Assembly (NCBI GenBank): GCA_964353355.1
Contig: CAYGVT010000066.1
Location: 9,989-73,988 of the forward strand
Length of the DNA stretch: 64,000 bases
Direction: 5' to 3'
Origin: an uncultured Thermoplasmata archaeon
GTDB taxonomy: Archaea > Thermoplasmatota > DTKX01 > GCA-020343715
In this document: positions 1 to 64,000 of the stretch, piece by piece
Layout: each line of letters begins with the position of its first letter
Position numbering within the stretch: the stretch's first letter is position 1
Notes under the pieces: model-generated
Seen by the model: the letters and a program-made list of their open reading frames with translations, nothing else
The model's database searches: none
What the model was told of the DNA's origin: nothing
Program-made: the position numbers and the translations under genes

Positions 1-763
1 GGTCGCGGTCGTCGCCGTGCTCCTCATCTCCTTCGTCTTCTCCATGTTCGGCCTGGGGGGCGCCGTGCTCTACACGCCCATCCTGTTCCTGCTCGGGTTC
101 GCCGCCCTCACCTCCATCTCGACGTCGCTCACCATCAACCTCCTCGCCGTCCTGTCGGCGACCGCGGTCTACTACCGTCAGGGGCTGGTCGACGTGCGCC
201 TCGCCGCGTGGTTCATACCGGGCGTTTGCGCGGGCGCCCTCGTGGGCGGGGCGGCCACCGGGTTCATCGACCCTGTCCTCCTCATGTGGACGTTCGCCGC
301 GTTCTTGGTCGTGATGGGGCTGCGGATGGTGCTATCGAGGAGGGTGGACGCGCCCGGCCAGGATGCCTGCACGCTCACGCCCACGCCACGGCAGATCGCG
401 GCCATCGTGGGCGTCAGCGTGGTCGTGGGTGTGCTCTCGGGGCTCATCGGCATCGGTGGTGGCATCATGATAGCCCCCTTCCTCATCTTCCTGTGCGACC
501 AGCCCGTCAAGGGCACGGCGGGCACGACCGCGTTCATCGTCATCTTCTCCTCGCTCTTCGGCGTCATCGGCCACTCGGCCGTGCACAACATAGACCTCTG
601 GCTCGTCGTGCCCACGGGCGTGGCCGCGCTCATCGGCTCCCAGGTGGGCGCACGCCGCATGGTGCGGACCGGTTCGGGCTCGGTGATGAAGGGGTTCGGC
701 GTGGTGATGTGGGTGTTCGCCGCGGTCCTCGTCCTTAAGCTCCTCGGCCTCATGGAGATGTGA
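1..763 (+). CDS. TauE/SafE (DUF81) family anion/sulfite exporter-like membrane protein; 5' end probably cut by window edge
   Basis: The frame of ORF 17..763 stays open back to nt 2. About 8 predicted TM helices. Repeated Gly-rich motifs FGLGGAVLYTPIL and IGIGGGIMIAPFL typical of TauE/SafE permeases. Confidence 0.65.
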   Translation, partial: VAVVAVLLISFVFSMFGLGGAVLYTPILFLLGFAALTSISTSLTINLLAVLSATAVYYRQGLVDVRLAAWFIPGVCAGALVGGAATGFIDPVLLMWTFAAFLVVMGLRMVLSRRVDAPGQDACTLTPTPRQIAAIVGVSVVVGVLSGLIGIGGGIMIAPFLIFLCDQPVKGTAGTTAFIVIFSSLFGVIGHSAVHNIDLWLVVPTGVAALIGSQVGARRMVRTGSGSVMKGFGVVMWVFAAVLVLKLLGLMEM

Positions 764-851
764 ACGAGAGCAACGCAGGGGACGCTGATGGGGTCTCCGC
801 GTCCCCGTCCGTGCGCCCGCGCAACCGTTAATACCCCGACCTGCCAATGCG

Positions 852-2393
852 GTGGGGCCGGAAGGGAGCCCCTTGGATGTCAAGCCAGACGGTGTAGGCC
901 TCACGCTCGAGCAGGTGGCGCAGGTCGCTCGCGAGGGCGCGAGGGTCGTGCTGCCGCAGAAGGCGCGCAAGCGCATGGCGGACAGCCGCCGCGCGCTCGA
1001 GGGGATGCTGCGCAAGGGAGAGACCGTCTACGGGGTGAACACCGGCTTCGGCAGGCTCGCCGACACCAAGATAGACCCGGAGAGGGCCGAGGAGCTCCAG
1101 CGCCGGCTGGTGCTGTCGCACGCCTCTGGACTGGGGGAGCCGCTCGCGGCAGAGGTCGTGCGAGCCGCCATGCTGCTGCGGCTCAACACCTTCGCCAAGG
1201 GGCACTCGGCCGTCCGTGTCGCGCTCGCGGAAACGCTCGTGCGCATGCTCAACGCGCCCGTCACGCCCTACGTCCACTCCATCGGCTCGCTCGGGGCATC
1301 GGGCGACCTGGCGCCGCTCGCCGAGGTCGCGCTCCTGGTCCAAGGCAGGGGCCTCGCCATGACCGACGACGGCCGGGTCGTCGACGGCCGGAAGGCACTT
1401 CACGGTGCGGGCATCGAGCCCCTCAAGCTGGCCTCGCGGGAGGGCCTCGCCCTCATCAATGGCACGCAGGTGATGACGGCCGCGGGCGCCCTCGCGCTCC
1501 TGGACATGGAGCACCTGCTCAAGGCGGAGCTCGTGGCCACCGCGGTCGTCGCGGACGCGCTCGGCGCGCGCCGGTCCGCCTTCGACAGGAGGGTGTTCGA
1601 GGTGAGGCCCTATCCCGGCGCCACGAGGGCCGCGGACGCGCTGCGACGCCTGCTCAAGGGCGGCGACCTCGACAGGGCGCTGCCCAAGAGCGTCCAGGAC
1701 GCATACTCCATACGGTGCGCGCCGCAGATAATCGGCGCCTCGCTCGACGCGGCCGCCTTCGCGCGGCGGCAGCTCGAGATCGAGCTCAACTCCGCGACGG
1801 ACAACCCCCTGCTGTTCCCGGAGGACGGCGAGCACGTCTCGGGAGGCAACTTCCACGGGGAGCCCGTCGCGCAGGCGCTCGACCTGCTCTCCATCGCAAT
1901 CGCGGACATCGGGACGCTGAGCGAGCGGCACACCAATCGCCTCCTGAACCCCAACCTCTCGGGCATGCCGCCGTTCCTCGCGAGCGAGCCCGGCCTGGAC
2001 TCGGGGCTCATGATGGCGCAATACACCGCCGCCGCGCTCGTCGAGGAGCTGCGCGCGCTCGCGCGCCCCGCGACCGTGGACAACGCATCCACGTCCGCCG
2101 ACCAGGAGGACCACGTGAGCCTTGGCATGCACGCCGCGCTCAAGGCCAGGCGGGGTGTGGAGCTGCTGCGCAACGTCGTGGCCATAGAGCTCGTGGCGGG
2201 CGTGCAGGCGCTCGACTTCCGCGCGCCCAAGCGCCCCGCAGAGGGGGTGGCGGAGGTGTACAACCTCGTGCGCCGCATCGTCCCGTTCTACAACGACGAC
2301 CGCCCGCTCAACGACGACCTGATGCGCGTGACGGAGCTGCTGCGCATCGGCGAGGTCGTCCGCGTCGCAGAGGCCCGGGTGGGGCCCCTGTAG
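852..2393 (+). CDS. hutH: histidine ammonia-lyase (aromatic amino acid lyase family, MIO cofactor)
   Basis: 513 aa with a GTG start. Ala-Ser-Gly MIO-forming triad in GSLGASGDLAPLA. Colinear HAL/PAL family similarity along the full length. Confidence 0.88.
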   Translation: MGPEGSPLDVKPDGVGLTLEQVAQVAREGARVVLPQKARKRMADSRRALEGMLRKGETVYGVNTGFGRLADTKIDPERAEELQRRLVLSHASGLGEPLAAEVVRAAMLLRLNTFAKGHSAVRVALAETLVRMLNAPVTPYVHSIGSLGASGDLAPLAEVALLVQGRGLAMTDDGRVVDGRKALHGAGIEPLKLASREGLALINGTQVMTAAGALALLDMEHLLKAELVATAVVADALGARRSAFDRRVFEVRPYPGATRAADALRRLLKGGDLDRALPKSVQDAYSIRCAPQIIGASLDAAAFARRQLEIELNSATDNPLLFPEDGEHVSGGNFHGEPVAQALDLLSIAIADIGTLSERHTNRLLNPNLSGMPPFLASEPGLDSGLMMAQYTAAALVEELRALARPATVDNASTSADQEDHVSLGMHAALKARRGVELLRNVVAIELVAGVQALDFRAPKRPAEGVAEVYNLVRRIVPFYNDDRPLNDDLMRVTELLRIGEVVRVAEARVGPL

Positions 2394-2396
2394 GCG

Positions 2397-3029
2397 GTGG
2401 GGGGCGCAACCGTGAGGGTGCTCTTCCACGCGTGCTGCGGACCGTGCTTCGTCGCGGTCGGGCCCGCCCTCGCTGCCGAGGGCCACGAGGTCGTGGGCTT
2501 CTTCTACAACCCGAACGTGATGCCCTACAAGGAGCACGAGGCGCGCCTCCAGGCGTTCGAGCGCGCATGCGAGGCGGGCCAAGTCGCCGCGGTCGTCGAC
2601 GCCACCTACGAGCCAGAGAGATGGCTGAGGGGCGCGCTCGACGCCGAGCTGCGGTGCGAGTACTGCTACCGCGACCGTCTCTGCCGCGCCGCGAGGCGGG
2701 CAGCGGAGGAGGGCTTCGACGCGTTCACGACCAGCATCCTGGTGTCGCCCTACCAGAAGCACGAGCTCGCGCGCCGGGTCGGCGAGGAGGCCGCGGACCA
2801 GGAGGGCGTGGAGTTCCTCTACCGCGACCTGCGGCCACAGTGGAGGGAATCGCGCAGGCGCACGTTCGAGCTCGGGCTCTACCGCCAGAGATACTGCGGG
2901 TGCGTGTTCTCCGAGCGCGACCGGTACCTCGGTGTTCCCGAGGGGAGGGCCAAGACCGGCCCGACGGGGGCGGCGATGCCGCCCCGGCCAGCAAGGACGG
3001 CTGACGACAGAGGTCCGGGCGGGCCATAA
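2397..3029 (+). CDS. queH: epoxyqueuosine reductase QueH (DUF208)
   Basis: Conserved DUF208/QueH signatures: LFHACCGPC, FYNPNV, RCEYCY..RL, FTTSILVSPYQ, LYRQRYCGCVFS. The GTG start immediately follows the hutH stop. Confidence 0.8.
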   Translation: MGGATVRVLFHACCGPCFVAVGPALAAEGHEVVGFFYNPNVMPYKEHEARLQAFERACEAGQVAAVVDATYEPERWLRGALDAELRCEYCYRDRLCRAARRAAEEGFDAFTTSILVSPYQKHELARRVGEEAADQEGVEFLYRDLRPQWRESRRRTFELGLYRQRYCGCVFSERDRYLGVPEGRAKTGPTGAAMPPRPARTADDRGPGGP

Positions 3030-3040
3030 CGATTAAGTAG

Positions 3041-3634
3041 GTGGGGCACCCACATATCATCGGCGATGCCAATCGCTCATGGAGAGGGCCGGGGTTGGCC
3101 GACGCGGCTGCCGACGTGAAGGTGAGGGACCTCACGCCTGAGAGTAAGAGCGTGAACCTCACCGTGAAGGTTGTCTCCGTCGGCGCCCCGCAGTCGGTGG
3201 CCGCGAGGGACGGTGGCACGCGCACGGTCACCGAGATCGTCGTCGGTGACGAGACCGCCACCGTCGTCATGTCGCTCTGGGACGAGCAGTCCCGCGGCGT
3301 GCAGGCCAGCCAGGTACTGCACGTCGAGAATGGCTACGTCTCCCTCGTCAAGGGCCGCGTCCACCTCAACGTCGGCCGCTACGGTCGCCTCGGCAAGGGC
3401 CAGGGCGACATCACCAACATCAACCGACAGCTCGATGTGTCCGAGGTCGACCACTCCTCGGGTCGCGGGGGCGACCGCGACCTGGGCGGCGCCATCGACC
3501 TAAGGTTCCGGAGAGGCCCCCCCGCGTCCACTGGCTGGGGCACGGACGAGGACGCGCGCGCCCGTGGCATCCGGGTCCGTCGTCGCGGTCGGTCCGACCG
3601 GGAACGCGAGGACCGTCGAGGCCGCTACCGCTGA
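3041..3634 (+). CDS. ssb: single-OB-fold ssDNA-binding protein (crenarchaeal/Sulfolobus-type SSB) with Arg/Gly/Asp-rich C-terminal tail
   Basis: The core VNLTVKVVSV...TRTVTEIVVGDETATVVMSLWDEQS...VLHVENGYVSLVKGRVHLNVGRYGRL aligns with SsoSSB (VNVTVRVLEA...RTISEAIVGDETGRVKLTLWGKHA...). Flexible RGG/RD-rich tail. The start may instead be the in-frame GTG at 3116. Confidence 0.72.
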   Translation: MGHPHIIGDANRSWRGPGLADAAADVKVRDLTPESKSVNLTVKVVSVGAPQSVAARDGGTRTVTEIVVGDETATVVMSLWDEQSRGVQASQVLHVENGYVSLVKGRVHLNVGRYGRLGKGQGDITNINRQLDVSEVDHSSGRGGDRDLGGAIDLRFRRGPPASTGWGTDEDARARGIRVRRRGRSDREREDRRGRYR

Positions 3635-4716
3635 GCGCCCCAGCCGGTCCTGAACTGCTCGAACGTCCCGGCCAGGATGGCCTCCCTCGCCCCCCGCACC
3701 AGGGCGAGGACCAGCGCCACGTTGTGGAACGAGACGAGGTGCATCCACCGGGGGTCGTTGGACCTCCAGAGGTGGTGAACGTAGGCGCGGTCGTACTCCG
3801 CGCACACGTGACAGCCGCACGCTGGGTCCAGGGGTCGTTTGTCGCGGCCCATCGCCCCCCGCGTGATGTCATACCTCCCCGACTCGCACAGCACCGTACC
3901 GTGCCGTCCACCTCGGGTCGGGAACGCGGAATCGAACACATCGACCCCCATGGCGATCGAGTCCAGCAGCTCCCTGGGCGAGCCCACGCCCATGAGGTAC
4001 CTGGGCCGTTCCTCCGGGAGCAGGCCGATGCTCCCCGCGATGGTCCTGTTCATCTCCCCGACGGGCTCACCGATGGAGAGGCCGCCGATGCCGTAACCGT
4101 CGAATGGCATCGCCCCAAGCTCGCGCGTGCTGCGCTCGCGCAGGTCCTCGAGCACACCGCCCTGGGTTATGGCGAACAGGAGCTGCCGCCCGCGGGGATG
4201 CGAATCCAGGCATCTGCGTGCCCACTCGGACGTGCGTCGCGTCGATGCCTCGACCGCGCCGCGCTCGGCGCCGGCGACCGGGCAGTCGTCGAGCACCATC
4301 GCGACGTCGGCCCCGAGCCGGGACTCCACGTCCATGACCCCTTCTGGCGTGAGCGTGTGCGCCTCGCCCGTGACGGGGTGGCGGAACACGAGCCCCTCGT
4401 CCGTCCTCTTGAGCAGGATGCCCTTCTTGATGGTCTGGAACCCGCCCGAGTCCGTGAACAGAGCCCGCCGCCACCGCATGAAGGCGTGCAGCCCCCCCGC
4501 GGCCTCCACGTGCTCGACGCCCGGGCGTACCATTAGCGACCACGAGTTGGCGATGAGCGCGACCGCGCCCGCCTCCTCCAGCTCCCCAGGGGACAGGGTC
4601 CGCACGCTGCCCGTGGTGGCGACGGGCATGAAAAGGGGTGAGGGGACGTCCCCGTGCACGGTGGACAGCGTCCCGGCGCGCGCGCCCCCGTCCCTCCCGG
4701 CGAGCCGGAAGGTCAT
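3625..4716 (-). CDS. tgt: queuine/preQ1 tRNA-guanine transglycosylase, bacterial QueTGT type (no PUA domain)
   Basis: 363 aa. Bacterial-style zinc site CGCHVCAEYDRAYVHHL...HN. Motifs VATTGSV, DSGGFQ, LFAITQGG, GYGIGGLSIGE. The start ATG overlaps the queA stop (ATGA). Confidence 0.85.
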   Translation of the reverse strand: MTFRLAGRDGGARAGTLSTVHGDVPSPLFMPVATTGSVRTLSPGELEEAGAVALIANSWSLMVRPGVEHVEAAGGLHAFMRWRRALFTDSGGFQTIKKGILLKRTDEGLVFRHPVTGEAHTLTPEGVMDVESRLGADVAMVLDDCPVAGAERGAVEASTRRTSEWARRCLDSHPRGRQLLFAITQGGVLEDLRERSTRELGAMPFDGYGIGGLSIGEPVGEMNRTIAGSIGLLPEERPRYLMGVGSPRELLDSIAMGVDVFDSAFPTRGGRHGTVLCESGRYDITRGAMGRDKRPLDPACGCHVCAEYDRAYVHHLWRSNDPRWMHLVSFHNVALVLALVRGAREAILAGTFEQFRTGWGAQR

Positions 4717-5768
4717 CCCACCGACCCCCCCTGGACGAGCATGGCGTCGCCGAGAGAGTGGAAACGGTAGCCCTCGCGCTTCGCCAGCTCGTATGCGGAG
4801 AGGACGCGCTCCCTGCCCGCGTAGGCGGACACGAGCATGATGAGGGTCGACCTCGGGAGGTGGAAGTTGGTGAGCAGTCCCGAGTAGGGGAAGCGGAACC
4901 TGTAGGGCGGGTGGATGAAGAGGTCCGTCCACCCATCGAACGACCTGACGAGGCCGTCCGGGCCCGTCGCGCTCTCGAGCGTGCGCACCGTGGTCGTGCC
5001 GACGGCGATGACCCTGCGGCCCCCGGCGACGGCGCGGTTGAGCGCCTCGGCGGCGTCCGCGCCCACGCTGGCCCGCTCCGCGTCCATGCGGTGGTCCTCC
5101 ACGTGCTCCGCGCGCACGGGCTTGAAGGTGCCCACGCCCACGTGGAGCACGAGCTTGACCATCTCCACGCCGCGCGCGGCCATGTCATCCAGGAGCCCCG
5201 GCGTGAAATGGAGACCCGCCGTCGGCGCGGCGACCGAGCCGTCGACGCGCGCGAAGGTGGTCTGGTAGCGCGCAGGGTCCGTGAGACGCGAGCGGATGTA
5301 AGGCGGGGTGGGCATCTCGCCCCACCGGCGCATGACCGAGATGGCCGTCGCGCCCTCGGGCAGCCGCACGGTGAACCTGCCCTCCCCGAGCGATTCGACG
5401 AGCTCGGCCTCGACCGCGTCCACACCGACCCCGAGCACCAGGCACGCGCCCTCCCGGAGGCCCTTGCCGCCGACCAGGCACTCGGTATAGCCACCCTCCC
5501 CCTCCGTGGCTGCGCCAGTGCCCAGGAACAGCAGCTCGACCTTGCCGCCAGTGGGCTTGCGGCATCGCACCCTCGCGGGAAGGACGCGCGACTCGTTGAG
5601 CACGAGGACGTCGCCCCCCGCCATCAGCCCGGGCAGGTCCTTGATGCGCCGGTGGGCGACGCCGCCGTCCGCCCCGAGCACCAGAAGCCGCGCATGCTCG
5701 CGCGGTTCCACACCCGCCTGGGCGATGAACGATGTAGGGAGGTCATAGTCGTAGTCCGAGAGGGGCAC
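4713..5768 (-). CDS. queA: S-adenosylmethionine:tRNA ribosyltransferase-isomerase
   Basis: 351 aa. N-terminus LSDYDYDLPTSFIAQAGVEPREHARLLVL and GLHFTPGLL, TLHVGVGTF and GTTTVRTLES motifs characteristic of QueA. Forms an overlapping operon with tgt. Confidence 0.85.
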   Translation of the reverse strand: MPLSDYDYDLPTSFIAQAGVEPREHARLLVLGADGGVAHRRIKDLPGLMAGGDVLVLNESRVLPARVRCRKPTGGKVELLFLGTGAATEGEGGYTECLVGGKGLREGACLVLGVGVDAVEAELVESLGEGRFTVRLPEGATAISVMRRWGEMPTPPYIRSRLTDPARYQTTFARVDGSVAAPTAGLHFTPGLLDDMAARGVEMVKLVLHVGVGTFKPVRAEHVEDHRMDAERASVGADAAEALNRAVAGGRRVIAVGTTTVRTLESATGPDGLVRSFDGWTDLFIHPPYRFRFPYSGLLTNFHLPRSTLIMLVSAYAGRERVLSAYELAKREGYRFHSLGDAMLVQGGSVG

Positions 5769-5826
5769 GCTGGCTCACGAGGGCGTTCCTGGTCAAAAGG
5801 ATTGCGGCCCTCGCCCCCCCAAAAGC

Positions 5827-5836
5827 TGATATATGC
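5827..5836 (+). promoter_or_regulatory. TATA-box-like element (tgatatatgc) in the divergent queA / surface-protein intergenic region
   Basis: AT-rich octamer in an otherwise 68% GC sequence. It lies about 30 nt upstream of GTG 5866 and about 55 nt upstream of ATG 5890. Confidence 0.35.
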
Positions 5837-5865
5837 CAGTCCTTCATATTTGGTGCTGAGGGGTT

Positions 5866-8800
5866 GTGGCCCACACGTCGCCGTCTAGGATGCTCGGCCT
5901 CGTCGTCGCCCTCTTCGTGCTGGCCATCACCCTGCTCGCAGCGCTGGCGTTGGCCGAGCGAGAGGTCGTCAACGACGACTTCTCGCTGCCGGACCTCTCC
6001 GGGCCCGACGCCCGGCGGTGGAACGTGTCCACGACCGAGAGCACGGGCGCGGCATCCATCGGGGCAGGGTCGCTGGTGACCACCGTGGAGGGGCTTGGCC
6101 ACGTCACGTGCACGTCTGCAAGGCCCTTCGCGTGCGACAACATCACCCTCACCCTCGAGTGGCAATGGGACTCGGGCGACGGGGAGGCCCTCCGCATCGC
6201 CGTGGAGTCGTTCGTGGACGGGGGGTACCAGGACGCCATCCAGCTGGCCTGCCCCCGCGGGAACTGGCGGCTCCAGTTCCTGTCGCTTGGCAGCTTCCAG
6301 ACATTCTGGATAGGGACGACCATTGCCCGACAGGGTATGCGTTACAACGTGTGCATCTCTCTCACGGGCAACCTCGCCGACGTGACGGTGCGCGAGGGGG
6401 CGACGGGGCCGTTCGTGGCATCCTACATCGACTTCCGGATGGACGGACTGCGGTCCCGCAACCGCATCGCCCTCTCCACCGTCGGCGACACCGCCGGGGA
6501 GACGCTCGTCGCGAGGTGGGACAACGTGGCCGTGGTGGACAGCGCGCTCCCGCCCAACACGGTCCCGCGCTGGCTCTCCGTCGGCCTGCTCGACGCCAGG
6601 GCGAATTTGACCTCCTACCACGACTTCAGCATCGTCATCGACGACGACCAGGAGCCCTGGGAGCTCCTCATCCGTAGCCCCTCGGCCCATGTGGTGTCCA
6701 GCGATGGCACCCTCGTCGGGTTCCTGTTCCCGACCCCGGGCATGCTCGTGACCGTACCGCTGGAGGTCTTCGACGGCATCTCGAGCGCGTGGAACAACGT
6801 GAGCTTCTACGTGGGCTACTTCAACTTCCCGCCGGAGCACGACCTCCCGGCCTCCATCACGGTGCCGGAGGGCGTCCCGACGCGCATCGACCTCGGCGCG
6901 CACATCTGGGACAGGAACGACCCCTCGTCATCGCTGGTCCTCATCCCGAACCTGCCGTTCGTGGAGGTGGACGGGCTCATGCTCATCATCACCGCCCCCG
7001 AGGGGTCCGTCCGTTACGAGCTCAGGCTCCGCATCTCTGACGGGGTGAACGAGGTCGGCGCTATCATCGAGCTTCTGGTGGCCCATTTCGACGCACCGCC
7101 CGAGCTGCTGCCGATCCCGACGTTCTTCGTCGAGGAGGACCGCTGGTCGACGTTCGGATTGATGCCGTACATCAAGGACCCCGACACCCCGGTGGGGCTC
7201 ATCGCGGTGGGGTGCGACTCGCCCAACTGCACCGTCTCGGGCCAGAATCTCGGCTTCCTCTACACGAGAGGTGGCGTGGCAGAGTTCGTGCACTTCTGGG
7301 TGGACGACGGCACGACGACCGTGCATGGGAACCTCACCGTCATCATCGTGGAGGTGAATGACGCCCCTGTCATGGACATGGTGCCCGTCCAGTGCATCAC
7401 GGAGGATGAGCCGGGTCGGGTATCGCTTGACATGTACATCCATGACGAGGAGACCGACCAGGGGAACCTCACCCTGATGTGCGAGCACCCGTCCATTGTC
7501 GAGGTGAGCGGGCTCGAGCTCACCTTCCTCTTCAAGACCCCTGCCGTGAACGAGGTCGTCGCCTTCATCGTCACCGATGGCAACTCCTCCTCCGACAGCT
7601 CGTTCCTCCTCGACGTCATACCCGTCAACGACCCGCCCGTGGTGAGGACCATCGATGGCAAGCCGCCCCCCGTGAACCTCACCACCTACGCGACCAAGAC
7701 CCTCGATGTGGAGGTCGTGTACTTCGACGAGGAGGGGGGGTTTTGCAACCTCATGCTCGAGTCCGACCTCGAGATGGCCTCCTTCCATAGCAGGCTGCTG
7801 CGCATCCAGCCGAGCTACGACGAGGTCGGCGTGCATGCGGTCAACATCGTGGTGAGGGACGAGGACCTCGCCGTCGGGAGTGCGGTCCTGATGGTCACGG
7901 TCCTCGACCCGTCCGAGGTGCCGCTCGAGGTCGAGTTCCTCCTGCCCCACGGGGGGCTGACGCTGACGGAGGGCGATTCGGTGGCCTTCTCGGTCCGCGT
8001 CTCCCACCCGGTCATGGGGTACCTGTCGTTCACCAGCGTCACGTGGGTCTCGGACCTCCAGGGTCCCCTAGGGACCACGGACGGCTCCCATGACATCCTC
8101 ACGTTCTCCACCATGGCCCTGCTGCCCGGCACCCACAACATCAGCGCCGTGGCCAACTCCGGCATGCTGCGCGGCGAGGCGACGGTGAGGGTCACGGTCG
8201 ACGGGCTGCCCGAGGAGCGGCTCGGGGTCCCGGGGTCGATATATGCCATGAGCTTCTGCATCGTCATGGTCGTGGCCGGCATCGCGATGGCGGTCGCTTA
8301 CACCCATTCCAAGCGGGTCACCACGGCGAGGGCTCCGACCCCGGGGACCGCCACTGTGGTGAGCGCCCCCGCATCGCCAAAGCCCCCCCTCAGGCCCGCA
8401 CATGGCCTCGAGACACGGATACAGGTCGTAAGGCCGATGCCCATCCCGGACGAGAAGATGGCGGGCATGCCGCGCATACCATCCAGGACGGCCGACGCCT
8501 GGTCGGCGGGCACCGACACCGAAATGGTGGAGGGCGAGGCGCTCGAGGTGGTGTTCCAGGCCGCGCCAAGCCCGAGGGCGCCCATTGCCCCGGCACCTGC
8601 GGCCACGCCCGGGCCCGCCCCTCCTGCTCCCTCGACCCCTGCACCTGCATCTCCGCCCGCGCGCGCCCTGCCTCCGAGCATACCATCGGGAGCGTCCTCC
8701 AAGGCGGACATGAGGGCCAGCATCGCCGCGCTCAAGGCGGTCATCGAGGCGCTGCCGAACGGCGTGCCTCGCGAGCTCGGCCTCTACGACAGCTACACCA

Positions 8801-8931
8801 TCGCGGAGAGGGTCCTCAAGGGCAAGACCAAGATGGCCCCGGACGGGACGCCGCTCGTGTTCGTGATGGGCGGCTGGTACGTCAACACGCCCGACCGGCC
8901 CGACGCCTTCCTGAGGCCCTGGAAGGAGTGA
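5866..8931 (+). CDS. very large cell-surface protein: signal peptide, sequon-rich ectodomain with cadherin-like (VNDAPV/VNDPPV) repeats, one TM helix, Pro/Ala-rich linker and a folded cytoplasmic C-terminal domain
   Basis: 1021 aa. Signal peptide MLGLVVALFVLAITLLAALALA. More than 10 N-x-S/T sequons. Single TM helix SFCIVMVVAGIAMAVAYT at about aa 780. The true start may be ATG 5890. Confidence 0.7.
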   Translation: MAHTSPSRMLGLVVALFVLAITLLAALALAEREVVNDDFSLPDLSGPDARRWNVSTTESTGAASIGAGSLVTTVEGLGHVTCTSARPFACDNITLTLEWQWDSGDGEALRIAVESFVDGGYQDAIQLACPRGNWRLQFLSLGSFQTFWIGTTIARQGMRYNVCISLTGNLADVTVREGATGPFVASYIDFRMDGLRSRNRIALSTVGDTAGETLVARWDNVAVVDSALPPNTVPRWLSVGLLDARANLTSYHDFSIVIDDDQEPWELLIRSPSAHVVSSDGTLVGFLFPTPGMLVTVPLEVFDGISSAWNNVSFYVGYFNFPPEHDLPASITVPEGVPTRIDLGAHIWDRNDPSSSLVLIPNLPFVEVDGLMLIITAPEGSVRYELRLRISDGVNEVGAIIELLVAHFDAPPELLPIPTFFVEEDRWSTFGLMPYIKDPDTPVGLIAVGCDSPNCTVSGQNLGFLYTRGGVAEFVHFWVDDGTTTVHGNLTVIIVEVNDAPVMDMVPVQCITEDEPGRVSLDMYIHDEETDQGNLTLMCEHPSIVEVSGLELTFLFKTPAVNEVVAFIVTDGNSSSDSSFLLDVIPVNDPPVVRTIDGKPPPVNLTTYATKTLDVEVVYFDEEGGFCNLMLESDLEMASFHSRLLRIQPSYDEVGVHAVNIVVRDEDLAVGSAVLMVTVLDPSEVPLEVEFLLPHGGLTLTEGDSVAFSVRVSHPVMGYLSFTSVTWVSDLQGPLGTTDGSHDILTFSTMALLPGTHNISAVANSGMLRGEATVRVTVDGLPEERLGVPGSIYAMSFCIVMVVAGIAMAVAYTHSKRVTTARAPTPGTATVVSAPASPKPPLRPAHGLETRIQVVRPMPIPDEKMAGMPRIPSRTADAWSAGTDTEMVEGEALEVVFQAAPSPRAPIAPAPAATPGPAPPAPSTPAPASPPARALPPSIPSGASSKADMRASIAALKAVIEALPNGVPRELGLYDSYTIAERVLKGKTKMAPDGTPLVFVMGGWYVNTPDRPDAFLRPWKE

Positions 8932-9144
8932 CCCTCAGCCCGGGAACGATCATCCAGCGTCCGTGCCGTATTCCGCAGCTGGCATCGCGAGTCGGTACGG
9001 GCCCTGCCCGACCCTGCTGGGCCACCGACATGGACGCGAGAGGGATGGGGACGAGTGGCCGGGCCGACCCGCGGGAGCGCCCGCACCTCCCACCAACAAC
9101 TTAACAAACCGGCTCCCCCTTGTTGGCGAACCGAGGCGTCGGCG

Positions 9145-10095
9145 ATGTCGACGGTGGGCATAACGGCGATGGTCCCCCCAGAGCTCGTCTACGGGTGCGG
9201 GCACGTGCCGGTGGACCTCAACAACATGGTGCCCACCTCCAGGGCCGTCCCCCGCGGCAAGCTCTGCGCGTGGACCGCGACGTGGCGCGACGAGCTGCTC
9301 TCCGGGAGGATGCAGGTCGACCGCCTCGTGGTGGTCGCGGGCGGCGACTGCCACAACGCGCTCGCGGACGGCCAGCGCGTGGCGCTCTCCGGAATCCCCA
9401 CGCACTTCTTCTTCTACCCGTTCGATGGCGACCCGGCCTACATGGAGGGGCAACTGCGCGCGTTCGAGGCGTTCCTCGGGGGGATGGTGGACCATCGGGC
9501 GGTGGCGCGCGTCGCGGCCATCAAGGCGGCCGCGCTCGAGCTCGACGCGGCGCGCGCCCGCGGCGATGTGCCCGGCTCGGTCGCCTTCAACCACATGATA
9601 GCGCTCTGCGACATGCGCGGCGACCTCGACGCGTTCGACCGCTCCTTGCGCGACGCGCTCTCGCGGAGGAGGGAGGGCAGGGCCGCGGCTCGGGTCGCCC
9701 TCGTGGGCGTCCCGCCCATCTACCCTGACTTCCACGAGGTCGCCGAGGGCTTCGGGCTGCAGGTCGTGTTCGACGAGCTGCCCTGGGAGTTCGCACGCGC
9801 GGGCGGCCGCGACGTCCCGTCGATGGCGCGAAGCTACGCCGGCTACACGTTCGCGAGGCAGCTGCCCTACCGGCTGGAGCTGCTCGAGACGGAGCTGCGC
9901 GGCCGGCGCGTCGACGGGGTCATCCACTACACGCAGTACGCGTGCCACCACATGCTCGAGGACGAGGTCCTCCGCTCGCGGCTCGACCTTCCCGTTCTCA
10001 CCGTCCAGGGCGACCTCCCGAGGAGGTGCCCCGAGCAGGAGAAGCTGCGGCTCGAGGCCTTCGCCGAGCTGCTCACGGGGGGGCGAGCGAGATGA
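9145..10095 (+). CDS. 2-hydroxyacyl-CoA dehydratase / benzoyl-CoA reductase D-component-like protein (HgdB/BcrB family), orphan
   Basis: HGD-D family fold is inferred from the overall Cys pattern and from the activase gene that overlaps it immediately downstream. Start chosen at MSTVGITAM. Confidence 0.6.
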   Translation: MSTVGITAMVPPELVYGCGHVPVDLNNMVPTSRAVPRGKLCAWTATWRDELLSGRMQVDRLVVVAGGDCHNALADGQRVALSGIPTHFFFYPFDGDPAYMEGQLRAFEAFLGGMVDHRAVARVAAIKAAALELDAARARGDVPGSVAFNHMIALCDMRGDLDAFDRSLRDALSRRREGRAAARVALVGVPPIYPDFHEVAEGFGLQVVFDELPWEFARAGGRDVPSMARSYAGYTFARQLPYRLELLETELRGRRVDGVIHYTQYACHHMLEDEVLRSRLDLPVLTVQGDLPRRCPEQEKLRLEAFAELLTGGRAR

Positions 10096-10802
10096 TCGGG
10101 CTCGACCTCGGCTCGACCCGTGCGAAGATGGTCCGCGTCGAGGGCCGGGAGGTCGTCCTGAGGAGGGAGGTCCCGTCGCCGCGGTGGAGAGAGCTGCTCG
10201 AGGGGTTCGACCCCGGGGAGACCGTGGCCACGACGGGCTACTTCAGGAGGCAGGTGCCGGGCGCGCGCGCCATCACCGAGCTCACGGCCGCGCGCTGGGG
10301 CGTCGGGAGGCTGGTACCGGGTGCGGAGGTCATCATCGACGTGGGCGGCCAGGACACAAAGGTCCAGGACCTCCGCACCAACAGGTTCGTGCTCAACGAC
10401 AAATGCTCCGCGGGCACGGGCGCGTTCCTGGAGCTGGTAGCGAGCTACTTCGGCGTGGGCGTGGAGGAGCTGGGGCGTCTGCACGCGGAGGCGGAGGAGC
10501 CCGCGGACATCAACTCCACGTGCGCCGTGTTCGCCATGTCGGAGATGGTCTCGCAGCTCGTGGGGGGGCGCACACGCGCCGATGTGGTCGCGGGCATGCA
10601 CCGCGCGTTCGCGCGCCGCATCGCGGAGCTCGTGCCAAGCGCGGACAGGGTCGTGCTCATCGGTGGCGGGGCGCGCAACTCGGGACTGAGGGCGGAGCTC
10701 GGGCGCATCCTCGCGCGCGAGGTCGTCGTGCCGGACCATCCGGAGCACGTGAACGCGCTCGGGGCGGTGGAGTACGCATCGTCGGCCGGCACCGGCGTTT
10801 GA
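10092..10802 (+). CDS. CoA-substrate-specific enzyme activase (HgdC/BcrAD ASKHA-type ATPase)
   Basis: N-terminal MIGLDLGSTRAK (the ASKHA phosphate-1 motif). IIDVGGQDTKV, KCSAGTGAFLE and VLIGGGARN motifs. The start overlaps the upstream stop (ATGA). Confidence 0.8.
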   Translation: MIGLDLGSTRAKMVRVEGREVVLRREVPSPRWRELLEGFDPGETVATTGYFRRQVPGARAITELTAARWGVGRLVPGAEVIIDVGGQDTKVQDLRTNRFVLNDKCSAGTGAFLELVASYFGVGVEELGRLHAEAEEPADINSTCAVFAMSEMVSQLVGGRTRADVVAGMHRAFARRIAELVPSADRVVLIGGGARNSGLRAELGRILAREVVVPDHPEHVNALGAVEYASSAGTGV

Positions 10803-10893
10803 GGTCTCGGCGCGCGCACACCGCGATGGGTGGGCCCGGGATAGGGAACCTATTTACCGGTACTGACCAATCTCCATACAGGAGGGTCTGGAT

Positions 10894-12426
10894 ATGGTCA
10901 ATCGCTTACTCGTGGGACGTGGATTGTGCCGAACGGTCAGGCCGTCACTGCTCTTCGCCATCCTTGTCGTGCTCCTCATGCTAGGGAGCGCGCTGCCGGC
11001 GGGGGCGGCCCAGCTGCCTGCCATCAGGTGGGGAGAGCCCACCATCCTGCAGGACTACGGGGACTCGTCCCACTACGAGGCCGATGCCGACATCGTCACC
11101 GACGCCCACGGGAACGCCTACGTCACTTGGCTTGATTGGCGGAAGAGCTTCGGCGCGCCCTACGCCCGCTCGCGCCTCGCCGACGGAACGTGGACCATGG
11201 CACGCAACGTCGACACCGATGGCTGGGACTCGGAGAACGAGGTCATCCCGCGCATAGCCGCGGACGACTCGGGGAGCGTATACGTCGTGTGGGTGGACCA
11301 GGTGTCCGCCGGGGAGGATCGTGTGACGCTGGTGAGGTCGCCTGACTATGGGCACAACTGGACAGACAACGTGGACGTGAGCGGGGACTCGACGACCAAC
11401 TACCAGCTCTTCGACGTTGCCGCTGGCCACGGCAGCACCGTCCTGCTGCTCATGGGTACCAACTCGGTCTGGCAGCTGCGGACGTCCACAAACTCCGGCA
11501 CGACCTTCTCAGCGGCCGTGGAGGTCAAGAGGGTGAGCCCCCCCACGTTCATCGATTTTCCCAGTCTAATCTCGGCGAGCACGGGGGAGACCTACCTCGT
11601 GTACCGTCTGAGGACCGATTCGGACTGGGCGATGCAGGTGATGGTCTCGACCAACGACGGCCAGACCTTCAGCGACCCGGTGAACGTCTCCACGGTGTTC
11701 GACCCCTCCCCAGCCCATGTCTTCGAGCCGGTCGTGACGGCCTCCGCTGACGGACGGGTTGCCGTGGCGTACCTTGACATGTCGTACACAGACGGGGGGC
11801 AGAGGTACAAGGTCACGAGGTCGCTGGACGGAGGGTCGACATGGTCGCCGCCGGCGCTCGTGGACCCACAGGCCGAGGGTGGGAAGGGGAACGATGCCTC
11901 TTGCAACATCGCCTTCGCCCCCGACGGCAAGCTCTACGTCCTTTACTATCACAGCGACGACCGCGACGAACTCTCCAGCTATGACCCCTATCTCAGGACG
12001 ATGAGCCCTGCCGGAGTCTGGACGGACAGGGCGGACCTGAGCACCCTGCCGCTCTACGGGGGTCATGGGACCCCGCACGGGCTCTCGGTCGATGGCCTCG
12101 GTCGGATACATGCGCTTCTCGAGGGCAATACCTACGCCCTTGACCAGGAGAACACCCTCCACCTCCTCGGCACGTTCGCGTCCGGTGGCGACGGTGATGG
12201 GGGCGGTGACGGTGACGGCGAGGACGCCAAGGTCACGGACTTCGCCTTGTTCTGGGCGGTGCTCGCGCTCATGCTCGTGTTCCTCCTGCTCGCGATAATC
12301 GGCTTCGCACGGAGGCCCAAGCGACCGGTGGCCGGACCGGAGACCATGGTCTACCAACCTGCCCCGCAGCCCCACTACCCGCAGCCCGCCCCCCCGCCGC
12401 CGCAGCCTCCGCCCCCGCAACGTTGA
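10894..12426 (+). CDS. secreted BNR/Asp-box repeat protein (sialidase-like beta-propeller) with C-terminal TM anchor and Pro/Gln-rich tail
   Basis: Signal peptide present. Four S-x-D-x-G-x-T-W/F Asp-box motifs: SPDYGHNW, STNSGTTF, STNDGQTF, SLDGGSTW. C-terminal TM helix ALFWAVLALMLVFLLLAIIGF followed by PQPPPP. A GGAGGG SD lies 8 nt upstream. Confidence 0.65.
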   Translation: MVNRLLVGRGLCRTVRPSLLFAILVVLLMLGSALPAGAAQLPAIRWGEPTILQDYGDSSHYEADADIVTDAHGNAYVTWLDWRKSFGAPYARSRLADGTWTMARNVDTDGWDSENEVIPRIAADDSGSVYVVWVDQVSAGEDRVTLVRSPDYGHNWTDNVDVSGDSTTNYQLFDVAAGHGSTVLLLMGTNSVWQLRTSTNSGTTFSAAVEVKRVSPPTFIDFPSLISASTGETYLVYRLRTDSDWAMQVMVSTNDGQTFSDPVNVSTVFDPSPAHVFEPVVTASADGRVAVAYLDMSYTDGGQRYKVTRSLDGGSTWSPPALVDPQAEGGKGNDASCNIAFAPDGKLYVLYYHSDDRDELSSYDPYLRTMSPAGVWTDRADLSTLPLYGGHGTPHGLSVDGLGRIHALLEGNTYALDQENTLHLLGTFASGGDGDGGGDGDGEDAKVTDFALFWAVLALMLVFLLLAIIGFARRPKRPVAGPETMVYQPAPQPHYPQPAPPPPQPPPPQR

Positions 12427-12509
12427 TAAAAGGGGCGTGTCATTAGCGTAGAGCGCGGCACTGTTTCCCCGCTTCCAGCCGTCCAATCCAGGAAACGGGA
12501 GGTGGAACG

Positions 12510-13442
12510 ATGACCTCCGATTTGGGTTTGATGGACGAGCCGACCGGAATCCCCCCGCTCTTCGACGTCGCCGTCGTGGGCCTCGGCCCCGCTGGCATCA
12601 CCACCGCGGCCGAGCTTGTGCGCTACGGCCGTCGCGTCGTCGCGTTCGAGCGCGACCGCATCGGCGGCCTCGTCCACGAGGCGCGACGCGTCGAGAACGT
12701 CCCGTGGGCCCACGGCGCGGCGCCAGGCCCCGAGGTGGCGCGCGCGCTCGAGGCGCACCTCATGCGGTTCGCGCCCGAGTTCGTGAACGAGGAGGTCGTG
12801 TCCATCCAGAGGAGAGAGGCCTCGTTCGAGGCCCGCGCGCACGACCGTGCGGTGCGCGCGCGAGCGGTCGTGCTCGCCAGCGGCACGCGGTCCCGGTCGC
12901 TCGCGGTCAGGGGCGAGGACCTGCCATGGGTGGCGACCCGATGGTCGGACCTGAGGCGCCAATCCGGAACGGTGGCGGTCGTGGGCGGGGGCGACCTCGC
13001 CATCGACCAGGCCCTCTCGCTCGTCGAGGCGGGCTACCGCGTCGAGCTCCTGGTGAGGGGCGACCACGTCGAGTGCAACCGATCCCTGATGGACGAGCTT
13101 GGACGGGCGAGGACCGTAACGATGCGCTTCCGGCACGCCGTCGAGGCCTTCGTGGACGGCCCCCCGCGCTCGGTCCTCTGCTCGAGCCTGGAGGGACCAG
13201 TGGGCCTTACGGTGGACTGCGCGCTCGTGTCCATCGGAAGGGAACAGGAGGCCCCCAAGGTCCTCGACATGGACGGGCGCGCGCTCAAGCTGGACTACGT
13301 GCTCTCCCCCGGCATCCGCGGCCTGTTCCCCGTGGGGGACCTGGCCGCCTACGGGCGCCGCAGGCAGGTGGCCATCGCCGCGGGCAGCGGCCTCGACGCG
13401 GCCATGCGGTGCGAGGAGCACCTGCGGGGGCAGGGCCCGTGA
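12510..13442 (+). CDS. FAD/NAD(P)-dependent pyridine-nucleotide-disulfide oxidoreductase-like protein (thioredoxin-reductase fold, no CxxC redox pair)
   Basis: Two Rossmann motifs, VAVVGLGPAG (FAD) and VAVVGGGDLAIDQA (NAD). About 310 aa. Lacks the TrxB CAxC active site. Confidence 0.7.
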   Translation: MTSDLGLMDEPTGIPPLFDVAVVGLGPAGITTAAELVRYGRRVVAFERDRIGGLVHEARRVENVPWAHGAAPGPEVARALEAHLMRFAPEFVNEEVVSIQRREASFEARAHDRAVRARAVVLASGTRSRSLAVRGEDLPWVATRWSDLRRQSGTVAVVGGGDLAIDQALSLVEAGYRVELLVRGDHVECNRSLMDELGRARTVTMRFRHAVEAFVDGPPRSVLCSSLEGPVGLTVDCALVSIGREQEAPKVLDMDGRALKLDYVLSPGIRGLFPVGDLAAYGRRRQVAIAAGSGLDAAMRCEEHLRGQGP

Positions 13443-13477
13443 GGCTCGTCTCCTCCTCGGGCAACCCCGAGCTAGCC

Positions 13478-14329
13478 ATGGTGCACGTGGCCGAGGACGA
13501 CCGCGGCCGCCGCATCGAGTTCGTGGACTCGGTGCAGCCCCCGCGCCCGCGCAGGGAGAAGTGGGTGGTAATCGTCTCGACCATGTTCGGGTGCCCCGTC
13601 GGGTGCCGCATGTGCGACGCCGGAGGACGGCCCGAGGGCCGGCTCACGTCCGAAGAGATGCTCTGGCAGGTGCGCACGGCGGTCGCGCGGCGGTTCCCCT
13701 CGGGCAGACCCGAGACCGCCATGCTCAAGGTCCAGTTCGCGCGCATGGGCGAGCCCTCGCTGAACGGCGCGGTCATCGATGCGCTCGACGCCCTCCCGGG
13801 CGAGTTCCCCGGCACATCCGTGGTGGCATCGGTCTCGACCATCGCACCTGTCGGGGTGGGTGCCTTCCTCACGCGCCTGAGGGACGTCAAGGACCGGCGG
13901 TACGGGGACGGGCGGTTCCAGCTCCAGTTCTCGGTGCACTCGACCGACCCCGGGCGCCGCGCATGGCTGTGCCCCGCTCGCACGCTCTCGCTCGAGGAGA
14001 TGGCCTCTGCGGGCGTCGCGTTCCGCGACGGGACCGACAAGAAGGTCACGCTCAACTTCTGCCTCATCGAGGGCATGCCGCTCGACCCTGCGGTCGTGCG
14101 CGACGCGTTCGACCCCGAGCACTTCCTCGTCAAGCTCACCCCGCTCAACCCGACCGCGAGGGCCACCGCCCACGGGCTGCGGTCCGTAATCGGGCACGGC
14201 ACCGAGGGGCGGGCCACGCCCATCGCAGAGGCCTTCCGGGCCAACGGCTTCGAGACCATCCTCAGCATCGGCGAGTACGAGGAGAACCAGATAGGCTCGA
14301 ACTGCGGGATGTACCTGGGCGCGCTGTAG
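13478..14329 (+). CDS. radical SAM enzyme of unknown specificity
   Basis: CPVGCRMC (the CxxxCxxC radical SAM cluster motif) near the N-terminus, followed by Gly-rich SAM-binding-like stretches. An alternative GTG start at 13439 overlaps the upstream stop. Confidence 0.7.
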   Translation: MVHVAEDDRGRRIEFVDSVQPPRPRREKWVVIVSTMFGCPVGCRMCDAGGRPEGRLTSEEMLWQVRTAVARRFPSGRPETAMLKVQFARMGEPSLNGAVIDALDALPGEFPGTSVVASVSTIAPVGVGAFLTRLRDVKDRRYGDGRFQLQFSVHSTDPGRRAWLCPARTLSLEEMASAGVAFRDGTDKKVTLNFCLIEGMPLDPAVVRDAFDPEHFLVKLTPLNPTARATAHGLRSVIGHGTEGRATPIAEAFRANGFETILSIGEYEENQIGSNCGMYLGAL

Positions 14330-14352
14330 GTCGATGGCGTCAATAGGTCCCG

Positions 14353-14430
14353 TGGTGGGCCCGCCCGGATTTGAACCGGAGTCTATTGGTCCCGAACCAA
14401 CAAGTATAGACCAAGCTAGCCCACGGGCCC
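14353..14430 (-). tRNA. probable tRNA-Pro (anticodon CGG) with genomically encoded CCA; D-arm atypical
   Basis: Minus strand reads GGGCCCG UG GGCUAGCUUGGUCUAUACUU GUUGG UUCGGGA CCAAU AGAC UCCGG UUCAAAU CCGGG CGGGCCC A CCA. Perfect 7-bp acceptor stem, canonical T-arm and T-loop (UUCAAAU), and a 5-bp anticodon stem with loop UUCGGGA (U33, anticodon CGG, G37). The D-arm region (22 nt) does not form a standard 4-bp stem. Confidence 0.5.
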
Positions 14431-14536
14431 AGGGATGTGGGTCCGGTGAGCACGGAGCGAGTATTTTACGTTTGTGATGATGGCCCGGGGCCCCCAGGAG
14501 GGGCTTGCCAGCATCCGGCCGGCCACGACGAGGCCA

Positions 14537-15427
14537 CTACTCCTCGTCCACGCGCGGCGGTTGCGCGCAGAAAGAGAACCGCTTGCGCATCGCCCTCACC
14601 GCGCGCAGGTCCAGCTCGACCACGGCGAGCGCCTCCTCCTCCTGCATGCGCAGCAGAACGTCGACTCCGTCGGGGGACTCCATGACTCCGAACCGCTGAA
14701 CCCGGGGGGAGACGGCGATGGAGCCGCCCAGCCCCTGGCGCTTCATGAACTCCCCCACCAGCCCCACGGCCGCGACCGGCACGGTGTTCTCGTAGGCGCG
14801 CGCGACTGCCAGCGCCTGGTTGGCGTCCCGCTCCTGGGGGGAGAACGAGCTCGACTGCACGAAAAGGACCTCGGCGCCCTTGTCGACGAGCGAGCAGGCG
14901 ATGCCCGGCACCGCGGCGTCCAGCCCCGCGAGCACGCCCACCCTGACGCCGTCGAGCTCGACGGGCTGCCCCGGCGGTGCGGCGTCGAACCACGGCCTCT
15001 CCGTGGGGTAGTAGGTCGACTTGTTGACCGTGCCCACGACCTCGCCCCGCCTGCCGAGCACGACCGAGGTCAGGAACTGCTGCCGCGGGGCCTCGCACAC
15101 GCGGTTGCGGGTCACGCCGCAAACCACGCACACCCGCGACCGGCGGGCCTGGGCCTGGATCTCCTTGATGGCCTCGTTGGGCAGCGGCGCGACGGGCACG
15201 TCTCCCAGGAAGTACTCCGAGAAGAGTATGGCGCGGGCCTTCTCCCTGGCGGCCTGCTTGACCCACTCCTTGGCCCTAGCGAGGGCGTCGTGGGACGCGC
15301 CCGGGCGCGACCAGTCATGCTCCATCTGGGCGATGGCCACCTTGAAGGTGTCTGGCAAGGGTCGCACCTTTGGACGCTCAACGGGCCGCAGGCCAGATAT
15401 AGCTTTCGGGATGTTGACCGGGCCCAT
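14537..15427 (-). CDS. carbon-nitrogen hydrolase (nitrilase/amidase superfamily)
   Basis: FKVAIAQMEHDW...AILFSEYFLGD...VCVVCGV is the Nit-fold Glu-Lys-Cys catalytic architecture. The start is uncertain between ATG 15427 and a GTG at about 15367. A TATA-like AAAGCTATATCT sits inside the 15427-start extension. Confidence 0.7.
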   Translation of the reverse strand: MGPVNIPKAISGLRPVERPKVRPLPDTFKVAIAQMEHDWSRPGASHDALARAKEWVKQAAREKARAILFSEYFLGDVPVAPLPNEAIKEIQAQARRSRVCVVCGVTRNRVCEAPRQQFLTSVVLGRRGEVVGTVNKSTYYPTERPWFDAAPPGQPVELDGVRVGVLAGLDAAVPGIACSLVDKGAEVLFVQSSSFSPQERDANQALAVARAYENTVPVAAVGLVGEFMKRQGLGGSIAVSPRVQRFGVMESPDGVDVLLRMQEEEALAVVELDLRAVRAMRKRFSFCAQPPRVDEE

Positions 15428-15724
15428 TCGTCCGGCATGCGGGCCATCGCAGGAAGGACAAGGGCCACTGGTCCCTTCCATTGTCACCCTCATCGGCCGT
15501 CCGCCTCGAGCGGGCCGGTGACGGGGTCCCTTCCAGCGCCCCCGGGGCGAGACGGGCCCCACCCTATCGCTCACCTGCAACGCGGCGCTGCTCGCGACCG
15601 TCATGCCCGCCCTCAAGGCCGCGCGCACGGACCCGACGGAGGCCGTCCGGTGGGTGGAGCGAGCACCAGGTCGGGCGGTGCCATCCGCTCGGCATGTCGT
15701 CCATTGCCGAAGGGGGACTTCGGC

Positions 15725-15737
15725 AAAATATAAATAG
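15725..15737 (+). promoter_or_regulatory. archaeal TATA box (aaaatataaatag) about 25-30 nt upstream of ATG 15760, implying a leaderless or near-leaderless transcript
   Basis: Strongly AT-rich 12-mer in a GC-rich background at canonical TATA-to-start spacing. Confidence 0.5.
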
Positions 15738-15759
15738 GCCCCCGGCAAATGCAACGCCC

Positions 15760-16440
15760 ATGGACGAGGACTTCCGCGAGAAGATAGCGGGGGAGATAGT
15801 GCTCTCCAGCGAGCCCGGCAAGACGCTGCGCAAGTGGAGGCTTATCTTCGGCGTGTCCCAGAAGGAGCTCGCGGCCGAGATGGGCATCTCCCACAGCGTC
15901 GTGAGCGACTACGAGGGGGGGCGCAGGAGGTCCCCCACCATCGCCACCGTCCGCCGCGTGGTGGAGGCGCTCATCGACATCGACAAGCGACGCGGCTCGC
16001 CCACCATCTCCAAGCACCGCAGCCGCGGCGAGGGCCGCGCCGTGGTCAAGATGCGCGAGTTCCCCGTGGGGGTCACGTGCAAGCAGTTCGCGAAGACCAT
16101 CAAGGGCCGCGTCGTCTGGGGCGAGGGGCGCATGGACCGCCAGCTCTACGGCTACACGCTGCTGGATTCGCTCAAGGTCATCACCTCGCTCACCTCGTTC
16201 GACTACGTGCAGATCTACGGCTGGAGCTCGGAGCGCGCGCTCATCTTCATGGGCGTGGAGTACGGCCGCAGCCCCATGGTGGCCATCCGCGCCCACCCGC
16301 TCAAGCCGGGCATGGTCGTCTACTGGCGGCCGAAGAACGTGGACGCCCTCGCCGTCAAGCTCGCGCAGATCGAGGGCATCCCGCTGGTCACCACCGAGAT
16401 GGAGCTGGAGCCCATGCTCGAATCACTGGCGGAGCTCTAG
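15760..16440 (+). CDS. XRE-family helix-turn-helix transcriptional regulator with conserved C-terminal domain of unknown function
   Basis: HTH_3 motif LIFGVSQKELAAEMGISHSVVSDYEGGRR. Lies immediately upstream of HMG-CoA synthase (stop TAG 16438-16440, next ATG 16441). Confidence 0.7.
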   Translation: MDEDFREKIAGEIVLSSEPGKTLRKWRLIFGVSQKELAAEMGISHSVVSDYEGGRRRSPTIATVRRVVEALIDIDKRRGSPTISKHRSRGEGRAVVKMREFPVGVTCKQFAKTIKGRVVWGEGRMDRQLYGYTLLDSLKVITSLTSFDYVQIYGWSSERALIFMGVEYGRSPMVAIRAHPLKPGMVVYWRPKNVDALAVKLAQIEGIPLVTTEMELEPMLESLAEL

Positions 16441-17517
16441 ATGGGCAAGGGGGGCAGGTCGATGGACGTAGGTTTCCTGAGCTACGGCATCTGGGTCCCG
16501 CGCCACCGCATCTCGACCGAGGAGATCGCCCGCGTCTGGGGCAAGGACGGTAAGGCGATGGCCGCCGGGCTCGGCGTGAGCAGCAAGTCCGTGCCCGCGG
16601 TCGACGAGGACGTCATCACGATGTCCGTGGAGGCCGCGGAGATGGCCATGAGGCGGTCAGGCATCGGGCCCAAGGACGTGGGCGCCGTCTACGTGGGCTC
16701 CGAGTCGCACCCCTACGCCGTGAAGCCCACGGCCACGGTCGTGGCCGAGGCCATCGGCTCGACACCTGACCTGACGGCGGCCGACTACGAGTTCGCGTGC
16801 AAGGCGGGGACGGCGGCCTTCCAGACGTGCATGGGCCTGGTCAGGTCCGAGATGGTCAAGGCGGGCATGGCCATCGGCGCGGACACCTCCCAGGGCGCGC
16901 CGGGGGACGCGCTGGAGTACTCCGCGTCAGCGGGCGCGGCCGCCTACCTCATCGGCTCCGGCGAGGGCGTCATCGCGCGCATCGACCACACGCTGAGCTA
17001 CACCACAGACACGCCCGACTTCTGGCGTCGCGAGGGCCAGATGTACCCGTCGCACGGGGGCCGGTTCACGGGCGTGCCCGCGTACTTCAAGCACGTGGTC
17101 ACGTGCGGGAAGAACATGCTCGCGCGCGCCGGCACGACCGCCAAGGACTACGACCACGTCGTGCTGCACCAGCCCAACGGCAAGTTCCCCGTGCGGGCGG
17201 CCAAGATGCTGGGGTTCCCGCCCGAGAAGGTGGAGCGGGGGCTGCTCACACCGCGCATCGGCAACACCTACAGCGCGGCCGTGCCGCTGGGGCTCGCGAA
17301 CATCCTCGACGCCGCGCGGCCGGGCGAGCGCATCCTCGTGGTGTCCTACGGCTCGGGCGCCGGCTCGGACGCGTTCGACATCACGGTCACGGACGCGATG
17401 GCGCGCTACCAGCGCAACGCGGACGACCTCGTGGAGACGCGCATAGCCTACCACAAGTTCATCGACTACGCGACCTACGCCAAGTTCCGCGGCAAGATAC
17501 AGATGGGGAGGGGATGA
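16441..17517 (+). CDS. hydroxymethylglutaryl-CoA synthase (archaeal type)
   Basis: 358 aa. Catalytic Cys in EFACKAGTAA; GSESHPYAVKP, HQPNGKF and NTYSAAVPLGL motifs of archaeal HMGCS. The true start may be MDVGFLSYG at 16462. Confidence 0.9.
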   Translation: MGKGGRSMDVGFLSYGIWVPRHRISTEEIARVWGKDGKAMAAGLGVSSKSVPAVDEDVITMSVEAAEMAMRRSGIGPKDVGAVYVGSESHPYAVKPTATVVAEAIGSTPDLTAADYEFACKAGTAAFQTCMGLVRSEMVKAGMAIGADTSQGAPGDALEYSASAGAAAYLIGSGEGVIARIDHTLSYTTDTPDFWRREGQMYPSHGGRFTGVPAYFKHVVTCGKNMLARAGTTAKDYDHVVLHQPNGKFPVRAAKMLGFPPEKVERGLLTPRIGNTYSAAVPLGLANILDAARPGERILVVSYGSGAGSDAFDITVTDAMARYQRNADDLVETRIAYHKFIDYATYAKFRGKIQMGRG

Positions 17518-17518
17518 C

Positions 17519-18688
17519 GTGCGCGAGGTCGCCATCGTCGGGGCGGGCGTGACGCAGTTCGGGGAGCTGTGGGAGCGCTCGCTGCGCGACATAGGGCTCG
17601 AGAGCGGCATGCTCGCGCTCATGGACGCGGGCCTCGAGACCGAGGACGTCGAGGCCCTCTACCTCGGCAACATGTCCGCGGGCAGGTTCATCCAGCAGGA
17701 GCACATCGGCGCGCTCATCGCGGACCACTCGGGCCTCGCGGACCGAGGCGTGCCCGCCACGCGCGTCGAGGCGGGCGGGGCCTCGGGGGGCCTGGCGCTG
17801 CATCAGGCCTACCTCGCCGTCGCGTCCGGCCTCCACGACGTGGTCATGGTGGGCGGCGCGGAGAAGATGACCGACGTGTCCGACCAGGACGCCGAGGAGA
17901 CCACCGGCTTCGCGGCCGACCAGGAGTGGGAGGTGTTCTTCGGGGCGACCCTCGCGTCGCTCTACGCGCTGGTCGCGCGCCGCCACATGCACCTCCACGG
18001 CACGACGAGCGAGCAGCTGGCGGCCGTGGCGGTCAAGAACCACGCGCACGGGGCGGCCAACCCCAAGGCCCAGTTCCAGTCGCGCATCACCATCGAGGAC
18101 GTGCTTCGCGCGAGTCGCGTGGCCGAGCCCCTTGGCGTCTACGACTGCGCGCCCCTGACGGACGGTGGCGCGGCCGTGGTGCTAACCACGCCCGACCGCG
18201 CCCGCGAGCTCGGGAGGCCTTCAATCGTCATCCGCGGCTCCGCCCAGGCGTCCGACACGCTCGCCCTCCACGACCGGTGGTCGCTCACGGAGCAGCGCGC
18301 GACGCGCATCGCGGCCGAGCGCGCGCTCAAGCAGGCGGGCATGTCGCTCTCGGACGTGGACGTGGCCGAGCTCAACGACGCGTTCACCATCGCCGAGGTC
18401 GTCGCGCTCGAGGAGATCGGGTTCGCCAAGCGCGGTGAGGGGGGCCGGTGCGCGCCCGAGGGCCGCACCGCGCTCGGCGGCGAGCTGCCCGTGAACACGT
18501 CGGGCGGGCTCAAGGCCCGCGGCAACCCCTGGGGCGCGACCGGCATCGCGCAGGTGGTGGAGCTCTTCGACCAGCTGGTGGGCCGCGCCAGGGGCAGGCA
18601 GGTCGACGGCGCGCGCGTGGGATTGGCCCACAACGTGGGGGGGACAGGCGCGACCGTCGTCGTGCACGTGCTGGAGGCGGTCCGATGA
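17519..18688 (+). CDS. acetyl-CoA C-acetyltransferase (archaeal thiolase) partnered with HMGCS/DUF35
   Basis: 389 aa with a GTG start. Thiolase motifs VAIVGAGVTQFG, YDCAPLTDGGAAVVL, NTSGGLKARGNPWGATGIAQ, GLAHNVGGTG. Confidence 0.9.
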   Translation: MREVAIVGAGVTQFGELWERSLRDIGLESGMLALMDAGLETEDVEALYLGNMSAGRFIQQEHIGALIADHSGLADRGVPATRVEAGGASGGLALHQAYLAVASGLHDVVMVGGAEKMTDVSDQDAEETTGFAADQEWEVFFGATLASLYALVARRHMHLHGTTSEQLAAVAVKNHAHGAANPKAQFQSRITIEDVLRASRVAEPLGVYDCAPLTDGGAAVVLTTPDRARELGRPSIVIRGSAQASDTLALHDRWSLTEQRATRIAAERALKQAGMSLSDVDVAELNDAFTIAEVVALEEIGFAKRGEGGRCAPEGRTALGGELPVNTSGGLKARGNPWGATGIAQVVELFDQLVGRARGRQVDGARVGLAHNVGGTGATVVVHVLEAVR

Positions 18689-19131
18689 CCGGCGTGAGGT
18701 TCTGGCGCGAGTTCGCCTCGCGCTACCGCATGCTCGCGACGAGGTGCCCGCTGTGCGGGCTGGTCTACTTCCCCCCGCGGGACGTGTGCCGCAAGTGCCG
18801 GCGCGCCTCCGTCGGGAGGATGGAGCGCGTGCCCATGCCCCGCATCGGCAAGGTGATGACCTGCACCGTCGTGCACCAGGGGCAGAAGGGCTTCGAGGAC
18901 CAGGTGCCCTACGTCCTTGCCATCGTGGAGTTCGAGGGCGGCGTCACCGTGATGGGGCAGGTCGTGGACTGCGACACGTGCGACGTGGGCATCGGCATGG
19001 AGGTCAAGCCCGTGTTCCGCCGCATCCGCGAGGAGGGCGAGGCCGGGGTCATCCACTACGGCTACAAGTTCGCGCCGACCTGCTACCCCGTCTGCGCCGT
19101 CGACGAGGAAGTTACCGAGCGGAAGGACTGA
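18685..19131 (+). CDS. DUF35 OB-fold/zinc-ribbon scaffold protein of the archaeal thiolase-HMGCS complex
   Basis: CPLCGLVYFPPRDVCRKC zinc ribbon followed by an OB fold. Overlaps the thiolase stop (ATGA). Confidence 0.85.
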   Translation: MTGVRFWREFASRYRMLATRCPLCGLVYFPPRDVCRKCRRASVGRMERVPMPRIGKVMTCTVVHQGQKGFEDQVPYVLAIVEFEGGVTVMGQVVDCDTCDVGIGMEVKPVFRRIREEGEAGVIHYGYKFAPTCYPVCAVDEEVTERKD

Positions 19132-19141
19132 GGCGGGGGCG

Positions 19142-19471
19142 TCACAGCTTGCCGTCCTTGGCCTTCTTCTGCAGCCGCTTGGAACGCTCCTTGGCCGTGA
19201 AGCCTGTGGCGGCCTCCAGGAACGTGTTCCACCGCCTGATGGTCTCGGCTGCGACCTCGGGGTTCGCCCCCTTGTCGGTCTCCGAGAGGACCTCGAACCG
19301 GTCCTTGGAGACGAGCTTGGCGCGGATGGAAGTGATGGCCCCGTAGGACGTCGTGAGCCAGCCGTCGGGCGTCTGCTCGACGCTGCCACCGAAGTGCTGC
19401 TCCAGCAGCCCCCGCAGCCCGTCCCCTTCGACGTTCTTGTAATGGCCCCGCTTGATGTCATGCACGACCAT
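19142..19471 (-). CDS. conserved hypothetical protein (109 aa)
   Basis: High GC3 coding signature and a clean ORF convergent with the DUF35 gene. No motif recognised. Confidence 0.55.
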   Translation of the reverse strand: MVVHDIKRGHYKNVEGDGLRGLLEQHFGGSVEQTPDGWLTTSYGAITSIRAKLVSKDRFEVLSETDKGANPEVAAETIRRWNTFLEAATGFTAKERSKRLQKKAKDGKL

Positions 19472-19532
19472 GGTCTCCCACCGCCTGCGCAGGGTTCAAT
19501 TACCTGCACCTACAATATTCTTGCGGAGGACC

Positions 19533-19739
19533 ATGCGGCTCGTGCGACCGTGCGCAGTCTGCGGGCGGCCGACGCCATCTTCCTGCCACATGTGCGGTGT
19601 GCCGGTCTGCCACAATTGTGCCGTGCCGCGGAGGCCCGGTCAGGTCCTGTGCCCGAGCTGCTCCGCTGGACGTGCAGGTGGCGATGACGCGGTGCCCCAA
19701 GGCCCTGATGGGCACGAGGGGCCCAGGACGATGGGATAG
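19533..19739 (+). CDS. possible small C4-type zinc-ribbon protein (68 aa)
   Basis: MRLVRPCAVCG...CHMCGVPVCHNCAV...LCPSCS has several CxxC pairs. A TATA-like ctacaatattc lies about 20 nt upstream. GC3 is lower than in neighbouring genes. Confidence 0.3.
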   Translation: MRLVRPCAVCGRPTPSSCHMCGVPVCHNCAVPRRPGQVLCPSCSAGRAGGDDAVPQGPDGHEGPRTMG

Positions 19740-19740
19740 C

Positions 19741-20235
19741 TCACGCGCCCTTGAGCAGGCGGGCCGCCTCGGCCTCCTGCAGCCTCATGGCACGCAGCAC
19801 GTAGCGCAGCGCCTTGCGTCCGATGTCGTCGCGCATCTGCTGCGGCAAGTCGTCCAACTTCTCCTTGCGCGCGCGGTAGAGCTCCAGCCCGAACTCGTTC
19901 CAGTACAGGTAGGCGCTGTCGGGGTCCAGCTCCGCGGACTTGTTGTAGCTCTGCTCCGCGAGCTCGAAGTGGCCCGCCTCGATGGCGAATGCGCCCAGGC
20001 GCGAGTGGAAGAACGGGTTGTCGGGCGCGAGCTCGCACGCGCGCTTGTAGTCGGCGATGACCTCCTCGACGGGGACCTTGGGGACTCCCAGGGCGGATTC
20101 GGCCTTGCCGAAGTGGGCCTCGGCCGACTTGGGGTCGAGCTTGACGGCCTTCTTGAACCGGGCCATCGCCCCCTCGAAGTCCGCATCCGCGAGCTTCCTC
20201 TCACCCGCCTCGATCTCCTTGAGCGCCTCGTCCAT
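19741..20235 (-). CDS. TPR-repeat protein
   Basis: 164 aa. Repeated TPR-like helix pairs: AEAHFGKAESAL, YKRACELAPDNPFFHSRLG, YNKSAELDPDSAYLYWN. Confidence 0.72.
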   Translation of the reverse strand: MDEALKEIEAGERKLADADFEGAMARFKKAVKLDPKSAEAHFGKAESALGVPKVPVEEVIADYKRACELAPDNPFFHSRLGAFAIEAGHFELAEQSYNKSAELDPDSAYLYWNEFGLELYRARKEKLDDLPQQMRDDIGRKALRYVLRAMRLQEAEAARLLKGA

Positions 20236-20460
20236 GGGTCATCACCTGTCCGTCGGTTGCTTGGGATTCCTACATACGTTTCGGCCCGCTCTTAAACCTT
20301 TGGTTTCGTTTGACACGGGAGCGAATGATGGTGCGTCCGTTCCTCTCCTCCCCCCCCCGCACCGGCCGCGGACGGGAGGGGGACCCGTCAACGGGACACG
20401 GCGGCTGCGCGGGGGTCGGGTGCAAACTTGAAGTATGCGTCGCGCCCCTTGTCGTTGGCG

Positions 20461-21168
20461 ATGTTCGCCGACCGCGACGACGCGGGCCGCGCTCTCGGCG
20501 TCGCGCTGCGCGCGAGGCCGTGGGCGCGCCCCGATGCCCGTCCGCTCGTGCTCGCCATCCCGCGCGGGGGCGTCCCCGTGGCCTACCACGCCGCGAGGGC
20601 GCTCGGGGCGCAGCTTGACCTGGTGGTGCCGAGGAAGCTACAGATACCGTGGGAGCCCGAGGCCGGGTTCGGGGCCGTGACCTCCGACGGCACGGTCACC
20701 CTCAACGAGCAACTGGTCGCGCGGCTGCGCCTCACGCGAGAGGAGGTGGGCAAGCTCGCGGCGAGGACGGTCGAGGAGGCAAAGCGGAGGGAGACGGAGT
20801 TCCGCGGCGACGCGCCTCCGCCCGACGTCCGCGGCCGCGCGGTCGTCGTCGTGGACGACGGTATCGCCTCCGGCTTCACGATGGTCGCCGCGCTGCGGTC
20901 GCTGCGCGCGCGCGGCGCCCACACGCTCGCGGTGGGCGCGCCGTGCGCGCCCGCGGATTCCATCGACCGGGTCTCGCCCAACGCCGACGACGTGACCGTG
21001 CTCGAGGTCGACCGCGGCTGGTCCTTCGCGGTGGCCTCGCACTACGATCGGTGGTGGGACCTCGACGACGGAGAGGTCCACACATACCTGCACCGCGCGC
21101 GCGACGAGGGCCTCTTCAGCCCTGGCGCCGTCTTCCTAGGGTCGCCAGACCAGTCCAGAAATCATTAA
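20461..21168 (+). CDS. type I phosphoribosyltransferase-domain protein (putative PRTase)
   Basis: PRPP-binding motif VVVVDDGIASGFTM. N-terminal MFADRDDAGRALG resembles the predicted-PRTase family start. Confidence 0.72.
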   Translation: MFADRDDAGRALGVALRARPWARPDARPLVLAIPRGGVPVAYHAARALGAQLDLVVPRKLQIPWEPEAGFGAVTSDGTVTLNEQLVARLRLTREEVGKLAARTVEEAKRRETEFRGDAPPPDVRGRAVVVVDDGIASGFTMVAALRSLRARGAHTLAVGAPCAPADSIDRVSPNADDVTVLEVDRGWSFAVASHYDRWWDLDDGEVHTYLHRARDEGLFSPGAVFLGSPDQSRNH

Positions 21169-21175
21169 TACCGCG

Positions 21176-23920
21176 ATGGCCCTTTTGAATGCCATGGGAC
21201 GGCTGGCCATCCGCGCGGCGCTGGTCGCTGGCGCGCTCCTCCTCGTGGCGCTGGCACAGGCCGCGCCGCCGGCCTCAGCGGACCGCGGGCCCGAGGACCT
21301 CGCGCTCTCTGGCACGGTGCGCACGGGGGACGGGCTGTCCTTCGTGAGGTCGGCGAGCGTGACGATGCAGGTCTACGACGGCGCTCGCACGGCCGCGAAC
21401 TTGACCTTCACGGGGCTACTGGTCTCCGGCGACGACGGCACCTTCGCCTTCACGGTGCCGGCGGCGGACTGGGACAGGGACCACAACGCGACGCTCCTGG
21501 CCTCATATCCCCTCGTGGGGGCCTCGGGGCAATCCGACTTCGCGCTCAGCGGCGCCACGGCGCAGCTGCGCGACGTGTCCCTCGGGTGGAACCGCACGCT
21601 GGGCATGGGCATCGTCCTGGAGCGCACCCGCGTCGCGACCGCCCGCGACGCCCAGGCCACCTTCGTCATCAACGTCACCAACTCGGGAAACGACACCGAC
21701 GCGGTGCTGCTGCAGGCGCTGCCCGGGGACGCGGGCGTCACGGCCCAGTTCAGCCCCCGCGAGCGCGTCGAGCTCGCCCCCGGCAGGTCGCAGCTGGTGA
21801 GCCTCCTCGTGGAGGGCGACGGCCAGGGCGCTGGCGACCACGGTGTGCTCCTGAGCTGGAGCTCCGAGTGGTTCACCGCGGAGACCGGTCAGGTCGACCT
21901 GGTGTGGGAGGTCGTGCCCGAGGTGCTCCTGTCTGTGTCGGGGACCGGCATCTCATGGTGGCCGGACCCGCTCTACGACGGCGACGCGGCCCTGCTCAAC
22001 TGCACAGTCGCCAACGGCGGTCGCGACCTCGCGCAGGGCGCGAACGTCACCGTCGTCCTCACCCACCCGACCATTGGGGAGGTGCTGCGCGACCGCGTGA
22101 GGCTGGACGTGCCCGCGCTCGGCGCCATGGTCGCCAGCTTCCCCTGGACAGCCGTATACTCCCTGCAGGCGTACGCACTGCGGTTCGAGGTCGAGCACCC
22201 CCTCGACGCAGGCCACGACGATGACACGGCCGAGGTACCTCTGCCGGTAGGCGTGCGCAACATGGCGCCCACGGTCGCGTTCATCTCGCCCGCGGAGGGT
22301 GCGCGCCTCATCGGCATCGTCACGGTGCGTCTCTCCGTCACCGACCCCGACGGCGCGTCGGGCGCCACGGGGGCCTTCGTCCGCATCGACGGCGGCGCGT
22401 GGTCACCGCTTGCGCTCCCGAGCCCCTCCTACCGGTGGGAGACGACGACAGTCGTGGACGGCTGGCACACGCTCGAGGCCTACGCCACCGACAAGTACTC
22501 CGCCTCCGACATCGTGTCCATCACGGTCAAGGTGGAGAACGAGGGCCCCAACGGGCCCCCGGCCGTCCTCGTCGAGGCGCCAGTGGAGGGCGACGTGTTC
22601 GCCTCCCTGCTGTGGGCCAAGGGAACGTCCTACGACCCTGACCCGTCCGATGCGGTCGAGCGCGTCGAGGCGCGCATCGACGACGGCGCGTGGGCGGCCG
22701 CGGACGGCACGGCCCACTGGACGTACGAGGCCGACTGCTCCGGCCTCGCGGCGGGCGCGCACGAGCTTTGGGTGCGCGCGTTCGACGGCATCGACACGTC
22801 CTCGCCCGTGCGTGTCAACTTCACCGTGACCAAGCAGGGCGCGACCGCCCTGGTCCTGGACTTCCATGTGTTCCCGGTCTCCTCCCTGCCGGGCGAGCTC
22901 GTCGAGCTGCGCGGCTCGGTCAGGTACAGTAACGGCGTGCGCGCACGCGCCGCAGAGGTCCACCTCTCGGGGCAGGGCGTGCTGGCGGACAGGTCCGTCA
23001 CCGCCGACGTGCGAGGGGAGTTCACCGATACAATCACCGCGCCAGCGGACGCGGGAGTCTACACCTACAGAGCGCAGGCCTCGGACGGGATGGGCATGTC
23101 CAAGTCCGGGGAGGCGAACCTCACGGTCATCAGGCCCGTCTCGCCGGACCTCATGGTGGCCTCCATCGTCCTCGAGGGCGAGCTCCGGGCGGTGGGCGTC
23201 AACATCACCGTCGGGGTCGAGGTCCGCAACCTAGGCACGGGCCAGGCCGAGTGCAACCTCACCGCGTGGGAGGGGGAGCCCGGCCAGGGCAGGCTCGTCG
23301 TCCGGCGGCTCATCACGGTCTACGACGCGCTCAATGCGTCGTTCGAGTGGGAGCCCTCCGAGGCGGGCAGCGTCGTCCTCTGGGTCGCCTTGGAGGACGT
23401 GAGGCCCCTGGACACGAACGCGAGCAACGACCGCCGCTCGGAGCCCGTCACGGTCCTCGACGTGCCCGACGTGGTGCTGCTCAGGGTCGTGCCCTCGAAC
23501 CTGAGGCCCTACGAGGAGCTCGCGATCACGATCTCGGCCGCGCTCGAGAACACGGGGGGCGTCAACGCCACCTGCGACGTCGAGCTGTTCCTGGACGACC
23601 TCAACGAATCGTCCCGTATCGGAATGAGCACGGACGTGCTGGTGCCCGCCGGCGGGAGCGGCTATGCCACGTTCGACTGGATGCCTGTGAAGGGCCACCA
23701 CACCCTCTACGCGCGTGTGCGCAACGTGCACCCGGTCGAGGTGAGGACGGACAACAACGAGGGGTCCCAGGCCGTCGACGTGACGGGACCCTATGAGCCG
23801 GAGCCCAGGGACGAGCAGGGGTTCCTGCCTGGCCCCTCCGCGGCGCTCGCCGTCGCGGCCGTCGCCGCCTGCGCGGCCGCCGTGCTGCTCGCCCGCTCGC
23901 CTCGACGCCGCCGACGGTGA
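21176..23920 (+). CDS. large secreted surface protein with Ig-like/CARDB-type repeats, many N-glycosylation sequons and a PGF-CTERM-like (PGP) C-terminal anchor
   Basis: 914 aa. Signal peptide LAIRAALVAGALLLVALAQAAPPASA. More than 15 N-x-S/T sequons. C-terminus GFLPGPSAALAVAAVAACAAAVLLARSPRRRRR. Confidence 0.7.
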   Translation: MALLNAMGRLAIRAALVAGALLLVALAQAAPPASADRGPEDLALSGTVRTGDGLSFVRSASVTMQVYDGARTAANLTFTGLLVSGDDGTFAFTVPAADWDRDHNATLLASYPLVGASGQSDFALSGATAQLRDVSLGWNRTLGMGIVLERTRVATARDAQATFVINVTNSGNDTDAVLLQALPGDAGVTAQFSPRERVELAPGRSQLVSLLVEGDGQGAGDHGVLLSWSSEWFTAETGQVDLVWEVVPEVLLSVSGTGISWWPDPLYDGDAALLNCTVANGGRDLAQGANVTVVLTHPTIGEVLRDRVRLDVPALGAMVASFPWTAVYSLQAYALRFEVEHPLDAGHDDDTAEVPLPVGVRNMAPTVAFISPAEGARLIGIVTVRLSVTDPDGASGATGAFVRIDGGAWSPLALPSPSYRWETTTVVDGWHTLEAYATDKYSASDIVSITVKVENEGPNGPPAVLVEAPVEGDVFASLLWAKGTSYDPDPSDAVERVEARIDDGAWAAADGTAHWTYEADCSGLAAGAHELWVRAFDGIDTSSPVRVNFTVTKQGATALVLDFHVFPVSSLPGELVELRGSVRYSNGVRARAAEVHLSGQGVLADRSVTADVRGEFTDTITAPADAGVYTYRAQASDGMGMSKSGEANLTVIRPVSPDLMVASIVLEGELRAVGVNITVGVEVRNLGTGQAECNLTAWEGEPGQGRLVVRRLITVYDALNASFEWEPSEAGSVVLWVALEDVRPLDTNASNDRRSEPVTVLDVPDVVLLRVVPSNLRPYEELAITISAALENTGGVNATCDVELFLDDLNESSRIGMSTDVLVPAGGSGYATFDWMPVKGHHTLYARVRNVHPVEVRTDNNEGSQAVDVTGPYEPEPRDEQGFLPGPSAALAVAAVAACAAAVLLARSPRRRRR

Positions 23921-23935
23921 CGGTGACCTCGCCGA

Positions 23936-25627
23936 ATGGTTGATAACGGCCGCCAGCCATCCACGACCAGCATGGCCGAGCCTACCGCGGACCGGGAGCT
24001 CATCGTCCATCTCTTCGAGGGGGGCGGCATCACGGAGGGCGAGCTGCGCGAGTTCCTCGCCTCCCGCCCGGGCGCGCTGTCGCGGCACCTGACCGAGGAG
24101 TTCGTGCGCACCGTCGGCGCGCTGCGCCGCGGCGACTTCCACGAGGTCGAGGCCAGGGGCTTCGTCGTCCCCGCGCCCTCGAACCTTGAGCCCCTGTTCG
24201 TCGTCGCCCGCCAGCGCATCGAGCGCCTCATGAACTGCCCGACCGCGCTCGCGGTGCTCTCGCCCAGCCCCACTGACGCGCGGTTCGCGCTGCCCGTCGT
24301 CGTGCCGCGCGACGTTGCGCCCGCCATGGAGCTGCGCCACGCCCGGTTCGCGCGCGTGCGCGCGACGCTCCTGAACCTGGAGTCGCTCGGGGGGGCCCCC
24401 GCGCGGTTCCTGCTCGCCCACGAGGTCCACGCGCTCACGCTCGAGGACTTCTTCGCGGCGCGCGCGCCCTCCCTCACGGGCGCCGACGTGCTCCGCCTGC
24501 TACAGGACCGGTTGAACCTGGACTACCCTGAGGTCCGGATGGCGCTCCTCGTGCACCTGTTCTCCGCGCCCCCCTACCTCGACCGCGCAGGGGGCACGGG
24601 CCTCACGCTCCTCGCTTGCGAGGACCGGGCCCGGTGCCTGAGCAAGCGCGCGCTCGAGGACGTGCTGGGCGACATGCGGTACGCGCTCCCGCCCTTCATG
24701 ACGGGGCGGCGCGCGAGCGCCACCATGGACTACCACGGCATCCGGGGGGTGCCCCTGCGGTTCGGACCCTCCAGGATGAGCTGGAGGTTCGATGCCCCCG
24801 CGCGGGAAGCGGCGTCCTTCCTCAAGGACCGCGTCCCCCCGGTCGCGGGCGCGGAGGTGTCGATGTCGACGCGCAGCGTGCTGGAGGTCCACGACTTCGA
24901 GCGGTCCATCAAGGAGATGGCGCGGCACCGCACCGACACGCAGCTGGTGCTCAGCGTTTCGGACCTACCTGTGCTGCTGGGGCGCGACGACGTCACCCGC
25001 GACGAGCGGGCGCTCGCGCTGCACGAGCAGTCTGAGGACATCGCCCACGCGGTCGTGCACGCGGCCGCGCGCGTGCCCGGCACCGTGCTCGAGCCCATCG
25101 AGCGAGGGGCCCTCGTGGACGCCATCCTGCGCGACATCCACAAGGACTGGCCAGACCTCGAGCGGCTGCTGCGGGGCGAGGTGCTCCTGGACCTGGGCGC
25201 GCGCGGTGGCCTCATCGAGCACGCGACGCGCGCGGCGGGCGCGGCCGCGCGCGCGTTCGGCCGGCCCCCCGAGGAGGCGGCCCGCGCCGTCAAGGACATG
25301 TACGTCGACGTGTTCGCGCGGTTCTACGGCGAGCTCGAGCCCACGCTGCGCCACCACATCGCCGTCCTCGAGAAGCGCGAGCGCGCCCTGCTTGAGCAGA
25401 TGGACCGCGACCTGCTCGACGCCATCGAGGGGGCGTTCCTGCAGCTCGACGCGAAGTGGCCCGACGGCTGGCCCTACCCCGAGTTCGAGCGGCTGGTCCT
25501 ATCGCGCGTGCAGCTCGGCCGCGCGCGCCTGAGGCGCAAGTTCGACCTCCTGCGGCAGGAGGGCGAGGTCCGCGAGGTGACGCATGGCGTGTACATGCGC
25601 ATCTGGGGCCTCTCGCGGTTCCTGTGA
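23936..25627 (+). CDS. hypothetical protein (563 aa, alpha-helical, no recognised motif) immediately upstream of mcm
   Basis: Long ORF on the gene strand with high GC3. No Walker or metal motifs seen. Confidence 0.55.
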   Translation: MVDNGRQPSTTSMAEPTADRELIVHLFEGGGITEGELREFLASRPGALSRHLTEEFVRTVGALRRGDFHEVEARGFVVPAPSNLEPLFVVARQRIERLMNCPTALAVLSPSPTDARFALPVVVPRDVAPAMELRHARFARVRATLLNLESLGGAPARFLLAHEVHALTLEDFFAARAPSLTGADVLRLLQDRLNLDYPEVRMALLVHLFSAPPYLDRAGGTGLTLLACEDRARCLSKRALEDVLGDMRYALPPFMTGRRASATMDYHGIRGVPLRFGPSRMSWRFDAPAREAASFLKDRVPPVAGAEVSMSTRSVLEVHDFERSIKEMARHRTDTQLVLSVSDLPVLLGRDDVTRDERALALHEQSEDIAHAVVHAAARVPGTVLEPIERGALVDAILRDIHKDWPDLERLLRGEVLLDLGARGGLIEHATRAAGAAARAFGRPPEEAARAVKDMYVDVFARFYGELEPTLRHHIAVLEKRERALLEQMDRDLLDAIEGAFLQLDAKWPDGWPYPEFERLVLSRVQLGRARLRRKFDLLRQEGEVREVTHGVYMRIWGLSRFL

Positions 25628-25720
25628 GGTGGCGTGCGGGCGTGCGCCACATTCGCTGAACCCCCCGTAAGCAATATCTCCCCCCTTCGCCATAGGGGGC
25701 ATTCCCCGCGGGAGAGGGAC

Positions 25721-27889
25721 ATGGCAGAGGAGTACTCCGAGGAGAGCCTGAAGGAGCTGTGGAGCTCCTTCTTCAAGGAGCACGGCTACGTGCCGCCGCT
25801 GCTCGACATCGCGGCGCGCTACCCCGAGGTCCGCTCGCTCGAGGTCACCTACCCCGACATCTCGCGGTTCAACATCGCGCTCGCGGACCACCTCCTCGAG
25901 CAGCCGCTTGCCGCGCTCGCGGCGGCCGAGAAGGCCTCGCAGCAGCTGATGCCCCCCACCGCGCGGGCGCCCGTGCACATCCGCGTGTCGCAGCTGCCCA
26001 AGGACCCCGAGTACGGCCGCATCGGCATCCGCGACCTGCGCAGCAAGCACCTCGGCCGCCTCATCGCCGTCGAGGGGCTGGTGCGCAAGTCCACCGAGGT
26101 GCGGCCGAGGCTGAAGCTCGCGGTGTACCAGTGCCTGCGGTGCGGGGCCATCCACCACCTCGAGCAGGACTCGCTCGTGCTCAAGGAGCCGCTCGAGTGC
26201 TTCAAGGAGGGCGGCGGCTGCGGCCGGGCGGCCACGTCGACCAAGTTCAGGCTCATCACCAACTACGCGTCCCTCCCGGACCCGTTCGCGACCGCCTACC
26301 AGGGCAAGGCGCTGGACTTCTCCGAGTTCGTCGACACCCAGAAGATCGAGATACAGGAGAGCCCCGAGGGCCTCCGGGGCGGTGACCAGCCCCAGCGGCT
26401 CGTCGCCTACACCCAAGACGACCTCGCCGGCATCCTCTCGCCGGGGGACCGCATCGTCATCAACGGCGTGCTCCGCGAGACCCCCAAGGGCCAGGGCGCG
26501 CAGAAGTCGACGCTGTTCGACATCTTCATGGACGTGGTGTCCATCGAGAAGGAGAAGCGCGACTTCGAGTCCATCGTCATAACCGAGGAGGACGAGCTGC
26601 GCATCAAGGAGACCTCGCACGACGTCGCGCTCATGGACAAGTTCACGACCTCCATCGCCCCCACCATCTACGGCCTGGAGCGCGAGAAGGAGGCGCTGTC
26701 GCTGCAGCTCTTCGGCGGGGTCGCCAAGGTCCTGCCCGACGGCACGCGCATCCGAGGCGACATCCACATAATGCTCGTGGGCGACCCGGGCACGGCCAAG
26801 TCCCAGCTGCTGCGGTACATGACGGCCCTCGCGCCAAGGGCCATCTACACGTCCGGCAAGGCCACGACGGCGGCTGGACTCACCGCGGCCGCGGTGCGCG
26901 ACGAGTTCGGCGAGGGCCGCTGGACGCTCGAGGCGGGCGCGCTCGTGCTCGCGGACAAGGGCCTGTGCGCCATCGACGAGCTCGACAAGATGAACGAGCA
27001 GGACCGCGGCGCGATGCACGAGGCGATGGAGCAGCAGAGCATCTCCGTCGCCAAGGCGGGCATCACGGCCACGCTCCAGTCCCGGTGCGCCATCCTGGGC
27101 GCGGCCAACCCCAAGCTGGGGCGGTTCCACGAGCACGCGCTCATGGTCGAGCAGATAGACCTGCCGCCCGCCCTGTTCTCCAGGTTCGACATCATCTTCT
27201 CCCTCATCGACAAGCCGGACTCGGCCTGGGACGCCAGGCTCGCCGACCACATCCTCAAGGTCCACCGCGTCGGGGAGATAAGCCGCCTCAAGGAGCACCT
27301 GGACGGCCTCCCCCTGCCCGAGGGCATGGAGGAGGAGTCGACGGACGCCGTCATGCCCGCCTTCGAGCCCGAGTTCGTGCGCAAGTACGTGGCCTACGCC
27401 AAGAACAACGTCTTCCCCGTGCTCACGCGGGAGGCGACGGCGGCCATCCGCGAGTACTACATCCGCATCCGCAAGCAGGGCGAGGGCGAGGAGGCCTCTG
27501 TGCCCCTCACCGCGAGGCAGCTCGAGGCGTTCGTCCGTCTCGCGGAGGCCGCGGCCAGGGCGCGGCTCTCCGAGACGGTCGAGCGCGAGGACGCCGATCG
27601 CGGGATCCGCATCGTCGACTACTGGCTCAAGAAGATAATGGGCGGCGAGAAGTTCGACATCGATGTCATCGCCACCGGCATCAGCCACTCCCAGCGCGAG
27701 CGCATGCGCATCCTGCTGGACATCATCGAGAAGCTCACCAAGGGCGGCCGCGGCGCGCTCGAGGACGACGTGCTCGCGGACGCTGAGGGCTTCAACATCG
27801 ACCGCACGCAGGCCAAGGACGTCCTCAAGCGCCTGGTCTCGGACGGCCGCGTCTACCAGCCCACGGTGGGCACCTACAGGATGGTCTGA
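25721..27889 (+). CDS. mcm: MCM replicative helicase (archaeal, full domain set)
   Basis: 722 aa. N-terminal domain with C4 zinc finger (CLRCG...C..GGGC). Walker A GDPGTAKSQ, Walker B CAIDELDKM, sensor/arginine finger SRFDIIF, C-terminal winged helix. Confidence 0.95.
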   Translation: MAEEYSEESLKELWSSFFKEHGYVPPLLDIAARYPEVRSLEVTYPDISRFNIALADHLLEQPLAALAAAEKASQQLMPPTARAPVHIRVSQLPKDPEYGRIGIRDLRSKHLGRLIAVEGLVRKSTEVRPRLKLAVYQCLRCGAIHHLEQDSLVLKEPLECFKEGGGCGRAATSTKFRLITNYASLPDPFATAYQGKALDFSEFVDTQKIEIQESPEGLRGGDQPQRLVAYTQDDLAGILSPGDRIVINGVLRETPKGQGAQKSTLFDIFMDVVSIEKEKRDFESIVITEEDELRIKETSHDVALMDKFTTSIAPTIYGLEREKEALSLQLFGGVAKVLPDGTRIRGDIHIMLVGDPGTAKSQLLRYMTALAPRAIYTSGKATTAAGLTAAAVRDEFGEGRWTLEAGALVLADKGLCAIDELDKMNEQDRGAMHEAMEQQSISVAKAGITATLQSRCAILGAANPKLGRFHEHALMVEQIDLPPALFSRFDIIFSLIDKPDSAWDARLADHILKVHRVGEISRLKEHLDGLPLPEGMEEESTDAVMPAFEPEFVRKYVAYAKNNVFPVLTREATAAIREYYIRIRKQGEGEEASVPLTARQLEAFVRLAEAAARARLSETVEREDADRGIRIVDYWLKKIMGGEKFDIDVIATGISHSQRERMRILLDIIEKLTKGGRGALEDDVLADAEGFNIDRTQAKDVLKRLVSDGRVYQPTVGTYRMV

Positions 27890-27984
27890 GAGGCCCTGTT
27901 GTTCGCCGCCATGCGAACCTCCTGCGAATCTATAAAAACCCACGGGTGGCTAGCATGGGTGCCAGCATACCCGAGGGTGCCCAC

Positions 27985-28284
27985 ATGATCTACGTGAAGG
28001 TCCACAAGCGGGGCGGCCATGTGTGCGCGGCCGCGTGCGACGAGAAGCTGCTGGGGGCGACGCTCGAGGACGGGCCCTACTGCGTCATGGTCAAGGAGTC
28101 CTTCTTCAAGGGCGAGCTCGTCGATGACCACGACGAGGAGACGCAGGCCGTGTTCAGGCGCGCGAGCTCGCTCAACCTGTTCGGCGAGCATGCGGTCGCG
28201 CTCGGCGTGCGGGCGGGTTGCATCGACGAGGCGACCGTCGTGCGCATCAAGGGAGTGCCGCACGCGCAGATGTTCATTGTATAG
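27985..28284 (+). CDS. DUF424-family archaeal protein
   Basis: The MIYVKVHKRGGHVCAAACDEKLLG N-terminus is typical of DUF424. The ORF extends to 27946. Confidence 0.55.
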   Translation: MIYVKVHKRGGHVCAAACDEKLLGATLEDGPYCVMVKESFFKGELVDDHDEETQAVFRRASSLNLFGEHAVALGVRAGCIDEATVVRIKGVPHAQMFIV

Positions 28285-28398
28285 CGTGCCGGGCGGTGGG
28301 CCATCCGGGCGATGCTGGCGCCCTTTTTCACACCTCTGGAAATCTTGCGCAAACGGTTATGTAGTACTGCCACCTTCTACATTCCTGGAGGGCTACTG

Positions 28399-29256
<858 letters not shown>

Positions 29257-29344
29257 CCCCCCCGCCCCCCCCGTGCCACGGGTGGTCCAGCATGCTACGT
29301 GGATGCCCCCAGGGACTTTTACCAGGCGACCCGCACGAAGGCGT

Positions 29345-29358
29345 CGGTTTTATATAGT
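29345..29358 (+). promoter_or_regulatory. strong TATA box (ggttttatatagta) with purine-rich BRE-like upstream sequence
   Basis: TTTATATA consensus about 75 nt upstream of ATG 29431. An AAAGGAAG SD-like element lies 8 nt before the ATG. Confidence 0.45.
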
Positions 29359-29430
29359 AGAACCTTGTTGCCTATCCGAAGGGCCTTCCCAAGAGGGTTG
29401 GACCTTCTAAGAACCTAAAGGAAGTATAGC

Positions 29431-29616
29431 ATGCAGCAAGAGCGTGGATACGACAGGAGGGGAGGCCGGGACTTCGACCGCCCGCCCCGTGAGCAGCACA
29501 AGATAACCTGCGCGGATTGTGGCAAGGAAGACACGGTCCCGTTCAAGCCTGACGGCAACAGGCCAGTCTACTGCCGCGAGTGCTTCTCCAAGCACCGCCC
29601 CCCAAGGCGGTTCTAG
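29431..29616 (+). CDS. small treble-clef zinc-ribbon (zf-trcl-like) protein with RGG/RD-rich N-terminus
   Basis: ITCADCGKEDTVPFKPDGNRPVYCRECFSKHR has the CxxC-x17-CxxC spacing. 61 aa. Confidence 0.6.
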   Translation: MQQERGYDRRGGRDFDRPPREQHKITCADCGKEDTVPFKPDGNRPVYCRECFSKHRPPRRF

Positions 29617-29758
29617 ACCTACGAACGCAATGGGGGCGGCGAACCGCTGCCCCCGACGACCGCGGTCGGTGCGTCAAGCACCTCCGCGGCCGATCCATTT
29701 TTTTCCCTTTACCAGCCAGCCATGGCCATGCCCTGCGGCGTGGCCGCCGGCTCCCCCG

Positions 29759-31336
29759 CTAGCCCCATCCGTACGGGTAGACGTGGTGCGCGTGCACGGG
29801 GTGGAAGGCGTAATCCCTGACCGCGAAGCGATGCAGCGATAGCTCGTGGAATGCCAGCAGCCCCACAACCATCGCGGCGGCCGTCGCGGCCGTCAGGCCC
29901 ACGATGGCCATCGACGACGGGACGGCGGGCATCGCGCGAGGACCGAGGAGCGGCCTCGTGGGCTGTCCCGGGGCAGGCGGGGCCTCCCTCTTCACCGCGG
30001 CCTGGACCGATGACTGCATGAGCATCTTGACGCCCAGGCTGAGGTTCTCGGCCCCGCCCAGGGAGAGCTTGTGCGCCATGATGGCGGCGGCCGCGAGGCG
30101 CACGTTGTCCATGGCCTCCTCGACGCCGTAGGGCAGCATCGCCACCATCGCCGAGGTGACCCCCATCCCCCCGCCGTTGAACCGGCCGAGGGCGGCCATC
30201 GCCGCGTTGTAGCGCTCGACCGTGGCCGCCACGTCCTGCTGCGAGACCGCCATGAGCGCGGCCGCGACGGTGACGTCGACCGCAGCTGCCGAGGATGTGT
30301 ATATGCCATCCCGCAGAGAGGTGAAGTTCCCGAGGAGGGCGGGGCTTGCGCCCGTCCGCTCGGCGCAGGCGAGCAGCGCGCCCGCGCTCGGCCAGCCCGG
30401 GCAGTAGGCCTCCGTGAGCTCGACCGTCCTCTGGACCAGCGTCGAGGCCTCCACCCCGCCCATGAGCAGGATGGCGGCCGCCCTGACCTGGTCCTCCCTG
30501 ACGTAGTTGGCCGCCCAGGGCCGGGACAGGAGCCCCCGCGCGAAGGCGACCAACCTGGCCAGGTCCGCCTCGTCCCTGGCGGCCAGCACGGCCGTCTCGG
30601 CCACGGTGATGAGCGCGGTCTCCTTGACCGCGGACGTGCCCGAGAGCTCGCCGTAGGCCCTCGTGAAGAGGCGTGCGGCCTCCTCTGGCGTGCCCTCCCT
30701 GCCCGCGAGCCCGACGGATGCGAGCCTCAGGTGTATCTCGTCCGTTGACCTGTTGGCGGGTGAGATGGCCTTGAGGATGGTCTGCGCGCGTGCCGCGCGC
30801 GAGTCGAAGTGCGCCCGGACGGCGTCCACCTCCTCCACGAACGCCCTGATGTCGGTCGCCCAGAGCCTCGACGCGCGCTGCTCGAGCGTCTGCAGCGCCT
30901 CATGGCCCCTGTAACTGACGTGGAAGGGACGGCCGTTGAGCGCGCCGGCCCCGCGCCGCTCCGTGGCGTCCTGGACGAGCCCCAGGTAGCGGGTCCTGAT
31001 GGCCCTCAGGTCCCGCTCTGTCTCCTCCAGCCTGTCCTGCGCCTTCCTGTAGGCCGGCTGTTGCCGGTAGAGGGCACCAGGGGAGCCGCTCGCGCCAGTC
31101 GCGAACGCCTCGAGCTGCGCGCGCAGCGTCTCCTGCTCCGACACGAGGGCCGACATGTGCTGGCGGATGGCTTCCAGGTCCTCGCCGGATGCCGCGGCGC
31201 CACCCCCGCCCGCGACGGGCGTGGGCGCGACCAGCCCCAGCGAGAGCAGCTCCGAGACGGTCTCCGGGTCGGCCTTGACGTCCGCTCCTGCTGCGAGGGC
31301 CTTCAGTACGTCCCTCGCCTCGACGCTCTTGCTCAT
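29759..31336 (-). CDS. hypothetical tail-anchored membrane protein (N-terminal coiled coil, Ala-rich repeats, C-terminal TM plus His-rich tail)
   Basis: 525 aa from the ATG at 31336. A GGAGGGTGG SD lies 5 nt upstream. The start overlaps the upstream gene's stop (ATGA). TM helix IVGLTAATAAAMVVGLLAF. Confidence 0.55.
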   Translation of the reverse strand: MSKSVEARDVLKALAAGADVKADPETVSELLSLGLVAPTPVAGGGGAAASGEDLEAIRQHMSALVSEQETLRAQLEAFATGASGSPGALYRQQPAYRKAQDRLEETERDLRAIRTRYLGLVQDATERRGAGALNGRPFHVSYRGHEALQTLEQRASRLWATDIRAFVEEVDAVRAHFDSRAARAQTILKAISPANRSTDEIHLRLASVGLAGREGTPEEAARLFTRAYGELSGTSAVKETALITVAETAVLAARDEADLARLVAFARGLLSRPWAANYVREDQVRAAAILLMGGVEASTLVQRTVELTEAYCPGWPSAGALLACAERTGASPALLGNFTSLRDGIYTSSAAAVDVTVAAALMAVSQQDVAATVERYNAAMAALGRFNGGGMGVTSAMVAMLPYGVEEAMDNVRLAAAAIMAHKLSLGGAENLSLGVKMLMQSSVQAAVKREAPPAPGQPTRPLLGPRAMPAVPSSMAIVGLTAATAAAMVVGLLAFHELSLHRFAVRDYAFHPVHAHHVYPYGWG

Positions 31337-32451
31337 GTTCCACCCTCCTCGAAGTCCAGCATCCTGAGCCTCAGCTCCGGCGCATGCCCCTCGTGGGGCA
31401 GGAGCGCCAGGTCCATGTGCGTACCGCATCCCTCGACCGCGACGTAGGGGTCGCGCTCGAGCGCGAGCTGCAGCCGCGCGCCCAGGTCGCGCCTCCGCTC
31501 CTCGCGCCCCCGCGTGGCACCGGCCATCCGCTCGCGCTCCCGCAGCAGGCGGTCGGCGCCGTAGAGGTACTCGTAGAGGTTCCTCTCGAACTGCCTGCGC
31601 ATGCGCGCGAGCACCTCGTCGTCGTCGCGCATGACGACCCACTCGAGCCCCTCGATGTCGGCGAAGAAGAGCGTCCCGTCGGGCGCGAGCACCGAATCTT
31701 TGTCCAGCCACACGTCCGCGTAGTCGAGCGCGGCCACGCCGCGGCCCTCGACCTCCTCGACCGTCCGCGGTACGAGGGTGAGCGCGGCCATGCCGGACCT
31801 GAGGTAGCAATCGATGAACGCGTCGAGCCCCTGCTCGTCCTCCACCCCGAAGGCCGAGAGGACGGGGCGCGTCCGCCTCCCGAGCGTGGACTCGGACTGG
31901 TAGAACAGGCGCACGTCCGAGGGCAGCAGCCGGACCTCCTGGTAGTAGGGCTCGCCGCCGTCGAGGCGGCGGTACCACCACTGCGCCATCGCGCGCTCCA
32001 TCAGCCACTGCGGCAGGGGCGTCGCCCGTGCCATCGGGCAGATGTGGAGGCCGCGGATGCCCTCCTGTCCCGTGAGGGCGGTCAAGGCCGCGTCCTCCTC
32101 GCAGACGCTGCGCCCCATCGCGCCCCACGGGCTCTCGCCGAACCAGGACTCGGAGGTGAACAGGGCCCCCCTGGCGGCGGGGGGCGCTCCCAGCCCGGCC
32201 GGGTCGTCATCGTACATGGGGGCGCGGGCCCCCACGCCCTTGACGCTCACCAGCCACCGCCTGCCCCACAGCTCGACCTGGGCATCCTCCAGGATCGTCG
32301 CGCGGTTGCCCTCGGGGATGGCGCGGACCGCCCTGGTCCCGGTGGTGGGGGCCACGCCCTCGGGGAGCAGGACCGCGCCCTCGAGGGACGTGCGCACGCG
32401 TTCCATGTTGCGGGGGACGATGGGCTCGCCGTCCGTGGGGACGACCAGCAT
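31333..32451 (-). CDS. hypothetical cytoplasmic protein
   Basis: ORF with high GC3 and operonic overlap with the neighbours. An alternative GTG start at 32505 overlaps the GNAT stop (GTGA). Confidence 0.5.
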   Translation of the reverse strand: MLVVPTDGEPIVPRNMERVRTSLEGAVLLPEGVAPTTGTRAVRAIPEGNRATILEDAQVELWGRRWLVSVKGVGARAPMYDDDPAGLGAPPAARGALFTSESWFGESPWGAMGRSVCEEDAALTALTGQEGIRGLHICPMARATPLPQWLMERAMAQWWYRRLDGGEPYYQEVRLLPSDVRLFYQSESTLGRRTRPVLSAFGVEDEQGLDAFIDCYLRSGMAALTLVPRTVEEVEGRGVAALDYADVWLDKDSVLAPDGTLFFADIEGLEWVVMRDDDEVLARMRRQFERNLYEYLYGADRLLRERERMAGATRGREERRRDLGARLQLALERDPYVAVEGCGTHMDLALLPHEGHAPELRLRMLDFEEGGT

Positions 32452-32501
32452 TCGCTCGCGCTCGCGCCCGAGCGCGACGGGGCCCGTCGGGAACGTCGCG
32501 C

Positions 32502-34202
32502 TCACCTCCTCACGATGTTCTTCTTGATGCGCTTCTTGCGGACGGTCTCGACGTACATCTTGCCCACTGGCTGGAACCCGCTGAGCGTCGATATCCTGAT
32601 GGACGCCAGGTTCCAGTCGGCTATCTCGTCCACCACATCGACGACGCCCATGAGGCGCATCGCGTGCAGCCGCGCCCGGTGCAGCTGCTTGGCGAGCCCC
32701 CGGCCACGGTAGGCGGGGTCGACAGCGAGCGAGTGGAGCCTCCCGTGCGTCCCGCACACGCACGCGAACCCGAAGCCGACGATGCGGCCGTCGACGACAG
32801 CGACGTAGCCCAGGTCGCCGGTGCCGTGGCACGCCCTGACCCATTTGCGGGCCTTGGCCTTGTAGACCCGCTTGGCCAGGTCCACGACGGCGCCCATGTC
32901 CGCCTCCGTCATGGGCCTCACGACAGACGCGTCGTAGGTCACGTCGGGGATGCCGTCGAGCCGGTAGACGTTCTGGGTCTCGAAGACGTTGTACACCGCG
33001 TTGCTACCGTACATGTGCCGCGTCTCGGAGAAGAAGTCCTTTGCCCTGATGAAGCGCCTGAGGAGCTCGTTGACCTGCATGTCCCTGCACAGCACCGTCC
33101 CTATGCGCCCCTCCCTGTTGTAGAAGGCGATGCCGGCGAGCTCCCTCGTGGACTGGTCGATGGCCACCGCCACGCGGTCGCGCCCCCGCAGGCTCTTCTC
33201 GACCCAGTGCTCGAGGAACGGGCCGAACTGCTCGGTCGCGGCGTTCCGGAGCCGGGGCAGGTCCCTCGCCCTCCAGACCCTCCGCAACTTGTAGTCCCTC
33301 TCCCCGCCCATGGCGGGGCCCTGGGTACCGGTAGGCTGCATGAAGACCGGGATGGTCTTCGCGACCCACCGTACCCTGTGGACGACGTAGCCGATGCCGA
33401 GCAGAACGAGGGCGATGATGATGAGGTTCCTCGCGTAGACGGACGCGAGCGTGCCCCAGGCGACCTCGACATCGTAGCTGGACTCGACCACGTCGATCTT
33501 GATGTGGCTGTCGAACTCGGCGTAGAGCCCCTCGAACGTGCCAGTGTCGTGCTCGATGTAGCGCTCGGCGAAGAACATGCCCGTGCGCCTGTCGAAGTAG
33601 AGCCGGTCGACGTAGGTGTAGAGGAGGTCCCCGTACTCCTCGTCGGCCGTGCCGGCGCCCTTGACGACGACCTCGATGGCGCGGCGGGGCACCCACCGGC
33701 TCCAGATGACCGCGTCCGTGTCGGTGACGGTGCCATTCATGTCCAGTATCTGCACCTGCTGGCCCTCCCTGACGGTTGGCGGGACCCAGAACCACACCGC
33801 GAGCGACGCGGGCGGCATGCCCGCGAGAGGCTCGTCGTCGAGGTCGATCTCGGTCGAGGTGTAGCGCCTGCTCGTCAGGTTGAACGAGAAGTCCAAGTCG
33901 ACGCGCGCGGAGTCGTCCTCGTAGTCGTCGTTGGTGTACTCCCACGTGTATCGGGCGTTGAGGAGAGCCTCGTTGGCCAGCCAAGCCTTGACCTCGTACC
34001 GGCCCTCGCCCTTGGTCGATTCCGTCCAGCCCGAGTACTCGCCGGCGCCGTCGTCGATCTTCTGCTTGTACTTGTACTCGAAGTACGTGCCCGCCTTCGG
34101 CTCCTCGGCCGCCCACGCCGGGGGCATGAGCCCCACCGCAAGCATGAACACGACGACGGCGATGGCACAGATGGCAGCCTTGCTTCCACCGAATCCGAGC
34201 AT
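32502..34202 (-). CDS. membrane-anchored protein: signal/TM, extracytoplasmic domain, TM helix and cytoplasmic GNAT N-acetyltransferase domain
   Basis: C-terminal GNAT motif A RGRGLAKQLHRARLHAM and GFGFACVCGTHGRLHSLAV. TM helix LIIIALVLLGIGYVV. N-terminal signal AICAIAVVVFMLAVGLMPPAWA. Confidence 0.62.
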   Translation of the reverse strand: MLGFGGSKAAICAIAVVVFMLAVGLMPPAWAAEEPKAGTYFEYKYKQKIDDGAGEYSGWTESTKGEGRYEVKAWLANEALLNARYTWEYTNDDYEDDSARVDLDFSFNLTSRRYTSTEIDLDDEPLAGMPPASLAVWFWVPPTVREGQQVQILDMNGTVTDTDAVIWSRWVPRRAIEVVVKGAGTADEEYGDLLYTYVDRLYFDRRTGMFFAERYIEHDTGTFEGLYAEFDSHIKIDVVESSYDVEVAWGTLASVYARNLIIIALVLLGIGYVVHRVRWVAKTIPVFMQPTGTQGPAMGGERDYKLRRVWRARDLPRLRNAATEQFGPFLEHWVEKSLRGRDRVAVAIDQSTRELAGIAFYNREGRIGTVLCRDMQVNELLRRFIRAKDFFSETRHMYGSNAVYNVFETQNVYRLDGIPDVTYDASVVRPMTEADMGAVVDLAKRVYKAKARKWVRACHGTGDLGYVAVVDGRIVGFGFACVCGTHGRLHSLAVDPAYRGRGLAKQLHRARLHAMRLMGVVDVVDEIADWNLASIRISTLSGFQPVGKMYVETVRKKRIKKNIVRR

Positions 34203-34440
34203 CCCAGGGCGCGCGCTGCGTGCCCGCAACAAACGGACCCCAACCAGCATCGTGTACGAATAGATGCGTTCTAGCTTAAGAGGTTTTCACTCGCGCGGAC
34301 CGCGAGGACGCGCGCGAGCCGCCGGCAAGGACATGTGGTCGGGCCGTCGCTTGCCTGCGCCCCATGGGACGACCCCTTGGCACGGAACGAAAACCTGTTA
34401 TACCCCCGGGCGCACTCCTCGGACGCACACGGGTGTCACC

Positions 34441-34647
34441 ATGCCCGAGCCCGCGCCCATACCGATGGACGTCGCCCACCGCCTCTGCCAGGAGGTCCGC
34501 GCGGAGAGGCCCGTGAGGCTCTTCAGCCAGTGCTGGGGGTGCCTCAAGGCCTCCAAGGGCGACCCGACCAAGATGTGCTTCCATCACCCGCCAGACCACC
34601 GGGGGTGCAGCTTTGTCAACCGCAGGCACGACGCCCCCCGCGGATGA
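34441..34647 (+). CDS. small Cys/His-rich hypothetical protein (68 aa)
   Basis: MPEPAPIPMDVAHRLCQEV...QCWGCLK...MCFHHPPDHRGC. GC3 about 90%, similar to bona fide genes. A TTATA element lies about 45 nt upstream. Confidence 0.4.
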   Translation: MPEPAPIPMDVAHRLCQEVRAERPVRLFSQCWGCLKASKGDPTKMCFHHPPDHRGCSFVNRRHDAPRG

Positions 34648-34734
34648 GGCGCCGATGCGACTGGGACCGGCCTGTCCAGGCCCAACCAACCCCAAAGTTT
34701 TAAGACCCTTGACGCCTTAAGAGCTGCCACTGGT

Positions 34735-36267
34735 GTGAGCGTGTCTTCCCGAGCGATATGCGCGCTGCTCGCGCTCCTGTTCCTCCTGACCCCCGTGACC
34801 GTGGTCATCGGCGGGAGCCCCGAGGATGGCGAACTCGCCCCGGCCGCGGCGCTCCAGACCGGCCCGGTCGGTCCAGTGCGCACGCCCTACTACGTCAGGT
34901 GCCAGTCCGGCAACAACGTGATGACCGGGGAGCTCTCGCCGCTCGCGGTCAACGAGAGCGCCATGGAGGCCACCATCGCCACGGCGGGGCCGACCTTCCC
35001 GAGGCGCACGCTGAGCATCGTGGGACGGTTCAGCATGACCGTCCAGAGCCCGATGGCGGTCACGAAGATCGACAAGGCCGTCGTCTGGGCGTCAGGCCGC
35101 GAGCCCACCCAGAGCGCGTACTTCCGCGTCATGTTCGAGCGCAACGGCGGCACCATCTCCACGATGAGCTCCGCACGCTCGACCCTTGACACCGCCCCCA
35201 AGGAGTTCGAGATGCAGGACCCGCCCACCTACGGCTCACCCGAGGTCTTCAGCGCGGGCGACCGCCTTGGCATCGAGATACAGTACTCGGCCGCGTCGCG
35301 CAGGTTCGTCGGCCCCGCCCCGGACGTCATCGTGCTCGCTAACTCCTTCGCCCACGCGACCCGCATCGAGCTCACGACCAGGCCCGTCGAGCTCAACGTC
35401 ACGGTCCCCTCTATCTCCAACGACGAGGTCCACTTCTCGACCCAGGTCCTGGACTCGGCCGGCATCTCGCCCGAGAAGGGGCTCAAGGTCACGACGACCA
35501 TCATCCCCAACACCGGCGCGACGGGCGACTTCAGGCCCTCGCACCTGAAGACCGTTTCCGTGAGCGAGGGCATGGTCAACGGCTACTCGGGCTTCATCAT
35601 CAACTATACCTGGTACTGGAAGAGGAGCAAGGCCACCGACGGGACCTACGAGTTCCTCTGCGACGTTTCCTACGGCGTCCCTGGCATCAACTACACCAAC
35701 GCCACCTTCTACGAGCTCAGGTTCCCGCCCAAGCCCATCCAGAAGCCCCTGCTCAGCAGGCAGACGGTGATCTACCTCACCTCCATCCTCGCCGTCGTGG
35801 TCGGCGGCTTCCTCGGGCTCATGGTCTGGCGCAGATGGTCCAGCTCCAGGTACCCCTATCGCCGGCCTGGGGGGCACCCCTCCAAGGCATGGCGCCCGGG
35901 CGCCAGGCGCGCGCCGCGGGAGCGGCCGCCCCCAAGGGTGCCCAGGGGCATGCGTCGCATGCCGTCCGAGGCCGTGGGCCCGCCCCCGGCGCAGCGCGCG
36001 CCGGTCCCGCAGGGCCGCCCGGCCAGGCCCGGTGCCCCGGCCGCTGCGGCCGCGCCTCGGCCGATGCGGCCCCAGGGGGGACCGCCGGGACCAGAGGGCC
36101 CGCCGCCCAAGCGCCGCATGCTCGGCCGCCGCGAGGCCCGGCCCCCGCCGCGGGGCGGGCCGCCACCCGACGGCAGGCGCATCCGGCCGATGCGCCCCGA
36201 CGGCGCGCGGCCGCCGCCCCCGCAGGGCACCCGACCGCCAGAGGCCAGGCGCCCGATGCGACGGTGA
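34735..36267 (+). CDS. type I membrane glycoprotein-like hypothetical protein with Pro/Arg-rich cytoplasmic tail
   Basis: Signal peptide ICALLALLFLLTPVTVVIGG. Sequons NESA, NVTV, NYTW, NYTNAT. TM helix VIYLTSILAVVVGGFLGLMVW followed by a 150-aa P/R/G-rich tail. Confidence 0.6.
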   Translation: MSVSSRAICALLALLFLLTPVTVVIGGSPEDGELAPAAALQTGPVGPVRTPYYVRCQSGNNVMTGELSPLAVNESAMEATIATAGPTFPRRTLSIVGRFSMTVQSPMAVTKIDKAVVWASGREPTQSAYFRVMFERNGGTISTMSSARSTLDTAPKEFEMQDPPTYGSPEVFSAGDRLGIEIQYSAASRRFVGPAPDVIVLANSFAHATRIELTTRPVELNVTVPSISNDEVHFSTQVLDSAGISPEKGLKVTTTIIPNTGATGDFRPSHLKTVSVSEGMVNGYSGFIINYTWYWKRSKATDGTYEFLCDVSYGVPGINYTNATFYELRFPPKPIQKPLLSRQTVIYLTSILAVVVGGFLGLMVWRRWSSSRYPYRRPGGHPSKAWRPGARRAPRERPPPRVPRGMRRMPSEAVGPPPAQRAPVPQGRPARPGAPAAAAAPRPMRPQGGPPGPEGPPPKRRMLGRREARPPPRGGPPPDGRRIRPMRPDGARPPPPQGTRPPEARRPMRR

Positions 36268-36309
36268 AGGCGACAGGTATTTGAACGCCCCATGTCCGTG
36301 CCACTCCGG

Positions 36310-37503
36310 ATGCGCATAGATGCGGATGAGGAGGCCATCCTCGCAGGCGAGGCCGGCGAGGGCCGAAGGTGGGCCATGGAGCTCCTGGTGGCCCTCGGCA
36401 CCATCTTCGGCGCGGAGGACCTCGTCCCCATCGCCTCGGCCCAGCTCGCGGGCGTGTCCTACAAGACCATGGGCGACTGGGGGCTGCGGTGGCTCCAGGA
36501 CGTGTCGCGCTCGTCCGTCGTGAGCGTGCCCACGTTCCTCAACCCCGCGGGCATGGACCCGCAGAGGTGGGAGCTCATGGGCGTCGAGCGCGAGTTCGCC
36601 GCCAAGCAGCGGTCCATCCTGCGCACCTACAACCGCATGGGCGTCGAGCTCACCTGCACGTGCACTCCCTACCTCATCGGGCACCTGCCGACCTTCGGGG
36701 AGCACCTGGCCTGGAGCGAGAGCTCGGCCGTGTCCTACGCGAACTCCGTGCTGGGCGCGCGCACGAACCGCGAGGGGGGACCAAGCGCGCTCGCGGCCGC
36801 GGTCATCGGCAAGACGCCCCGCTACGGGCTGCACCTGGACCGCAACCGCCGCGCCACCGCCATCGTGCGCATCGAGGCGGGCGGCGCGCCGGTCGACTAC
36901 GGCTCCCTCGGCGTGCACGTGGGCCGCGAGCTGGGGACGTCCGTGCCCTACTTCAGGGGCATCGCGCCCCGGCCGGACGAGATGAAGTCGCTCGGCGCGG
37001 CCATGGCCGCGAGCGGGGCCGTCGCGCTCTACCACGTCGAGGGGACGACCCCGGAGGCCGCGACCGCGCTCGAGGGCACGTCCGGCCTGGAGACCCTCGA
37101 GGTCACGCAGCGGACGCTCTCCGAGGTGCGCGAATCGCTCACCGAGTCCATCCCCGCGCGCGTGGACCTGGTCGCGCTCGGCTGCCCGCACCTGTCGCTG
37201 GAGGAGGTCGAGGAGGTGGCCACGCGGCTGCGAGGCAAGCGGCCCCGCCGCGACGGCCCGCTGCTCTGGGTTTGCACCTCCAAGGAGGTCAAGAAGCGCG
37301 CGCAGGACGCGGTGCGCACCATCGAGCGGTTCGGCCGCGTGCTCACGGACACGTGCATGGTCGTCGCGCCCGTGGAGAAGGTCGCGCGGACGACCGCCAC
37401 GAACTCGGGCAAGGCCGCGTGCTACCTGCCCATGGACGCGTTCTGCTCCCAGCGCGTCGTCTACGGCTCGACCGCGGAGCTCCTGGACCTGGTCGCCGAG
37501 TGA
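36310..37503 (+). CDS. phosphomevalonate dehydratase large subunit (aconitase-X AcnX, DUF521 family)
   Basis: About 398 aa. N-terminal EEAILAGEAGEGRRWAMELLVALG resembles the AcnX catalytic-subunit start. Paired with the DUF126 small subunit downstream. Confidence 0.78.
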   Translation: MRIDADEEAILAGEAGEGRRWAMELLVALGTIFGAEDLVPIASAQLAGVSYKTMGDWGLRWLQDVSRSSVVSVPTFLNPAGMDPQRWELMGVEREFAAKQRSILRTYNRMGVELTCTCTPYLIGHLPTFGEHLAWSESSAVSYANSVLGARTNREGGPSALAAAVIGKTPRYGLHLDRNRRATAIVRIEAGGAPVDYGSLGVHVGRELGTSVPYFRGIAPRPDEMKSLGAAMAASGAVALYHVEGTTPEAATALEGTSGLETLEVTQRTLSEVRESLTESIPARVDLVALGCPHLSLEEVEEVATRLRGKRPRRDGPLLWVCTSKEVKKRAQDAVRTIERFGRVLTDTCMVVAPVEKVARTTATNSGKAACYLPMDAFCSQRVVYGSTAELLDLVAE

Positions 37504-37606
37504 TGCTGGCCACCACGGCAAGCCTTTTATGTGGCCAGCACCCTTAGCGAGGGATGTGAGGCCCACGCAGGGTAGGAAGGGAGTAGTTGGCACGGAGGAG
37601 GTCCGC

Positions 37607-38005
37607 ATGCAGGGCCGGCCCATCTCGCACGGGGTCGGGACCGGCGAGGCCCTCGTGCTCGGGTCGAGCCTCTCCTTCCTCGGCGGCGTCGACCCCAGGA
37701 CGGGGCGGGTCAAGGACCGCGGCACGGGCGCGTTCAACAAGACCGTGCGCGGCCGGGTCCTGGTGTTCCCCACGGGGAAGGGTTCGACCGTGGGCTCCTA
37801 CGTCATCTACGGGCTGCGGGTCAACGGCCGCGCGCCCGCCGCCATAGTCAACCAGACGACCGAGACCATCGTGGCCACGGGCGCCATCCTCGCCAAGATA
37901 CCGCTCGTCGACAACGTGGACATCGGCCGCATCCGCACCGGCGACCGCGTGACCGTCGACGGCGACAGGGGATGTGTCGTGGTCGTGCGCCAGGGGGGAT
38001 TGTGA
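37607..38005 (+). CDS. phosphomevalonate dehydratase small subunit (AcnX small subunit, DUF126 family)
   Basis: 132 aa. GEALVLGSSLSFLGGVDPRTGRV...GRVLVFPTGKGSTVGSYVIYGL...APAAIV has the DUF126 pattern. A GGAGGAGG SD lies 6 nt upstream. Confidence 0.78.
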   Translation: MQGRPISHGVGTGEALVLGSSLSFLGGVDPRTGRVKDRGTGAFNKTVRGRVLVFPTGKGSTVGSYVIYGLRVNGRAPAAIVNQTTETIVATGAILAKIPLVDNVDIGRIRTGDRVTVDGDRGCVVVVRQGGL

Positions 38006-38848
38006 GTGTTCGGCCGTCGTTCGAAGAGGGAGACCGCGGAGCTCAAGGAGAAGTACTCCGAGCTCGAGGGCAAGTACGACGAGCTCTCGACCGACTACAA
38101 GAAGCTCAGGAAGGAGACCGGCGAGGGCACCTCGGTGCGCATCTCCGCCATAGAGGAGGAGATCGAGTCCATGAACACGCGCGTGGAGAAGCTCGCGAAG
38201 GACTCGTACGAGATACACTCCGAGGTGCGGGACATCAAAGAATCCGTGACTGAGATGGGCAAGTCCCTCAAGGAGATCGTCCAGCTCTACAAGGCCATCC
38301 TCACGCGCTACGGCACCCCGCAGATACAGCAGCAGATGCGCGCGCGAGAGCGGAGGGCGGGCGAAACCCCCGGCGACTCGGTCATCCGCGCGCTCAGGGA
38401 CGAGCAGGCACCGCCCCCGACCAGGCGCGAGGCGCCCAGGGCCGCGCCCGCGCAGCAACGAACCGCGGCGGCGCCGGCCGTGACCGCAGCCGAGCCGAGA
38501 CCACCGCCGCCGCCATCGGCCTTGGACGAGCTGCACAGGCTCGAGGCCGAGGACCGCGGGACGGGCCAGCTCGAGGGCGATGCCCTGGCGCGGCGCCTGG
38601 AGGGCAGGGACCCTGGCCGCATGGACCGCGTCGTGCGCCGCGACCTGGAGCGCCCCTCGCCCATAACCGCGGGCGCCGACGAGGGGTTCCTGCGCACGCT
38701 GCCCAGGAAGGACGTGGTCCGCCGCGCGCCTGGCGCGGCGAGCGCGCCAGGGGAGGGCATGCCCGAGGTCGGCGAGGGCTGGGAGGAGTCCCCCGCGCCC
38801 ATGGGGCGGCGGCGACCGCCCCCCGACGGCGATGAGCCCGAGGGATAG
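38006..38848 (+). CDS. coiled-coil protein with Pro-rich disordered C-terminal half
   Basis: The GTG start follows the upstream stop directly. Heptad-rich N-terminal 110 aa (KEKYSELEGKYDELSTDYKKLRKE...). Confidence 0.5.
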   Translation: MFGRRSKRETAELKEKYSELEGKYDELSTDYKKLRKETGEGTSVRISAIEEEIESMNTRVEKLAKDSYEIHSEVRDIKESVTEMGKSLKEIVQLYKAILTRYGTPQIQQQMRARERRAGETPGDSVIRALRDEQAPPPTRREAPRAAPAQQRTAAAPAVTAAEPRPPPPPSALDELHRLEAEDRGTGQLEGDALARRLEGRDPGRMDRVVRRDLERPSPITAGADEGFLRTLPRKDVVRRAPGAASAPGEGMPEVGEGWEESPAPMGRRRPPPDGDEPEG

Positions 38849-38922
38849 GGGGCCTGTCCACGACCCTTTACGCCACCCACGTCGTCACGTGCTTCATCCG
38901 CCGCGCCGACGCGCGCGTCCTG

Positions 38923-39291
38923 GTGCTCAGGCGGTCCCAGCTGGTGGGGACCCACAAGGGCCTGTGGGCGGGCGTGTCAGGCTACATCGAGCCCAACGCG
39001 ATCCCCCTCGTCACCGCCTACAACGAGCTGCGGGAGGAGGTCGGGGCGCGCTACGAGCAGCTCAAGCTCGTGCGCGAGGCCACTCCGCTCCTGCTCGACG
39101 ACCCGTTCACCGGCAAGCGGTGGGCGGTCCATCCGTTCCTCTTCGATGACCAGGGCGTGCAGCTCACGCTCGACTGGGAGCACGTCGAGTCGCGGTGGGT
39201 CATGCCGGAGGAGCTTGCCGCCCTCGAGACCGTGCCTGGCCTGAGGGAGACGCTGGATGCGGCCCTCGGGCTGGGGGGCGGGCCTTCCTAG
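38923..39291 (+). CDS. NUDIX hydrolase (N-terminus unresolved)
   Basis: Nudix box GLWAGVSGYIEPNAIPLVTAYNELREEVG (GX5EX7REUXEEXGU pattern). The in-frame upstream extension to 38836 encodes a plausible beta-strand but has no ATG or GTG. Confidence 0.55.
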   Translation: MLRRSQLVGTHKGLWAGVSGYIEPNAIPLVTAYNELREEVGARYEQLKLVREATPLLLDDPFTGKRWAVHPFLFDDQGVQLTLDWEHVESRWVMPEELAALETVPGLRETLDAALGLGGGPS

Positions 39292-39338
39292 AGAAGGAGC
39301 GGTGCTGAGGGGCGTCGGACGGATCGACGCGGGCGTGC

Positions 39339-39437
39339 TCAATCGAGCACGTACATGCCCGTGTACTCCATGTGACCCTCGACCAGCTTGACGATCTCGC
39401 CATCGGGGGCGACCGTGTAGTTCTCGCCTGTGGTCAT
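39339..39437 (-). CDS. candidate small ORF (32 aa, MTTGENYTVAPDGEIVKLVEGHMEYTGMYVLD)
   Basis: ATG preceded by a GAGGTG SD-like element at 8 nt and a TATA box (TTTATATG) about 45 nt upstream. GC3 about 84%. Confidence 0.3.
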   Translation of the reverse strand: MTTGENYTVAPDGEIVKLVEGHMEYTGMYVLD

Positions 39438-39475
39438 CGCGCGCACCTCTTGCCTGCATCAGCTACTGTGCGGTT

Positions 39476-39488
39476 GGCATATAAATGG
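39476..39488 (-). promoter_or_regulatory. TATA box (minus-strand TTTATATGCC) in a 190-bp divergent intergenic region
   Basis: AT-rich element positioned to drive the small minus-strand ORF. Further AT-rich patches at 39541-39548 and 39589-39600 may serve the plus-strand MTAP gene. Confidence 0.4.
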
Positions 39489-39626
39489 CCACACTCCGAT
39501 TTTCAAGGGTGCATATCACGAGGCCTCCGAAGGGGGCCTTAAATATGGGCCGCGGGGGCAAGGAGGGGCGCAAAAGATTAAGGGGAGGGAAGTCAGAATA
39601 GCGTAGGCCGCAGGGGAGAGCGCACC

Positions 39627-40385
39627 GTGCTTGGGATAATTGCGGGCTCGAAGGTCGCGGACCTGTTCACGGACCTCAATGACCGTGAGGACCGCATGGT
39701 CGCCACTCCCTACGGGGCGGTGACGGTCACGCTCGGCGTCCTCCACGGCGCCGAGATCGCCTTCATGCCAAGGCACGGGCACACCCGCGTGCCCCCGCAC
39801 CGGGTGCCCTACCTCACCAACATGTGGGCGCTCAAGGAGGTGGGCGTCGAGAAGGTCATCGCGACCTCCGCGGTCAGGTCGCTCTCGGACCAGGCCCCGC
39901 CCGGCACGCTCGCGCTCCCCATGGACTTCGTCGACATGTCGGGGCGCAACCTCACGTTCTTCGGCGGGGCGAGGGAGGGCGTCTACTTCGCAGACATGTC
40001 CGAGCCGTTCTGCCCGCACATACGCGAGGCCATCGACCACGTCGCGCGGTCGCTGGGGACGCCATTGCGCCGGGAAGTGACGGTGCTGTGCCTCAACGGC
40101 CCAGCGGGCGAGACCCCCGGCGAGGCGGCCTGGTACCGCACCATCGGCGCGGACGTGCTCTCGATGACGGTGGCGACGGAGGCCAAGCTCGCGCGCGAGC
40201 GGGGCATGTGCTACCAGCCCATCCTGATCCCCTACAACTGGGCGAGCGGGCAGAACCACGCCATCGAGGAGGCTAAGATCGTCGAGATGGTCCGCCGCAT
40301 GAAGGGCTTCCTCATCGACCTGATCGCGGCGCTCCCGCCCTACCTCGACTGGCAGGAGTGCGACAACTGCGACCAGGAGATGTGA
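39627..40385 (+). CDS. S-methyl-5'-thioadenosine phosphorylase / purine nucleoside phosphorylase family
   Basis: PNP_UDP_1 family motifs LGIIAGSK, FMPRHGHTRVPPHRVPY and GPAGETPGEAAWYRTIGADVLSMT. GTG start. Confidence 0.82.
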   Translation: MLGIIAGSKVADLFTDLNDREDRMVATPYGAVTVTLGVLHGAEIAFMPRHGHTRVPPHRVPYLTNMWALKEVGVEKVIATSAVRSLSDQAPPGTLALPMDFVDMSGRNLTFFGGAREGVYFADMSEPFCPHIREAIDHVARSLGTPLRREVTVLCLNGPAGETPGEAAWYRTIGADVLSMTVATEAKLARERGMCYQPILIPYNWASGQNHAIEEAKIVEMVRRMKGFLIDLIAALPPYLDWQECDNCDQEM

Positions 40386-40431
40386 GCGCCAGCCCCCGCC
40401 CCCCTCCGGCCCTTGTGCTCCCGACGGCGAG

Positions 40432-40851
40432 CTACTTCCCCAGCTCCTTGAGCTTCGCGTCCATTATTGGGACGTAGTCGCCGACCGCGAGCATCCGGCC
40501 GAACTCTGACGGGTCGGCCGGCCTGACCTTGATGACCCAGCCCTTGCCGTAGGGGTCCTCGTTGATGACGAGCGCGTCGTCCTCGACGGATTCGTTGTAG
40601 GCCTCGACCGTGCCGGACACGGGCGCGTAGAGCTTGCCGACCCACTTTCCGGTCTCGATGGTGCCGAAGGGCTTGTCCTTGGTGACGGCGTCGCCCTCCA
40701 TGGGCATGTCCACGTAGACGATGTCGCCCGCGAGCCTCTGGGCGAAGTCGGTCACGCCGACGACGACCAGCTCGCCCTCCATCCGGGCCCACATGTGCTC
40801 CTTGTGGTAGCGGACGTCCTCGGCCAGCTTGTATCCCTTGTGCTCCATGCG
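40432..40851 (-). CDS. glycine-cleavage-H-like lipoyl-carrier protein (second copy; LbpA-like position next to the hdr cluster)
   Basis: 139 aa. GVTDFAQRLAGDIVYVDMP...FGTIETGKWVGKLYAPVSGTVEAYNESV aligns with the GcvH lipoyl-lysine region (ESVKAASDIYAPVSGE). Confidence 0.72.
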   Translation of the reverse strand, partial: RMEHKGYKLAEDVRYHKEHMWARMEGELVVVGVTDFAQRLAGDIVYVDMPMEGDAVTKDKPFGTIETGKWVGKLYAPVSGTVEAYNESVEDDALVINEDPYGKGWVIKVRPADPSEFGRMLAVGDYVPIMDAKLKELGK

Positions 40852-41124
40852 CCTTCCTCCGGTGTGCGCCCAGGGATGGTGGCGATGGGAATTAAATTTT
40901 CGGGATGAGTGGACCACCGGTGCGTCCGGTCCGCTCGGAGCCCTCGCGCGCCCGCCCTCACCACCGCCCCCACCCGCAGCACGTTGCGCTGCCACGGTCG
41001 GCGTTGGTCCGCCGCGGGCGCCAGCATTCCAGGGATTATAAAGCAGCCCGCCAATCATTATTTATACCGACGGCCAGATTCCACCAGGCCAGCGCAGCCT
41101 CTCCTGGCTCCGGAGGACCGATAC

Positions 41125-41715
41125 ATGGCAGAAGGACCCCCCGGGGATTACCCCCTCGTCACGGACGCCGAGACCGACCCTGGCTTCGCCGACCGCATCA
41201 GGGCGACGCCTGGAGGCGAGGGCATCCTGCGGTGCTACGCGTGCGGCACCTGCTCCGCGAGCTGCCCCATCCGCGCCATCGACGAGGAGTTCAACCCCAG
41301 GCGCATCATCCGCCTGGCCCTGCTCGGGCTCAGAGACGAGGTCCTGCGGTCGCAGTTCATATGGCTGTGCACCGGCTGCTTCATCTGCCAGGAGCGGTGC
41401 CCCCAGGACGTGCGCATCACGGACCTCATGATGGCGCTGCGCAACATCGCCACCGAGGAGGGATGGCCGCACCCGACCGTGCAGGCCATCGCCGAGATGC
41501 TCGAGGCGCACGGGGCCGTGCTCGAGACGGGAGATTTCGAGAACGAGAGGCGCGCCAAGGCCGGCCTTCCGCCGAGGCGCCCGCCGGCGCAGCCCGTCCG
41601 CGACATCATCGAGGGCACCGGCCTCGCCGCCAGGCTCAAGGAGGCCAAGGCCAGGGCGGCGAAGGCGCAATCCGACGACGCGCTGGCGGCCAAGGCAGGC
41701 GGAGGTGGGGCGTGA
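41125..41715 (+). CDS. hdrC: heterodisulfide reductase subunit C-like (two [4Fe-4S] ferredoxin motifs)
   Basis: CYACGTCSASCP and CTGCFICQERCP. The stop overlaps the hdrB start (TGATG). Confidence 0.82.
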   Translation: MAEGPPGDYPLVTDAETDPGFADRIRATPGGEGILRCYACGTCSASCPIRAIDEEFNPRRIIRLALLGLRDEVLRSQFIWLCTGCFICQERCPQDVRITDLMMALRNIATEEGWPHPTVQAIAEMLEAHGAVLETGDFENERRAKAGLPPRRPPAQPVRDIIEGTGLAARLKEAKARAAKAQSDDALAAKAGGGGA

Positions 41716-42617
41716 TGGCACAGGGACGGTCGTACGCGCTCTTCCTCGGCTGCAACGCCCCGGTCCGCACCCTCAACTACGACATGGCCACCCGCGCAGT
41801 GCTCACGGGGCTCGGCGTGCGCTTCGTGGACCTCGACGGCTTCGCGTGCTGCGGCTACCCCCTCGAGGCCGCCGACCACCTCACGGCCGTCACGATGGCC
41901 GCGCGCAACATCGCGCTCGCGGAGGCCCAGGGGCTGGACGTGCTCGCCATCTGCTCCGCGTGCTCGGGCACGCTCATCCGCGCGCGCCACGAGCTGCTGC
42001 ACGACGAGAGCCTCAGGAAGGATGTCAACGCGCGCCTGCGCAAGGAGCACATCGAGTTCCGCGGCACGGCCAAGGTCGAGCACCTGCTGAGGTTCCTGCA
42101 CGAGGGGGTCGGTATCGAGCGTCTGCGCTCGCACATCACGCGCCCGCTCACCGGATGGCGCGTGGCCGTGCACTACGGCTGCCACTACCTCAAGCCCTCC
42201 GAGGTCGTCGGGGGCGAGGACGACCCCGAGGTGCCGCACACCGTCGACGAGCTCGTCGCGGTCACGGGCGCGACCTCTGTGCCCTACGCCGAGCGCCAGC
42301 TCTGCTGCGGCGGCGGCGTGCTCGGCTACCGCGAGGCCGACTCGCACAAGCTCATCGCCAAGAAGCTCGACTCCGTCGTCGCCGCGGGCGCGGACGCGCT
42401 CGAGGTGCACTGCGCCTTCTGCGCCGTGATGTACGACGGCAACCAGAAGGCGGCCGAGCGCGCCGCGGGCAAGGCCTGGAACGTGCCGGTCCTGGTCTAC
42501 CCCCAGCTCCTGGGCCTCGCGATGGGCATCGGCCCGGAGGAGCTGGGCTTCAGGCACAACCGCGTGAGGGCCCGGGAGCTGCTCGCTCGCCTCGAGGGGG
42601 TGAGCGCGGCGCGATGA
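41715..42617 (+). CDS. hdrB: heterodisulfide reductase subunit B-like (CCG domains)
   Basis: Two CCG cysteine-rich motifs (GFACCGYPLE, QLCCGGGVLG) plus CSACSG and HCAFCA. 301 aa. Confidence 0.88.
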   Translation: MAQGRSYALFLGCNAPVRTLNYDMATRAVLTGLGVRFVDLDGFACCGYPLEAADHLTAVTMAARNIALAEAQGLDVLAICSACSGTLIRARHELLHDESLRKDVNARLRKEHIEFRGTAKVEHLLRFLHEGVGIERLRSHITRPLTGWRVAVHYGCHYLKPSEVVGGEDDPEVPHTVDELVAVTGATSVPYAERQLCCGGGVLGYREADSHKLIAKKLDSVVAAGADALEVHCAFCAVMYDGNQKAAERAAGKAWNVPVLVYPQLLGLAMGIGPEELGFRHNRVRARELLARLEGVSAAR

Positions 42618-45610
42618 CGCGCGCCGCGCTGGTCCTGGGCGGCGGCGTCGCGGGGGTCCAGGCGGCCCTCGACCTCGCCGACGCGGGCTACTTGGTCCAT
42701 CTGGTCGAGCGCTCGCCCTCCCTCGGCGGCAACATGATCCGCCTCGACAAGACGTTCCCCACGAACGACTGCTCCGCGTGCATCCTCTCGCCAAGGCTCG
42801 TGGAGGCGGGGCGCCATCCGCGCATCCACCTCCTCACCAGCTCGGACCTCGTGTCGCTGGAGGGCGAGGCGGGCGCGTTCACCGCCAGGGTCGTCGAGCG
42901 GCCCCGCTACGTTGACATGGCGGCGTGCGTGGGCTGCGGCGCGTGCTCCGAGGTCTGCCCCGTCAAGGTCCCGAGCGAGTTCGACCTGGGGCTCAGCAAG
43001 CGCAAGGCCATCTACATCCCGTTCCCGCAGGCGGTGCCCCTCAAGTACGTCATCGACCCCGCGCACTGCCTCAAGCTCACCAAGGACAGGTGCGGCCTGT
43101 GCGCGCGCACATGCCAGGCGGGCGCGGTCGACTACGACGCCAAGCCCGTGGAGCACGTGCTCGACGTGGGCGCGGTCGTGGTCGCGACGGGCTTCCAGCA
43201 GCTCGACGCGTCCCGCCGACCCGAGCTCGGCCACGGCCGCCTCAGGGACGTCGTCACGGGCCTCGAGCTCGAGCGCATGCTCTCGGCCTCCGGCCCCACC
43301 GGCGGCAAGGTCCTGCGGCCGTCGGACGGCAATGTGCCGGGGCGCGTGGCGTTCGTGCACTGCGCCCTCTCGCGCGACGTGCGCCGGGGCGTCGCGCACT
43401 GCTCGCGCGTGTGCTGCATGTACCTCGTGAAGGAGGCGATGGTGCTGCGCGAGCACCACCCGGGCGCGGAGGCGACGCTGCTGCACATGGACCTGCGCGC
43501 CTTCGGCAAGGGCTACGACGCCTACGTCGACCGCGCGGGGGCGTCCGGCATCAGTTTCGTGCGCGGCCGCGCGACCGAGGTCCAGGAGGACGGGCGGGGA
43601 GGGCTCGTCGTGCTCGCCGAGGACGAGGAGGGCCGGCCCGTGCGCGTGGGCGCGGACCTCGTCGTGCTCGGCACGGCCATCGTGCCTGCGGAGGGCGCGT
43701 CCGCGCTCGCGGGCGCGCTCGGCCTCGGGCTCGACGCCGCGCTCTTCCTCGCCACCGACCCGGACGACCCCGCGCAGCTGCGCACGACGCGGCCCGGCGT
43801 CCTCGTCGCTGGCTGCGCATCCGGCCCCAGGGACGTGCCGGACAGCGTCGCCCAGGGCTCCGCGGCCGCAGCGGCCGCGGCCACGCTCCTGCGCGACCAT
43901 CGCATGCCGGTCCCCCCGCCCGAGGTGCCCGTGACCGACCCCGCCGCCGAGCCCCGCGTCGGCGTCTTCGTCTGCCACTGCGGCTCCAACATCGCGGGCG
44001 TGGTCGACACCCGCGCCGTCGCGGAGGCGGCGCGCGCGCTCCCCGGCGTGGTCCATGCGGAGGAGAACGTCTACACCTGCTCCCAGGACGCGCAGGTCGG
44101 CATGGCGCGCACCATCCACGGGCTTGGGCTCAACCGCGTCGTGGTCGCGGCGTGCTCGCCGACGACGCACGAGCCGCTGTTCCGCTCGACGCTGGTCGCG
44201 GCGGGCCTCGACCCGCACCTGCTGGACATGGCGAACATCCGCAACCAGTGCTCATGGGCGCATGCGGGGGAGCCCGCGGCCGCGACCGCGAAATCCGTCG
44301 ACCTCGTGCGCGCGTCCGTCGCGAGGGCGCGCGCCCTCGAGCCACTCGGCAGCGGCGTCGCCGAGGTGACTCCCAGGGCCCTCGTCGTCGGTGGCGGCGT
44401 GGCGGGCATGGCCTCGGCCCTCGCGCTCGCGCCCCACGTGGAGGTCACACTGGTGGAGCGGGCGGACCGCCTCGGCGGCACGGCCCGGCGCCTTTCCACG
44501 ACATTCCCCGACGGGGAGGCGGGCGCCGACATCGTAGGACGCCTCGAGCGCGCCGTCCGGGCCGCGGGCGTCCGTGTGCTCCTGGGGGCCAGCGTCGAGT
44601 CCGTGGGCGGTCACGTGGGCAGCTTCGCCTACAGGCTTGCGACCGCCGAAGGGCCCGTGGAGGGCAGCGCGGGCGCCATCGTCATGGCAGTGGGCGCGAC
44701 GCCCTACGAGCCCGCCAAGGGCGAGCACGGCCGCGGGCACCCGGCGGTCGTGACCAGCCTCGAGCTCGAGGAGGAGCTGCAAGAGAAACCGGAGGGTCGG
44801 TCGTACGCGTTCATCCAGTGCGTCGGCTCCCGCGCCGACGGCCGCGGCTGCTCCCGCTACTGCTGCCAGGCCACGCTGCAGCAGGCGCGCGAGCTCGCGG
44901 AGGCGGGCAACCGCGTCGTGGTGCTGCACCGCGACGTGCGCGCCTACGCCGCGCGGGGCGAGGAGGCCTACCGCGCCGCGCGCGAGGCGGGCGTGCTGTT
45001 CGCGCGCTACGTGCCGGACCGCCCACCAGCGGTCAGCGACGCGCTCTGGGGCAAGGCCCTGGTGCGGTGGCGCGACCCCGTCGCGCTCCGCACCGTGGAG
45101 CGCCGCGTCGACCGCGTCGTGCTCGCGGTCGGATTGCGCCCACCCGAGGGGCTCGCGGAGCTCAGGGCGATGCTGAAGCTCCCCGGCGACCCCGAGGGCT
45201 TCCTGCTAGAGCGGCACCCCAAGCTCGGGCCCGTCGAGACCAACACCGAGGGCGTCTACCTCGCGGGCGCGTGCCAGTACCCCATGTCCATCCCGGAGGC
45301 CGCGGCCGCGGGCGCGGCGGCGGCCATGAAGGCGCTTGGCCCGCTCGGCCGCGGTTGGGTCCCGACCGAGGCCGGCACCGCCGAGGTCGACCGCGACGGA
45401 TGCATCGGCTGCTCGCTTTGCGTGAGGCTGTGCCCATACGGCGCCATCTCCAAGGACGCCGAGAACCGCGCGGCGGTCGCATCGGCGCTCTGCAAGGCGT
45501 GCGGCCTGTGCGCGGCCTCGTGCCCCGTGCGCGCCATCTCCGTGCGCCACTTCCGCGACGGCCAGCTCGTCGCCCAGGTGCGCGCCCTCGCGGGGGGTGA
45601 CGCGCCGTGA
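42614..45610 (+). CDS. hdrA: HdrA-like flavoprotein, tandem double unit (998 aa): FAD domain with inserted ferredoxin, then the HdrA N-domain, a second FAD domain and a C-terminal 2x[4Fe-4S] ferredoxin
   Basis: Two Rossmann motifs (LVLGGGVAGVQAALDLA at aa 6, ALVVGGGVAGMASALALA at about aa 600). LDKTFPTNDCSAC. Inserted Fd CVGCGACSEVCP/CGLCARTCQ. Internal N-domain VGVFVCHCGSNIAGVVD. C-terminal CIGCSLCVRLCP/CKACGLCAASCP. Start overlaps the hdrB stop (ATGA). Confidence 0.88.
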   Translation: MTRAALVLGGGVAGVQAALDLADAGYLVHLVERSPSLGGNMIRLDKTFPTNDCSACILSPRLVEAGRHPRIHLLTSSDLVSLEGEAGAFTARVVERPRYVDMAACVGCGACSEVCPVKVPSEFDLGLSKRKAIYIPFPQAVPLKYVIDPAHCLKLTKDRCGLCARTCQAGAVDYDAKPVEHVLDVGAVVVATGFQQLDASRRPELGHGRLRDVVTGLELERMLSASGPTGGKVLRPSDGNVPGRVAFVHCALSRDVRRGVAHCSRVCCMYLVKEAMVLREHHPGAEATLLHMDLRAFGKGYDAYVDRAGASGISFVRGRATEVQEDGRGGLVVLAEDEEGRPVRVGADLVVLGTAIVPAEGASALAGALGLGLDAALFLATDPDDPAQLRTTRPGVLVAGCASGPRDVPDSVAQGSAAAAAAATLLRDHRMPVPPPEVPVTDPAAEPRVGVFVCHCGSNIAGVVDTRAVAEAARALPGVVHAEENVYTCSQDAQVGMARTIHGLGLNRVVVAACSPTTHEPLFRSTLVAAGLDPHLLDMANIRNQCSWAHAGEPAAATAKSVDLVRASVARARALEPLGSGVAEVTPRALVVGGGVAGMASALALAPHVEVTLVERADRLGGTARRLSTTFPDGEAGADIVGRLERAVRAAGVRVLLGASVESVGGHVGSFAYRLATAEGPVEGSAGAIVMAVGATPYEPAKGEHGRGHPAVVTSLELEEELQEKPEGRSYAFIQCVGSRADGRGCSRYCCQATLQQARELAEAGNRVVVLHRDVRAYAARGEEAYRAAREAGVLFARYVPDRPPAVSDALWGKALVRWRDPVALRTVERRVDRVVLAVGLRPPEGLAELRAMLKLPGDPEGFLLERHPKLGPVETNTEGVYLAGACQYPMSIPEAAAAGAAAAMKALGPLGRGWVPTEAGTAEVDRDGCIGCSLCVRLCPYGAISKDAENRAAVASALCKACGLCAASCPVRAISVRHFRDGQLVAQVRALAGGDAP

Positions 45611-46371
45611 GCTTCGAGCCGCGCATCGTGGGGGTGCTCTGCAACTGGTGCTCCTACGCGGGCGCCGACCTAGCGGGCACATCGCGCATCCAGTACCCCC
45701 CGAACGTGCGCGTGGTGCGCGTCATGTGCTCGGGGCGGGTCGACCCGCGGCTCGTGGTCGAGGCGCTGCTCTCGGGCGCGGACGGGGTGCTCGCGCTCGG
45801 CTGCCACCCGGGCGACTGCCACTACCAGACCGGCAACCTGGAGGCGCGCGAGAAGTTCGAGGCCCTCAAGGCCGTACTCGCGCTCACGCGCGCCGCGGCG
45901 GGCAGGTTCGACTATGACTGGGTCTCGGCCTCCGAGGGCGCGAGGTTCGCCGAGGTCGTCACCGCCTTCACCGTGCGCGTGCGCGCGCTGGGCCCGGTGC
46001 CGCGCGACGACGCGTCGCGCCGCGAGCTGCGCGCCGCGCTGCGCGAGGCGGGCGAGTTCCGCACGCGGTGGCTCGTGGGCCGCGGCAGGCGCATCCAGCT
46101 CGAGGGCGACGCCTACGGGCAGCCCGTGGACGCCGCCAGGTGGGGGGACATCGTCGGCGCCGTGCTGCGGGAGCAGTTCACGCGCGCGCTCATCCTCGAG
46201 CGCGCGTCCGAGGGCGCCGTGACGGTCGAGGAGCTCGCCTCGCTCACGGGTCTCGAGCCCGCGACCGTGCTGAGGCACGTCCAGAGGCTCCGCGCCAAGG
46301 GCGACATCGCCATCGAGGGGGCGCGCGGCCGGTCGCCGCTGTGGAGGACGACGGGGGTGGTCGGCGAATGA
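45607..46371 (+). CDS. mvhD: MvhD-like [2Fe-2S] protein fused to a C-terminal winged-helix-like domain
   Basis: The N-terminal 140 aa match MvhD (IVGVLCNWCSYAGADLAG...VMCSGRVDP...GCHPGDCHY). The C-terminal about 110 aa contain VTVEELASLTGLEPATVLRHVQRLRAKGDI. GTG start overlaps the hdrA stop. Confidence 0.78.
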   Translation: MSFEPRIVGVLCNWCSYAGADLAGTSRIQYPPNVRVVRVMCSGRVDPRLVVEALLSGADGVLALGCHPGDCHYQTGNLEAREKFEALKAVLALTRAAAGRFDYDWVSASEGARFAEVVTAFTVRVRALGPVPRDDASRRELRAALREAGEFRTRWLVGRGRRIQLEGDAYGQPVDAARWGDIVGAVLREQFTRALILERASEGAVTVEELASLTGLEPATVLRHVQRLRAKGDIAIEGARGRSPLWRTTGVVGE

Positions 46372-49300
46372 CCTCCGCACCGACCGAGAGGCCCAAGGAC
46401 GCCGGGGCCGCACCGACACAGCAGGCCCCCGTGGGCTCAGTGCTCGTGGTGGGCGGGGGCATCGCGGGCATGCAATCCGCGCTCGACCTCGCCGGCGCGG
46501 GATTCCTGGTCCACGTCGTCGAGGAGAGGGGCGGCATCGGAGGGTGGATGTCGCGGCTCGACAAGACGTTCCCCACGAACGACTGCTCCATGTGCATCCT
46601 CGCGCCCAAGCTCGTCGAGGTGGGCCGCCACCCCAACGTGCGCCTGCGCACGAGCGCCCGCCTCCTGGGCCTCGAGGGCGAGGCCGGCGCCTTCGTGGCG
46701 ACCGTGGAGGAGACCCCTAGGTACATCGACCCCGCCAGGTGCACCGGCTGCAGCCTGTGCGCGCAGTGGTGCCCGGTCGATGCCGTGTCCGACTACGACA
46801 AGGGCGTCGGGGACCGCCCCGCGGTGTCGGCGCTGTTCCCCCAGACCGTGCCCCTTGTCTACTCCATCGACCGCGACGCGTGCATCGGCTGCGGGCTGTG
46901 CGCCGAGGTCTGCGCGGCGCGTGCGGTCGACTACGCGCAGAAGGCCAAGGTCGAGCGCGTCCCGGTGGGCGCGGTCGTGCTCGCGGCGGGCTTCGAGGAC
47001 GTGCCCGGCACCGTCCGGCCGGAGTACGGCTGGGGCCGGTTCCCCAACGTGGTGACCTCGCCGCAGTTCGAGCGCATCCTGGCGGCGTCCGGGCCCTACG
47101 CAGGCGAGGTGCTGCGGCCCTCCGACGGCACGCGACCGGCGAGGATCGCCTGGTTGCAGTGCGTGGGCTCGCGCGACGAGCGCCGCGGCAGGCCCTACTG
47201 CTCCTCGGTGTGCTGCACCTACGCCACCAAGGAGGCGGTCATCGCCAAGGAGCACCTCGGCCGCGGCTCGGTCGACTGCCACATCTTCTTCATGGACATG
47301 CGCACCTTCGGCAAGGGCTTCGAGGAGTACTTCGACCGCGCCCGCAACGACTACGGGGTCAGGTACACCAGGTGCCGCATCGGGGAGGTCGTCGAGGACC
47401 CCTCCACGCACGGCCTCGAGGTCGTGTTCGAGGACGAGGGGGGGCGCGCGGGACGCGAGCGGTTCGACATGGTCGTGCTCGCGACCGGCCTGGACCCGCC
47501 AGCGGGGGGGCGCGAGCTCGCGGCCGCGACGGGCGTGGAGCTCGACGCGCACGGGTTCGTGCGCGCGGGCGTGTTCGGCCCCGTGGACACGTCGCGCCCG
47601 GGCGTGTTCGCCTGCGGCGCTCTCTCGGGCCCCAAGGACATCCCCGACACGGTCGCGTCTGCGTCCGCGGCCGCTGCCAGGGCCGCGTCCATCGTCGCGC
47701 CCTCGAGGGGCGCGGAGGTCGTGGCGCCCGTGCTGCCCGAGGAGATCGACGTCGCCTCCCAGGACACGCGCGTGGGCGTGTTCGTGTGCCACTGCGGCAT
47801 CAACATCGGCGGTGTCGTCGACGTGCCCGCGGTCGTCGAGCACGCAAGGCGGCTGCCGGGCGTCGCGTGGGTCGAGGACAACCTCTACACCTGCTCGCAG
47901 GACACGCAGGACCGCATCGTCGAGCGCGTGCGCGAGAGCGGCATCAACCGCGTCGTCGTGGCGTCGTGCACCCCGCGCACGCACGAGCCCCTCTTCCAGG
48001 GCACCATCCGCAAGGCGGGCCTCAACCCGTACCTCTTCGAGCTCGCGAGCCTGCGCGAGCACTCCTCCTGGGTCCATCGGGACGACCCCGAGGCCGCGAC
48101 CCTGAAGGCCATGCGCCTTGTCGACATGGCCGTGGACAAGGTCCGGCGCGCGATGCCCGTGCGAAAGGAGCTCGCGCCCGTCGAGCCCGTGGGCCTTGTC
48201 ATCGGCGGCGGGCCCGCGGGCATGGCCGCCGCCCTCGGCATGGCCGACCAGGGCATCCGCACGGTGCTGGTGGAGCGCTCCGACCGGCTGGGCGGCGGGC
48301 TGCTCCGGCTCCCCCACATCCTCGAGCCCGAGGACCCCGCGCGGGCCCTCCGGGAAATGATAGCGCGCGTCACGTCCTCGCCCCTCGTGGAGGTGCTGCT
48401 GTCCTCCGAGCTCTCCTCCTTCTCCGGGGTCGTGGGCGGCTTCGACGCCGTCGTGCGCACCCCCGCCGGTGAGCGGCCCGTGCGCGTAGGCGCCGTCATC
48501 GTCGCCACGGGCGCGCGCGAGCTCCGGCCCGCGGGCGAGCACCTCTACGGCGAGGACGCGCGGGTCATGACCTCGCTCGAGGCCGGCGAGGCCCTGGAGG
48601 CGGGCACCTTCCCGACCCGGGGTGCGGTCGCGTTCGTCCAGTGCGTCGGCTCGCGCATCCCGGAGCGGCCCCAGTGCTCGCGCGTGTGCTGCTCCACGGC
48701 CGTGAAGAACGCCATCCGCATCAAGGAGCGCGACCCCGAGCGCGAGGTCGTTGTGCTCTACCGCGACGTCCGCACCTACGGCATGCGCGAGGCGGCCTAC
48801 CGGCGCGCGCGGGAGCTCGGCGTCCTGTTCGCGCGGTTCGAGCTCGAGGCCCCGCCCAGGGTCGTGCGCGACGGGGGCTCGCTGCAAATCGAGTGGACGG
48901 ACCTGGTCGCGCGCAGGCGTGTGCGGCGCCGCGTCGGGGCCGTCGTGCTCGCCTCCGCGAGCCTGCCCGCCGAGGGCACGGAGGGGCTCGCGCGCATGCT
49001 CAAGGTGCCGCTCGACGAGCGGGGCTTCCTGCTCGAGGCCCACATGAAGATCCGCCCGCTGGACTTCGCCACCGACGGCGTGTTCCTCGCGGGCGCATGC
49101 CACTCCCAGAGGTTCCTCGACGAGGCCATCGCGCAGGGCCTCGGGGCGGCCTCGCGCGCCTCGACCATCCTGGCCAACCCCACGGTGCTGACGGAGGGGC
49201 TGCCCGCGCGCGTGGACGAGGCGAGGTGCACCGGCTGCGGCACGTGCGAGGCAAACTGCGCGTACGAGGCCATCAAGGTCGACCCCGCGCGGGGGGTCGC

Positions 49301-49445
49301 GGTCGTGAGCGGCGTGCTGTGCAAGGGCTGCGGAACTTGCGCGTGCGTGTGCCCGTCGGGCGCGGTGTCGCTCCCGCGGTACGAGAAGGAGCAGCTGTGC
49401 GCGATGATAGAGGACGCGGTTCTGCCGGAGAGGGGGGTGGGCTGA
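46368..49445 (+). CDS. hdrA: HdrA-like flavoprotein, second tandem double unit (1025 aa)
   Basis: Same architecture as 42614..45610: VLVVGGGIAGMQSALDLA, LDKTFPTNDCSMC, Fd CTGCSLCAQWCP/CIGCGLCAEVC, internal VGVFVCHCGINIGGVVD, second Rossmann GLVIGGGPAGMAAALGMA, C-terminal CTGCGTCEANC/CKGCGTCACVCP. Confidence 0.88.
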   Translation: MTSAPTERPKDAGAAPTQQAPVGSVLVVGGGIAGMQSALDLAGAGFLVHVVEERGGIGGWMSRLDKTFPTNDCSMCILAPKLVEVGRHPNVRLRTSARLLGLEGEAGAFVATVEETPRYIDPARCTGCSLCAQWCPVDAVSDYDKGVGDRPAVSALFPQTVPLVYSIDRDACIGCGLCAEVCAARAVDYAQKAKVERVPVGAVVLAAGFEDVPGTVRPEYGWGRFPNVVTSPQFERILAASGPYAGEVLRPSDGTRPARIAWLQCVGSRDERRGRPYCSSVCCTYATKEAVIAKEHLGRGSVDCHIFFMDMRTFGKGFEEYFDRARNDYGVRYTRCRIGEVVEDPSTHGLEVVFEDEGGRAGRERFDMVVLATGLDPPAGGRELAAATGVELDAHGFVRAGVFGPVDTSRPGVFACGALSGPKDIPDTVASASAAAARAASIVAPSRGAEVVAPVLPEEIDVASQDTRVGVFVCHCGINIGGVVDVPAVVEHARRLPGVAWVEDNLYTCSQDTQDRIVERVRESGINRVVVASCTPRTHEPLFQGTIRKAGLNPYLFELASLREHSSWVHRDDPEAATLKAMRLVDMAVDKVRRAMPVRKELAPVEPVGLVIGGGPAGMAAALGMADQGIRTVLVERSDRLGGGLLRLPHILEPEDPARALREMIARVTSSPLVEVLLSSELSSFSGVVGGFDAVVRTPAGERPVRVGAVIVATGARELRPAGEHLYGEDARVMTSLEAGEALEAGTFPTRGAVAFVQCVGSRIPERPQCSRVCCSTAVKNAIRIKERDPEREVVVLYRDVRTYGMREAAYRRARELGVLFARFELEAPPRVVRDGGSLQIEWTDLVARRRVRRRVGAVVLASASLPAEGTEGLARMLKVPLDERGFLLEAHMKIRPLDFATDGVFLAGACHSQRFLDEAIAQGLGAASRASTILANPTVLTEGLPARVDEARCTGCGTCEANCAYEAIKVDPARGVAVVSGVLCKGCGTCACVCPSGAVSLPRYEKEQLCAMIEDAVLPERGVG

Positions 49446-51233
49446 GTGCCTGGGCTCAGGAGACAGGGAGGGCTGCGCAGGCTCGTGCTGCTGCCGCCGT
49501 GCGACGAGGAGTTCGCGAAGGCCGTGGACCTGGGGGGCCTCGCGCGCGACCTGGAGGCCGTGGGCGTGGCCTCGCGCGCCGATGCGCGGCTGTGCGGCCC
49601 GGGCCGCGACGCCGTGGTCGCCGAGCTCGTGAGGGCGACCGGGGCGGAGGCCATCGTCGTGGGCGGGCCCAGCCCCCGGACGCACGGAGACGAGTGGCGG
49701 CGCGCCGCCAAGGGCGCGGGCGTGCCTCCCGACCGGGTCGAGGTCGTGCCCCTCTGGGGCCAGTGCGCGCACCTGGCCGGTGCCCCGGGCGCCGCGGCGC
49801 GGCGCGCGCGCATCATGCTCGAATCCGCGCTCGCGCGCGTCGACCTGGGCACCGACCGCGCGGCGCGCTCGGTCGCGGCGTCGCAGTCGGTCCTCGTCAT
49901 AGGCGGCGGCGTCGCGGGCATGCAGACGGCCGTCGACCTCGCCGACATGGGGCACCGTGTGCACCTGGTCGAGCGCGGGGACGCGCTGGGGGGCAGGGCC
50001 TTCGTGCTCTCTCGCACCCACCCGACGCACGAGTGCAAGCCCGACGGGTGCTGCCCCGAGAGCTGCCGCGACTGCGTCCTCACCCCAAAGCCGGACATGG
50101 TCGCCACGCGCGCGGACATCGAGGTTCTGCTGGGGAGCGAGGTTGTGTCCATCGCCGGTGGCATCGGCGGATACCGCGCGACGGTGCGCACGCCGCAGGG
50201 CGAACGCGCGGTCGACGTGGGCGCCATCGTGGTGGCGACCGGCACGGTCCTCTTCGACCCCGCGGAGATGCCCGAGCTGCTGCCAGGGCACCCGGACGTG
50301 GTGACGTCGCTCGGGCTCGAGGCGATGCTCGACCGCGCCCGCAAATCCCAGCGCCCGCTCGCCAGGCCCTCCGACGGCGCCGTCCCGGCCAGGGTCCACT
50401 TCCTCCAGTGCGTGGGCTCGCGCGACACGCACCACGGCACGCGCGAGTGCTCGATCGTCTGCTGCACCTACGCGGTGGGGCAGGCGCTCGAGCTCAAGCG
50501 CACCCTGCCGCCAGGCAGCCGCGTCGCGGTCCACTACATCGACATGCGAGGGCCCTACCGCGGCTTCGAGGACCTCTACCTCGAGGCCCAGGAGGCCGGG
50601 GTGCTGTTCCTGCACGGACGGGTGGCGCAGGTCGAGCCCCGCGGCGGCGCGCTGCTCGTCGAGGGCGAGGAGGGCACGACGGACGAGCCGACCACGTGGG
50701 AGGCAGACCTGGTCGTGCTCTCGGTCGGCCAGCTGCCGTCGCCCGGCACCAGGGAGCTCGGTGCGATGCTGGGCGTGCCCTTCGACGAGGACGGCTTCCT
50801 CATGGAGTACAACGCCCACTGGGGCGTTCTGGAGCGGCGCGGGGTGCACGTCGTGGGCTGCGCCGCGGGGCCGCGCGGCATCCGGTACTCGGTGCGCGAC
50901 GCGCGAGAGGCCGCGCTCGCCGTCCACGTGGCGCTGCGCCACGCCAGCCTCGAGCTGGGGCTCGGCGTGGCCGAGGTTGACGACGGGAGGTGCACGGGCT
51001 GCGGTCAGTGCGTGGAGGCGTGCGAGTACGGCGCGGTGCGCCTCGAGGTCCGGACGGACCCGGCCACAGGGAGCAGGAGGCAGCTCGCGGTCGTCGACGC
51101 GAGGCTCTGCCGCGGCTGCGCCAACTGCGCCGTCGCCTGCCCGAGCACGGCCATCACGATGCCGGGCTTCACCGACGAGCAGATGGTGAGGGAGATAGAG
51201 CTCTCCGCGCAGCCGCGCGCGGAGGGGGGATGA
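49446..51233 (+). CDS. hdrA: HdrA-like flavoprotein, single unit (595 aa) with divergent N-domain lacking the CHCG motif
   Basis: Rossmann VLVIGGGVAGMQTAVDLA. C-terminal CTGCGQCVEACEYGAV/CRGCANCAVACP. GTG start immediately after the upstream stop. Confidence 0.78.
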   Translation: MPGLRRQGGLRRLVLLPPCDEEFAKAVDLGGLARDLEAVGVASRADARLCGPGRDAVVAELVRATGAEAIVVGGPSPRTHGDEWRRAAKGAGVPPDRVEVVPLWGQCAHLAGAPGAAARRARIMLESALARVDLGTDRAARSVAASQSVLVIGGGVAGMQTAVDLADMGHRVHLVERGDALGGRAFVLSRTHPTHECKPDGCCPESCRDCVLTPKPDMVATRADIEVLLGSEVVSIAGGIGGYRATVRTPQGERAVDVGAIVVATGTVLFDPAEMPELLPGHPDVVTSLGLEAMLDRARKSQRPLARPSDGAVPARVHFLQCVGSRDTHHGTRECSIVCCTYAVGQALELKRTLPPGSRVAVHYIDMRGPYRGFEDLYLEAQEAGVLFLHGRVAQVEPRGGALLVEGEEGTTDEPTTWEADLVVLSVGQLPSPGTRELGAMLGVPFDEDGFLMEYNAHWGVLERRGVHVVGCAAGPRGIRYSVRDAREAALAVHVALRHASLELGLGVAEVDDGRCTGCGQCVEACEYGAVRLEVRTDPATGSRRQLAVVDARLCRGCANCAVACPSTAITMPGFTDEQMVREIELSAQPRAEGG

Positions 51234-51234
51234 C

Positions 51235-51687
51235 ATGACCACCGAGGCCGCAACCACGCCCGAGGGCAAGGAGTGGAGACCGCGCATAGTGGGGTTCCTG
51301 TGCACCTGGTGCTCCTACACGGGCGCGGACCTCGCGGGTGTGTCGAGGCTGCAGTACACGCCCGAGTTCATCCCCATCAGGGTCATGTGCTCGGGGGCCG
51401 TGGACCCGGCCTACGTCATCAAGGCCCTCCTCGAGGGCGCGGACGGCGTGCTCGTCGGCGGCTGCCACCCGGGCGACTGCCACTACCTCACGGGCAACTA
51501 CAAGGCGCGCCGCCGGCTCGCGGTGCTCAAGGAGCTGCTCGAGGGCATGGGCATCGACCCTAGGAGGCTGCGGCTCGAGTGGATCTCCGCCTCCGAGGGC
51601 GGCAAGTTCGCCGCGACCGTCACCGAGATGGAACGCGAGCTTCGGGCGCTCGGCCCCAACCCGCTCCCCAAGCAGGAGCTGCTATAG
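51235..51687 (+). CDS. mvhD: methyl-viologen-reducing hydrogenase delta subunit-like protein (MvhD)
   Basis: 150 aa. IVGFLCTWCSYTGADLAG, VMCSGAVDP, GCHPGDCHY. Confidence 0.85.
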   Translation: MTTEAATTPEGKEWRPRIVGFLCTWCSYTGADLAGVSRLQYTPEFIPIRVMCSGAVDPAYVIKALLEGADGVLVGGCHPGDCHYLTGNYKARRRLAVLKELLEGMGIDPRRLRLEWISASEGGKFAATVTEMERELRALGPNPLPKQELL

Positions 51688-51690
51688 GGG

Positions 51691-52776
51691 GTGCCGAGCA
51701 TGGTGTACGCGTTCAGGTGGGCGCTGGCGGCGGGCGAGGACAGGCAGTCCGCGGCCCGACGGCTGCTGCAGGAGGCGCTGAGGAGGGGGGCCGTCGGGGC
51801 GGTGCTCGTGCCCGCGGAGCTGCCCGGGGGCGCGGGCGTGGCGTACGCGCTCGCCACCCGGCCAGAGCGGCTCGCGTCGGCCGTGCCGGTCGCGCGCGCG
51901 ATGCCCCAGTTCGGCCCCCAGGACCTCGTGCGCTCGACCGAGCCGGGAGGGGGGCCGGTGCGCATCGCCGCGGTGCTCAAGCCCTGCGAGGCTCGCGCCG
52001 TCGTCGAGCTCATAAAGCTCAAGCAGGTGGACCCCGCCAGCCTCGTGCTCATCTCCCCGGACTGCCCCGGCACGGTCGAGCTCGAGGACTACGCGGCGAC
52101 CGGTGGCACGCCCGAGAAGGACCTCCCCCTGCGGCTCGCGTGCCGCATCTGCCGGCGGCCCGTCGCCGGCAAGGACGTGGACGTCGCGCTCGGGACGGCC
52201 GGGGCCAGGGACGACGAGCTGCTGCTCGTCGCCCAGACCGAGCGGGGCCGCGCCTTCCTGGAGGCGAGCGGCGCCCAGGCAATCGAGATTCCGCACGGCC
52301 GCGCCCACGCGGTCGCGCGGCTCGTTGCCAGGGGCGAGGAGGCCCACGATGCGCAGGAGAGGGCCTCGCGCGAAAAGTACTCGCGGCCCGGGGCGATGGA
52401 ATCCTCGCTCGCGACGTGCATCAAGTGCATGAACTGCATGAACGTGTGCCCCGTCTGCTACTGCAAGGAGTGCCTGTTCTACACGGACGCGTTCAACCCC
52501 ACCGCTGGCACGCTGGCCGACAAGGCCCGGCGCAGGGGCGTGGTGCGGGTGCCCACCGAGACCGTGCAGTTCCACCTCACGCGCATGGCGCACGTGATGA
52601 CAGCGTGCGTGATGTGCGGCCAGTGCGAGAGCGCGTGCCCCACCGGCGTGCCGCTCCTCGAGATGTACGCTGGCATCAACCGGCGCATCCAGGCCCTGTT
52701 CGACTACGAGGCTGGCAGGTCGGTCGAGGAGGCCCCGCCCTTCACCGAGTTCCGGGAGGACGAGGACTTCAGCTAA
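51691..52776 (+). CDS. FrhB/FdhB-family (coenzyme F420 hydrogenase/dehydrogenase beta-like) iron-sulfur flavoprotein-like subunit with 2x[4Fe-4S] ferredoxin motifs
   Basis: CIKCMNCMNVCPVCYC and CVMCGQCESACP. N-terminal about 200 aa resemble the FrhB_FdhB N-terminal domain. Terminal gene of the hdr cluster. Confidence 0.65.
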   Translation: MPSMVYAFRWALAAGEDRQSAARRLLQEALRRGAVGAVLVPAELPGGAGVAYALATRPERLASAVPVARAMPQFGPQDLVRSTEPGGGPVRIAAVLKPCEARAVVELIKLKQVDPASLVLISPDCPGTVELEDYAATGGTPEKDLPLRLACRICRRPVAGKDVDVALGTAGARDDELLLVAQTERGRAFLEASGAQAIEIPHGRAHAVARLVARGEEAHDAQERASREKYSRPGAMESSLATCIKCMNCMNVCPVCYCKECLFYTDAFNPTAGTLADKARRRGVVRVPTETVQFHLTRMAHVMTACVMCGQCESACPTGVPLLEMYAGINRRIQALFDYEAGRSVEEAPPFTEFREDEDFS

Positions 52777-52854
52777 GTCGCCCCTCCGGGCCGGTGGCCC
52801 GGGCGCCCCGCGCGCCGCCGGGCAGCCGCAGCCGCCACGGGGTCGGGCGCAGCA

Positions 52855-52945
52855 TCATGAGGAGGAGCACGAGGAGCACGAGCAGCACCACGAGCAGCAC
52901 CACGGCCAGCAGCGCGAGCAGGAGCAGGGCCAGCTGTGGGTCCAT
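52855..52945. repeat. imperfect GAGCAC/CAGCAC hexamer-type tandem repeat; minus strand encodes a Leu/Val-rich putative TM peptide
   Basis: catcatgaggaggagcacgaggagcacgagcagcaccacgagcagcaccacggccagcagcgcgagcaggagcagg. Minus-strand ORF 52769..53014 translates to MDPQLALLLLALLAVVLLVVLLVLLVLLLMML. Confidence 0.4.
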
Positions 52946-53313
52946 GTCCTCGAGGAGAGGCGGGGCGGGCCTGAAGGGTGGGATTGAAGAGAGGCCCATC
53001 GCGCTGCCGGCCAAGGCCCGGAGGCTCGGCGCCGCACGTGTGGAGCCAGTGCTGCGTGCGGTGCCGACGGCTGGGCGTCCCGCTGAAGCCAGGAGGAGAA
53101 GCAGAGGTGCGGGGCACCCCGCGCCGACCGCGATGCACCTTCCCTTCAGGCAACCGCCCCTTGCTGTGGCCCCCGGAGGAGGTGGGCCATTCAGCGATGC
53201 TACGTTGAGCGCCGACCCTAGATAAATGGCATGGCATTCGTTCTCCTGGATGTGAACGGTCCGCCCTGCGATGGGGCGGAATCTATTTCCGGCGGCGCGG
53301 CGTTAACCGCGTC

Positions 53314-53496
53314 ATGCGCCGCGACCTCATGGACATCCTCGCGTGCCCCGTCTGCAAGGGGGGCCTGGAGCTCCTCGCCAAGGAGGAGGACGCCGCAGGG
53401 GTCGTGTCGGGCACGCTGCGGTGCGCGCGGTGCGCGCACGACTACCCCATCGTCGACTCCATCCCCGACCTCAGGCCGCCCGGGGCCCACGCCTAG
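53314..53496 (+). CDS. Trm112/YcaR-like (DUF343) small zinc-ribbon protein
   Basis: MDILACPVCKGGLEL...LRCARCAHDYPIVDSIPDL matches the Trm112p-like fold signature. Confidence 0.62.
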   Translation: MRRDLMDILACPVCKGGLELLAKEEDAAGVVSGTLRCARCAHDYPIVDSIPDLRPPGAHA

Positions 53497-53563
53497 GGCG
53501 TCCGCTCGGGCTTGGCTCCGTGCGATGGGGGCCGATGCCGCCGAAGGGGGGCGCGGGCCCGCC

Positions 53564-53965
53564 CTAGTGGTGGAGCGTCTCGAGGAACGCCTCGTAGGCG
53601 TTCGCGTCCATGAGCTCGCCAACCGCCTTGAGGTCGGCGGGCTTCAGGAGGACCAGCCAACCGGCCCCGTAGGGGTCGGCGTTGATGGTCTCGGGGGCGG
53701 AGAGCAGCTTGTCGTTGGCCTTCTCGACGACGCCCGGGACGGGGCAGTAGACGTCGGACGCGGACTTGACGGACTCCACGACGCCCAGCGCCTCCTCCTT
53801 GCCGAACTTCGCGCCAGGGGTCGGCAGCTCGACGTAGACGATGTCGCTGAGCGAGTCCTGCGCATAGTCCGTGACGCCGATGCGTACCATGGCGCCCTCG
53901 ACCTTGACCCACTCGTGGCTCTTGGTGTACCGGTAGGTTGCCTCGACCTTGCTCATGGCCTCCAC
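53564..53965 (-). CDS. gcvH: glycine cleavage system H protein (lipoyl carrier)
   Basis: 133 aa. TKSHEWVKVEG, GVTDYAQDSLSDIVYVELP, lipoyl-lysine context GVVESVKSASDVYCPVPG. Confidence 0.9.
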   Translation of the reverse strand: MEAMSKVEATYRYTKSHEWVKVEGAMVRIGVTDYAQDSLSDIVYVELPTPGAKFGKEEALGVVESVKSASDVYCPVPGVVEKANDKLLSAPETINADPYGAGWLVLLKPADLKAVGELMDANAYEAFLETLHH

Positions 53966-54031
53966 CTGGTATTTGTGCGGTATGGATTGGGCATTTATCT
54001 AGCTTTTGGGGCCCTCCCGGAGGGGCCTGGC

Positions 54032-57000
54032 TCAGCCCTTCGGCGCGGGTCCCTTGGTCAGGTCGGCCTGCTTCCTCGCGGCCGCGTCCTCGGGGGGCGC
54101 GTCGTCGGGCTTCGCGGGGTCGCGGAACCGCATGAGGACGACGGCCTCCTCGGCCCAGGTGATCCTGTCGCCGAGCTTGAGGGAGGACACGGCCTTGGGC
54201 TCCTCCTTGCCCCTCGGCGGCACGAGGACGCCCAGGGGGGTACCGGGCTCCGTGAACCGGTCCTCGAGGAGGGCCTGGCCCACCTGCCGCCCGTCGGGGA
54301 GGCTCGCGCAGCTCGTGACGTGGCCCACGACCTGGCCCTGGCGGTTGGCGACGGGCGAGCCGGGCTTGACGACGGGTATGCCGCGCTTGCCCATGCGGAA
54401 CCTGGCCAGCCGCATCGTGCGCTTGGGGTCCCTCTCGGCCATGGGGCCGCGCCCGACGAAGAATGGCTTGTGGAACCGCACGAACTGCGGGTAGCCCGCC
54501 TCGATGGGGTTGATGCCGTGCTCGCCCGCGAGCTCGTGGCCGTAGAGCGGGTAGCCTGCCTCGGTCCTCGTCGAGTCGCGCGCGCCCAGGCCCGCGACCA
54601 CGAGGCCGTGGGGCCTCCCGGCCTTGAGCAGGGACTCCCACAGCTGCGGCGCGTCGGACGGGTGGACGAACAGCTCGAAGCCCACCGGCTCGCCGGTGTA
54701 GCCGGTCCTGGCGATGATGACGTCAACGCCTGCTACCGCGCCCTGGCACAGGTTGGTGCGGCGCAGCGAGGTCACCCTCTGGGCCAGAGACGCGTCCTGG
54801 ACGCACTCGAGCAGGACCTTGGTCGAGACCGGGCCCTGGATGCTGATGTCGACGCGCTGGTCGCGGCCTGCCTTCGGGTCCTTGAGGTTGCGCAGCTCGA
54901 ACGAGTCGCAGTCGATCTCGACCCATGGGCGGCCGCCGTCGATGACGTACTGCTTCGAGATGACCGCCTGGAGCCAGTCCCAGTCCTTCTCGGCGTTGGC
55001 CGCGTTGACCACGACCATGAAGTTGTCAGGGGCGCGCCGGTAGATCCACAGGTCGTCGATGGCGCCACCGTCGGGGCCGAGCAGGATGCCGTAGGAGGAC
55101 TCGCCCGGGTGCAGGCGCGGCACGAACGGCGTCGTGACCAAGTCGAGGAACCGCTCGGCGCCCTCGCCCCTGACCTCGAACACGCCCATGTGGGAAACGT
55201 CGAACAGCACGCCCGTCGTGCGGCACGCCTGGTGCTCCTCCGATATCTTGGTGTACCACACCGGCATCAGCCAGCCCGCGAAGGGCACGATGGTCTTGGT
55301 GCGCTCCTTGTGCCACTCGTAGAGGCACGTCTTGCGCGGCTCGACACCGGGGTCCCTCCAGGACCACCGCTTCTTGTCGGACTCGGGCCTGAGCATGCCG
55401 CACACGACGCCCTGGCCGATGAAGTACGGCTTCTGGGGCGTGACCATGCCCGCCGGGGCGTTGAGCACGTTGTCGCCCTCCGGCTCGAGCATCTCACCGC
55501 GCACCGGCGACGCGCCCGTCCCCAGCAGCGCCTCCCAGACGACCTGCGCGTCCTCGACGCGGCAGACGACCTCGAAGCCGTCCGAACCGCCCCAGGTAGA
55601 CCTGTTGACGAGGGCCTTGCCCTTGCCCACCTCGACCTCGGCCGCCTGGCCCAGGTTGAGGCCCTTCGGGCCGGTGAGCCTGCCCATGGCCTTGATGGCA
55701 CCCTTGCCCTTGAGGGCCATGAGCGCGACCTTGCGAGCCGCGGGGTGGCTGAGGTCCTCGACCACGACCGGACCGTCGACCTTGCGGAGCAGGTCCTCGC
55801 CGTCGATGAGCGTGTAGCCGTCGGACACGTACCGCAGGTGTCCCACGAGGCGGTCGTGGCGGCCCCTGTGCGCGATGAGGAGGTACCGGTCCTCGCCGGC
55901 CCCCGTCGGGGGTTCCCGGACGACGACCACGTCGTCGATGACGCGGCCGTCCTTGTCGAGCACGTATGCGCGGGCGGACTGGTGCGGCTTGAGCCTCCAG
56001 ACGTCGGCCGTAACCACACCCTGCACGAACATCCGCGCTCGCTCGCCGGTGACGCGGCACACGCCATGGGCCGTCGCGTCGACCGCCTGCACGCTCTCGC
56101 CCTTGACGGGCCGGCCCTGGAACAGCGGCATCGCCTCGCCCGTGTCCTGGCCGGGGATGCGGAAGTAGTGCGGGTAGCCAGAGATGATCTGGTCGGGCCT
56201 CAGCACGCCCGTGTCCCGCATGAGCTGCTCGACCTCGCGCTTGGTCTGCTCGAACATCATCACGTCGACCTTCGCGCGGCCGCGCGGCTTCCGCGCGCCG
56301 TGGTAGTGGTAGACGTGCATGCCCTTGAGCACGCGCGCGATGATGCGCCCGAGCCGGCGGAAGTCGTCGGGGCCCCAGCCAAGCTGGGTCATCCAGGTCG
56401 TTCCCAGGCGGATGGCCGTCGGGTGGACGGCGCTGTCGTCGCCGGCCTTGGTGTTCTTGTTGAGCGTGATGCCGCACATGTCCAGGATGCGGGACACTAT
56501 CTCGCCCCTCGCCGTCTCGCCCGTGATGGTCGGCACGCGGTTGAGGTCGACCATCACGTAGTGGCAGTCCGTGCCACCGTAGGCCAGGGGGACGCCCTCG
56601 GCCTCGAGCGTCTCGCCGAGGACGCGCGCGTTCTCCTTGACGGCGCGCTGCATGAGGCGGAACGCCTCGGTCTTGGCGATGCCGAAGCACACTGCCTTGC
56701 CCGCGATGGCGTTGATGTGCGGACCGCCCTGCTCGCCGGGGAAGACCGCGAAGTCGAGCCGCTTGCCGAGCTCGGGGTCCGTCGACATGATGACCGCGCC
56801 GCGGGGGCCGCACATGGTCTTGTGGGTGGTGAACGTGATGACGTCGGCGATGCCCACCGGCGTGGGGAACTCCCCGGCCGCTACCAGGCCAGCGGGGTGC
56901 GCGATGTCGGCCAGCAGGTGGGCCCCGACGTCGGACGCGATGTCCTTGAAGGCCTTCCAGTCGATGGTGCGCGGGTAGGCCGAGTAGCCCGCGATGAGGA

Positions 57001-57637
57001 GCCTGGGCCTGGCCTTGCGTGCGGCCACCTCGATGAGGTCGTAGTTGAGGATGCCCGTCGCGGGGTCGACGGTGTAGGGCGCGACGTGGTGGTACCGTCC
57101 CGACCTGTTCACGGGGGAGCCGTGCGTGAGGTGGCCGCCCGAGTCCAGCGCCATGCCCATCGTGGTCTCGCCGGGGCTCACGAGGGCCATGTACACCGCG
57201 TTGTTGGCGGCCGCGCCCGAGAGCGGCTGGACGTTGACGAAGATGTCCTCGGCCTTGACCGCCTTGGTCGCGAAGGCCTCGGCGCACCGGCGCTGGGCCA
57301 GCGTCTCAATGAAGTTGATGTAGTCGCAGCCCTTGTAGTACCGGCGGTCTGTGTAGCGCCGGTGGTAGGCGAGCTGGTGGTCGAAGTCCATGAGCCTTCC
57401 GGTGTCCCAGAGGGACATGCGCAGCGACGGCAGGCCCTCGGCGTAGAGGTTCGTGAAGGTGCTCGCGACCGCGTCATGGACGGACCTGGGGCAGATGCTC
57501 TCCGATGCGATGAGGATGACCTTGCGCCGCTGGCGCTCGTCCTCGAGCCTCACGAGCTGCGCCACGGCCGGGTCGACCGCGTCGTTCAACGGGAGCTCCA
57601 GGTACGACTTGTAGGAACGTGGGGGTTGTGAGTCCAT
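54032..57637 (-). CDS. fusion protein: serine hydroxymethyltransferase domain, then a GcvT/YgfZ-like folate-binding domain, then a complete aminomethyltransferase (GcvT) domain
   Basis: 1201-aa continuous ORF. SHMT motifs LIASESI, NVQPLSGAAANNAVY, GGHLTHGSPVN, PLP-lysine TTHKTMCGPRGAVI, VFPGEQGGP. The middle about 300 aa are GcvT-like. C-terminal GcvT motifs LFDVSHMGVFEVRG, ARDSTRTEAGYPLYGHE. Confidence 0.82.
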   Translation of the reverse strand: MDSQPPRSYKSYLELPLNDAVDPAVAQLVRLEDERQRRKVILIASESICPRSVHDAVASTFTNLYAEGLPSLRMSLWDTGRLMDFDHQLAYHRRYTDRRYYKGCDYINFIETLAQRRCAEAFATKAVKAEDIFVNVQPLSGAAANNAVYMALVSPGETTMGMALDSGGHLTHGSPVNRSGRYHHVAPYTVDPATGILNYDLIEVAARKARPRLLIAGYSAYPRTIDWKAFKDIASDVGAHLLADIAHPAGLVAAGEFPTPVGIADVITFTTHKTMCGPRGAVIMSTDPELGKRLDFAVFPGEQGGPHINAIAGKAVCFGIAKTEAFRLMQRAVKENARVLGETLEAEGVPLAYGGTDCHYVMVDLNRVPTITGETARGEIVSRILDMCGITLNKNTKAGDDSAVHPTAIRLGTTWMTQLGWGPDDFRRLGRIIARVLKGMHVYHYHGARKPRGRAKVDVMMFEQTKREVEQLMRDTGVLRPDQIISGYPHYFRIPGQDTGEAMPLFQGRPVKGESVQAVDATAHGVCRVTGERARMFVQGVVTADVWRLKPHQSARAYVLDKDGRVIDDVVVVREPPTGAGEDRYLLIAHRGRHDRLVGHLRYVSDGYTLIDGEDLLRKVDGPVVVEDLSHPAARKVALMALKGKGAIKAMGRLTGPKGLNLGQAAEVEVGKGKALVNRSTWGGSDGFEVVCRVEDAQVVWEALLGTGASPVRGEMLEPEGDNVLNAPAGMVTPQKPYFIGQGVVCGMLRPESDKKRWSWRDPGVEPRKTCLYEWHKERTKTIVPFAGWLMPVWYTKISEEHQACRTTGVLFDVSHMGVFEVRGEGAERFLDLVTTPFVPRLHPGESSYGILLGPDGGAIDDLWIYRRAPDNFMVVVNAANAEKDWDWLQAVISKQYVIDGGRPWVEIDCDSFELRNLKDPKAGRDQRVDISIQGPVSTKVLLECVQDASLAQRVTSLRRTNLCQGAVAGVDVIIARTGYTGEPVGFELFVHPSDAPQLWESLLKAGRPHGLVVAGLGARDSTRTEAGYPLYGHELAGEHGINPIEAGYPQFVRFHKPFFVGRGPMAERDPKRTMRLARFRMGKRGIPVVKPGSPVANRQGQVVGHVTSCASLPDGRQVGQALLEDRFTEPGTPLGVLVPPRGKEEPKAVSSLKLGDRITWAEEAVVLMRFRDPAKPDDAPPEDAAARKQADLTKGPAPKG

Positions 57638-57792
57638 CGGGACCGCCCTCTTGGGCTATCCAGTCATTCCGGCTGGACGGCCTGGCATCCACGGAATCCC
57701 ACGCCCGCCCATAAAGGTTTGCCTGAGGCGACAGAAAGCCTCATGAGCGCATTGCGCCATGCCCCGGGAAGGCCGCCCTGGGGGCCCGCGTC

Positions 57793-59199
57793 GTGGCAGT
57801 TGGACGGACACAGTACCTCCGGGCGATGGACCGCATCTACGACCTGCCCCGGTTCCTCGTCGGCCGGTCGGAGGTCCACCGCCCCACGACCGAGGAGAGG
57901 CTCGAGCGCATCGAGGTGACCCGCCGGTTCCTCGACGAGGCCTGCCCCGGCTGGCGCGGCATCAGGGTCGCCCATGTGGGCGGCACCTCCGGCAAGGGCT
58001 CGACCGCCTGGATGCTCGCGGCCATGCTCTCGCGGCGCCACCGCACGGGTCTCGTGACATCTCCGCACCTGTTCGACATGCGCGAGCGCATCCGCGTCGA
58101 CATGGAGCCCATATCGAGGGAGGACCTGGTGCGCGTGTTCGAGGGGACGGTGGTGCCCGTGGCGGAGCGCCTCTGCCGCGACGACCCCAGGTTCGCGCTG
58201 CGGTTCCCCGAGGTCATCCTGGCCACCGCGTTCGCCCGCTTCCTGGAGGTCGGCTGCGAGTGGGCAGTCGTCGAGGTCGTGGTCGGGGGGCGGTACGACC
58301 AGTCCAACGTCGTGCGCCCCGCGGCCTCGCTCGTGACGAACGTGAGCCGCGACCACGTGCACCAGCTCGGCGGCCGCATCGAGCAGATTGCGTTCCACAA
58401 GGCCGGCATCGCCAAGCCCGGCGTCCCCCTGTACACCTCCGAGACCAAGGCCACGGTCATGCGCGTGCTGCGGGAGGAGGCCGGGCGGGTGGGCGCGCCC
58501 CTCGTCCAGGTCGCGCCCGAACGGGCCCATGGGCGCGCCATGCGGTTCAGGGGACGCGAGTGGGAGCTCGGCATGAGGGGCGGCCACCAGCGCTTCAACG
58601 CCGCGCTCGCGCTCGCGGTCGCGCTCGACGTCGCGCGCGTCCCCGCGGCCGACTGTGCCTCGGCGCTCGCCTCCGCGCGCATGCCCGGCAGGTTCGACGA
58701 GGTCGCCCCCCGCGTGTTCGCGGACATCGCGCACAACCCGGCCAAGGTGCGCGCGATGGCCGAGACCGCGCAGGAGGAGCTCGCCGGCCGGCGCGCGGTC
58801 CTCGTGGTGGGCATGGCGCGCCGCAAGGAGCACGAGGCGATGCTGCGGCCCCTTGTACCCCTCGCGGACAGCATCGTGTTCACGCGCGCCCGGTACAGGG
58901 GTGCGGACCCCAGGCGCCTGCGGAGGCTGTGGGTCGGTATGGGCGGCGACCCGTGCCGCGCGTCTGTCGAGCCGGACGCGCACAAGGCGTTCGCCAGGGC
59001 GAGGAGGCTCGCGGGGAGGGACGGCGTCGTGGTGGTGACGGGTTCGACCTTCGTCGTGGACGAGGCGCTCAACCCCGAGGCATGGCTCATGCGGGCCAAC
59101 GCGGAGTACATGCCGCCCGGCAAGGGCCAGGGGGGCGGGCGGGCGCGCCGCCCCGCGAGGCGCGGTCGAGAGGCGACCCCCGCGGCACGGCTCCGGTGA
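57793..59199 (+). CDS. folC: folylpolyglutamate synthase / dihydrofolate synthase (Mur ligase family)
   Basis: P-loop HVGGTSGKGST. TSPHLFDMRERI, VVEVVVGGRYD and SRDHVHQLG of FolC. 468 aa. Confidence 0.83.
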   Translation: MAVGRTQYLRAMDRIYDLPRFLVGRSEVHRPTTEERLERIEVTRRFLDEACPGWRGIRVAHVGGTSGKGSTAWMLAAMLSRRHRTGLVTSPHLFDMRERIRVDMEPISREDLVRVFEGTVVPVAERLCRDDPRFALRFPEVILATAFARFLEVGCEWAVVEVVVGGRYDQSNVVRPAASLVTNVSRDHVHQLGGRIEQIAFHKAGIAKPGVPLYTSETKATVMRVLREEAGRVGAPLVQVAPERAHGRAMRFRGREWELGMRGGHQRFNAALALAVALDVARVPAADCASALASARMPGRFDEVAPRVFADIAHNPAKVRAMAETAQEELAGRRAVLVVGMARRKEHEAMLRPLVPLADSIVFTRARYRGADPRRLRRLWVGMGGDPCRASVEPDAHKAFARARRLAGRDGVVVVTGSTFVVDEALNPEAWLMRANAEYMPPGKGQGGGRARRPARRGREATPAARLR

Positions 59200-59306
59200 G
59201 CGGGCCCTCGGCGTGCTGGGAGTCGCTCCCTGAGGATGCCGTCCGGCTCAAGCTGTCGCCATCGGGAAGGGGCCGGGACGACCGACCGGGGGCGGGGGCC
59301 TCTGCG

Positions 59307-59675
59307 TCAGAGGTACTCCTTGAGCTTGCGCTCGAGCTCGCCCTTGGGCTTGACGCCGACGATGGAGTCCACGTGCTCGCCGTTCTTGATGACGAGCAGC
59401 GTCGGGATGCCCATGATGCCGAACTCCATGGCGAGCTCCTGCTGGTCGTCGGTGTTGAGCGTGCCGAAGGTTATCTTGCCCTTGTAGGCCTCGTGCAGCT
59501 GCTCGACGATGGGGGTGAGGGCCTTGCACGGCACGCACCACGGCGCCCAGCAGTCGATGACGAGCAGCTGGAACCGGGAGGAGGCCTCCTTGATGGTGTC
59601 CGCGGTGATCTCGACTGGCAGCGGTGGCGCCGTCCCCGGCGGAACGGCGGACAGGGGCTGGTTCCGGAACTCCAC
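59307..59675 (-). CDS. thioredoxin
   Basis: WAPWCVPC active site (WCxPC). Thioredoxin fold of about 120 aa. GTG start with a GGGAGG 4 nt upstream. The ORF extends further upstream in the track, but that extension has no homology. Confidence 0.82.
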   Translation of the reverse strand: MEFRNQPLSAVPPGTAPPLPVEITADTIKEASSRFQLLVIDCWAPWCVPCKALTPIVEQLHEAYKGKITFGTLNTDDQQELAMEFGIMGIPTLLVIKNGEHVDSIVGVKPKGELERKLKEYL

Positions 59676-59841
59676 AGTCCTCCCTCTCCGACTGTTTCGC
59701 GTAGGGCGTCGCCCGGATAAGAACCTTACCAGCCGCCCCCCGCTCCCTCCCGCCCCCTCCCCGCCCAGGTCGCCCCGCGCCAGGGTCGCGCGCGCGCAAC
59801 CTTTTTCAACGTGGTCGCACGTAGAGGGCCCCTTGACCTGT

Positions 59842-60768
59842 ATGAGGAACTTCCTGGTTGTCGTGTGCGCCGCGGCGCTGCTTTGCGTGTCTACCGCGGG
59901 CTGCTTGGAGGTGCGCGACCGCCCCGAGGAGGGCGACTTCGCCATCCACCTCGAGACGCCGCCCGTGCTGGTGTACCTTGGCCGGAGCGGGAACCTCACG
60001 GGCCCCGCGGCGGAGCTGGACACCGAGATGGAGGGCGACGTGGCCTACTCGTGGGACGTGGGCGCCGACGGTCGCATCGACTACACGTACCGGGAGGCGC
60101 GCGTCGAGAACGCGAGCATCGGCGTGCAGCTCGCCAACTACATCCTGGGCTTCCACGACGAGTCGCGCAACACCACGATGCTCCTCGCCTTCTCGCCGGA
60201 CGCCTCGACGGCGGCCGCGACCGTCGCCGACGTGCGGTTCTCCAAGGAGGGGGCATCCGCGACCGCCTCGTACAGGACGCCGCTGGAGGTCGTGGGCCTC
60301 GGGAACCTCTCGCTCTCGGACATGGGCATCTTCGGGGCGGTCCTCGGCACCCTTGACCAGTTCCCTGCGGAGCTCGCGCTCAACGTGACGCTCCCCGCCC
60401 CCGCCAACGGCTCGGTCGAGTACGTCGCCGCCTTCCGCCCCTGGTCGGTCTACTTCCCCGAGGGGACGGTGCAATCCGTTTCCCTTGCCATCAACGCGGG
60501 CGAAACCCACAGGGTGTCGTTCGGTACCGACGGGCAGCTGCGGCTCACCATCTGGGATGCCTCGGGGGAGGCCCTCTTCGAGGGCCTCGCGTCGGACGCG
60601 CCCGGCGACCGCCACGTGGAGGTCACGGCCTTCGACTGGCAGGGACGCATCGGCGAGGAGGAGACGCCGGGCCCCGCGGCGGCCATGGCCGCCGGGGCGC
60701 TGCTCGCTGTCTCGTGCGTGGCGGCGCTGCGCCGCCGCACCGCCCTCAACCGCCGGCCGCCTGGGTGA
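59842..60768 (+). CDS. secreted lipoprotein-like/surface protein with PGF-CTERM-like (PGP) C-terminal anchor
   Basis: Signal peptide with lipobox-like TAGC. Sequons NLTG, NASI, NTTM, NLSL, NVTL, NGSV. C-terminus ETPGPAAAMAAGALLAVSCVAALRRR. Confidence 0.6.
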   Translation: MRNFLVVVCAAALLCVSTAGCLEVRDRPEEGDFAIHLETPPVLVYLGRSGNLTGPAAELDTEMEGDVAYSWDVGADGRIDYTYREARVENASIGVQLANYILGFHDESRNTTMLLAFSPDASTAAATVADVRFSKEGASATASYRTPLEVVGLGNLSLSDMGIFGAVLGTLDQFPAELALNVTLPAPANGSVEYVAAFRPWSVYFPEGTVQSVSLAINAGETHRVSFGTDGQLRLTIWDASGEALFEGLASDAPGDRHVEVTAFDWQGRIGEEETPGPAAAMAAGALLAVSCVAALRRRTALNRRPPG

Positions 60769-62992
60769 CGAGCAGGTCGATGGTGGTGGACTCGCGACGG
60801 CTCCAGTCGGGGCCGTACACCATCTCGATGACGAGCTCGGAGTGCGCGCCCACGTCGCCCACCGGGTCGATGGTGACGCTCTTGACCTGGTCGTAGCCCG
60901 GCGGGAGGACGAGCTCGTCCTCCTTCTCCACGATGGTGAAGTCGGGACCGTCGACCGTGTAGGTGAAGCGGACCGTCACGTCCACGGTGCTCCTCGACAG
61001 CAGCTGGAAGGCGACCGCGCGCTGCTCCCCCGACCTGAAGGTCACGTTCTCGTACTGGGGGAAGAGCGCCACGTCGTAGATGGGGTTGACGATGTCGAAC
61101 GCGACGGGCAGCACGATGGTCATGTTGGTGCCCTCTGGCTCGAACGAGAGGTCCGCCTGCAGCCCGGACGCCAGGGGCGTGCCGGGCGCCGCGTAGAGCC
61201 ACAGCCGCAGGTTCACGGTCCCGTTGTCGGTGAGCGCGACCTCGCCCAGGGACCCCATGGACCGGACGTCGTCGACGGTGACGTTCGCGACGCTCCCGTT
61301 GGTGAGCAGTCCCTCGGCACCGCCCGGGACCGAGAGCCCGAGGAGGAAGCGCGTCTCCTCGCCCCTGGCGCCGTGCACGTGGCTCTTGAGCCTGAGGGGC
61401 ACCTCGACCACGCGGTCGATGGCCAGCAGCGTGTTCGCAGGGACCTCGCGCGGCTCGATCCAGCCCACCGTCGCCGTGAACTTGGCGTAGACCAGGACGT
61501 CCTGGTCCTTGTCGTTGGCGTACCTGATCTCGACCGTGAACGTCTCCCGCAGCCCCAGGTCGGAGCCGTTGGGCGCCGCGACCGAGACGTTGAGGCGCGT
61601 TAGGAAGGATTCGCTTTTGGACTTCAGCACCTCGATGCGACCCCGGTCCGGGCCCGTGGACCTCAACTTGGCCCCGAAAGTCACGTTCCACCCGTGGTCC
61701 TCCTGCAGCTCTATCCTGGCCGTGAACCGCGTGTTGCCGGTGTTGTTGAGGACCATCGTCACGTTGGCCCAGCCGTCCGGGGCCACGTTCACGTCTCCGG
61801 GCTCGACGTGGACCTCCATGTCAGGGTGGAGCGGAGAGGGCGCCATGGGCACGGGCACGAAGCAGACGGCGAGGAGGATGAACGCCACCGTGCCCACCAT
61901 GACCCTCGACACGGGCAGCGGCGACACGTCGTTGAGCGGGGGCGGGTGCGCGACCGAGACGAAGAACACGATGAGCACCAGGTAGATGATCCAGCCCCAG
62001 TAGCCCGTGAGGAGCGAGACCAGCACCACGGCCGCGATGGTCACGTAGCCCATCAGCCTCGCGCGGTCGCCCAGCAGCGCGCGCGCGATGTGGCCGCCGT
62101 CGAGCTGGCCCACAGGGAGCAGGTTGAGGAAGGTGACGAGGAAGCCCACCCAGCCCGCGAAGGCGGTGGGGTGGATGAGCACGTCCTCGGGCGTGGGGAC
62201 GAGCGCGCTCATGACCTGGTAGATGAGGGGGGTGCCCAGGATGACGTAGACGGACGCGTCGTCGCCCGTGGGATGGGGGTCCCAAGCGCTCAGTTGGAGG
62301 CCCAGGATGGTGACGAAGATGGCGACGACGAAGCCCGTGATGGGCCCCGCGAAGCCGATGTCGATGAGCGCGCGCTTGGAGGGTATGGGCTCCCGCAGCG
62401 AGATGGCCGCCCCGAAGGTGCCCAGGATGGGCGGGGCCGGGAGGAAGAACGGCAGGCTCGCGGCCACGTGGTGGTGCCGCGCCATGAGGAAGTGGCCCAT
62501 CTCGTGGACGCTCAGCACGAGCATGAGCGGCGCCGCGAAGTAGACCGCGCCCTTCCACGCGGACTCCCAGGTCACGAGGCCGATGCTCTCGTACGACGAC
62601 ACGAACGTCATGCCCGCGAAGATGGTCGTGAAGATGGTGGCGACGAGGAGGACGATGTTGACCCAGATGCTCCTGAACTTGCGCTTCGGCAGGCGGCTGA
62701 CGTAGACGATGAGCCCCTCGCGCTCCCGGAGGAGCATCGGGATGTAGCCCGCGTCCATCATCTCGCGGCGCAGCTCGTCGAACTCCTCCTCGAGCGTGAG
62801 CATGTTGACCTGCACGAAGTAGGCGAAGGCCTCCTGGTCGTACCGGACGTCGGTGACCTGGAACCTGTGCTCCACGAGCGCGCGGACGCGCTCGACCTCG
62901 TGCTTGAGGTCCTCGGGGGAGGGGGCCGTCACTGGGGGGGGCATGAACCTCCCCATGTCCGGGGGGGGCCCGCCTGCATATGGGCCTGACAA
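60746..62992 (-). CDS. site-2 protease (peptidase M50) with large C-terminal extracytoplasmic sequon-rich domain
   Basis: HEMGHF (HExxH) and LDGGH motifs within a 6-TM core. About 400-aa C-terminal beta-rich domain with many N-x-S/T sequons. Confidence 0.78.
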   Translation of the reverse strand: MSGPYAGGPPPDMGRFMPPPVTAPSPEDLKHEVERVRALVEHRFQVTDVRYDQEAFAYFVQVNMLTLEEEFDELRREMMDAGYIPMLLREREGLIVYVSRLPKRKFRSIWVNIVLLVATIFTTIFAGMTFVSSYESIGLVTWESAWKGAVYFAAPLMLVLSVHEMGHFLMARHHHVAASLPFFLPAPPILGTFGAAISLREPIPSKRALIDIGFAGPITGFVVAIFVTILGLQLSAWDPHPTGDDASVYVILGTPLIYQVMSALVPTPEDVLIHPTAFAGWVGFLVTFLNLLPVGQLDGGHIARALLGDRARLMGYVTIAAVVLVSLLTGYWGWIIYLVLIVFFVSVAHPPPLNDVSPLPVSRVMVGTVAFILLAVCFVPVPMAPSPLHPDMEVHVEPGDVNVAPDGWANVTMVLNNTGNTRFTARIELQEDHGWNVTFGAKLRSTGPDRGRIEVLKSKSESFLTRLNVSVAAPNGSDLGLRETFTVEIRYANDKDQDVLVYAKFTATVGWIEPREVPANTLLAIDRVVEVPLRLKSHVHGARGEETRFLLGLSVPGGAEGLLTNGSVANVTVDDVRSMGSLGEVALTDNGTVNLRLWLYAAPGTPLASGLQADLSFEPEGTNMTIVLPVAFDIVNPIYDVALFPQYENVTFRSGEQRAVAFQLLSRSTVDVTVRFTYTVDGPDFTIVEKEDELVLPPGYDQVKSVTIDPVGDVGAHSELVIEMVYGPDWSRRESTTIDLLVTQAAGG

Positions 62993-63092
62993 GCCTCAGC
63001 CTCCATCCTCGCCTGCTGGTCGATTGGGATTGACATGCCAGGTCGGATATTTCAATCTTGGCCCATCCCGGTCAGCGCCCCTGGCCCTGGGG

Positions 63093-64000
63093 TCATTCCA
63101 TCGTCAGGTGCGTCTGCTCGCCCACGGTCATCCGCTGGGACCTGCCTCGGACCACCACGCGGTCGGCCAGGACCGAGCCCCTGAGCACCACGTCGGCCAC
63201 CTCGCACCCCTCGCCGACGATGCAGTCCGACAGGACCGAGCCCTCGACGCGTGTGCCGTCGCCCATGGACACGTGGGGCCCGACGACGCTCCTGGCGATG
63301 TGGCACCGCCCCTCGATGGCCACGGGGGGGACGAGCACGGCCTCCTCCAGCACCGCGCCCGAGCTGGGCCAGGAACCAGGGGGGGCGGCGTCCAGCAGAC
63401 GGCGGTTGACGTCCAGGAGCATGTCGGGCCGGCCGCAGTCGTACCAGACCTCGATGGGGAAGGTGCGCAGCACGGCACCACCCTTGACCATGTGGCGCAG
63501 CGCGTCCGTGAGCTGGAACTCGCCGCGCGTGCGCGTGTCGGCCTTGATGAGCCCGTCGACGGCGTCGAAGACGTCGTCCGCGCGCTCGAAGATGTAGACG
63601 CCCGCGATGGCGTGCTCCGAGGGGGGTCGCTCGGGCTTCTCGACCAGGTCCAGCACGCGGCCGTCGGCCGCGAGCTCGACCACGCCGTAGTTGCGGGGGT
63701 CGGGCACCCGCTTGATGCCAACGGAGGCGTCGCACGGCATGTTGGCCGCGTGTGCCTCCAGCATCCTCTGGTAGGGGATGCCGAAGATCTCGTCGCCGAG
63801 GGTGACGATGAGGCCGCCCGCGGGCACATGGCCACGTCCCGCGAGGACGGCGTGGCCCAGGCCCAGCAGCTCGTGCTGGTGCGCGAAGTGGAACGTGAAC
63901 CGGTCGCCGTAGGCCCGCTCGCAGTAGGCCGTGACCTTTTCGGCGTAATGGCCCACGACGACGGTCACGTCGTCCACCACCCCCTCCAGGCGGTCCAGGA
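63093..64000 (-). CDS. sugar-phosphate nucleotidyltransferase with C-terminal left-handed beta-helix (GlmU/RmlA-like); N-terminus beyond window end
   Basis: Nucleotidyltransferase core (GLGHAV..., VVELAADGRVLDLVEKP, GVYIF) plus hexapeptide repeats at the C-terminus. The ORF is open to nt 64000. Confidence 0.78.
   Translation of the reverse strand, partial: LDRLEGVVDDVTVVVGHYAEKVTAYCERAYGDRFTFHFAHQHELLGLGHAVLAGRGHVPAGGLIVTLGDEIFGIPYQRMLEAHAANMPCDASVGIKRVPDPRNYGVVELAADGRVLDLVEKPERPPSEHAIAGVYIFERADDVFDAVDGLIKADTRTRGEFQLTDALRHMVKGGAVLRTFPIEVWYDCGRPDMLLDVNRRLLDAAPPGSWPSSGAVLEEAVLVPPVAIEGRCHIARSVVGPHVSMGDGTRVEGSVLSDCIVGEGCEVADVVLRGSVLADRVVVRGRSQRMTVGEQTHLTME

Follow-up and report, generated by a model that had tools for sequence, protein, structure and literature searches.

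Why should an archaeal genome encode bacterial-type enzymes for the queuosine (Q) modification of tRNA? An earlier note on the 64-kb stretch of DNA analysed here (the window) had placed queH, tgt and queA in an otherwise archaeal gene context and, on the premise that archaea use archaeosine, had proposed the lateral acquisition of a complete route of Q insertion, epoxidation and reduction. The premise is the textbook view, in which archaea use archaeosine and not queuosine (PMC7694415), but, as far as genomes are concerned, it does not hold strictly any more, because a Q cluster has been published for other archaea. In the text of Castelle et al. (2021, Front Microbiol; PMC8204110), co-localized QueA, QueH and Tgt are described from DPANN and Methanosarcinales and interpreted as a bacterial pathway that these archaea possess; 34 archaeal genomes have the pathway in complete and/or partial form. 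The window contains the same three genes, of bacterial type and co-localized with archaeal informational genes (SSB and MCM) as in those clusters, in a lineage of high GC content that is affiliated with Thermoplasmatota and that neither the text nor the figure legend of that paper names. With such clusters on record for other archaea since 2021, the window appears to add a new host lineage to a known oddity, the archaeal queA/tgt/queH cluster.

Locus organization and conservation

The three genes lie within 3.4 kb (Table 1), at the positions given in the earlier note, and pass curated thresholds in family profile searches. Independent gene calls begin queH at GTG 2412, giving a protein of 205 residues, and this is probably the true start. 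The tgt open reading frame spans 3625–4932 on the minus strand, the actual start being the ATG at 4716. This start overlaps the queA stop in an ATGA tetranucleotide, read directly in the sequence, which bears out the proposed queA–tgt operon; the two genes would be co-transcribed and translationally coupled. The intergenic region beside queA contains AT-rich patches (aaatat at ∼5851–5846 and catatat at ∼5835–5829) in a genome of 70% GC and is presumed to be the promoter region of queA–tgt. As the earlier note had it, queH lies across a junction from tgt: it is encoded on the strand opposite queA–tgt, with hutH 3 nt before it and the SSB gene after it. The SSB gene converges on tgt and shares 10 bp with the 3′ end of that gene. 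It is outside the queuosine pathway and marks both the archaeal host and a lineage-specific synteny.

Table 1. Features of the locus and archaeal marker genes, in window coordinates.
Feature	Position	Strand	Description
queH	2397–3029	+	Cobalamin-independent epoxyqueuosine reductase (DUF208); PF02677, E = 9.6e-53
SSB gene	3041–3634	+	Archaeal single-OB SSB, between queH and tgt; PF21473, E = 6.7e-12
tgt	3625–4716	-	Bacterial-type tRNA guanosine(34) transglycosylase with a single TGT domain (363 aa)
queA	4713–5768	-	351 aa; NF001140 and TIGR00113
Intergenic region	5769–5865	.	Between queA and a divergent 1021-aa surface-protein gene
HMG-CoA synthase, thiolase, DUF35	16441–19131		Archaeal context
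MCM	25634–27889		Archaeal context
AcnX	36292–38005		Archaeal context

The convergent arrangement of queA–tgt with SSB–queH is kept in relatives at 65–71% Tgt identity. SSB lies between tgt and queH in loci L084–L087, L090, L092 and L093, and hutH comes after queH in L084, L085, L086 and L090 but is absent there in L087. In contrast to the window, with SSB between tgt and queH and hutH abutting queH, a Methanoperedens locus (L005) and a Thermoplasmata locus (L024) have queH directly after tgt. The position of queA directly upstream of tgt is common to most of the archaeal and bacterial loci examined. The genes are intact and under purifying selection across the relatives, with dN/dS values of 0.16 for tgt, 0.28 for queA and 0.19–0.22 for queH (against 85–87% identical relatives), similar to those of the comparison genes hutH (0.15) and ssb (0.22–0.25).

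Identity of Tgt, QueA and QueH

Tgt was compared with the curated family models, where TGT, arcTGT and ArcS were the only NCBIfam models returned. It scored 386.1 bits against TIGR00430 (Q_tRNA_tgt; curated equivalog cutoff 306.75), and its sole Pfam domain is PF01702. Among solved structures, the T. maritima TGT (PDB code 2ASH) gave 314 bits with a sequence identity of 42%. Residues D262 and D89 align to D280 and D102 of Z. mobilis TGT, are also aligned in T. maritima TGT and are invariant in 25 relatives; we take the two Z. mobilis residues (FD..PTR and TDSGGFQ motifs) to be the catalytic nucleophile and the acid/base, respectively. A preQ1 pocket was recognized by Asp156, Cys158 and Val233 (Z. 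mobilis numbering), as against the eukaryotic Val/Gly. The corresponding motifs here are LDDC (D143 and C145) and GGLSIGE (I215), the latter identical to that of T. maritima TGT and carrying a conservative Val-to-Ile change relative to Val233 of Z. mobilis. The zinc site C300-x-C302-x-x-C305...H331 is complete and invariant in the alignment, and the motif YDRAYVHHL is present, so that the short bacterial type with CxCxxC..H and YxRAYxHHL signatures described in the earlier note is upheld by TIGR00430 and the residue alignment.

The enzyme normally expected in archaea is arcTGT (TgtA), which targets G15 and inserts preQ0. It resembles the present Tgt in belonging to the TIM-barrel TGT superfamily, in its zinc site and in acting with a 7-deazaguanine base, but carries C-terminal C2/C3(PUA) domains that Tgt lacks, as the earlier note had observed. 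An assignment as arcTGT was rejected: the score against the arcTGT model TIGR00432 (116.8 bits) falls below its cutoff of 350, the C2/C3(PUA) domains are missing, and the P. horikoshii arcTGT (PDB code 1IQ8) gives 74 bits against 314 for T. maritima TGT. A grouping with arcTGT, which the earlier note would have counted against its proposal, was thus not found. The eukaryotic QTRT1/QTRT2 enzymes share the catalytic fold and the G34 target, and QTRT1 itself scores 260 bits. QTRT1 has Val and Gly at the positions of Cys145 and Ile215; the pocket of Tgt is instead of the bacterial type, and no QTRT2-like partner is seen here. QueA and QueH accompany Tgt in this locus, whereas eukaryotes lack both because they salvage queuine.

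QueA scored 371.9 bits against NF001140 (cutoff 324) and 320.7 bits against TIGR00113 (cutoff 267.45), and its residues 3–345 align end to end with residues 4–344 of T. thermophilus QueA (PDB code 1WDI; 306 bits). QueH had no NCBIfam match; it scored 179.3 bits against PF02677 (gathering threshold 23.5) over profile positions 1–174 of 175, and 88 bits against T. maritima QueH (PDB codes 9DCO and 7LC5). All six cysteines of the T. maritima CC, CxxC and CGC motifs have aligned counterparts (C13/C14, C87/C90 and C167/C169), which presumably serve as ligands to an Fe–S cluster and an adjacent iron, as in the 7LC5 structure. All catalytic, zinc-binding and Fe–S residues that can be aligned to solved structures are therefore present in the three proteins.

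In architecture and length, the proteins match the bacterial Tgt–QueA–QueH set (2ASH, Z. mobilis TGT, 1WDI and 7LC5/9DCO), as they do in the catalytic Asp residues, the Cys/Ile(Val) preQ1 pocket, the zinc site, the QueH cysteines and the queA–tgt order. They differ in having an archaeal host and sequence identities of only 38–46% to the bacterial proteins. The yajC–secDF and ruvAB neighbours typical of Bacillota and E. coli operons were found neither in the window nor in the annotated neighbourhoods of the archaeal relatives.

An archaeal host

The archaeal context claimed for the cluster (MCM, a Sulfolobus-type SSB and mevalonate-pathway genes) is supported by profile and structure matches. 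The best solved matches of the SSB are the Sulfolobus SSB structures 1O7I (E = 1.4e-15) and 2MNA (E ∼ 1e-15), MCM lies ∼20 kb from the cluster, and DUF424 and DUF5611 are further archaeal markers in the window. Named relatives of the MCM, at 53–57% identity, come from Thermoplasmata, Methanomassiliicoccales and Thermoplasmatota. These sequences point to an uncultured archaeon of high GC content (70%) with an affiliation to Thermoplasmatota, a placement taken from the names of MCM and Tgt relatives at 53–65% identity.

A chimeric or mis-binned contig, in which a piece of bacterial sequence had been fused to archaeal DNA, would offer a trivial explanation, and the cluster does lie near the left end of the window, more than 10 kb from the strongest archaeal markers, the HMG-CoA synthase (16.4 kb) and MCM (25.6 kb) genes. 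However, the Sulfolobus-type SSB gene is located between tgt and queH, and the local order is reproduced by independent assemblies from at least five samples. Logan assemblies of ERR4334727 repeat the order TauE–hutH–queH–SSB–tgt–queA–surface protein, and those of ERR3804373 and ERR4334726 yield matching pieces that are shorter. Relatives of 89% identity, found in two further samples, show this order too, and the region from TauE to a CN-hydrolase gene is covered by a Logan contig of 25.5 kb. Relatives with the same neighbourhood reside on contigs of 117–263 kb. An MCM 76% identical to that of the window is recorded on a contig of 263,371 bp, which is also the length of the contig that carries the Tgt of 65% identity. 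The tetranucleotide profile is homogeneous, positions 2397–5768 correlating with the whole window at r = 0.984 (94th percentile of same-size segments), so that the compositional check suggested in the earlier note was passed. No bacterial ribosomal or replication genes occur on the window. A chimeric contig is effectively refuted, its remaining probability being negligible.

Origin of the cluster

In a neighbour-joining tree, 29 archaeal Tgt sequences were split from 33 bacterial ones with 99–100% bootstrap support, the bacterial sample (Bacillota, Chloroflexota, Thermotoga and Zymomonas) covering four phyla and the trees being distance-based and unrooted. The Tgt of the window falls in this archaea-only group with those of Methanoperedens, Hydrothermarchaeota, Thermoplasmatota and DPANN (Woesearchaeota and Pacearchaeota), within which the branching is poorly supported and does not obviously track archaeal phylogeny. 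The archaeal QueA group received 59% bootstrap support. QueH formed no archaeal clade, and the QueH clade of the window grouped weakly (48%) with Desulfobacterota.

A recent bacterial transfer specific to the organism of the window might be suspected from the bacterial operon order of queA–tgt, from the weak QueH grouping with Desulfobacterota and from Tgt identities that are only slightly lower to bacterial (42–46%) than to non-lineage archaeal sequences (47–51%). It is nonetheless very improbable: the composition is host-like (the tetranucleotide correlation given above, and a GC3 of 0.90–0.92 as in neighbouring genes), the cluster and its flanks are kept in relatives down to 65% Tgt identity, and all 29 archaeal Tgt sequences stand apart from the sampled bacteria. 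On these sequence comparisons, queA–tgt appears to be an old shared archaeal trait and not a recent private transfer.

The clean bipartition of Tgt, and its occurrence across several phylum-level groups (Methanoperedens, Hydrothermarchaeota, Thermoplasmatota, Woesearchaeota and Pacearchaeota), would also suit an ancestral archaeal queA–tgt that was present before bacteria and archaea diverged, or in an early member of the archaea, and was later lost from many lineages. We give this origin a minimal probability, given the patchy archaeal distribution indicated by the text of PMC8204110, the poorly supported inner branching that does not obviously follow archaeal phylogeny, an unrooted tree with a narrow bacterial sample and the non-monophyly of archaeal QueH. 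The archaeal queA–tgt group most probably derives from an old operon transfer from a bacterium to an archaeon, and QueH may have been recruited separately. Since the trees are unrooted, the direction from bacteria to archaea is drawn from the distribution. The lateral acquisition proposed in the earlier note is thus retained as an old event in that direction, while host-like composition, synteny and the archaeal grouping speak against a recent, private one.

Proposed pathway and preQ1 supply

We consider it likely that tgt, queA and queH are functional resident genes, inherited vertically within the lineage after an old transfer, that encode the three tRNA-level steps of queuosine formation. 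In the scheme, for which we infer the enzymatic activities, the tRNA targets and the preQ1 source as well as the direction of transfer, Tgt would replace G34 by free preQ1 in tRNAs with GUN anticodons (Asp, Asn, His and Tyr). Asp262 would carry the covalent intermediate and Asp89 would serve as acid/base; the Cys145/Ile215 pocket of the enzyme would suit preQ1 and not queuine. Tgt would contain zinc, and its bacterial homologues are homodimers. In the next step QueA would form epoxyqueuosine (oQ), drawing on S-adenosylmethionine for the epoxycyclopentanediol ring, and QueH, an Fe–S enzyme with no need for cobalamin, would reduce the epoxide to queuosine. The preQ1 might come from the archaeal preQ0 pathway and a QueF, or from salvage.

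Of the complete route envisaged in the earlier note, the three tRNA-level steps are accounted for, but a preQ1 source was not found within the window. The search that the earlier note recommended for queCDEF, a transporter and arcTGT was run on the 64-kb window and 10 kb around the relatives' clusters, and it returned no QueF, QueC/D/E, FolE, arcTGT, YhhQ/QPTR or QueT. No preQ1 riboswitch was detected in the window, and no Asp, Asn, His or Tyr (GUN-anticodon) tRNA genes were present in the window or the other loci examined.

The enzymes might accordingly be active and yet leave no Q34 on cellular tRNA, whether they insert preQ0 or another 7-deazaguanine, modify another position, act on DNA in a DpdA-like manner or stop at preQ1 or oQ. 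Such outcomes would fit the failure to see a preQ1 source in the window or near the relatives' clusters. They would also fit general knowledge of these pathways: preQ0 is made by archaea on the way to archaeosine, and TGTs from bacteria accept it, although less efficiently. In addition, no paper on the chemical detection of queuosine in an archaeon was found in the literature. Taken jointly, we regard these variants as unlikely, as Tgt scores above the G34 equivalog cutoff, with no NCBIfam models beyond TGT, arcTGT and ArcS, and its base pocket has the residues of bacterial enzymes specific for preQ1. Moreover, the co-retention of QueA and QueH under purifying selection is hard to explain unless the three-step route runs; we know of no substrate of QueA and QueH other than preQ1-tRNA and oQ-tRNA.

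Implications

A broader proposal, put forward tentatively and at somewhat less than even confidence, is that queA–tgt is an old archaeal trait kept by selection and does not reflect scattered, sporadic transfers. Lineages such as the Thermoplasmatota clade would then carry Q34 in their Asp, Asn, His and Tyr tRNAs, fed by a preQ0 pool shared with archaeosine at position 15, and QueH would have entered different archaeal lineages by independent recruitment. If Q34 is indeed made in these archaea from the preQ0 pool of archaeosine, it would be the first case of Q in an archaeon, and a single cell would operate a dual 7-deazaguanine system, with queuosine at position 34 and archaeosine at position 15 of its tRNAs.

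Gene organization

The window holds about 40 genes (ORF selection guided by GC3) in sequence of uniformly high GC content (0.66-0.75 in 2-kb steps). The queH, tgt and queA genes of queuosine (Q) modification, described in the earlier note, were all recovered at positions 2397-5768. The family match of the longest tgt ORF begins only at residue 75; read from the ATG at 4716, tgt encodes 363 aa and its product is identical to a database protein of the same length. Direct reading shows that this ATG and the queA stop codon TGA overlap within gggATGAcc; an ATGA stop/start overlap of this kind is the usual sign of co-transcription and translational coupling. The gene between queH and tgt encodes a single-OB protein (SSB), the best solved matches of which are the Sulfolobus SSB structures 1O7I and 2MNA (E ~1e-15); at their 3' ends this gene and tgt share 10 bp.

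Features of the window (dN/dS by the Nei-Gojobori method, window versus 89% identical relatives)
Feature	Position	Strand	dN/dS	Remarks
hutH, histidine ammonia-lyase	852-2393		0.15	above family cutoff; 3 nt upstream of queH
queH	2397-3029	+	0.19-0.22	PF02677, E = 9.6e-53, full profile covered
ssb	3041-3634	+	0.22-0.25	179-197 aa
tgt (longest ORF)	3625-4932	-	0.16	
queA	4713-5768	-	0.28	351 aa
gene divergent from queA	5866-8931	+		1021 aa; no Pfam match
HMG-CoA synthase/thiolase/DUF35 trio	16441-19131			Pfam; archaeal marker
MCM	25634-27889	+		Pfam; archaeal marker
stretch of ~3.2 kb	29257-32501			no convincing annotated gene
small treble-clef zinc-finger gene	29431-29616			
789-aa ORF	29759-32128	-		no Pfam match; other long ORFs compete with it
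AcnX large and small subunits	36292-38005			Pfam; archaeal marker
GcvH	40432-41058	-		
HdrA-like gene run	41705-52776	+		1301-, 1125- and 595-aa proteins
MvhD/FlpD with winged-helix HTH	45607-46371			fusion
GcvH	53564-53965	-		
SHMT-GcvT ORF	54032-57637	-		1201 aa; PF00464 with PF01571 + PF08669

Family assignment and conserved residues

Tgt scores 386 bits on TIGR00430, the NCBIfam equivalog model for the G34 enzyme (cutoff 306.75), against 117 bits on the archaeosine-enzyme model TIGR00432, far under the cutoff of 350, which bears out the earlier assignment as a bacterial-type Tgt rather than the archaeosine enzyme arcTGT. Comparison with individual enzymes gave 314 bits for Thermotoga maritima TGT (2ASH), 298 bits for the Zymomonas mobilis enzyme, 260 bits for mammalian QTRT1 and 74 bits for Pyrococcus horikoshii arcTGT (1IQ8). 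Alignment to solved structures places D89 in the TDSGGFQ motif, D143 and C145 in LDDC, D262 in FDSAFPTR and the zinc site at C300-x-C302-x-x-C305...H331, with YDRAYVHHL in between. The GGLSIGE segment is the same as in T. maritima, with I215 replacing V233 of Z. mobilis, and the motif and zinc-site positions are invariant or almost so in 25 relatives. We take the Cys/Val(Ile) pair, by analogy with Z. mobilis TGT, to mark a preQ1 pocket and not the queuine pocket of eukaryotes.

QueA exceeds the cutoffs of both NCBIfam QueA equivalog models and aligns end to end with Thermus thermophilus QueA (306 bits), while QueH retains all six cysteines aligned with T. maritima QueH (C13/C14, C87/C90 and C167/C169). 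A role in DpdA-like DNA modification was considered and rejected on account of the score on the G34 equivalog, the return of only TGT, arcTGT and ArcS models from NCBIfam, and the retention of QueA and QueH together with Tgt.

Archaeal host and contig integrity

The archaeal context proposed for these genes is borne out by MCM, the Sulfolobus-type SSB and the HMG-CoA synthase/thiolase/DUF35 trio, together with AcnX, DUF424, DUF5611 and HdrA-like proteins with MvhD; Pfam annotation revealed no bacterial replication or translation genes in the window. Placement of the host rests on the names under which relatives of MCM and Tgt are recorded: those named for MCM, at 53-57% identity, are MAGs of Thermoplasmata, Methanomassiliicoccales and Thermoplasmatota, and a Tgt with 65% identity belongs to a cluster in which one member bears the name Thermoplasmata archaeon. 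At 751 aa, the longest MCM ORF exceeds most of its close homologues, which are 722-723 aa long with 96% coverage of it; the true start probably lies about 29 codons downstream.

A chimeric contig could also bring bacterial-type genes into archaeal surroundings. The exact Tgt is, however, present in Logan assemblies from the three runs ERR4334727, ERR3804373 and ERR4334726; the longest contig (25.5 kb, from ERR4334727) has the order TauE-hutH-queH-SSB-tgt-queA-surface protein-HGD-D-BcrAD...CN-hydrolase, as in the window, and ends ~1.2 kb past hutH, and two shorter contigs match parts of it. Versions with 89% identity and the same gene order come from two further samples. The tetranucleotide profile of 2397-5768 correlates with that of the whole window at r = 0.984, above 94% of segments of the same size. 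Together these results exclude chimerism for practical purposes and uphold the view of the contig as that of a single organism.

Conservation within the lineage

In relatives with 65-71% Tgt identity (JGI 3300033154/5, GCA_012974705.1, GCA_975959785.1 and ENA ERZ27271168), queA-tgt><SSB-queH is conserved in order, as is much of its surroundings, and identity declines in step for QueA, Tgt, SSB and QueH. The dN/dS values indicate that the Q genes, like the genes next to them, are kept by selection. Synteny in relatives, native composition and purifying selection mark the cluster as clearly resident.

SSB lies between tgt and queH, with an overlap of about 10 bp at the 3' end of tgt, in all members of the lineage down to 65% Tgt identity (L084-L087, L090, L092 and L093); it is absent from this position in the Methanoperedens locus L005 and in another Thermoplasmata locus, L024, where queH directly follows tgt. 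Of the five loci with 65-71% Tgt identity, four have hutH after queH, and L087 lacks it; the adjacency of hutH and queH is kept in L084, L085, L086, L090 and L092, and some relatives have two tandem aromatic-lyase genes at that position. We know of no functional link between hutH and queuosine, so this adjacency is probably mere inherited synteny. A functional link of either SSB or hutH to the Q genes was rejected since HGD-D, BcrAD and the surface protein are conserved too; for SSB, other archaeal lineages lack the gene at that position.

The 1021-aa protein divergent from queA, probably a secreted or surface protein, is encoded by the stretch whose tetranucleotide usage departs most from that of the remaining window (r ~0.90) and whose GC content is lower (0.66); relatives have a gene of ~960-1018 aa in its place.

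Other genes in the window

One ORF fuses serine hydroxymethyltransferase to the glycine-cleavage T protein, an architecture that to our knowledge is not standard; two GcvH genes lie near it, one with an N-terminal extension of ~80 aa. The genes of the three very large HdrA-like flavo-iron-sulfur proteins are accompanied by one for an FrhB-like Fe-S protein and two for MvhD/FlpD, one of which carries a fused winged-helix HTH; the run points to an electron-bifurcating module in a non-methanogen setting.

Phylogeny and origin

Named Tgt matches among the best 120 listed are all archaeal (Methanoperedens, Hydrothermarchaeales and 'Methanobacteriota'). Among the matches listed from species-representative genomes, archaeal Tgt sequences come from Methanoperedens, Hydrothermarchaeota, Thermoplasmatota, Woesearchaeota and Pacearchaeota (39-51% identity) and bacterial ones from Bacillota and Chloroflexota (41-46%). 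In bootstrapped, unrooted neighbour-joining trees based on Kimura protein distances, all 29 archaeal Tgt sequences stand apart from 33 bacterial sequences of four phyla with 99-100% bootstrap, and the archaeal QueA sequences cluster together weakly (59%). For Tgt and QueA alike, the trees suggest a separate archaeal group. Most loci, archaeal as well as bacterial, have queA immediately 5' of tgt, which makes joint movement of the two as an operon probable.

In the QueH tree the clade of the window is tight (100%) and other archaeal QueH sequences are scattered among bacterial ones with low support, which may reflect separate recruitment of the reductase or too weak a signal. The clade of the window falls weakly with Desulfobacterota in the tree of homologues P0261-P0380 with L005, L016 and L021. 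Methanoperedens/Methanosarcinales QueH fall with Bacillota-like sequences and that of the unclassified archaeal MAG L016 with Thermotoga/Dehalococcoidales.

The patchy archaeal distribution points to transfer from bacteria to archaea, a direction that the unrooted trees leave to this argument. The lateral acquisition put forward in the earlier note is supported in so far as the genes are of bacterial type in an archaeon, but not as a private event: judged from Tgt and the cluster, found also in relatives and other archaea, the event is old and shared.

Proposed route and target tRNAs

Family membership and residue conservation point to a route in which Tgt would exchange G34 of GUN-anticodon tRNAs for preQ1, QueA would convert preQ1 to epoxyqueuosine with SAM and QueH would reduce epoxyqueuosine to queuosine. 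What had been called a complete insertion, epoxidation and reduction route is represented in the window by the genes of the three tRNA-level steps only. Neither the window nor the 10 kb around the clusters of relatives contains queC/D/E/F, folE, arcTGT, a known precursor transporter or a preQ1 riboswitch (in an Rfam gathering scan of the window a tRNA was the sole match), and a database look-up of the M50 peptidase ORF for sequence beyond the window returned no record. Synthesis of preQ0 for archaeosine is general among archaea (PMC7694415), so that, as a conjecture, preQ1 supply would need no more than one QueF or one salvage transporter encoded elsewhere in the genome. No GUN-anticodon tRNA occurs in the window, which has only tRNA-Pro(CGG), or in the archaeal loci, which have only Pro, Arg, Val and Gly tRNAs. 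Of all codons in the genes of the window, 11.9% specify Asp, Asn, His or Tyr, and 85-95% of these end in C.

Biological implications

A 2020 review of modified nucleosides restricts Archaea, within this family, to preQ0 and archaeosine and assigns Q to Bacteria and Eukarya (PMC7694415), in keeping with the textbook view of archaeosine as the counterpart of Q in archaea. Castelle et al. (2021; PMC8204110) described co-localized QueA, QueH-like and Tgt proteins in archaea, the figured examples being DPANN and Methanosarcinales, and proteins of Methanoperedens, Hydrothermarchaeales and Thermoplasmata MAGs are already annotated publicly as 'tRNA guanosine(34) transglycosylase Tgt'. A full-text literature search, thin on subscription journals, found no archaeon in which Q had been detected chemically and no further reports of archaeal Q genes. 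The window differs from the figured clusters in its Thermoplasmatota-affiliated lineage and in the SSB inserted in the cluster, although the 34 genomes of that study may include Thermoplasmatota. It opens no new kind of system; relative to those figured examples, it adds a Thermoplasmatota-affiliated lineage to the published archaeal exceptions (PMC8204110). Its sequences suit heterologous complementation tests. The resident cluster and the archaeal Tgt/QueA group strengthen the case for real use of Q34 in some archaea, and such organisms may truly carry Q34 alongside archaeosine.

Follow-up and report, generated by a model that had tools for sequence, protein, structure and literature searches.

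C-termini with Pro-Gly, a hydrophobic helix and an arginine cluster on two predicted archaeal surface proteins: a possible degenerate relative of PGF-CTERM, or plain membrane anchors

C-terminal sorting signals have been characterized by eight attributes, including an expectation of "at least three nearly invariant" residues (Haft, bioRxiv 10.1101/2023.06.07.544157). In the archaeal PGF-CTERM signal, Pro-Gly abuts a helix of ~19-20 residues at the extreme C-terminus and is followed by an Arg cluster, and its carriers are Sec-exported, N-glycosylated proteins with Ig-like domains. Euryarchaeal S-layer glycoproteins with PGF-CTERM consist of a string of Ig-like domains and then the C-terminal signal, as in Methanospirillum hungatei Mhun_2263 and the S-layer proteins of Haloferax volcanii, where a spacer stands between the two. 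In H. volcanii, permuting PGF is reported to block processing by ArtA (Abdul Halim et al.); the motif is thus of importance to the known enzyme, and a replacement of Phe by Pro would be a drastic change. Variants of PGF-like tails restricted to particular lineages have a precedent in the NCBI-curated models Loki-CTERM (NF033507) and Heimdall-CTERM (NF045529).

The DNA considered here is a stretch of 64,000 nucleotides (the window). An earlier note had described a tripartite C-terminus of motif, helix and Arg cluster on a 914-aa protein (protein 1) and the same layout on a second secreted protein (protein 2). These sequence observations are correct, with PGP abutting the helix in both proteins, while the interpretation placed on them is partly supported. 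The features are as follows.

21176 to 23920, forward strand: gene of protein 1 (914 aa), an open reading frame for a surface protein that is secreted, rich in sequons and composed of Ig-like beta-sandwich domains in a row
21176 to 21280, forward strand: predicted Sec-type signal peptide of protein 1, MALLNAMGRLAIRAALVAGALLLVALAQAAPPASA, read from the sequence, with an estimated cleavage site
23828 to 23836, forward strand: Pro885-Gly886-Pro887 of protein 1, adjoining the C-terminal helix; Pro-Gly alone is kept among closer orthologues
23837 to 23893, forward strand: predicted C-terminal transmembrane helix of protein 1, SAALAVAAVAACAAAVLLA, residues 888-906, from hydropathy and an AF2 helix at 888-906
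23894 to 23917, forward strand: predicted cytoplasmic basic tail of protein 1, RSPRRRRR; the stop codon occupies 23918-23920
59842 to 60768, forward strand: gene of protein 2 (308 aa), secreted and sequon-rich, with a sequence unlike that of protein 1
59842 to 59904, forward strand: predicted signal peptide of protein 2 ending in a lipobox-like T-A-G-C, whose Gly20 and Cys21 are invariant in 6 of 6 orthologues
60667 to 60675, forward strand: Pro276-Gly277-Pro278 of protein 2; Pro-Gly and the preceding IGEEE are invariant among orthologues
60676 to 60729, forward strand: predicted C-terminal transmembrane segment of protein 2, AAAMAAGALLAVSCVAAL, from sequence and hydropathy
60730 to 60765, forward strand: basic tail of protein 2, RRRTALNRRPPG, 12 aa and thus beyond the typical PGF-CTERM length, from sequence and orthologues

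Protein 1 reads FLPGP-SAALAVAAVAACAAAVLLA-RSPRRRRR at its C-terminus, the full end being EPRDEQGFLPGPSAALAVAAVAACAAAVLLARSPRRRRR before the stop. The start of this region was previously given as 23816, which is the codon of a Gln one residue ahead of the peptide quoted, a trivial difference. Pfam matches are to Big_7 (E 3.8e-12) and CARDB (E 2.7e-11). The AF2 model (pLDDT 81.8) is all-beta. The protein has a signal peptide, ~9-10 domains of beta-sandwich type, a brief disordered spacer and, last, the C-terminal anchor module; the N-terminus has a hydrophobic segment at residues 10-28 and a low-confidence helix at 4-25. A Foldseek search with this model returned only generic Ig-domain strings with TM-scores of ~0.1-0.2. 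The architecture resembles that of Mhun_2263 and the H. volcanii S-layer proteins, yet there is no detectable sequence relation to them beyond generic Ig-like domains. Orthologues (43-80% identity) show conserved synteny, and the gene is set in a conserved core neighbourhood. Protein 2 almost certainly begins at the ATG at 59842 (MRNFLVVVCAAALLCVSTAGC...) rather than at 59509, because gene callers on four other assemblies use this start and the orthologues begin there. It reads ETPGP-AAAMAAGALLAVSCVAAL-RRRTALNRRPPG, with GEEETPGPAAAMAAGALLAVSCVAALRRRTALNRRPPG as the full end before the stop, and its basic region, RRR followed by nine further residues, is less canonical than that of protein 1. 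No Pfam or NCBIfam family matched protein 2, and the two proteins are unrelated to each other (best BLASTP E 0.61). Sequons (N-X-S/T) take up 15 of the 29 Asn residues of protein 1, against 3.7 +/- 1.8 in shuffles, and 6 of the 10 in protein 2, against 1.2 expected from shuffles. This enrichment is ~5-fold in both, while ~10% of Asn lie in sequons in window proteins outside the secreted and membrane set. The suggestion that these proteins are heavily N-glycosylated thus finds support as a prediction from sequence.

Like PGF-CTERM, both C-termini place Pro-Gly directly against the helix, with a basic cluster beyond it and the stop codon 8 and 12 residues after the helix in proteins 1 and 2, respectively, and both proteins appear to be Sec-exported and N-glycosylated, protein 1 having Ig-like domains as well. 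Counted from Pro, the first Arg lies 22 residues away in protein 1 and 21 residues away in protein 2; in related proteins with PGF tails this spacing is 19-21. Some homologous Big_7 proteins from elsewhere have PGF in the corresponding position and at equal spacing, and others end in the '...LWARR' style. Several differences stand against these likenesses. Neither protein has the PGF signature, since Phe is replaced by Pro here, and the residue is variable in orthologues; the linker ahead of the motif is acidic (EPEPRDEQ in protein 1, GEEE in protein 2) rather than Thr/Ser-rich; tails in the protein 2 family reach 12-18 aa; and the source organism is neither a halophile nor a recognized methanogen, a halophile origin having been rejected on a median pI of 6.7. 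Six of the attributes listed by Haft are found: a position near the C-terminus, a transmembrane helix, a basic cluster, a signal peptide, carriers that include pairs unrelated outside the signal, and homologues in other lineages that have no signal or a different one. By contrast, P and G are the only residues common to both families, and PG is lost in some clades, short of the invariant residues expected of a sorting signal. Two tails of the PG-helix-Arg type were counted in the 64 kb of genome read.

Two readings account for most of these observations. In the first, to which a probability of about 0.42 may be given, the tails are a 'PGx' signal, a degenerate relative of PGF-CTERM that belongs to a GC-rich lineage, with cleavage and lipid transfer by an enzyme like archaeosortase A included. 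In the second, which is almost as likely, they are ordinary uncleaved type-I anchors in which the Arg cluster is a positive-inside signal, PG is a generic feature of a helix start or linker end, no sorting enzyme is involved, and the likeness to PGF-CTERM is generic or was inherited with the last Ig-like domain. The profile models offer something to each. In agreement with plain anchors, neither TIGR04126 nor any other NCBIfam CTERM model matched proteins 1 and 2 at E-values up to 10, either as whole proteins or as isolated tails of 65 and 55 aa, and Pfam PGF-CTERM (PF18204) matched neither at E up to 1; such was the outcome of the comparison with TIGR04126 that the earlier note had proposed. 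Against plain anchors, orthologues with PGM or PGY give matches to TIGR04126 below its curated cutoff of 24.5 bits (P0033 20.2 bits, P0054 20.0, P0040 13.6). Canonical-looking SPGFG...KRRR tails in the related set score 14.6 and 16.7 bits. Because the PGM and PGY orthologues score about as well as or better than these tails, P0040 being lower, TIGR04126 is insensitive outside its seed taxa, and it has been rebuilt by others too for the same insensitivity. PGP-type tails elsewhere (P0068, P0170, P0175, P0138) obtain no score either. The SPGFG tails match Loki-CTERM and Heimdall-CTERM as weakly as they match TIGR04126, whereas proteins 1 and 2 match neither model.

Variation among orthologues bears on both readings and on the proposal, made in the earlier note, that PGP serves as a recognition motif particular to one lineage. 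In both families every orthologue of at least 77% identity has PGP, but PGA, PGM or PAT takes its place at 52-58% identity, and PGY, PGT or neither is found at ~45%, so that the third signature residue across orthologues may be P, A, M, Y, T or S. Down to ~45% identity the protein 1 family keeps a hydrophobic residue followed by P-G-x (LPGP, LPGA, LPGY, LPGT, IPGY, IPGS). In the protein 2 family, IGEEE-x-P-G is invariant down to 52% identity while the helix diverges, and orthologues at 52-56% identity have Met in third position. Some orthologues of protein 1 no longer have PG and read LPATG (P0007 and P0008), LGP[FI]DPF...FLRHS (P0011-18, LGPIDPF among them) or LLGGLTP...RYW (cold-seep MAGs). 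This freedom of the third residue, and the persistence of helix and short tail where PG is gone, favour a plain anchor, as do distant full-length homologues (P0057, P0069, P0119) that have the helix with cytoplasmic tails of 24-32 aa and are ordinary anchors. Related Ig-domain surface proteins carry PGF, PGM, PGA or PGP at the same place, and the third residue tracks composition: carriers of higher AT content have Phe there, whereas GC-rich carriers have Pro or Ala. When the GARP/FYMINK amino-acid ratio is taken as a proxy for GC content, PGF carriers lie at 0.4-1.5 and PGP carriers at 2.1-3.5 (Mann-Whitney p 0.0007).

There is a general preference for Pro and Gly where helices start, and the frequency of the pair at this position was surveyed among 67 independent representatives (50% clusters) of Ig-domain surface proteins with a C-terminal helix. 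PG stands at the helix edge in 15 of 41 proteins with tails of at most 12 aa but in 2 of 26 with longer tails (Fisher p 0.009). Given a background of 4.4% per 14-residue window, this is an ~8-fold excess (binomial p 1e-10 for the short-tailed set), and the short-tailed cases without Phe considered alone still have PG in 9 of 35 (binomial p 1.5e-5). The excess, and the fact that it goes with short tails specifically and not with every kind of C-terminal helix, argue against plain anchors, although 26 of the 41 short-tailed anchors in related surface proteins do without PG. Many of the carriers counted as independent share Big_7 domains, and their tails may be alike by common descent rather than by enzyme selection. 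PG also recurs on proteins with unrelated ectodomains, a further point against plain anchors. It is present in two of three secreted proteins with a short-tailed C-terminal helix (protein 2, the 204-aa protein of locus L028 and the 374-aa protein of locus L025; binomial p 0.006), none of which was the query that fetched its GC-rich contig; the 204-aa protein, an unrelated further carrier, reads IPGLHTG...RLNRGSKP. In PGP, PGA, PGM and PGY tails the first basic residue comes 18-22 residues after Pro, as it does in PGF tails of bona fide appearance, and this too speaks against a plain anchor. With P at 6.4% and G at 9.5% of residues in the window, PGP is expected at a given position with p ~4e-4, and since the window has no more than two C-terminal anchors with short tails and both have PGP at the helix edge, its presence there is not an accident of composition. 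Chance composition as the sole cause is rejected by this calculation together with the survey of short tails.

The window also supplies ordinary anchors for comparison. Three other proteins (5866-8931, 10894-12426 and 34735-36267) resemble proteins 1 and 2 in having a signal peptide, an ectodomain with sequons and one helix with Arg/Lys after it, as in archaeal type-I anchors, but instead of ending shortly after the helix they have Pro-rich cytoplasmic tails of 38 to ~210 aa. One of them (5866-8931) has VPGS at the helix edge ahead of a ~210-aa tail, so PG also precedes ordinary anchors in the source organism, which is again what the plain-anchor reading expects. The same reading is favoured by the lack of any exosortase- or archaeosortase-like gene in the window or in the small related loci examined; the only polytopic proteins of the window are TauE and an M50 peptidase. 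Contigs with PGP-, PGA- or PGM-type proteins, mostly of 2-6 kb, contain no neighbour of the exosortase family. A 320-aa protein with eight helices, encoded immediately upstream of P0068, was considered as a candidate enzyme and rejected, as it matched no family; nor is it related to the TctA transporter encoded upstream of P0054. Within contigs of species-representative genomes, a collection to which the genome of the window does not belong, the protein 1 family is found at only two loci, 43% identical, in cold-seep 'Methanobacteriota archaeon' MAGs. A metagenome scan gave nine loci, and because those long enough to compare share the same gene neighbourhood, they do not widen the sampling of the proteome.

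A strict class defined by PGP, in which PGP would be the recognition motif of a specialized archaeosortase, is improbable. The conservation of PGP among close orthologues and its recurrence in five or more further GC-rich proteins (P0068, P0170, P0175, P0138, P0182) would suit it, but the motif gives way at greater distance, the third residue follows amino-acid composition and not protein family, and a profile of ten PGP-type tails, short and of low complexity for a database of 5.8 billion proteins, retrieved a single 67-aa fragment and nothing further. Least credible of all is an LPXTG-like signal cut by a sortase homologue, suggested by FLPATG in P0007 and P0008, PLPGTG in P0013 (each followed by a helix and basic tail) and LPGPS in protein 1, and rejected because neither protein 1 nor P0007 nor P0013 matches an LPXTG model at E up to 10 and the protein 1 motif adjoins the helix whereas LPXTG signals typically have a spacer there; in addition, the protein 2 family lacks Leu-Pro (ETPGP), the DNA examined showed no sortase gene, and there is no sign of a wall polymer for attachment.

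Under the degenerate PGx reading, the module would consist of Pro-Gly at the outer end of a ~19-residue Ala/Val/Leu helix, then the Arg cluster and the stop codon. The protein would be exported by Sec through its N-terminal signal peptide; the C-terminal helix would be a stop-transfer anchor that leaves the Arg cluster in the cytoplasm, as the positive-inside rule predicts; and the ectodomain would be N-glycosylated, as the sequon enrichment suggests. By analogy with ArtA of H. volcanii, an intramembrane enzyme like archaeosortase A may then cut at or near Pro-Gly and transfer the protein to a lipid. The first three steps stand independent of the fourth. The carrier organism is read here as an uncultured, non-halophilic euryarchaeon of ~70% GC whose predicted Sec-exported, N-glycosylated surface proteins are probably anchored or sorted by these C-termini. 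A bolder proposal, and a rather doubtful one, is that uncultured GC-rich euryarchaea, perhaps related to Thermoplasmatota, use a 'PGx-CTERM' system in which the Phe specificity of the archaeosortase was relaxed, or another unrecognized intramembrane enzyme took over, while GC pressure rewrote PGF to PGL, PGS, PGP or PGA, such that curated models miss the lipid-anchored surface proteome of the lineage.

If the tails are plain anchors, the finding is an ordinary one. If instead they are substrates of the archaeosortase type, the Phe position of PGF-CTERM would be much more tolerant than the H. volcanii work and the models imply. For GC-rich uncultured archaea from metagenomes of wetlands, sediments and seeps, annotation would then overlook the anchored proteins of the cell surface, among them probably an S-layer-like major glycoprotein. 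In that event the tails would also show clearly how the base composition of a genome can remodel the motif that a protease recognizes.

The tails of the two window proteins are best described as an anchor module that resembles PGF-CTERM and is led by Pro-Gly, with a third residue that is unconstrained and follows GC content. The features concerned are the following (window coordinates; the three tail elements of the 914-aa protein are read from the sequence):

21176-23920, + strand: open reading frame of the 914-aa surface protein (family 1); signal peptide start MALLNAMGRLAIRAALVAGALLLVALAQAA, C-terminal end GPYEPEPRDEQGFLPGPSAALAVAAVAACAAAVLLARSPRRRRR, then stop
23828-23836, + strand: its Pro-Gly-Pro
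23837-23893, + strand: its C-terminal helix
23894-23917, + strand: its Arg tail
59842 (ATG) to 60768, + strand: gene of the 308-aa protein (family 2); N-terminus MRNFLVVVCAAALLCVSTAGC, C-terminal end IGEEETPGPAAAMAAGALLAVSCVAALRRRTALNRRPPG, then stop

The observation of the earlier note, PGP with a helix and an Arg cluster on the 914-aa C-terminus and PGP again on a second protein, is confirmed directly in the sequence, and its interpretation is partly supported. The 914-aa protein contains Big_7 and CARDB domains (Pfam). Modelled with AlphaFold (mean pLDDT 81.8), it forms an unbroken series of beta-sandwich domains, then a disordered linker (residues 875-887) and a helix (888-906); Foldseek returned no match to the model beyond generic Ig-domain strings. 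The start of the 308-aa gene is placed at 59842 because gene callers in four other assemblies chose this ATG and all orthologues begin there. The last residues of its signal peptide (59842-59904), T-A-G-C, resemble a lipobox, and both Gly20 and Cys21 are invariant in 6/6 orthologues, which suggests that the protein may combine an N-terminal lipid anchor with the C-terminal helix in an unusual double tether. The enzymes of archaeal lipoprotein biogenesis were first described only recently (PMC12462473). A convergent gene (60746-62992, - strand), overlapping the 308-aa gene by 23 bp at the 3' ends, encodes a peptidase of the M50 (site-2 protease) family that is extended at its C-terminus by ~370 aa and contains 10 N-X-S/T sequons overall.

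PGP had been proposed as a lineage-specific recognition motif, a claim that does not survive comparison with orthologues, as the third residue varies in both families and only Pro-Gly is common to them. Family-1 tails have FLPGP[SA]A at identities of at least 77% and FLPGAGA or FLPATGA at 54-58%, while PLPGYGG, PLPGTGL, IPGYGG or IPGSSA occur at ~45% and in the shorter family-1-like proteins P0040 and P0048 from the representative search. In family 2, IGEEE-x-P-G is invariant, with Pro as third residue at identities of at least 81% and Met at 52-56%. In full-length homologues further removed, Pro-Gly is missing and 24-32 aa of cytoplasmic tail follow the helix. A less GC-rich family-1 clade (P0011-P0018, L004, L005 and L020; contigs of 64-65% GC, the window being 70.3%) carries tails of two further conserved types, LGP[FI]DPF, helix and FLRHS/FLRYN, or LLGGLTP, helix and RYW. 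These extend only ~3 residues past the helix and may represent a different anchor type within the same protein family.

When 1.84 billion cluster representatives were searched with a profile, 150 Ig-domain surface proteins were returned; relatives of both window families were removed, and 67 with a C-terminal helix were kept. Pro-Gly was found at the helix edge in 15/41 proteins with tails of at most 12 aa, as compared with 2/26 with longer tails (Fisher p = 0.009). Given a background of 4.4% per 14-residue window, the short-tail excess is significant (binomial p = 1e-10), also for the non-Phe cases alone (9/35, p = 1.5e-5). The residues following Pro-Gly were F (6), A (3), P (2, plus PGPG cases), M (1) and L (1), and the distance from Pro to the first basic residue was 18-22 in every case, PGF or otherwise. 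The third residue tracks composition, since GARP/FYMINK ratios separate PGF carriers (0.4-1.5) from PGP carriers (2.1-3.5; Mann-Whitney p = 0.0007). T-to-C changes in a Phe codon yield PGL, PGS and PGP, and we infer that the third-residue change is tied to GC pressure. Tails of this kind also occur in non-query neighbours on GC-rich archaeal contigs that were retrieved on other grounds: a 204-aa protein (L028) has IPGLHTG...RLNRGSKP, while a 374-aa protein (L025) has ETPALGLG...RRG, without Pro-Gly. On a 72% GC contig (L010), the PGP-type P0068 (TPGPGLGLVLAALGAAAAAAYRRR) is preceded 58 bp upstream, on the same strand, by a gene (579-1541) for a 320-aa protein that is predicted to have ~8 helices, matches nothing in Pfam or NCBIfam and is at most a candidate processing enzyme. 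Five Big_7 proteins (P0042, P0059, P0061, P0062 and P0164) share a recurring C-terminal G-G-[LI]-x-[LA]-W-A-[RW]-[RS] with a very short tail and no Pro-Gly (for example GLILWARR, GGLALWARR and GIGLWAWSRQ), which may represent an anchor or sorting type of its own.

Curated models did not identify the window tails as PGF-CTERM: neither TIGR04126 nor any other CTERM model matched the whole proteins or isolated tails at E up to 10, nor did PF18204 match the window proteins at E up to 1. This negative outcome is weaker evidence than it appears, because the canonical-looking tails SPGFGTALVVLGLLGAMMLAKRRR and GPGFGLPMVILGLLSVSVLLLLRRR of related proteins reach merely 14.6 and 16.7 bits against a TIGR04126 cutoff of 24.5. 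PGM/PGY orthologues of the window proteins score 20.2, 20.0 and 13.6 bits, and other authors needed to rebuild TIGR04126, a short model, to suit their own taxa.

With a probability of about 0.42, the tails are genuine sorting signals that undergo processing, in the form of a degenerate PGF-CTERM cleaved by an intramembrane enzyme, ArtA-like or other; tail cleavage and lipid attachment would be assumed by analogy only. Against this, Haft (bioRxiv 10.1101/2023.06.07.544157) describes sorting signals with at least three near-invariant signature residues, more than these tails have, and parts of the orthologue family do without Pro-Gly, as do 26/41 short-tailed anchors of the related set. In the window protein at 5866-8931, VPGS borders an ordinary anchor helix, after which comes a cytoplasmic tail of ~210 aa. 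Many carriers share Big_7 domains, so tail similarity may reflect common descent, and a permuted PGF is not tolerated by the H. volcanii enzyme, according to a paper title in the citing literature. No archaeosortase-like gene was found in the window or any retrieved locus, together amounting to just a few percent of a genome, so this cannot be counted as absence; the only polytopic proteins of the window are TauE and the M50 peptidase. A plain uncleaved type-I anchor comes next, with almost the same probability, and has to be set beside the short-tail excess of Pro-Gly. A PGP-specific class, given the varying third residue, and a sortase-type signal each have a small probability.

Three more signal-peptide surface proteins with single-helix anchors (5866-8931; 10894-12426, with BNR repeats; 34735-36267) have Pro/Arg-rich cytoplasmic tails of 38 to ~210 aa. 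A 1201-aa fusion of serine hydroxymethyltransferase and glycine-cleavage T protein (54032-57637, - strand) adjoins a GcvH gene (53564-53965). At 29759-32380 (- strand), two genes masked by longer spurious ORFs are seen only in a codon-position GC plot, one of ~490 aa (start MSKSVEARDV) with a C-terminal helix and one of ~370 aa (start MLVVPTDGEP); relative L021 has one 439-aa gene in place of 29.3-36.3 kb. The sole RNA gene detected in the window is tRNA-Pro (CGG; 14353-14430, - strand). A salt-in halophile is ruled out by the median pI of 6.7. The only named relatives of this uncultured archaeon are two cold-seep "Methanobacteriota archaeon" MAGs; the PRPP synthase is nearest to Methanocaldococcus and Thermoplasma enzymes, and the only solved relative of DUF5611 is Thermoplasma Ta0095, which gives at most a hint that the affiliation is euryarchaeal and perhaps close to Thermoplasmatota.

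The surroundings of the 914-aa gene are conserved as follows:

15481-29256 in the window, 1-18071 in L021: HMG-CoA synthase, thiolase, DUF35, DUF5611, TPR, (PRTase), surface protein, 550-aa unknown, MCM, DUF424, PRPP synthase

Judged from gene order, the 914-aa gene counts among the core genes of its lineage, because orthologues of 43-80% identity occupy this same block, retained even in a relative with only 44% identity. A 563-aa ORF (23936-25627) begins 15 bp past its stop, a position conserved in all relatives; no family could be assigned, the sole match being a weak N-terminal HTH_20 (E 0.0018). In the 914-aa protein, 15/29 Asn lie in N-X-S/T sequons (3.7 +/- 1.8 in 2000 shuffles, maximum 10), and in the 308-aa protein 6/10, compared with ~10% in window proteins outside the secreted/membrane set; this enrichment indicates that both are very probably exported N-glycoproteins. 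Export, membrane anchoring and glycosylation can be solidly inferred whether the tail is processed or a plain anchor, and the conserved block position is consistent with the 914-aa protein being a major, perhaps S-layer-like, envelope protein.

Follow-up and report, generated by a model that had tools for sequence, protein, structure and literature searches.

Two probable type II (fused, BamE-like) HdrA proteins in an eight-gene operon of an uncultured Thermoplasmatota-like archaeon

The two long HdrA proteins encoded in an eight-gene operon of an uncultured Thermoplasmatota-like archaeon (~70% GC), HdrA-1 and HdrA-2, are probably type II (fused, BamE-like) HdrAs, each chain of which would constitute a covalent, asymmetric counterpart of the methanogen HdrA homodimer, with a non-bifurcating flavin in its second TrxR domain (TrxR2). 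In a MAFFT alignment to the HdrA of Methanothermococcus thermolithotrophicus (5ODC), neither an N-domain nor a C-terminal ferredoxin is present in the N-terminal units (units A), and the C-terminal units (units B) lack the inserted ferredoxin and the Cys194/Cys197 pair; because these losses are complementary, the two units of a chain together hold every part of a single asymmetric HdrA dimer. Each fused chain contains seven [4Fe-4S] cysteine sets and two Rossmann fingerprints (predicted FAD sites), and the bifurcation signature (E356 plus K409) is complete in the N-terminal units only.

Organization of the operon

The genes of the operon and one divergent neighbor, located within the window (the whole stretch of 64,000 nucleotides that was analyzed), are as follows.

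40432..40851, - strand: GcvH paralogue with lipoyl-lysine motif ETGKW (Pfam GCV_H), divergent from hdrC; a possible partner, unproven as a part of the system
41125..41715, + strand: hdrC-like gene, operon gene 1, with two [4Fe-4S] ferredoxin-type motifs (Pfam Fer4_8/Fer4_17)
41712..42617, + strand: hdrB-like gene, disulfide-reducing subunit, with two CCG domains (Pfam CCG x2)
42614..45610, + strand: HdrA-1, probable fused two-unit (type II, BamE-like) HdrA, 998 aa
45607..46371, + strand: long MvhD, BamF-like adaptor, with an FlpD domain (residues 7-129) and a C-terminal winged helix-turn-helix (residues ~193-249)
46368..49445, + strand: HdrA-2, second fused two-unit HdrA, 1025 aa
49446..51233, + strand: HdrA-3, single-unit HdrA, 595 aa
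51235..51687, + strand: short MvhD, 150 aa, FlpD only (Pfam FlpD 6.1e-53)
51691..52776, + strand: FdhB/FrhB-like iron-sulfur (flavo)protein, candidate electron-input subunit (phmmer against the PDB)

The gene starts overlap or abut the previous stops, as at the overlap between the hdrB-like stop and the HdrA-1 start, and SD-like sequences are present upstream of the internal genes. A GGAGG precedes the hdrC-like gene, and the 270-bp intergenic region before it carries AT-rich TATA-like boxes. The hdrC-like product scored 112 bits to NCBIfam CoB_CoM_SS_C, which is under the cut-off, and the hdrB-like product, in whose translation both C...CC...CxxC motifs are visible, scored 257 bits to CoB_CoM_SS_B, short of the equivalog cut-off of 345. 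The long MvhD matched Pfam FlpD (3.8e-48) and HTH_11/HTH_29; its gene lies inside the interval singled out by the initial annotation, which did not mention it. The short MvhD is VhuD-like by NCBIfam (126 bits). In a phmmer search of the PDB the FdhB-like protein matched two formate dehydrogenase beta subunits that belong to Hdr complexes (8rvu_E, 6.2e-24; 7bkb_E, 9.5e-19), and its Pfam FrhB_FdhB_C match is marginal.

GcvH genes are located on the operon flanks, and a gene for a THF-dependent SHMT-GcvT fusion lies 1.3 kb downstream. The divergent paralogue scored 120 bits to NCBIfam gcvH, and a GcvH of the same ETGKW type adjoins the operon in locus L082 as well as in locus L081, where it lies on the opposite side. 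Neither methanogenesis genes nor the hydrogenase genes mvhA/G were seen within the window, and neither a second hdrCB pair nor a lipoate ligase gene was recognized near the operon.

Domain architecture of the three HdrA proteins

Both fused proteins carry two Rossmann motifs (GGGVAG at residues 9 and 593 of HdrA-1; GGGIAG at 29 and GGGPAG at 613 of HdrA-2) at the same spacing of 584 residues, in agreement with the distance of about 600 aa given in the initial annotation, and the CHCG(S/I)NI N-domain motif lies in mid-protein, as was also noted there, at residue 454 of HdrA-1 and 474 of HdrA-2. Every motif quoted in the initial annotation was found at its given place. A phmmer search of the PDB matched HdrA-1 to 5ODC well outside chance (E = 2.7e-196) in three separate stretches, residues 2-337 to 5ODC 143-475, 446-599 to 3-156 and 814-991 to 468-648, from which it follows that the domain order is permuted over the two TrxR units (T1-I-T2-N-T1-T2-C) and departs from the canonical single-chain order. 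Pfam called Pyr_redox_2/NAD_binding_8 twice per long HdrA, a TrxR-core HMM also gave two matches in each, and scores to the NCBIfam HdrA/HdrA2 models fell under the cut-offs (938 vs 1100). Since Pfam found no inserted GltD domain (PF14691, Fer4_20), which in Type III comes with an extra NAD(P)H Rossmann fold, in HdrA-1, HdrA-2 or HdrA-3, a Type III/HdrL-type assignment was rejected, and the possibility that the first 430 aa are NfnB-like also fails; this region is a genuine HdrA TrxR plus ferredoxin unit. The domains were delimited as follows.

42614..43930, + strand: HdrA-1 unit A (TrxR1), Rossmann motif at residue 9, by alignment to 5ODC
43949..44341, + strand: HdrA-1 internal MvhD-like 'N-terminal' domain, CHCG at residue 454, with C489, C514 and C546
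44375..45352, + strand: HdrA-1 unit B (TrxR2), Rossmann G593/G595/G598 and E615 retained
45380..45583, + strand: HdrA-1 C-terminal 2x[4Fe-4S] ferredoxin domain (Pfam Fer4/Fer4_21, residues 923-976)
46368-47744, + strand: HdrA-2 unit A, with the inserted ferredoxin at 46719-46943
47769-48146, + strand: HdrA-2 N-domain
48186-49178, + strand: HdrA-2 TrxR2
49191-49412, + strand: HdrA-2 C-terminal ferredoxin
49446-49865, + strand: HdrA-3 degenerate N-domain, C11 and C78 each replaced by P
49881-50942, + strand: HdrA-3 TrxR, inserted ferredoxin absent, K409 replaced by G
50967-51200, + strand: HdrA-3 C-terminal ferredoxin

By alignment to 5ODC, unit A of HdrA-1 contains Cys53/Cys56 (equivalent to Cys194/197), E220 and K273 (equivalent to E356/K409), an inserted 2x[4Fe-4S] ferredoxin (residues 96-178, nt 42899-43147) and the TrxR cluster cysteines C250/C263/C267/C268. 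In its unit B, E356 is retained and the K409 equivalent is Gln756; HdrA-2 retains both residues in unit A and in unit B keeps the lysine, with E356 replaced by G. The N-domain of HdrA-1 is 53% identical to that of 5ODC, and its C-terminal ferredoxin has eight invariant cysteines. The GxGxxG motif and the TrxR [4Fe-4S] cysteines (C386, C399, C403, C404) are present in all five units, including HdrA-3. The earlier description of each long protein as an FAD plus inserted-ferredoxin unit in front of a complete HdrA thus stands for the first unit, but not for the second, from which the inserted ferredoxin and Cys194/Cys197 are missing.

An AlphaFold2 model of HdrA-1 was confident as a single body (pLDDT 91.9, pTM 0.92). 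Foldseek aligned it to 8rvu_a with a TM of 0.96 and an rmsd of 1.5 A (48% identity over 432 columns), and the length and identity of this match point to unit A as the region concerned; the match to 5odc_A extended over 653 columns.

HdrA-3, as first described, is a single-unit protein with one Rossmann motif (residue 153) and a degenerate N-domain, LLPPCDEEF standing in place of CHCG. At the Cys194/197 site it has a Cys-rich motif, CKPDGCCPESCRDC (50034-50075). It probably represents a family of its own, made up of stand-alone HdrAs that consist of N-domain, TrxR and C-terminal ferredoxin and have no K409.

Conservation and origin of the fusion

Relatives that cover the whole length of the query (residues 1 to ~991) occupy at least 599 genome loci in bacteria and archaea. 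In independent assemblies carrying the operon at 92% and 69% identity the proteins were called at 996-1000 aa and 1026-1050 aa, and these similar lengths in the same operon dispose of a frameshift or assembly join. Among 64 homologues (44-92% identity), C53, C56, E220, K273 and all cluster cysteines of unit A are invariant, the E and K in 64/64, as are G593/G595/G598, E615 and G621/G622 of unit B. The K409 equivalent of unit B varies across the same set (K 27, Q 12, H 11, T 7), and the stretch of unit B matching Cys194/197 has a cysteine in 0/64. A variant of ~1100 aa with a complete second unit accounts for at least 33 of the 128 relatives retrieved, and HdrA-1 and HdrA-2 are not of that variant; relatives of ~1500-1565 aa with PF14691 also exist and are different proteins. 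A long MvhD gene lies between two fused HdrA genes at about 20 of the 82 loci fetched, and the module of fused HdrA, long MvhD, fused HdrA and short MvhD recurs in many bacterial and archaeal phyla.

Judged from these sequences, the fused HdrA goes back to an old joining of two HdrA lineages that had already diverged, and a recent tandem duplication is not supported. Over the TrxR core, units A and B of one protein are 35-37% identical, whereas HdrA-1 and HdrA-2 share 52% in unit A and 46% in unit B; identity to 5ODC is 45-46% for unit A and 36-38% for unit B. When unit lineages were tested by identity alone, the nearest neighbor was the matching unit of another protein in 249 of 251 two-unit relatives, for unit A and unit B alike, and mean identities among the 251 were 33.5% for A-B within a protein, 43.6% for A-A and 40.1% for B-B. 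The split between HdrA-1 and HdrA-2 would represent a later duplication of a gene that was already fused. Unfused adjacent pairs of complementary HdrA genes are known elsewhere (tandem HdrA5/6 and 12/13; PMC9012536) and the two units of 1 of the 251 relatives are 81% identical, but a recent tandem duplication within a single hdrA, the internal duplication proposed in the initial annotation, or an assembly or frameshift artefact joining adjacent hdrA genes is hardly credible given the low identity between the units of each protein, the nearest-neighbor result, the continuous reading frame (GC3 0.84-0.92) and the equal lengths found on independent assemblies and across bacterial and archaeal loci.

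Proposed electron flow through the fused HdrA

In canonical HdrA, the partner unit contributes Cys197 as the last ligand of the N-domain cluster; in the fused chain the two units may pack in the same way within one molecule, with Cys56 of unit A completing the cluster. TrxR1 would supply the FAD with the full bifurcation signature and the Cys194-Cys197 pair and would pass electrons through its [4Fe-4S] cluster to HdrC/HdrB, with the inserted two-cluster ferredoxin domain as the probable low-potential exit. The C-terminal unit would contribute the MvhD-like N-domain cluster, a second FAD pocket in TrxR2 and the C-terminal two-cluster ferredoxin domain, the likely point of electron entry from MvhD. 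At the level of the operon, both MvhD adaptors, together with the FdhB-like protein, may deliver mid-potential electrons to the C-terminal ferredoxin domains. The presence of FAD in TrxR2 is suggested by its Rossmann fingerprint, which is invariant, and by the example of BamE; the bifurcation signature of this pocket is partly lost, and its flavin is most likely non-bifurcating and largely structural, as in BamE. Seven [4Fe-4S] clusters and two FADs per chain would equal the cofactor set of one asymmetric HdrA dimer, with no extra wire.

Two other fates of the second flavin were weighed. It is unlikely that both flavins of each polypeptide are catalytic, with two bifurcation or branching points per chain, even though unit B has an invariant Rossmann fingerprint, the K409 lysine is present in HdrA-2 unit B and E356 in HdrA-1 unit B. 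K409 and E356 are both conserved in 75% of type II sequences, leading to the proposal that both domains could bifurcate wherever the two residues are retained (Lyu et al., PMC12054007), and the M. thermoacetica HdrA conserves both E/K pairs (Kremp et al., PMC9430772). However, the pair is incomplete in unit B of both proteins here (Q756 in HdrA-1; E356 replaced by G in HdrA-2), the lysine position varies in unit B of the 64 homologues and is invariant in unit A, unit B is without its own Cys194/197 pair or inserted ferredoxin exit, and in the solved BamE the second FAD lies off the branching point and was judged structural (bioRxiv 10.64898/2026.04.10.717634). Since HdrA-2 unit B and 27 of the 64 homologues keep the lysine, the second flavin could be catalytic in some members. 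The branched or bifurcating wire suggested in the initial annotation is weakened by the non-bifurcating second FAD of BamE and by the restriction of the complete signature to the N-terminal units.

Conversely, unit B may have lost its flavin and serve as a scaffold for the N-domain and C-terminal ferredoxin, leaving one FAD per polypeptide. The greater divergence of unit B from 5ODC, its missing bifurcation signature and the failure of phmmer to align residues 600-813 to 5ODC agree with such a loss, which is nevertheless quite improbable because none of the 64 homologues departs from the GxGxxG, the ribose-binding E615 or G621/G622, Pfam FAD/NAD Rossmann families were called on residues 588-699, and FAD is present in the second TrxR of BamE in the cryo-EM map (bioRxiv 10.64898/2026.04.10.717634). 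A bound but non-bifurcating TrxR2 flavin is the reading we retain.

Wider implications

The two-flavin fused HdrA design is widespread and already described, and this operon adds one more unremarkable instance of it, from an archaeon not yet in culture; the view that multiple flavins per polypeptide are unusual for HdrA was mistaken (at least 599 loci; PMC9012536, PMC12054007, PMC9430772, bioRxiv 10.64898/2026.04.10.717634). The two-flavin feature opens no new question, because the chain corresponds to a covalent asymmetric HdrA dimer and has a solved homologue with one bifurcating flavin. The operon does bring an uncultured Thermoplasmatota-like lineage of high GC into the range of fused (type II) HdrA and the BamF-like long MvhD. 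[quoted passage not shown]

A more far-reaching but rather unlikely arrangement is that all eight genes encode one supercomplex, in which a HdrA-1/HdrA-2 heterodimer of pseudo-dimers takes the place of a (BamE)2 core and HdrCB acts on the GcvH lipoyl disulfide. If so, the long MvhD-wHTH would join HdrA-1 and HdrA-2, the input arm would consist of the FdhB-like protein, short MvhD and HdrA-3, a pair of bifurcating flavins would operate in series or in parallel, and HdrCB would reduce (or oxidize) the lipoyl disulfide of the ETGKW-type GcvH rather than CoM-S-S-CoB, tying glycine-cleavage/C1-folate metabolism to ferredoxin reduction in this archaeon. The HdrA literature examined assigns no function to the paired fused-HdrA/long MvhD-wHTH module; if the supercomplex exists, the recurrent module of fused HdrA, long MvhD, fused HdrA and short MvhD would be an unstudied class of double-bifurcation enzyme.

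Comparison with known systems

In sHdr, the sulfur-oxidizing Hdr-like system with the lipoate-binding protein LbpA, HdrA is short (~340 aa) and has a single FAD and a single cluster, the gene order is hdrC1B1A-hyp-hdrC2B2, and lbpA is accompanied by a dedicated lipoate ligase. Membership in the sHdr (LbpA) group was rejected, as the HdrAs here are multi-domain proteins of 595-1025 aa accompanied by a single hdrCB pair; the sHdrA 6tjr_A matches HdrA-1 residues 183-427 only.

A close parallel to HdrA-1 and HdrA-2 is BamE of the class II benzoyl-CoA reductase of Geobacter metallireducens, which, with BamF and BamD, was compared through its published description. According to the cryo-EM preprint, BamE is a 'fused HdrA dimer' in which one FAD bifurcates and the other does not, and the long MvhD BamF carries a wHTH and docks on a partner subunit (bioRxiv 10.64898/2026.04.10.717634). 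Like the fused proteins here, BamE has two TrxR domains per chain, with seven reported [4Fe-4S] clusters (E1-E7), and a Cys-x2-Cys pair near the bifurcating flavin, as in unit A. Its TrxR1 holds the bifurcating FAD with a lysine at N5, and Gln756 of HdrA-1 matches the BamE contrast between Lys280 (bifurcating FAD) and Gln768 (non-bifurcating FAD). The adaptor is likewise a long MvhD with a winged helix (gene 45607-46371), and the high-potential branch leads to an HdrBC-type subunit, as it would here. In contrast, an inserted ferredoxin complement is described in each unit of BamE and unit B here has none; BamD is a fused HdrBC/HdrD-like protein passing electrons to ETF, whereas hdrC and hdrB are separate here; the genes for BamBC (tungsten) and BamGHI (HydABC-like) are absent, and the operon has instead an FdhB-like gene and two further HdrA genes, one of them fused; and the selenocysteine of BamF has no evident counterpart.

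Type II HdrAs were described as A6-A12 class fusions whose genes cluster with those of HdrBC, MvhD and FdhB (Lyu et al. 2025, PMC12054007), and the fused HdrA3/4 were described as showing complementary loss of Cys197 and the N-domain (Chadwick et al. 2022, PMC9012536). [quoted passage not shown] (PMC9012536) gives the two halves in the opposite order. They differ in that the host here is Thermoplasmatota-like with no methanogenesis genes in the window, that the cluster contains no molybdopterin (FdhA-like) gene, and that two type II genes are parted by a long MvhD and followed by a K409-less single-unit HdrA, with GcvH on the flanks.

The MetFV-HdrCBA-MvhD methylene-THF reductase clusters of Sporomusa ovata and Moorella thermoacetica have the same hdrC-hdrB-hdrA-mvhD gene order, an HdrA extended at its N-terminus by an extra TrxR domain, and a C-terminal part (MvhD-like domain, TrxR, C-terminal ferredoxin) without the inserted ferredoxin. 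Two FAD sites are predicted in S. ovata HdrA, with the E/K pair in the N-terminal TrxR only (Kremp et al. 2022, PMC9430772). It is predicted to hold five clusters, and its extra unit is without the inserted ferredoxin, which unit A here possesses; the M. thermoacetica HdrA has an additional GltD/NAD(P)H module, and neither metV nor metF is present in our operon. Finally, all HdrA domains and cluster-binding cysteines of canonical HdrABC-MvhAGD (5ODC) are present here (identity 51-53% in the N-domain and 46% in the C-terminal ferredoxin), as are both CCG motifs of its HdrB, but the two identical 654-aa HdrA chains of 5ODC form a symmetric dimer with two complete domain sets, whereas here one set is distributed over two non-identical units.

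Organization of the hdr operon and its surroundings

With the window at approximately 70% GC, real genes were distinguished from spurious ORFs by third-position GC content (GC3). The eight hdr genes form one tightly packed operon on the plus strand, in which starts overlap or abut the preceding stops and GGAGG/GGGGG-type sequences precede the start codons of the internal genes. The same eight genes, with equal lengths, recur on two independent related contigs, L082 (92% identity) and L081 (69% identity).

The hdr operon and other annotated features (window positions, strand, description)
16441-18688, +, HMG-CoA synthase with thiolase
25634-27889, MCM, archaeal marker
36292-38005, +, two-subunit aconitase X (AcnX), large and swivel subunits
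40432-40851, -, GcvH paralogue with lipoyl-lysine motif ETGKW, divergent, upstream of hdrC
41125-41715, +, hdrC, operon gene 1
41712-42617, +, hdrB, operon gene 2, both CCG motifs kept
42614-45610, +, HdrA-1, 998 aa
45607-46371, +, MvhD/FlpD protein with C-terminal winged helix (long MvhD-wHTH), between HdrA-1 and HdrA-2
46368-49445, +, HdrA-2, 1025 aa
49446-51233, +, HdrA-3, 595 aa
50034-50075, +, five-cysteine motif of HdrA-3 (residues 197-210), conserved in its family
51235-51687, +, short MvhD, operon gene 7
51691-52776, +, FdhB-like iron-sulfur protein, operon gene 8
53564-53965, -, canonical GcvH (ESVKS), just downstream of the operon
54032-57637, -, SHMT-GcvT fusion, 1201 aa (serine hydroxymethyltransferase, residues 91-433; glycine-cleavage T protein, residues 772-1049), just downstream of the operon

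The window belongs to archaeal DNA: it encodes the archaeal markers MCM, DUF424, HMG-CoA synthase with thiolase and two-subunit AcnX, the last of which is associated with the archaeal-type mevalonate pathway, and the named relatives of its MCM are solely Thermoplasmata/Thermoplasmatota MAGs (53-57% identity). QueH (epoxyqueuosine reductase) and QueA-type queuosine synthesis genes at 2397-3029 (+) and 4713-5768 (-) were unexpected because these are bacterial-type tRNA modification genes and the window is otherwise archaeal. Three large ORFs with coding-type GC3 had no Pfam match (5866-8931 (+), 1021 aa; 23936-25627 (+), 563 aa; 34735-36267 (+), 510 aa).

Two-unit architecture of HdrA-1 and HdrA-2

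The initial annotation described two Rossmann motifs about 600 aa apart in each long HdrA and an N-domain motif in the middle of the protein. Every quoted motif was found, with a spacing of 584 residues in both proteins, and CHCG(S/I)NI lies at residue 454 of HdrA-1 and 474 of HdrA-2. In a phmmer search of the PDB, HdrA-1 matched the HdrA of Methanothermococcus thermolithotrophicus (5ODC; E = 2.7e-196) in three permuted pieces, with residues 2-337, 446-599 and 814-991 corresponding to 5ODC 143-475, 3-156 and 468-648, respectively. Residues 3-648 of 5ODC chain A were rebuilt from the printed alignments and then aligned with the half-proteins; in this register C194, C197, C386, C399, C403 and C404 (5ODC numbering, also used below for C194, C197, E356 and K409) all land on cysteines.

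The N-terminal half, unit A (residues 1-439 of HdrA-1 and 1-459 of HdrA-2), contains a TrxR domain (TrxR1) with C194 and C197, a full inserted ferredoxin (8 Cys) and the four TrxR-cluster cysteines, and keeps both E356 and K409, the literature mark of a bifurcating HdrA flavin. It lacks an N-domain and a C-terminal ferredoxin. The C-terminal half, unit B, contains an MvhD-like N-domain with its cysteines, a second TrxR domain (TrxR2) that retains the GxGxxG/Glu fingerprint intact and the TrxR-cluster cysteines, and a C-terminal ferredoxin. The bifurcation signature is broken in unit B by Gln at the K409 site in HdrA-1 and by Gly at the E356 site in HdrA-2. Thus, the earlier picture of a FAD and inserted-ferredoxin unit ahead of a complete HdrA holds for the first unit but not for the second, since unit B lacks C194/C197 and the entire inserted ferredoxin. 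The two units are complementary in their parts, and a motif count gives cysteine sets for seven [4Fe-4S] clusters and two FAD pockets per chain.

The pattern holds across 64 homologues (44-92% identity), in which C53, C56, E220, K273 and every cluster cysteine of unit A are invariant, as are G593/G595/G598/E615 of unit B, while the K409 position of unit B varies (K in 27, Q in 12, H in 11, T in 7, others in the remainder). Modelling HdrA-1 with AlphaFold2 on the 64-homologue alignment gave a confident single body (pLDDT 91.9, pTM 0.92). Foldseek matched it to solved HdrA structures: 432 columns of 8rvu_a aligned at TM 0.96 and rmsd 1.5 Å, and 653 columns of 5odc_A. The PDB copy searched contained no fused HdrA of about 1000 aa.

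An old fusion of two diverged HdrA lineages

Scanning one genome per species gave at least 599 loci that encode relatives, and the 80 that were kept match nearly the full protein. A frameshift or assembly error joining two genes is ruled out by the continuous frame, the high GC3 and the equal gene lengths on independent contigs, and an NfnB/GltD-like first domain by the absence of PF14691 and the alignment of residues 2-337 to HdrA. The initial annotation had instead proposed an internal tandem duplication, which the identities of the TrxR core do not bear out: the two units of one protein are only 35-37% identical, below the values between HdrA-1 and HdrA-2 (52% for unit A, 46% for unit B), and unit A shares 45-46% with the methanogen enzyme. 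Moreover, among 527 units extracted from 277 retrieved relatives with an HMM of the 245-column TrxR core, the nearest neighbor of unit A was the unit A of another protein in 249 of 251 two-unit proteins, and unit B behaved likewise; mean core identities were 43.6% (A-A), 40.1% (B-B) and 33.5% (A-B within one protein). The core identities and the nearest-neighbor test rule out a recent internal duplication, and the grouping by unit class together with the identity means shows that the fusion is old and joins two diverged HdrA lineages. HdrA-1 and HdrA-2 arose afterwards, by copying of the fused gene. An old fusion agrees with Lyu et al. 2025 (PMC12054007), in which type II HdrA was split and its halves branched independently, close to classes A6 and A12.

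Units that are 81% identical occur in one of the 251 two-unit proteins, which may be a real recent internal duplication. Other fused variants among the relatives (P0014-P0061, P0030, P0041 and others) include proteins of ~1100-1130 aa whose two units each have an inserted ferredoxin, proteins of ~1355 aa with an additional fused MvhD domain, and proteins of ~1500-1565 aa with a GltD-type module (PF14691).

HdrA-3 belongs to a separate single-unit family

The N-domain of HdrA-3 is degenerate, as originally described, with LLPPC at the CHCG site; two N-domain cysteines are lost both here and in its 60% identical relative. When 1.84 billion representatives were scanned in full with HMMER, the closest relatives of HdrA-3 were stand-alone proteins of ~560-600 aa (60% down to 38% identity), followed by the C-terminal halves of fused HdrAs. 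Members of this family have an N-domain, a TrxR domain without inserted ferredoxin and a C-terminal ferredoxin; Gly replaces K409 throughout, and the Cys194-x2-Cys197 site carries a Cys-rich motif, C-x2/5-CC-x3/4-C-x2-C (P0129-P0143), whose five cysteines could ligate an extra cluster. The possibility that HdrA-3 is a free copy of unit B is true only in part: in phmmer the entire protein aligns with the C-terminal halves of fused HdrAs, but over the 245-column core its identity to unit B (33%) and to unit A (35%) is about equal, and it falls into a ~580-aa family of its own. HdrA-3 thus belongs to a K409-less single-unit family.

A paired fused-HdrA module and its GcvH neighbors

Of the 82 fetched loci, about 20 (e.g., L001, L008, L015, L036, L038, L045, L060 and L080) share the gene order fused HdrA, long MvhD-wHTH, fused HdrA, short MvhD; they represent Thermoplasmata, Methanomassiliicoccales, Bathyarchaeia, Asgard archaea, Desulfobacterota and Chloroflexota. 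In an identity-based NJ tree, the two HdrA positions separate into distinct clades in Desulfobacterota, whereas several archaeal loci carry lineage-specific duplicates, each copy being most closely related to the other. Ancient position-specific orthology, with an HdrA-1-like protein in position 1 everywhere, thus has no general support.

The ETGKW GcvH gene also adjoins the operon in L082 (7845-8261) and, on the opposite side, in L081 (14776-15189). In Desulfobacterales, delta-proteobacterial and Bathyarchaeia loci, GcvH-fold genes precede fused hdrA by ~1.7-7 kb, and in a Thermoplasmatales locus by ~9 kb (L002, L003, L006, L007, L020 and L036); several of these GcvH-fold genes lack the lipoyl lysine (ETWMF, RRNGN). 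In Culexarchaeia, GcvH has already been suggested as a disulfide carrier for HdrB. The SHMT-GcvT fusion, also present in L082, looks unusual.

Proposed electron flow

The directly observed domain and motif content, conservation pattern, conserved operon and fold similarity can be set beside 5ODC and BamE, a class II benzoyl-CoA reductase subunit of Geobacter metallireducens. By this analogy, electrons would reach the TrxR1 flavin of unit A and bifurcate there. The first branch would continue to HdrC and HdrB via the TrxR cluster of unit A. The second would cross the N-domain cluster, which Cys56 of unit A would complete, and then the inserted ferredoxin before reaching a low-potential acceptor. 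The flavin of TrxR2 probably does not bifurcate. Mid-potential electrons, from F420H2 or another hydride donor, likely enter at the FdhB-like protein, which matches Fdh beta subunits of Hdr supercomplexes (6e-24) and Pfam FrhB marginally. The high-potential acceptor is likely a disulfide because HdrB keeps both CCG motifs; it may not be CoM-S-S-CoB, since neither HdrB nor HdrC reaches its NCBIfam CoB-CoM equivalog cut-off and no methanogenesis genes occur in the 64-kb window.

Comparison with known fused HdrA proteins

Multiple flavins per HdrA chain, considered unusual in the initial annotation, have several precedents. ANME HdrA homologues of >1000 aa are two-HdrA fusions with complementary loss of Cys197 and the N-domain (Chadwick et al. 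2022, PMC9012536). Lyu et al. (2025) introduced the name type II HdrA for such proteins and linked them to hdrBC-mvhD-fdhB clusters, some of which hold an additional type I hdrA. The HdrA of S. ovata (hdrCBA-mvhD order) has two FAD sites, keeps the E/K pair only in the N-terminal one, and has no inserted ferredoxin in its C-terminal part (Kremp et al. 2022, PMC9430772). In BamE the N-terminal FAD is bifurcating (Lys280) and the second (Gln768) lies off the branch point and was judged structural, while its partner BamF is an MvhD >100 aa longer than usual whose winged helix docks on a partner subunit (bioRxiv 10.64898/2026.04.10.717634). The Lys273/Gln756 pair of HdrA-1 and the long MvhD-wHTH (45607-46371) mirror these features. 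The published fusions and the BamE/BamF parallels therefore remove the claim of unusual flavin content, and, with the second BamE FAD off the branch point and a like residue pair in HdrA-1, the suggested branched or bifurcating extra wire is unlikely for HdrA-1 and HdrA-2. An sHdr/LbpA system is ruled out on architecture. HdrA-1 and HdrA-2 are fused type II, BamE-like HdrAs, a kind already known, and the remaining interest of this operon lies not in the double flavin but in the paired fused-HdrA module and its linkage to GcvH.
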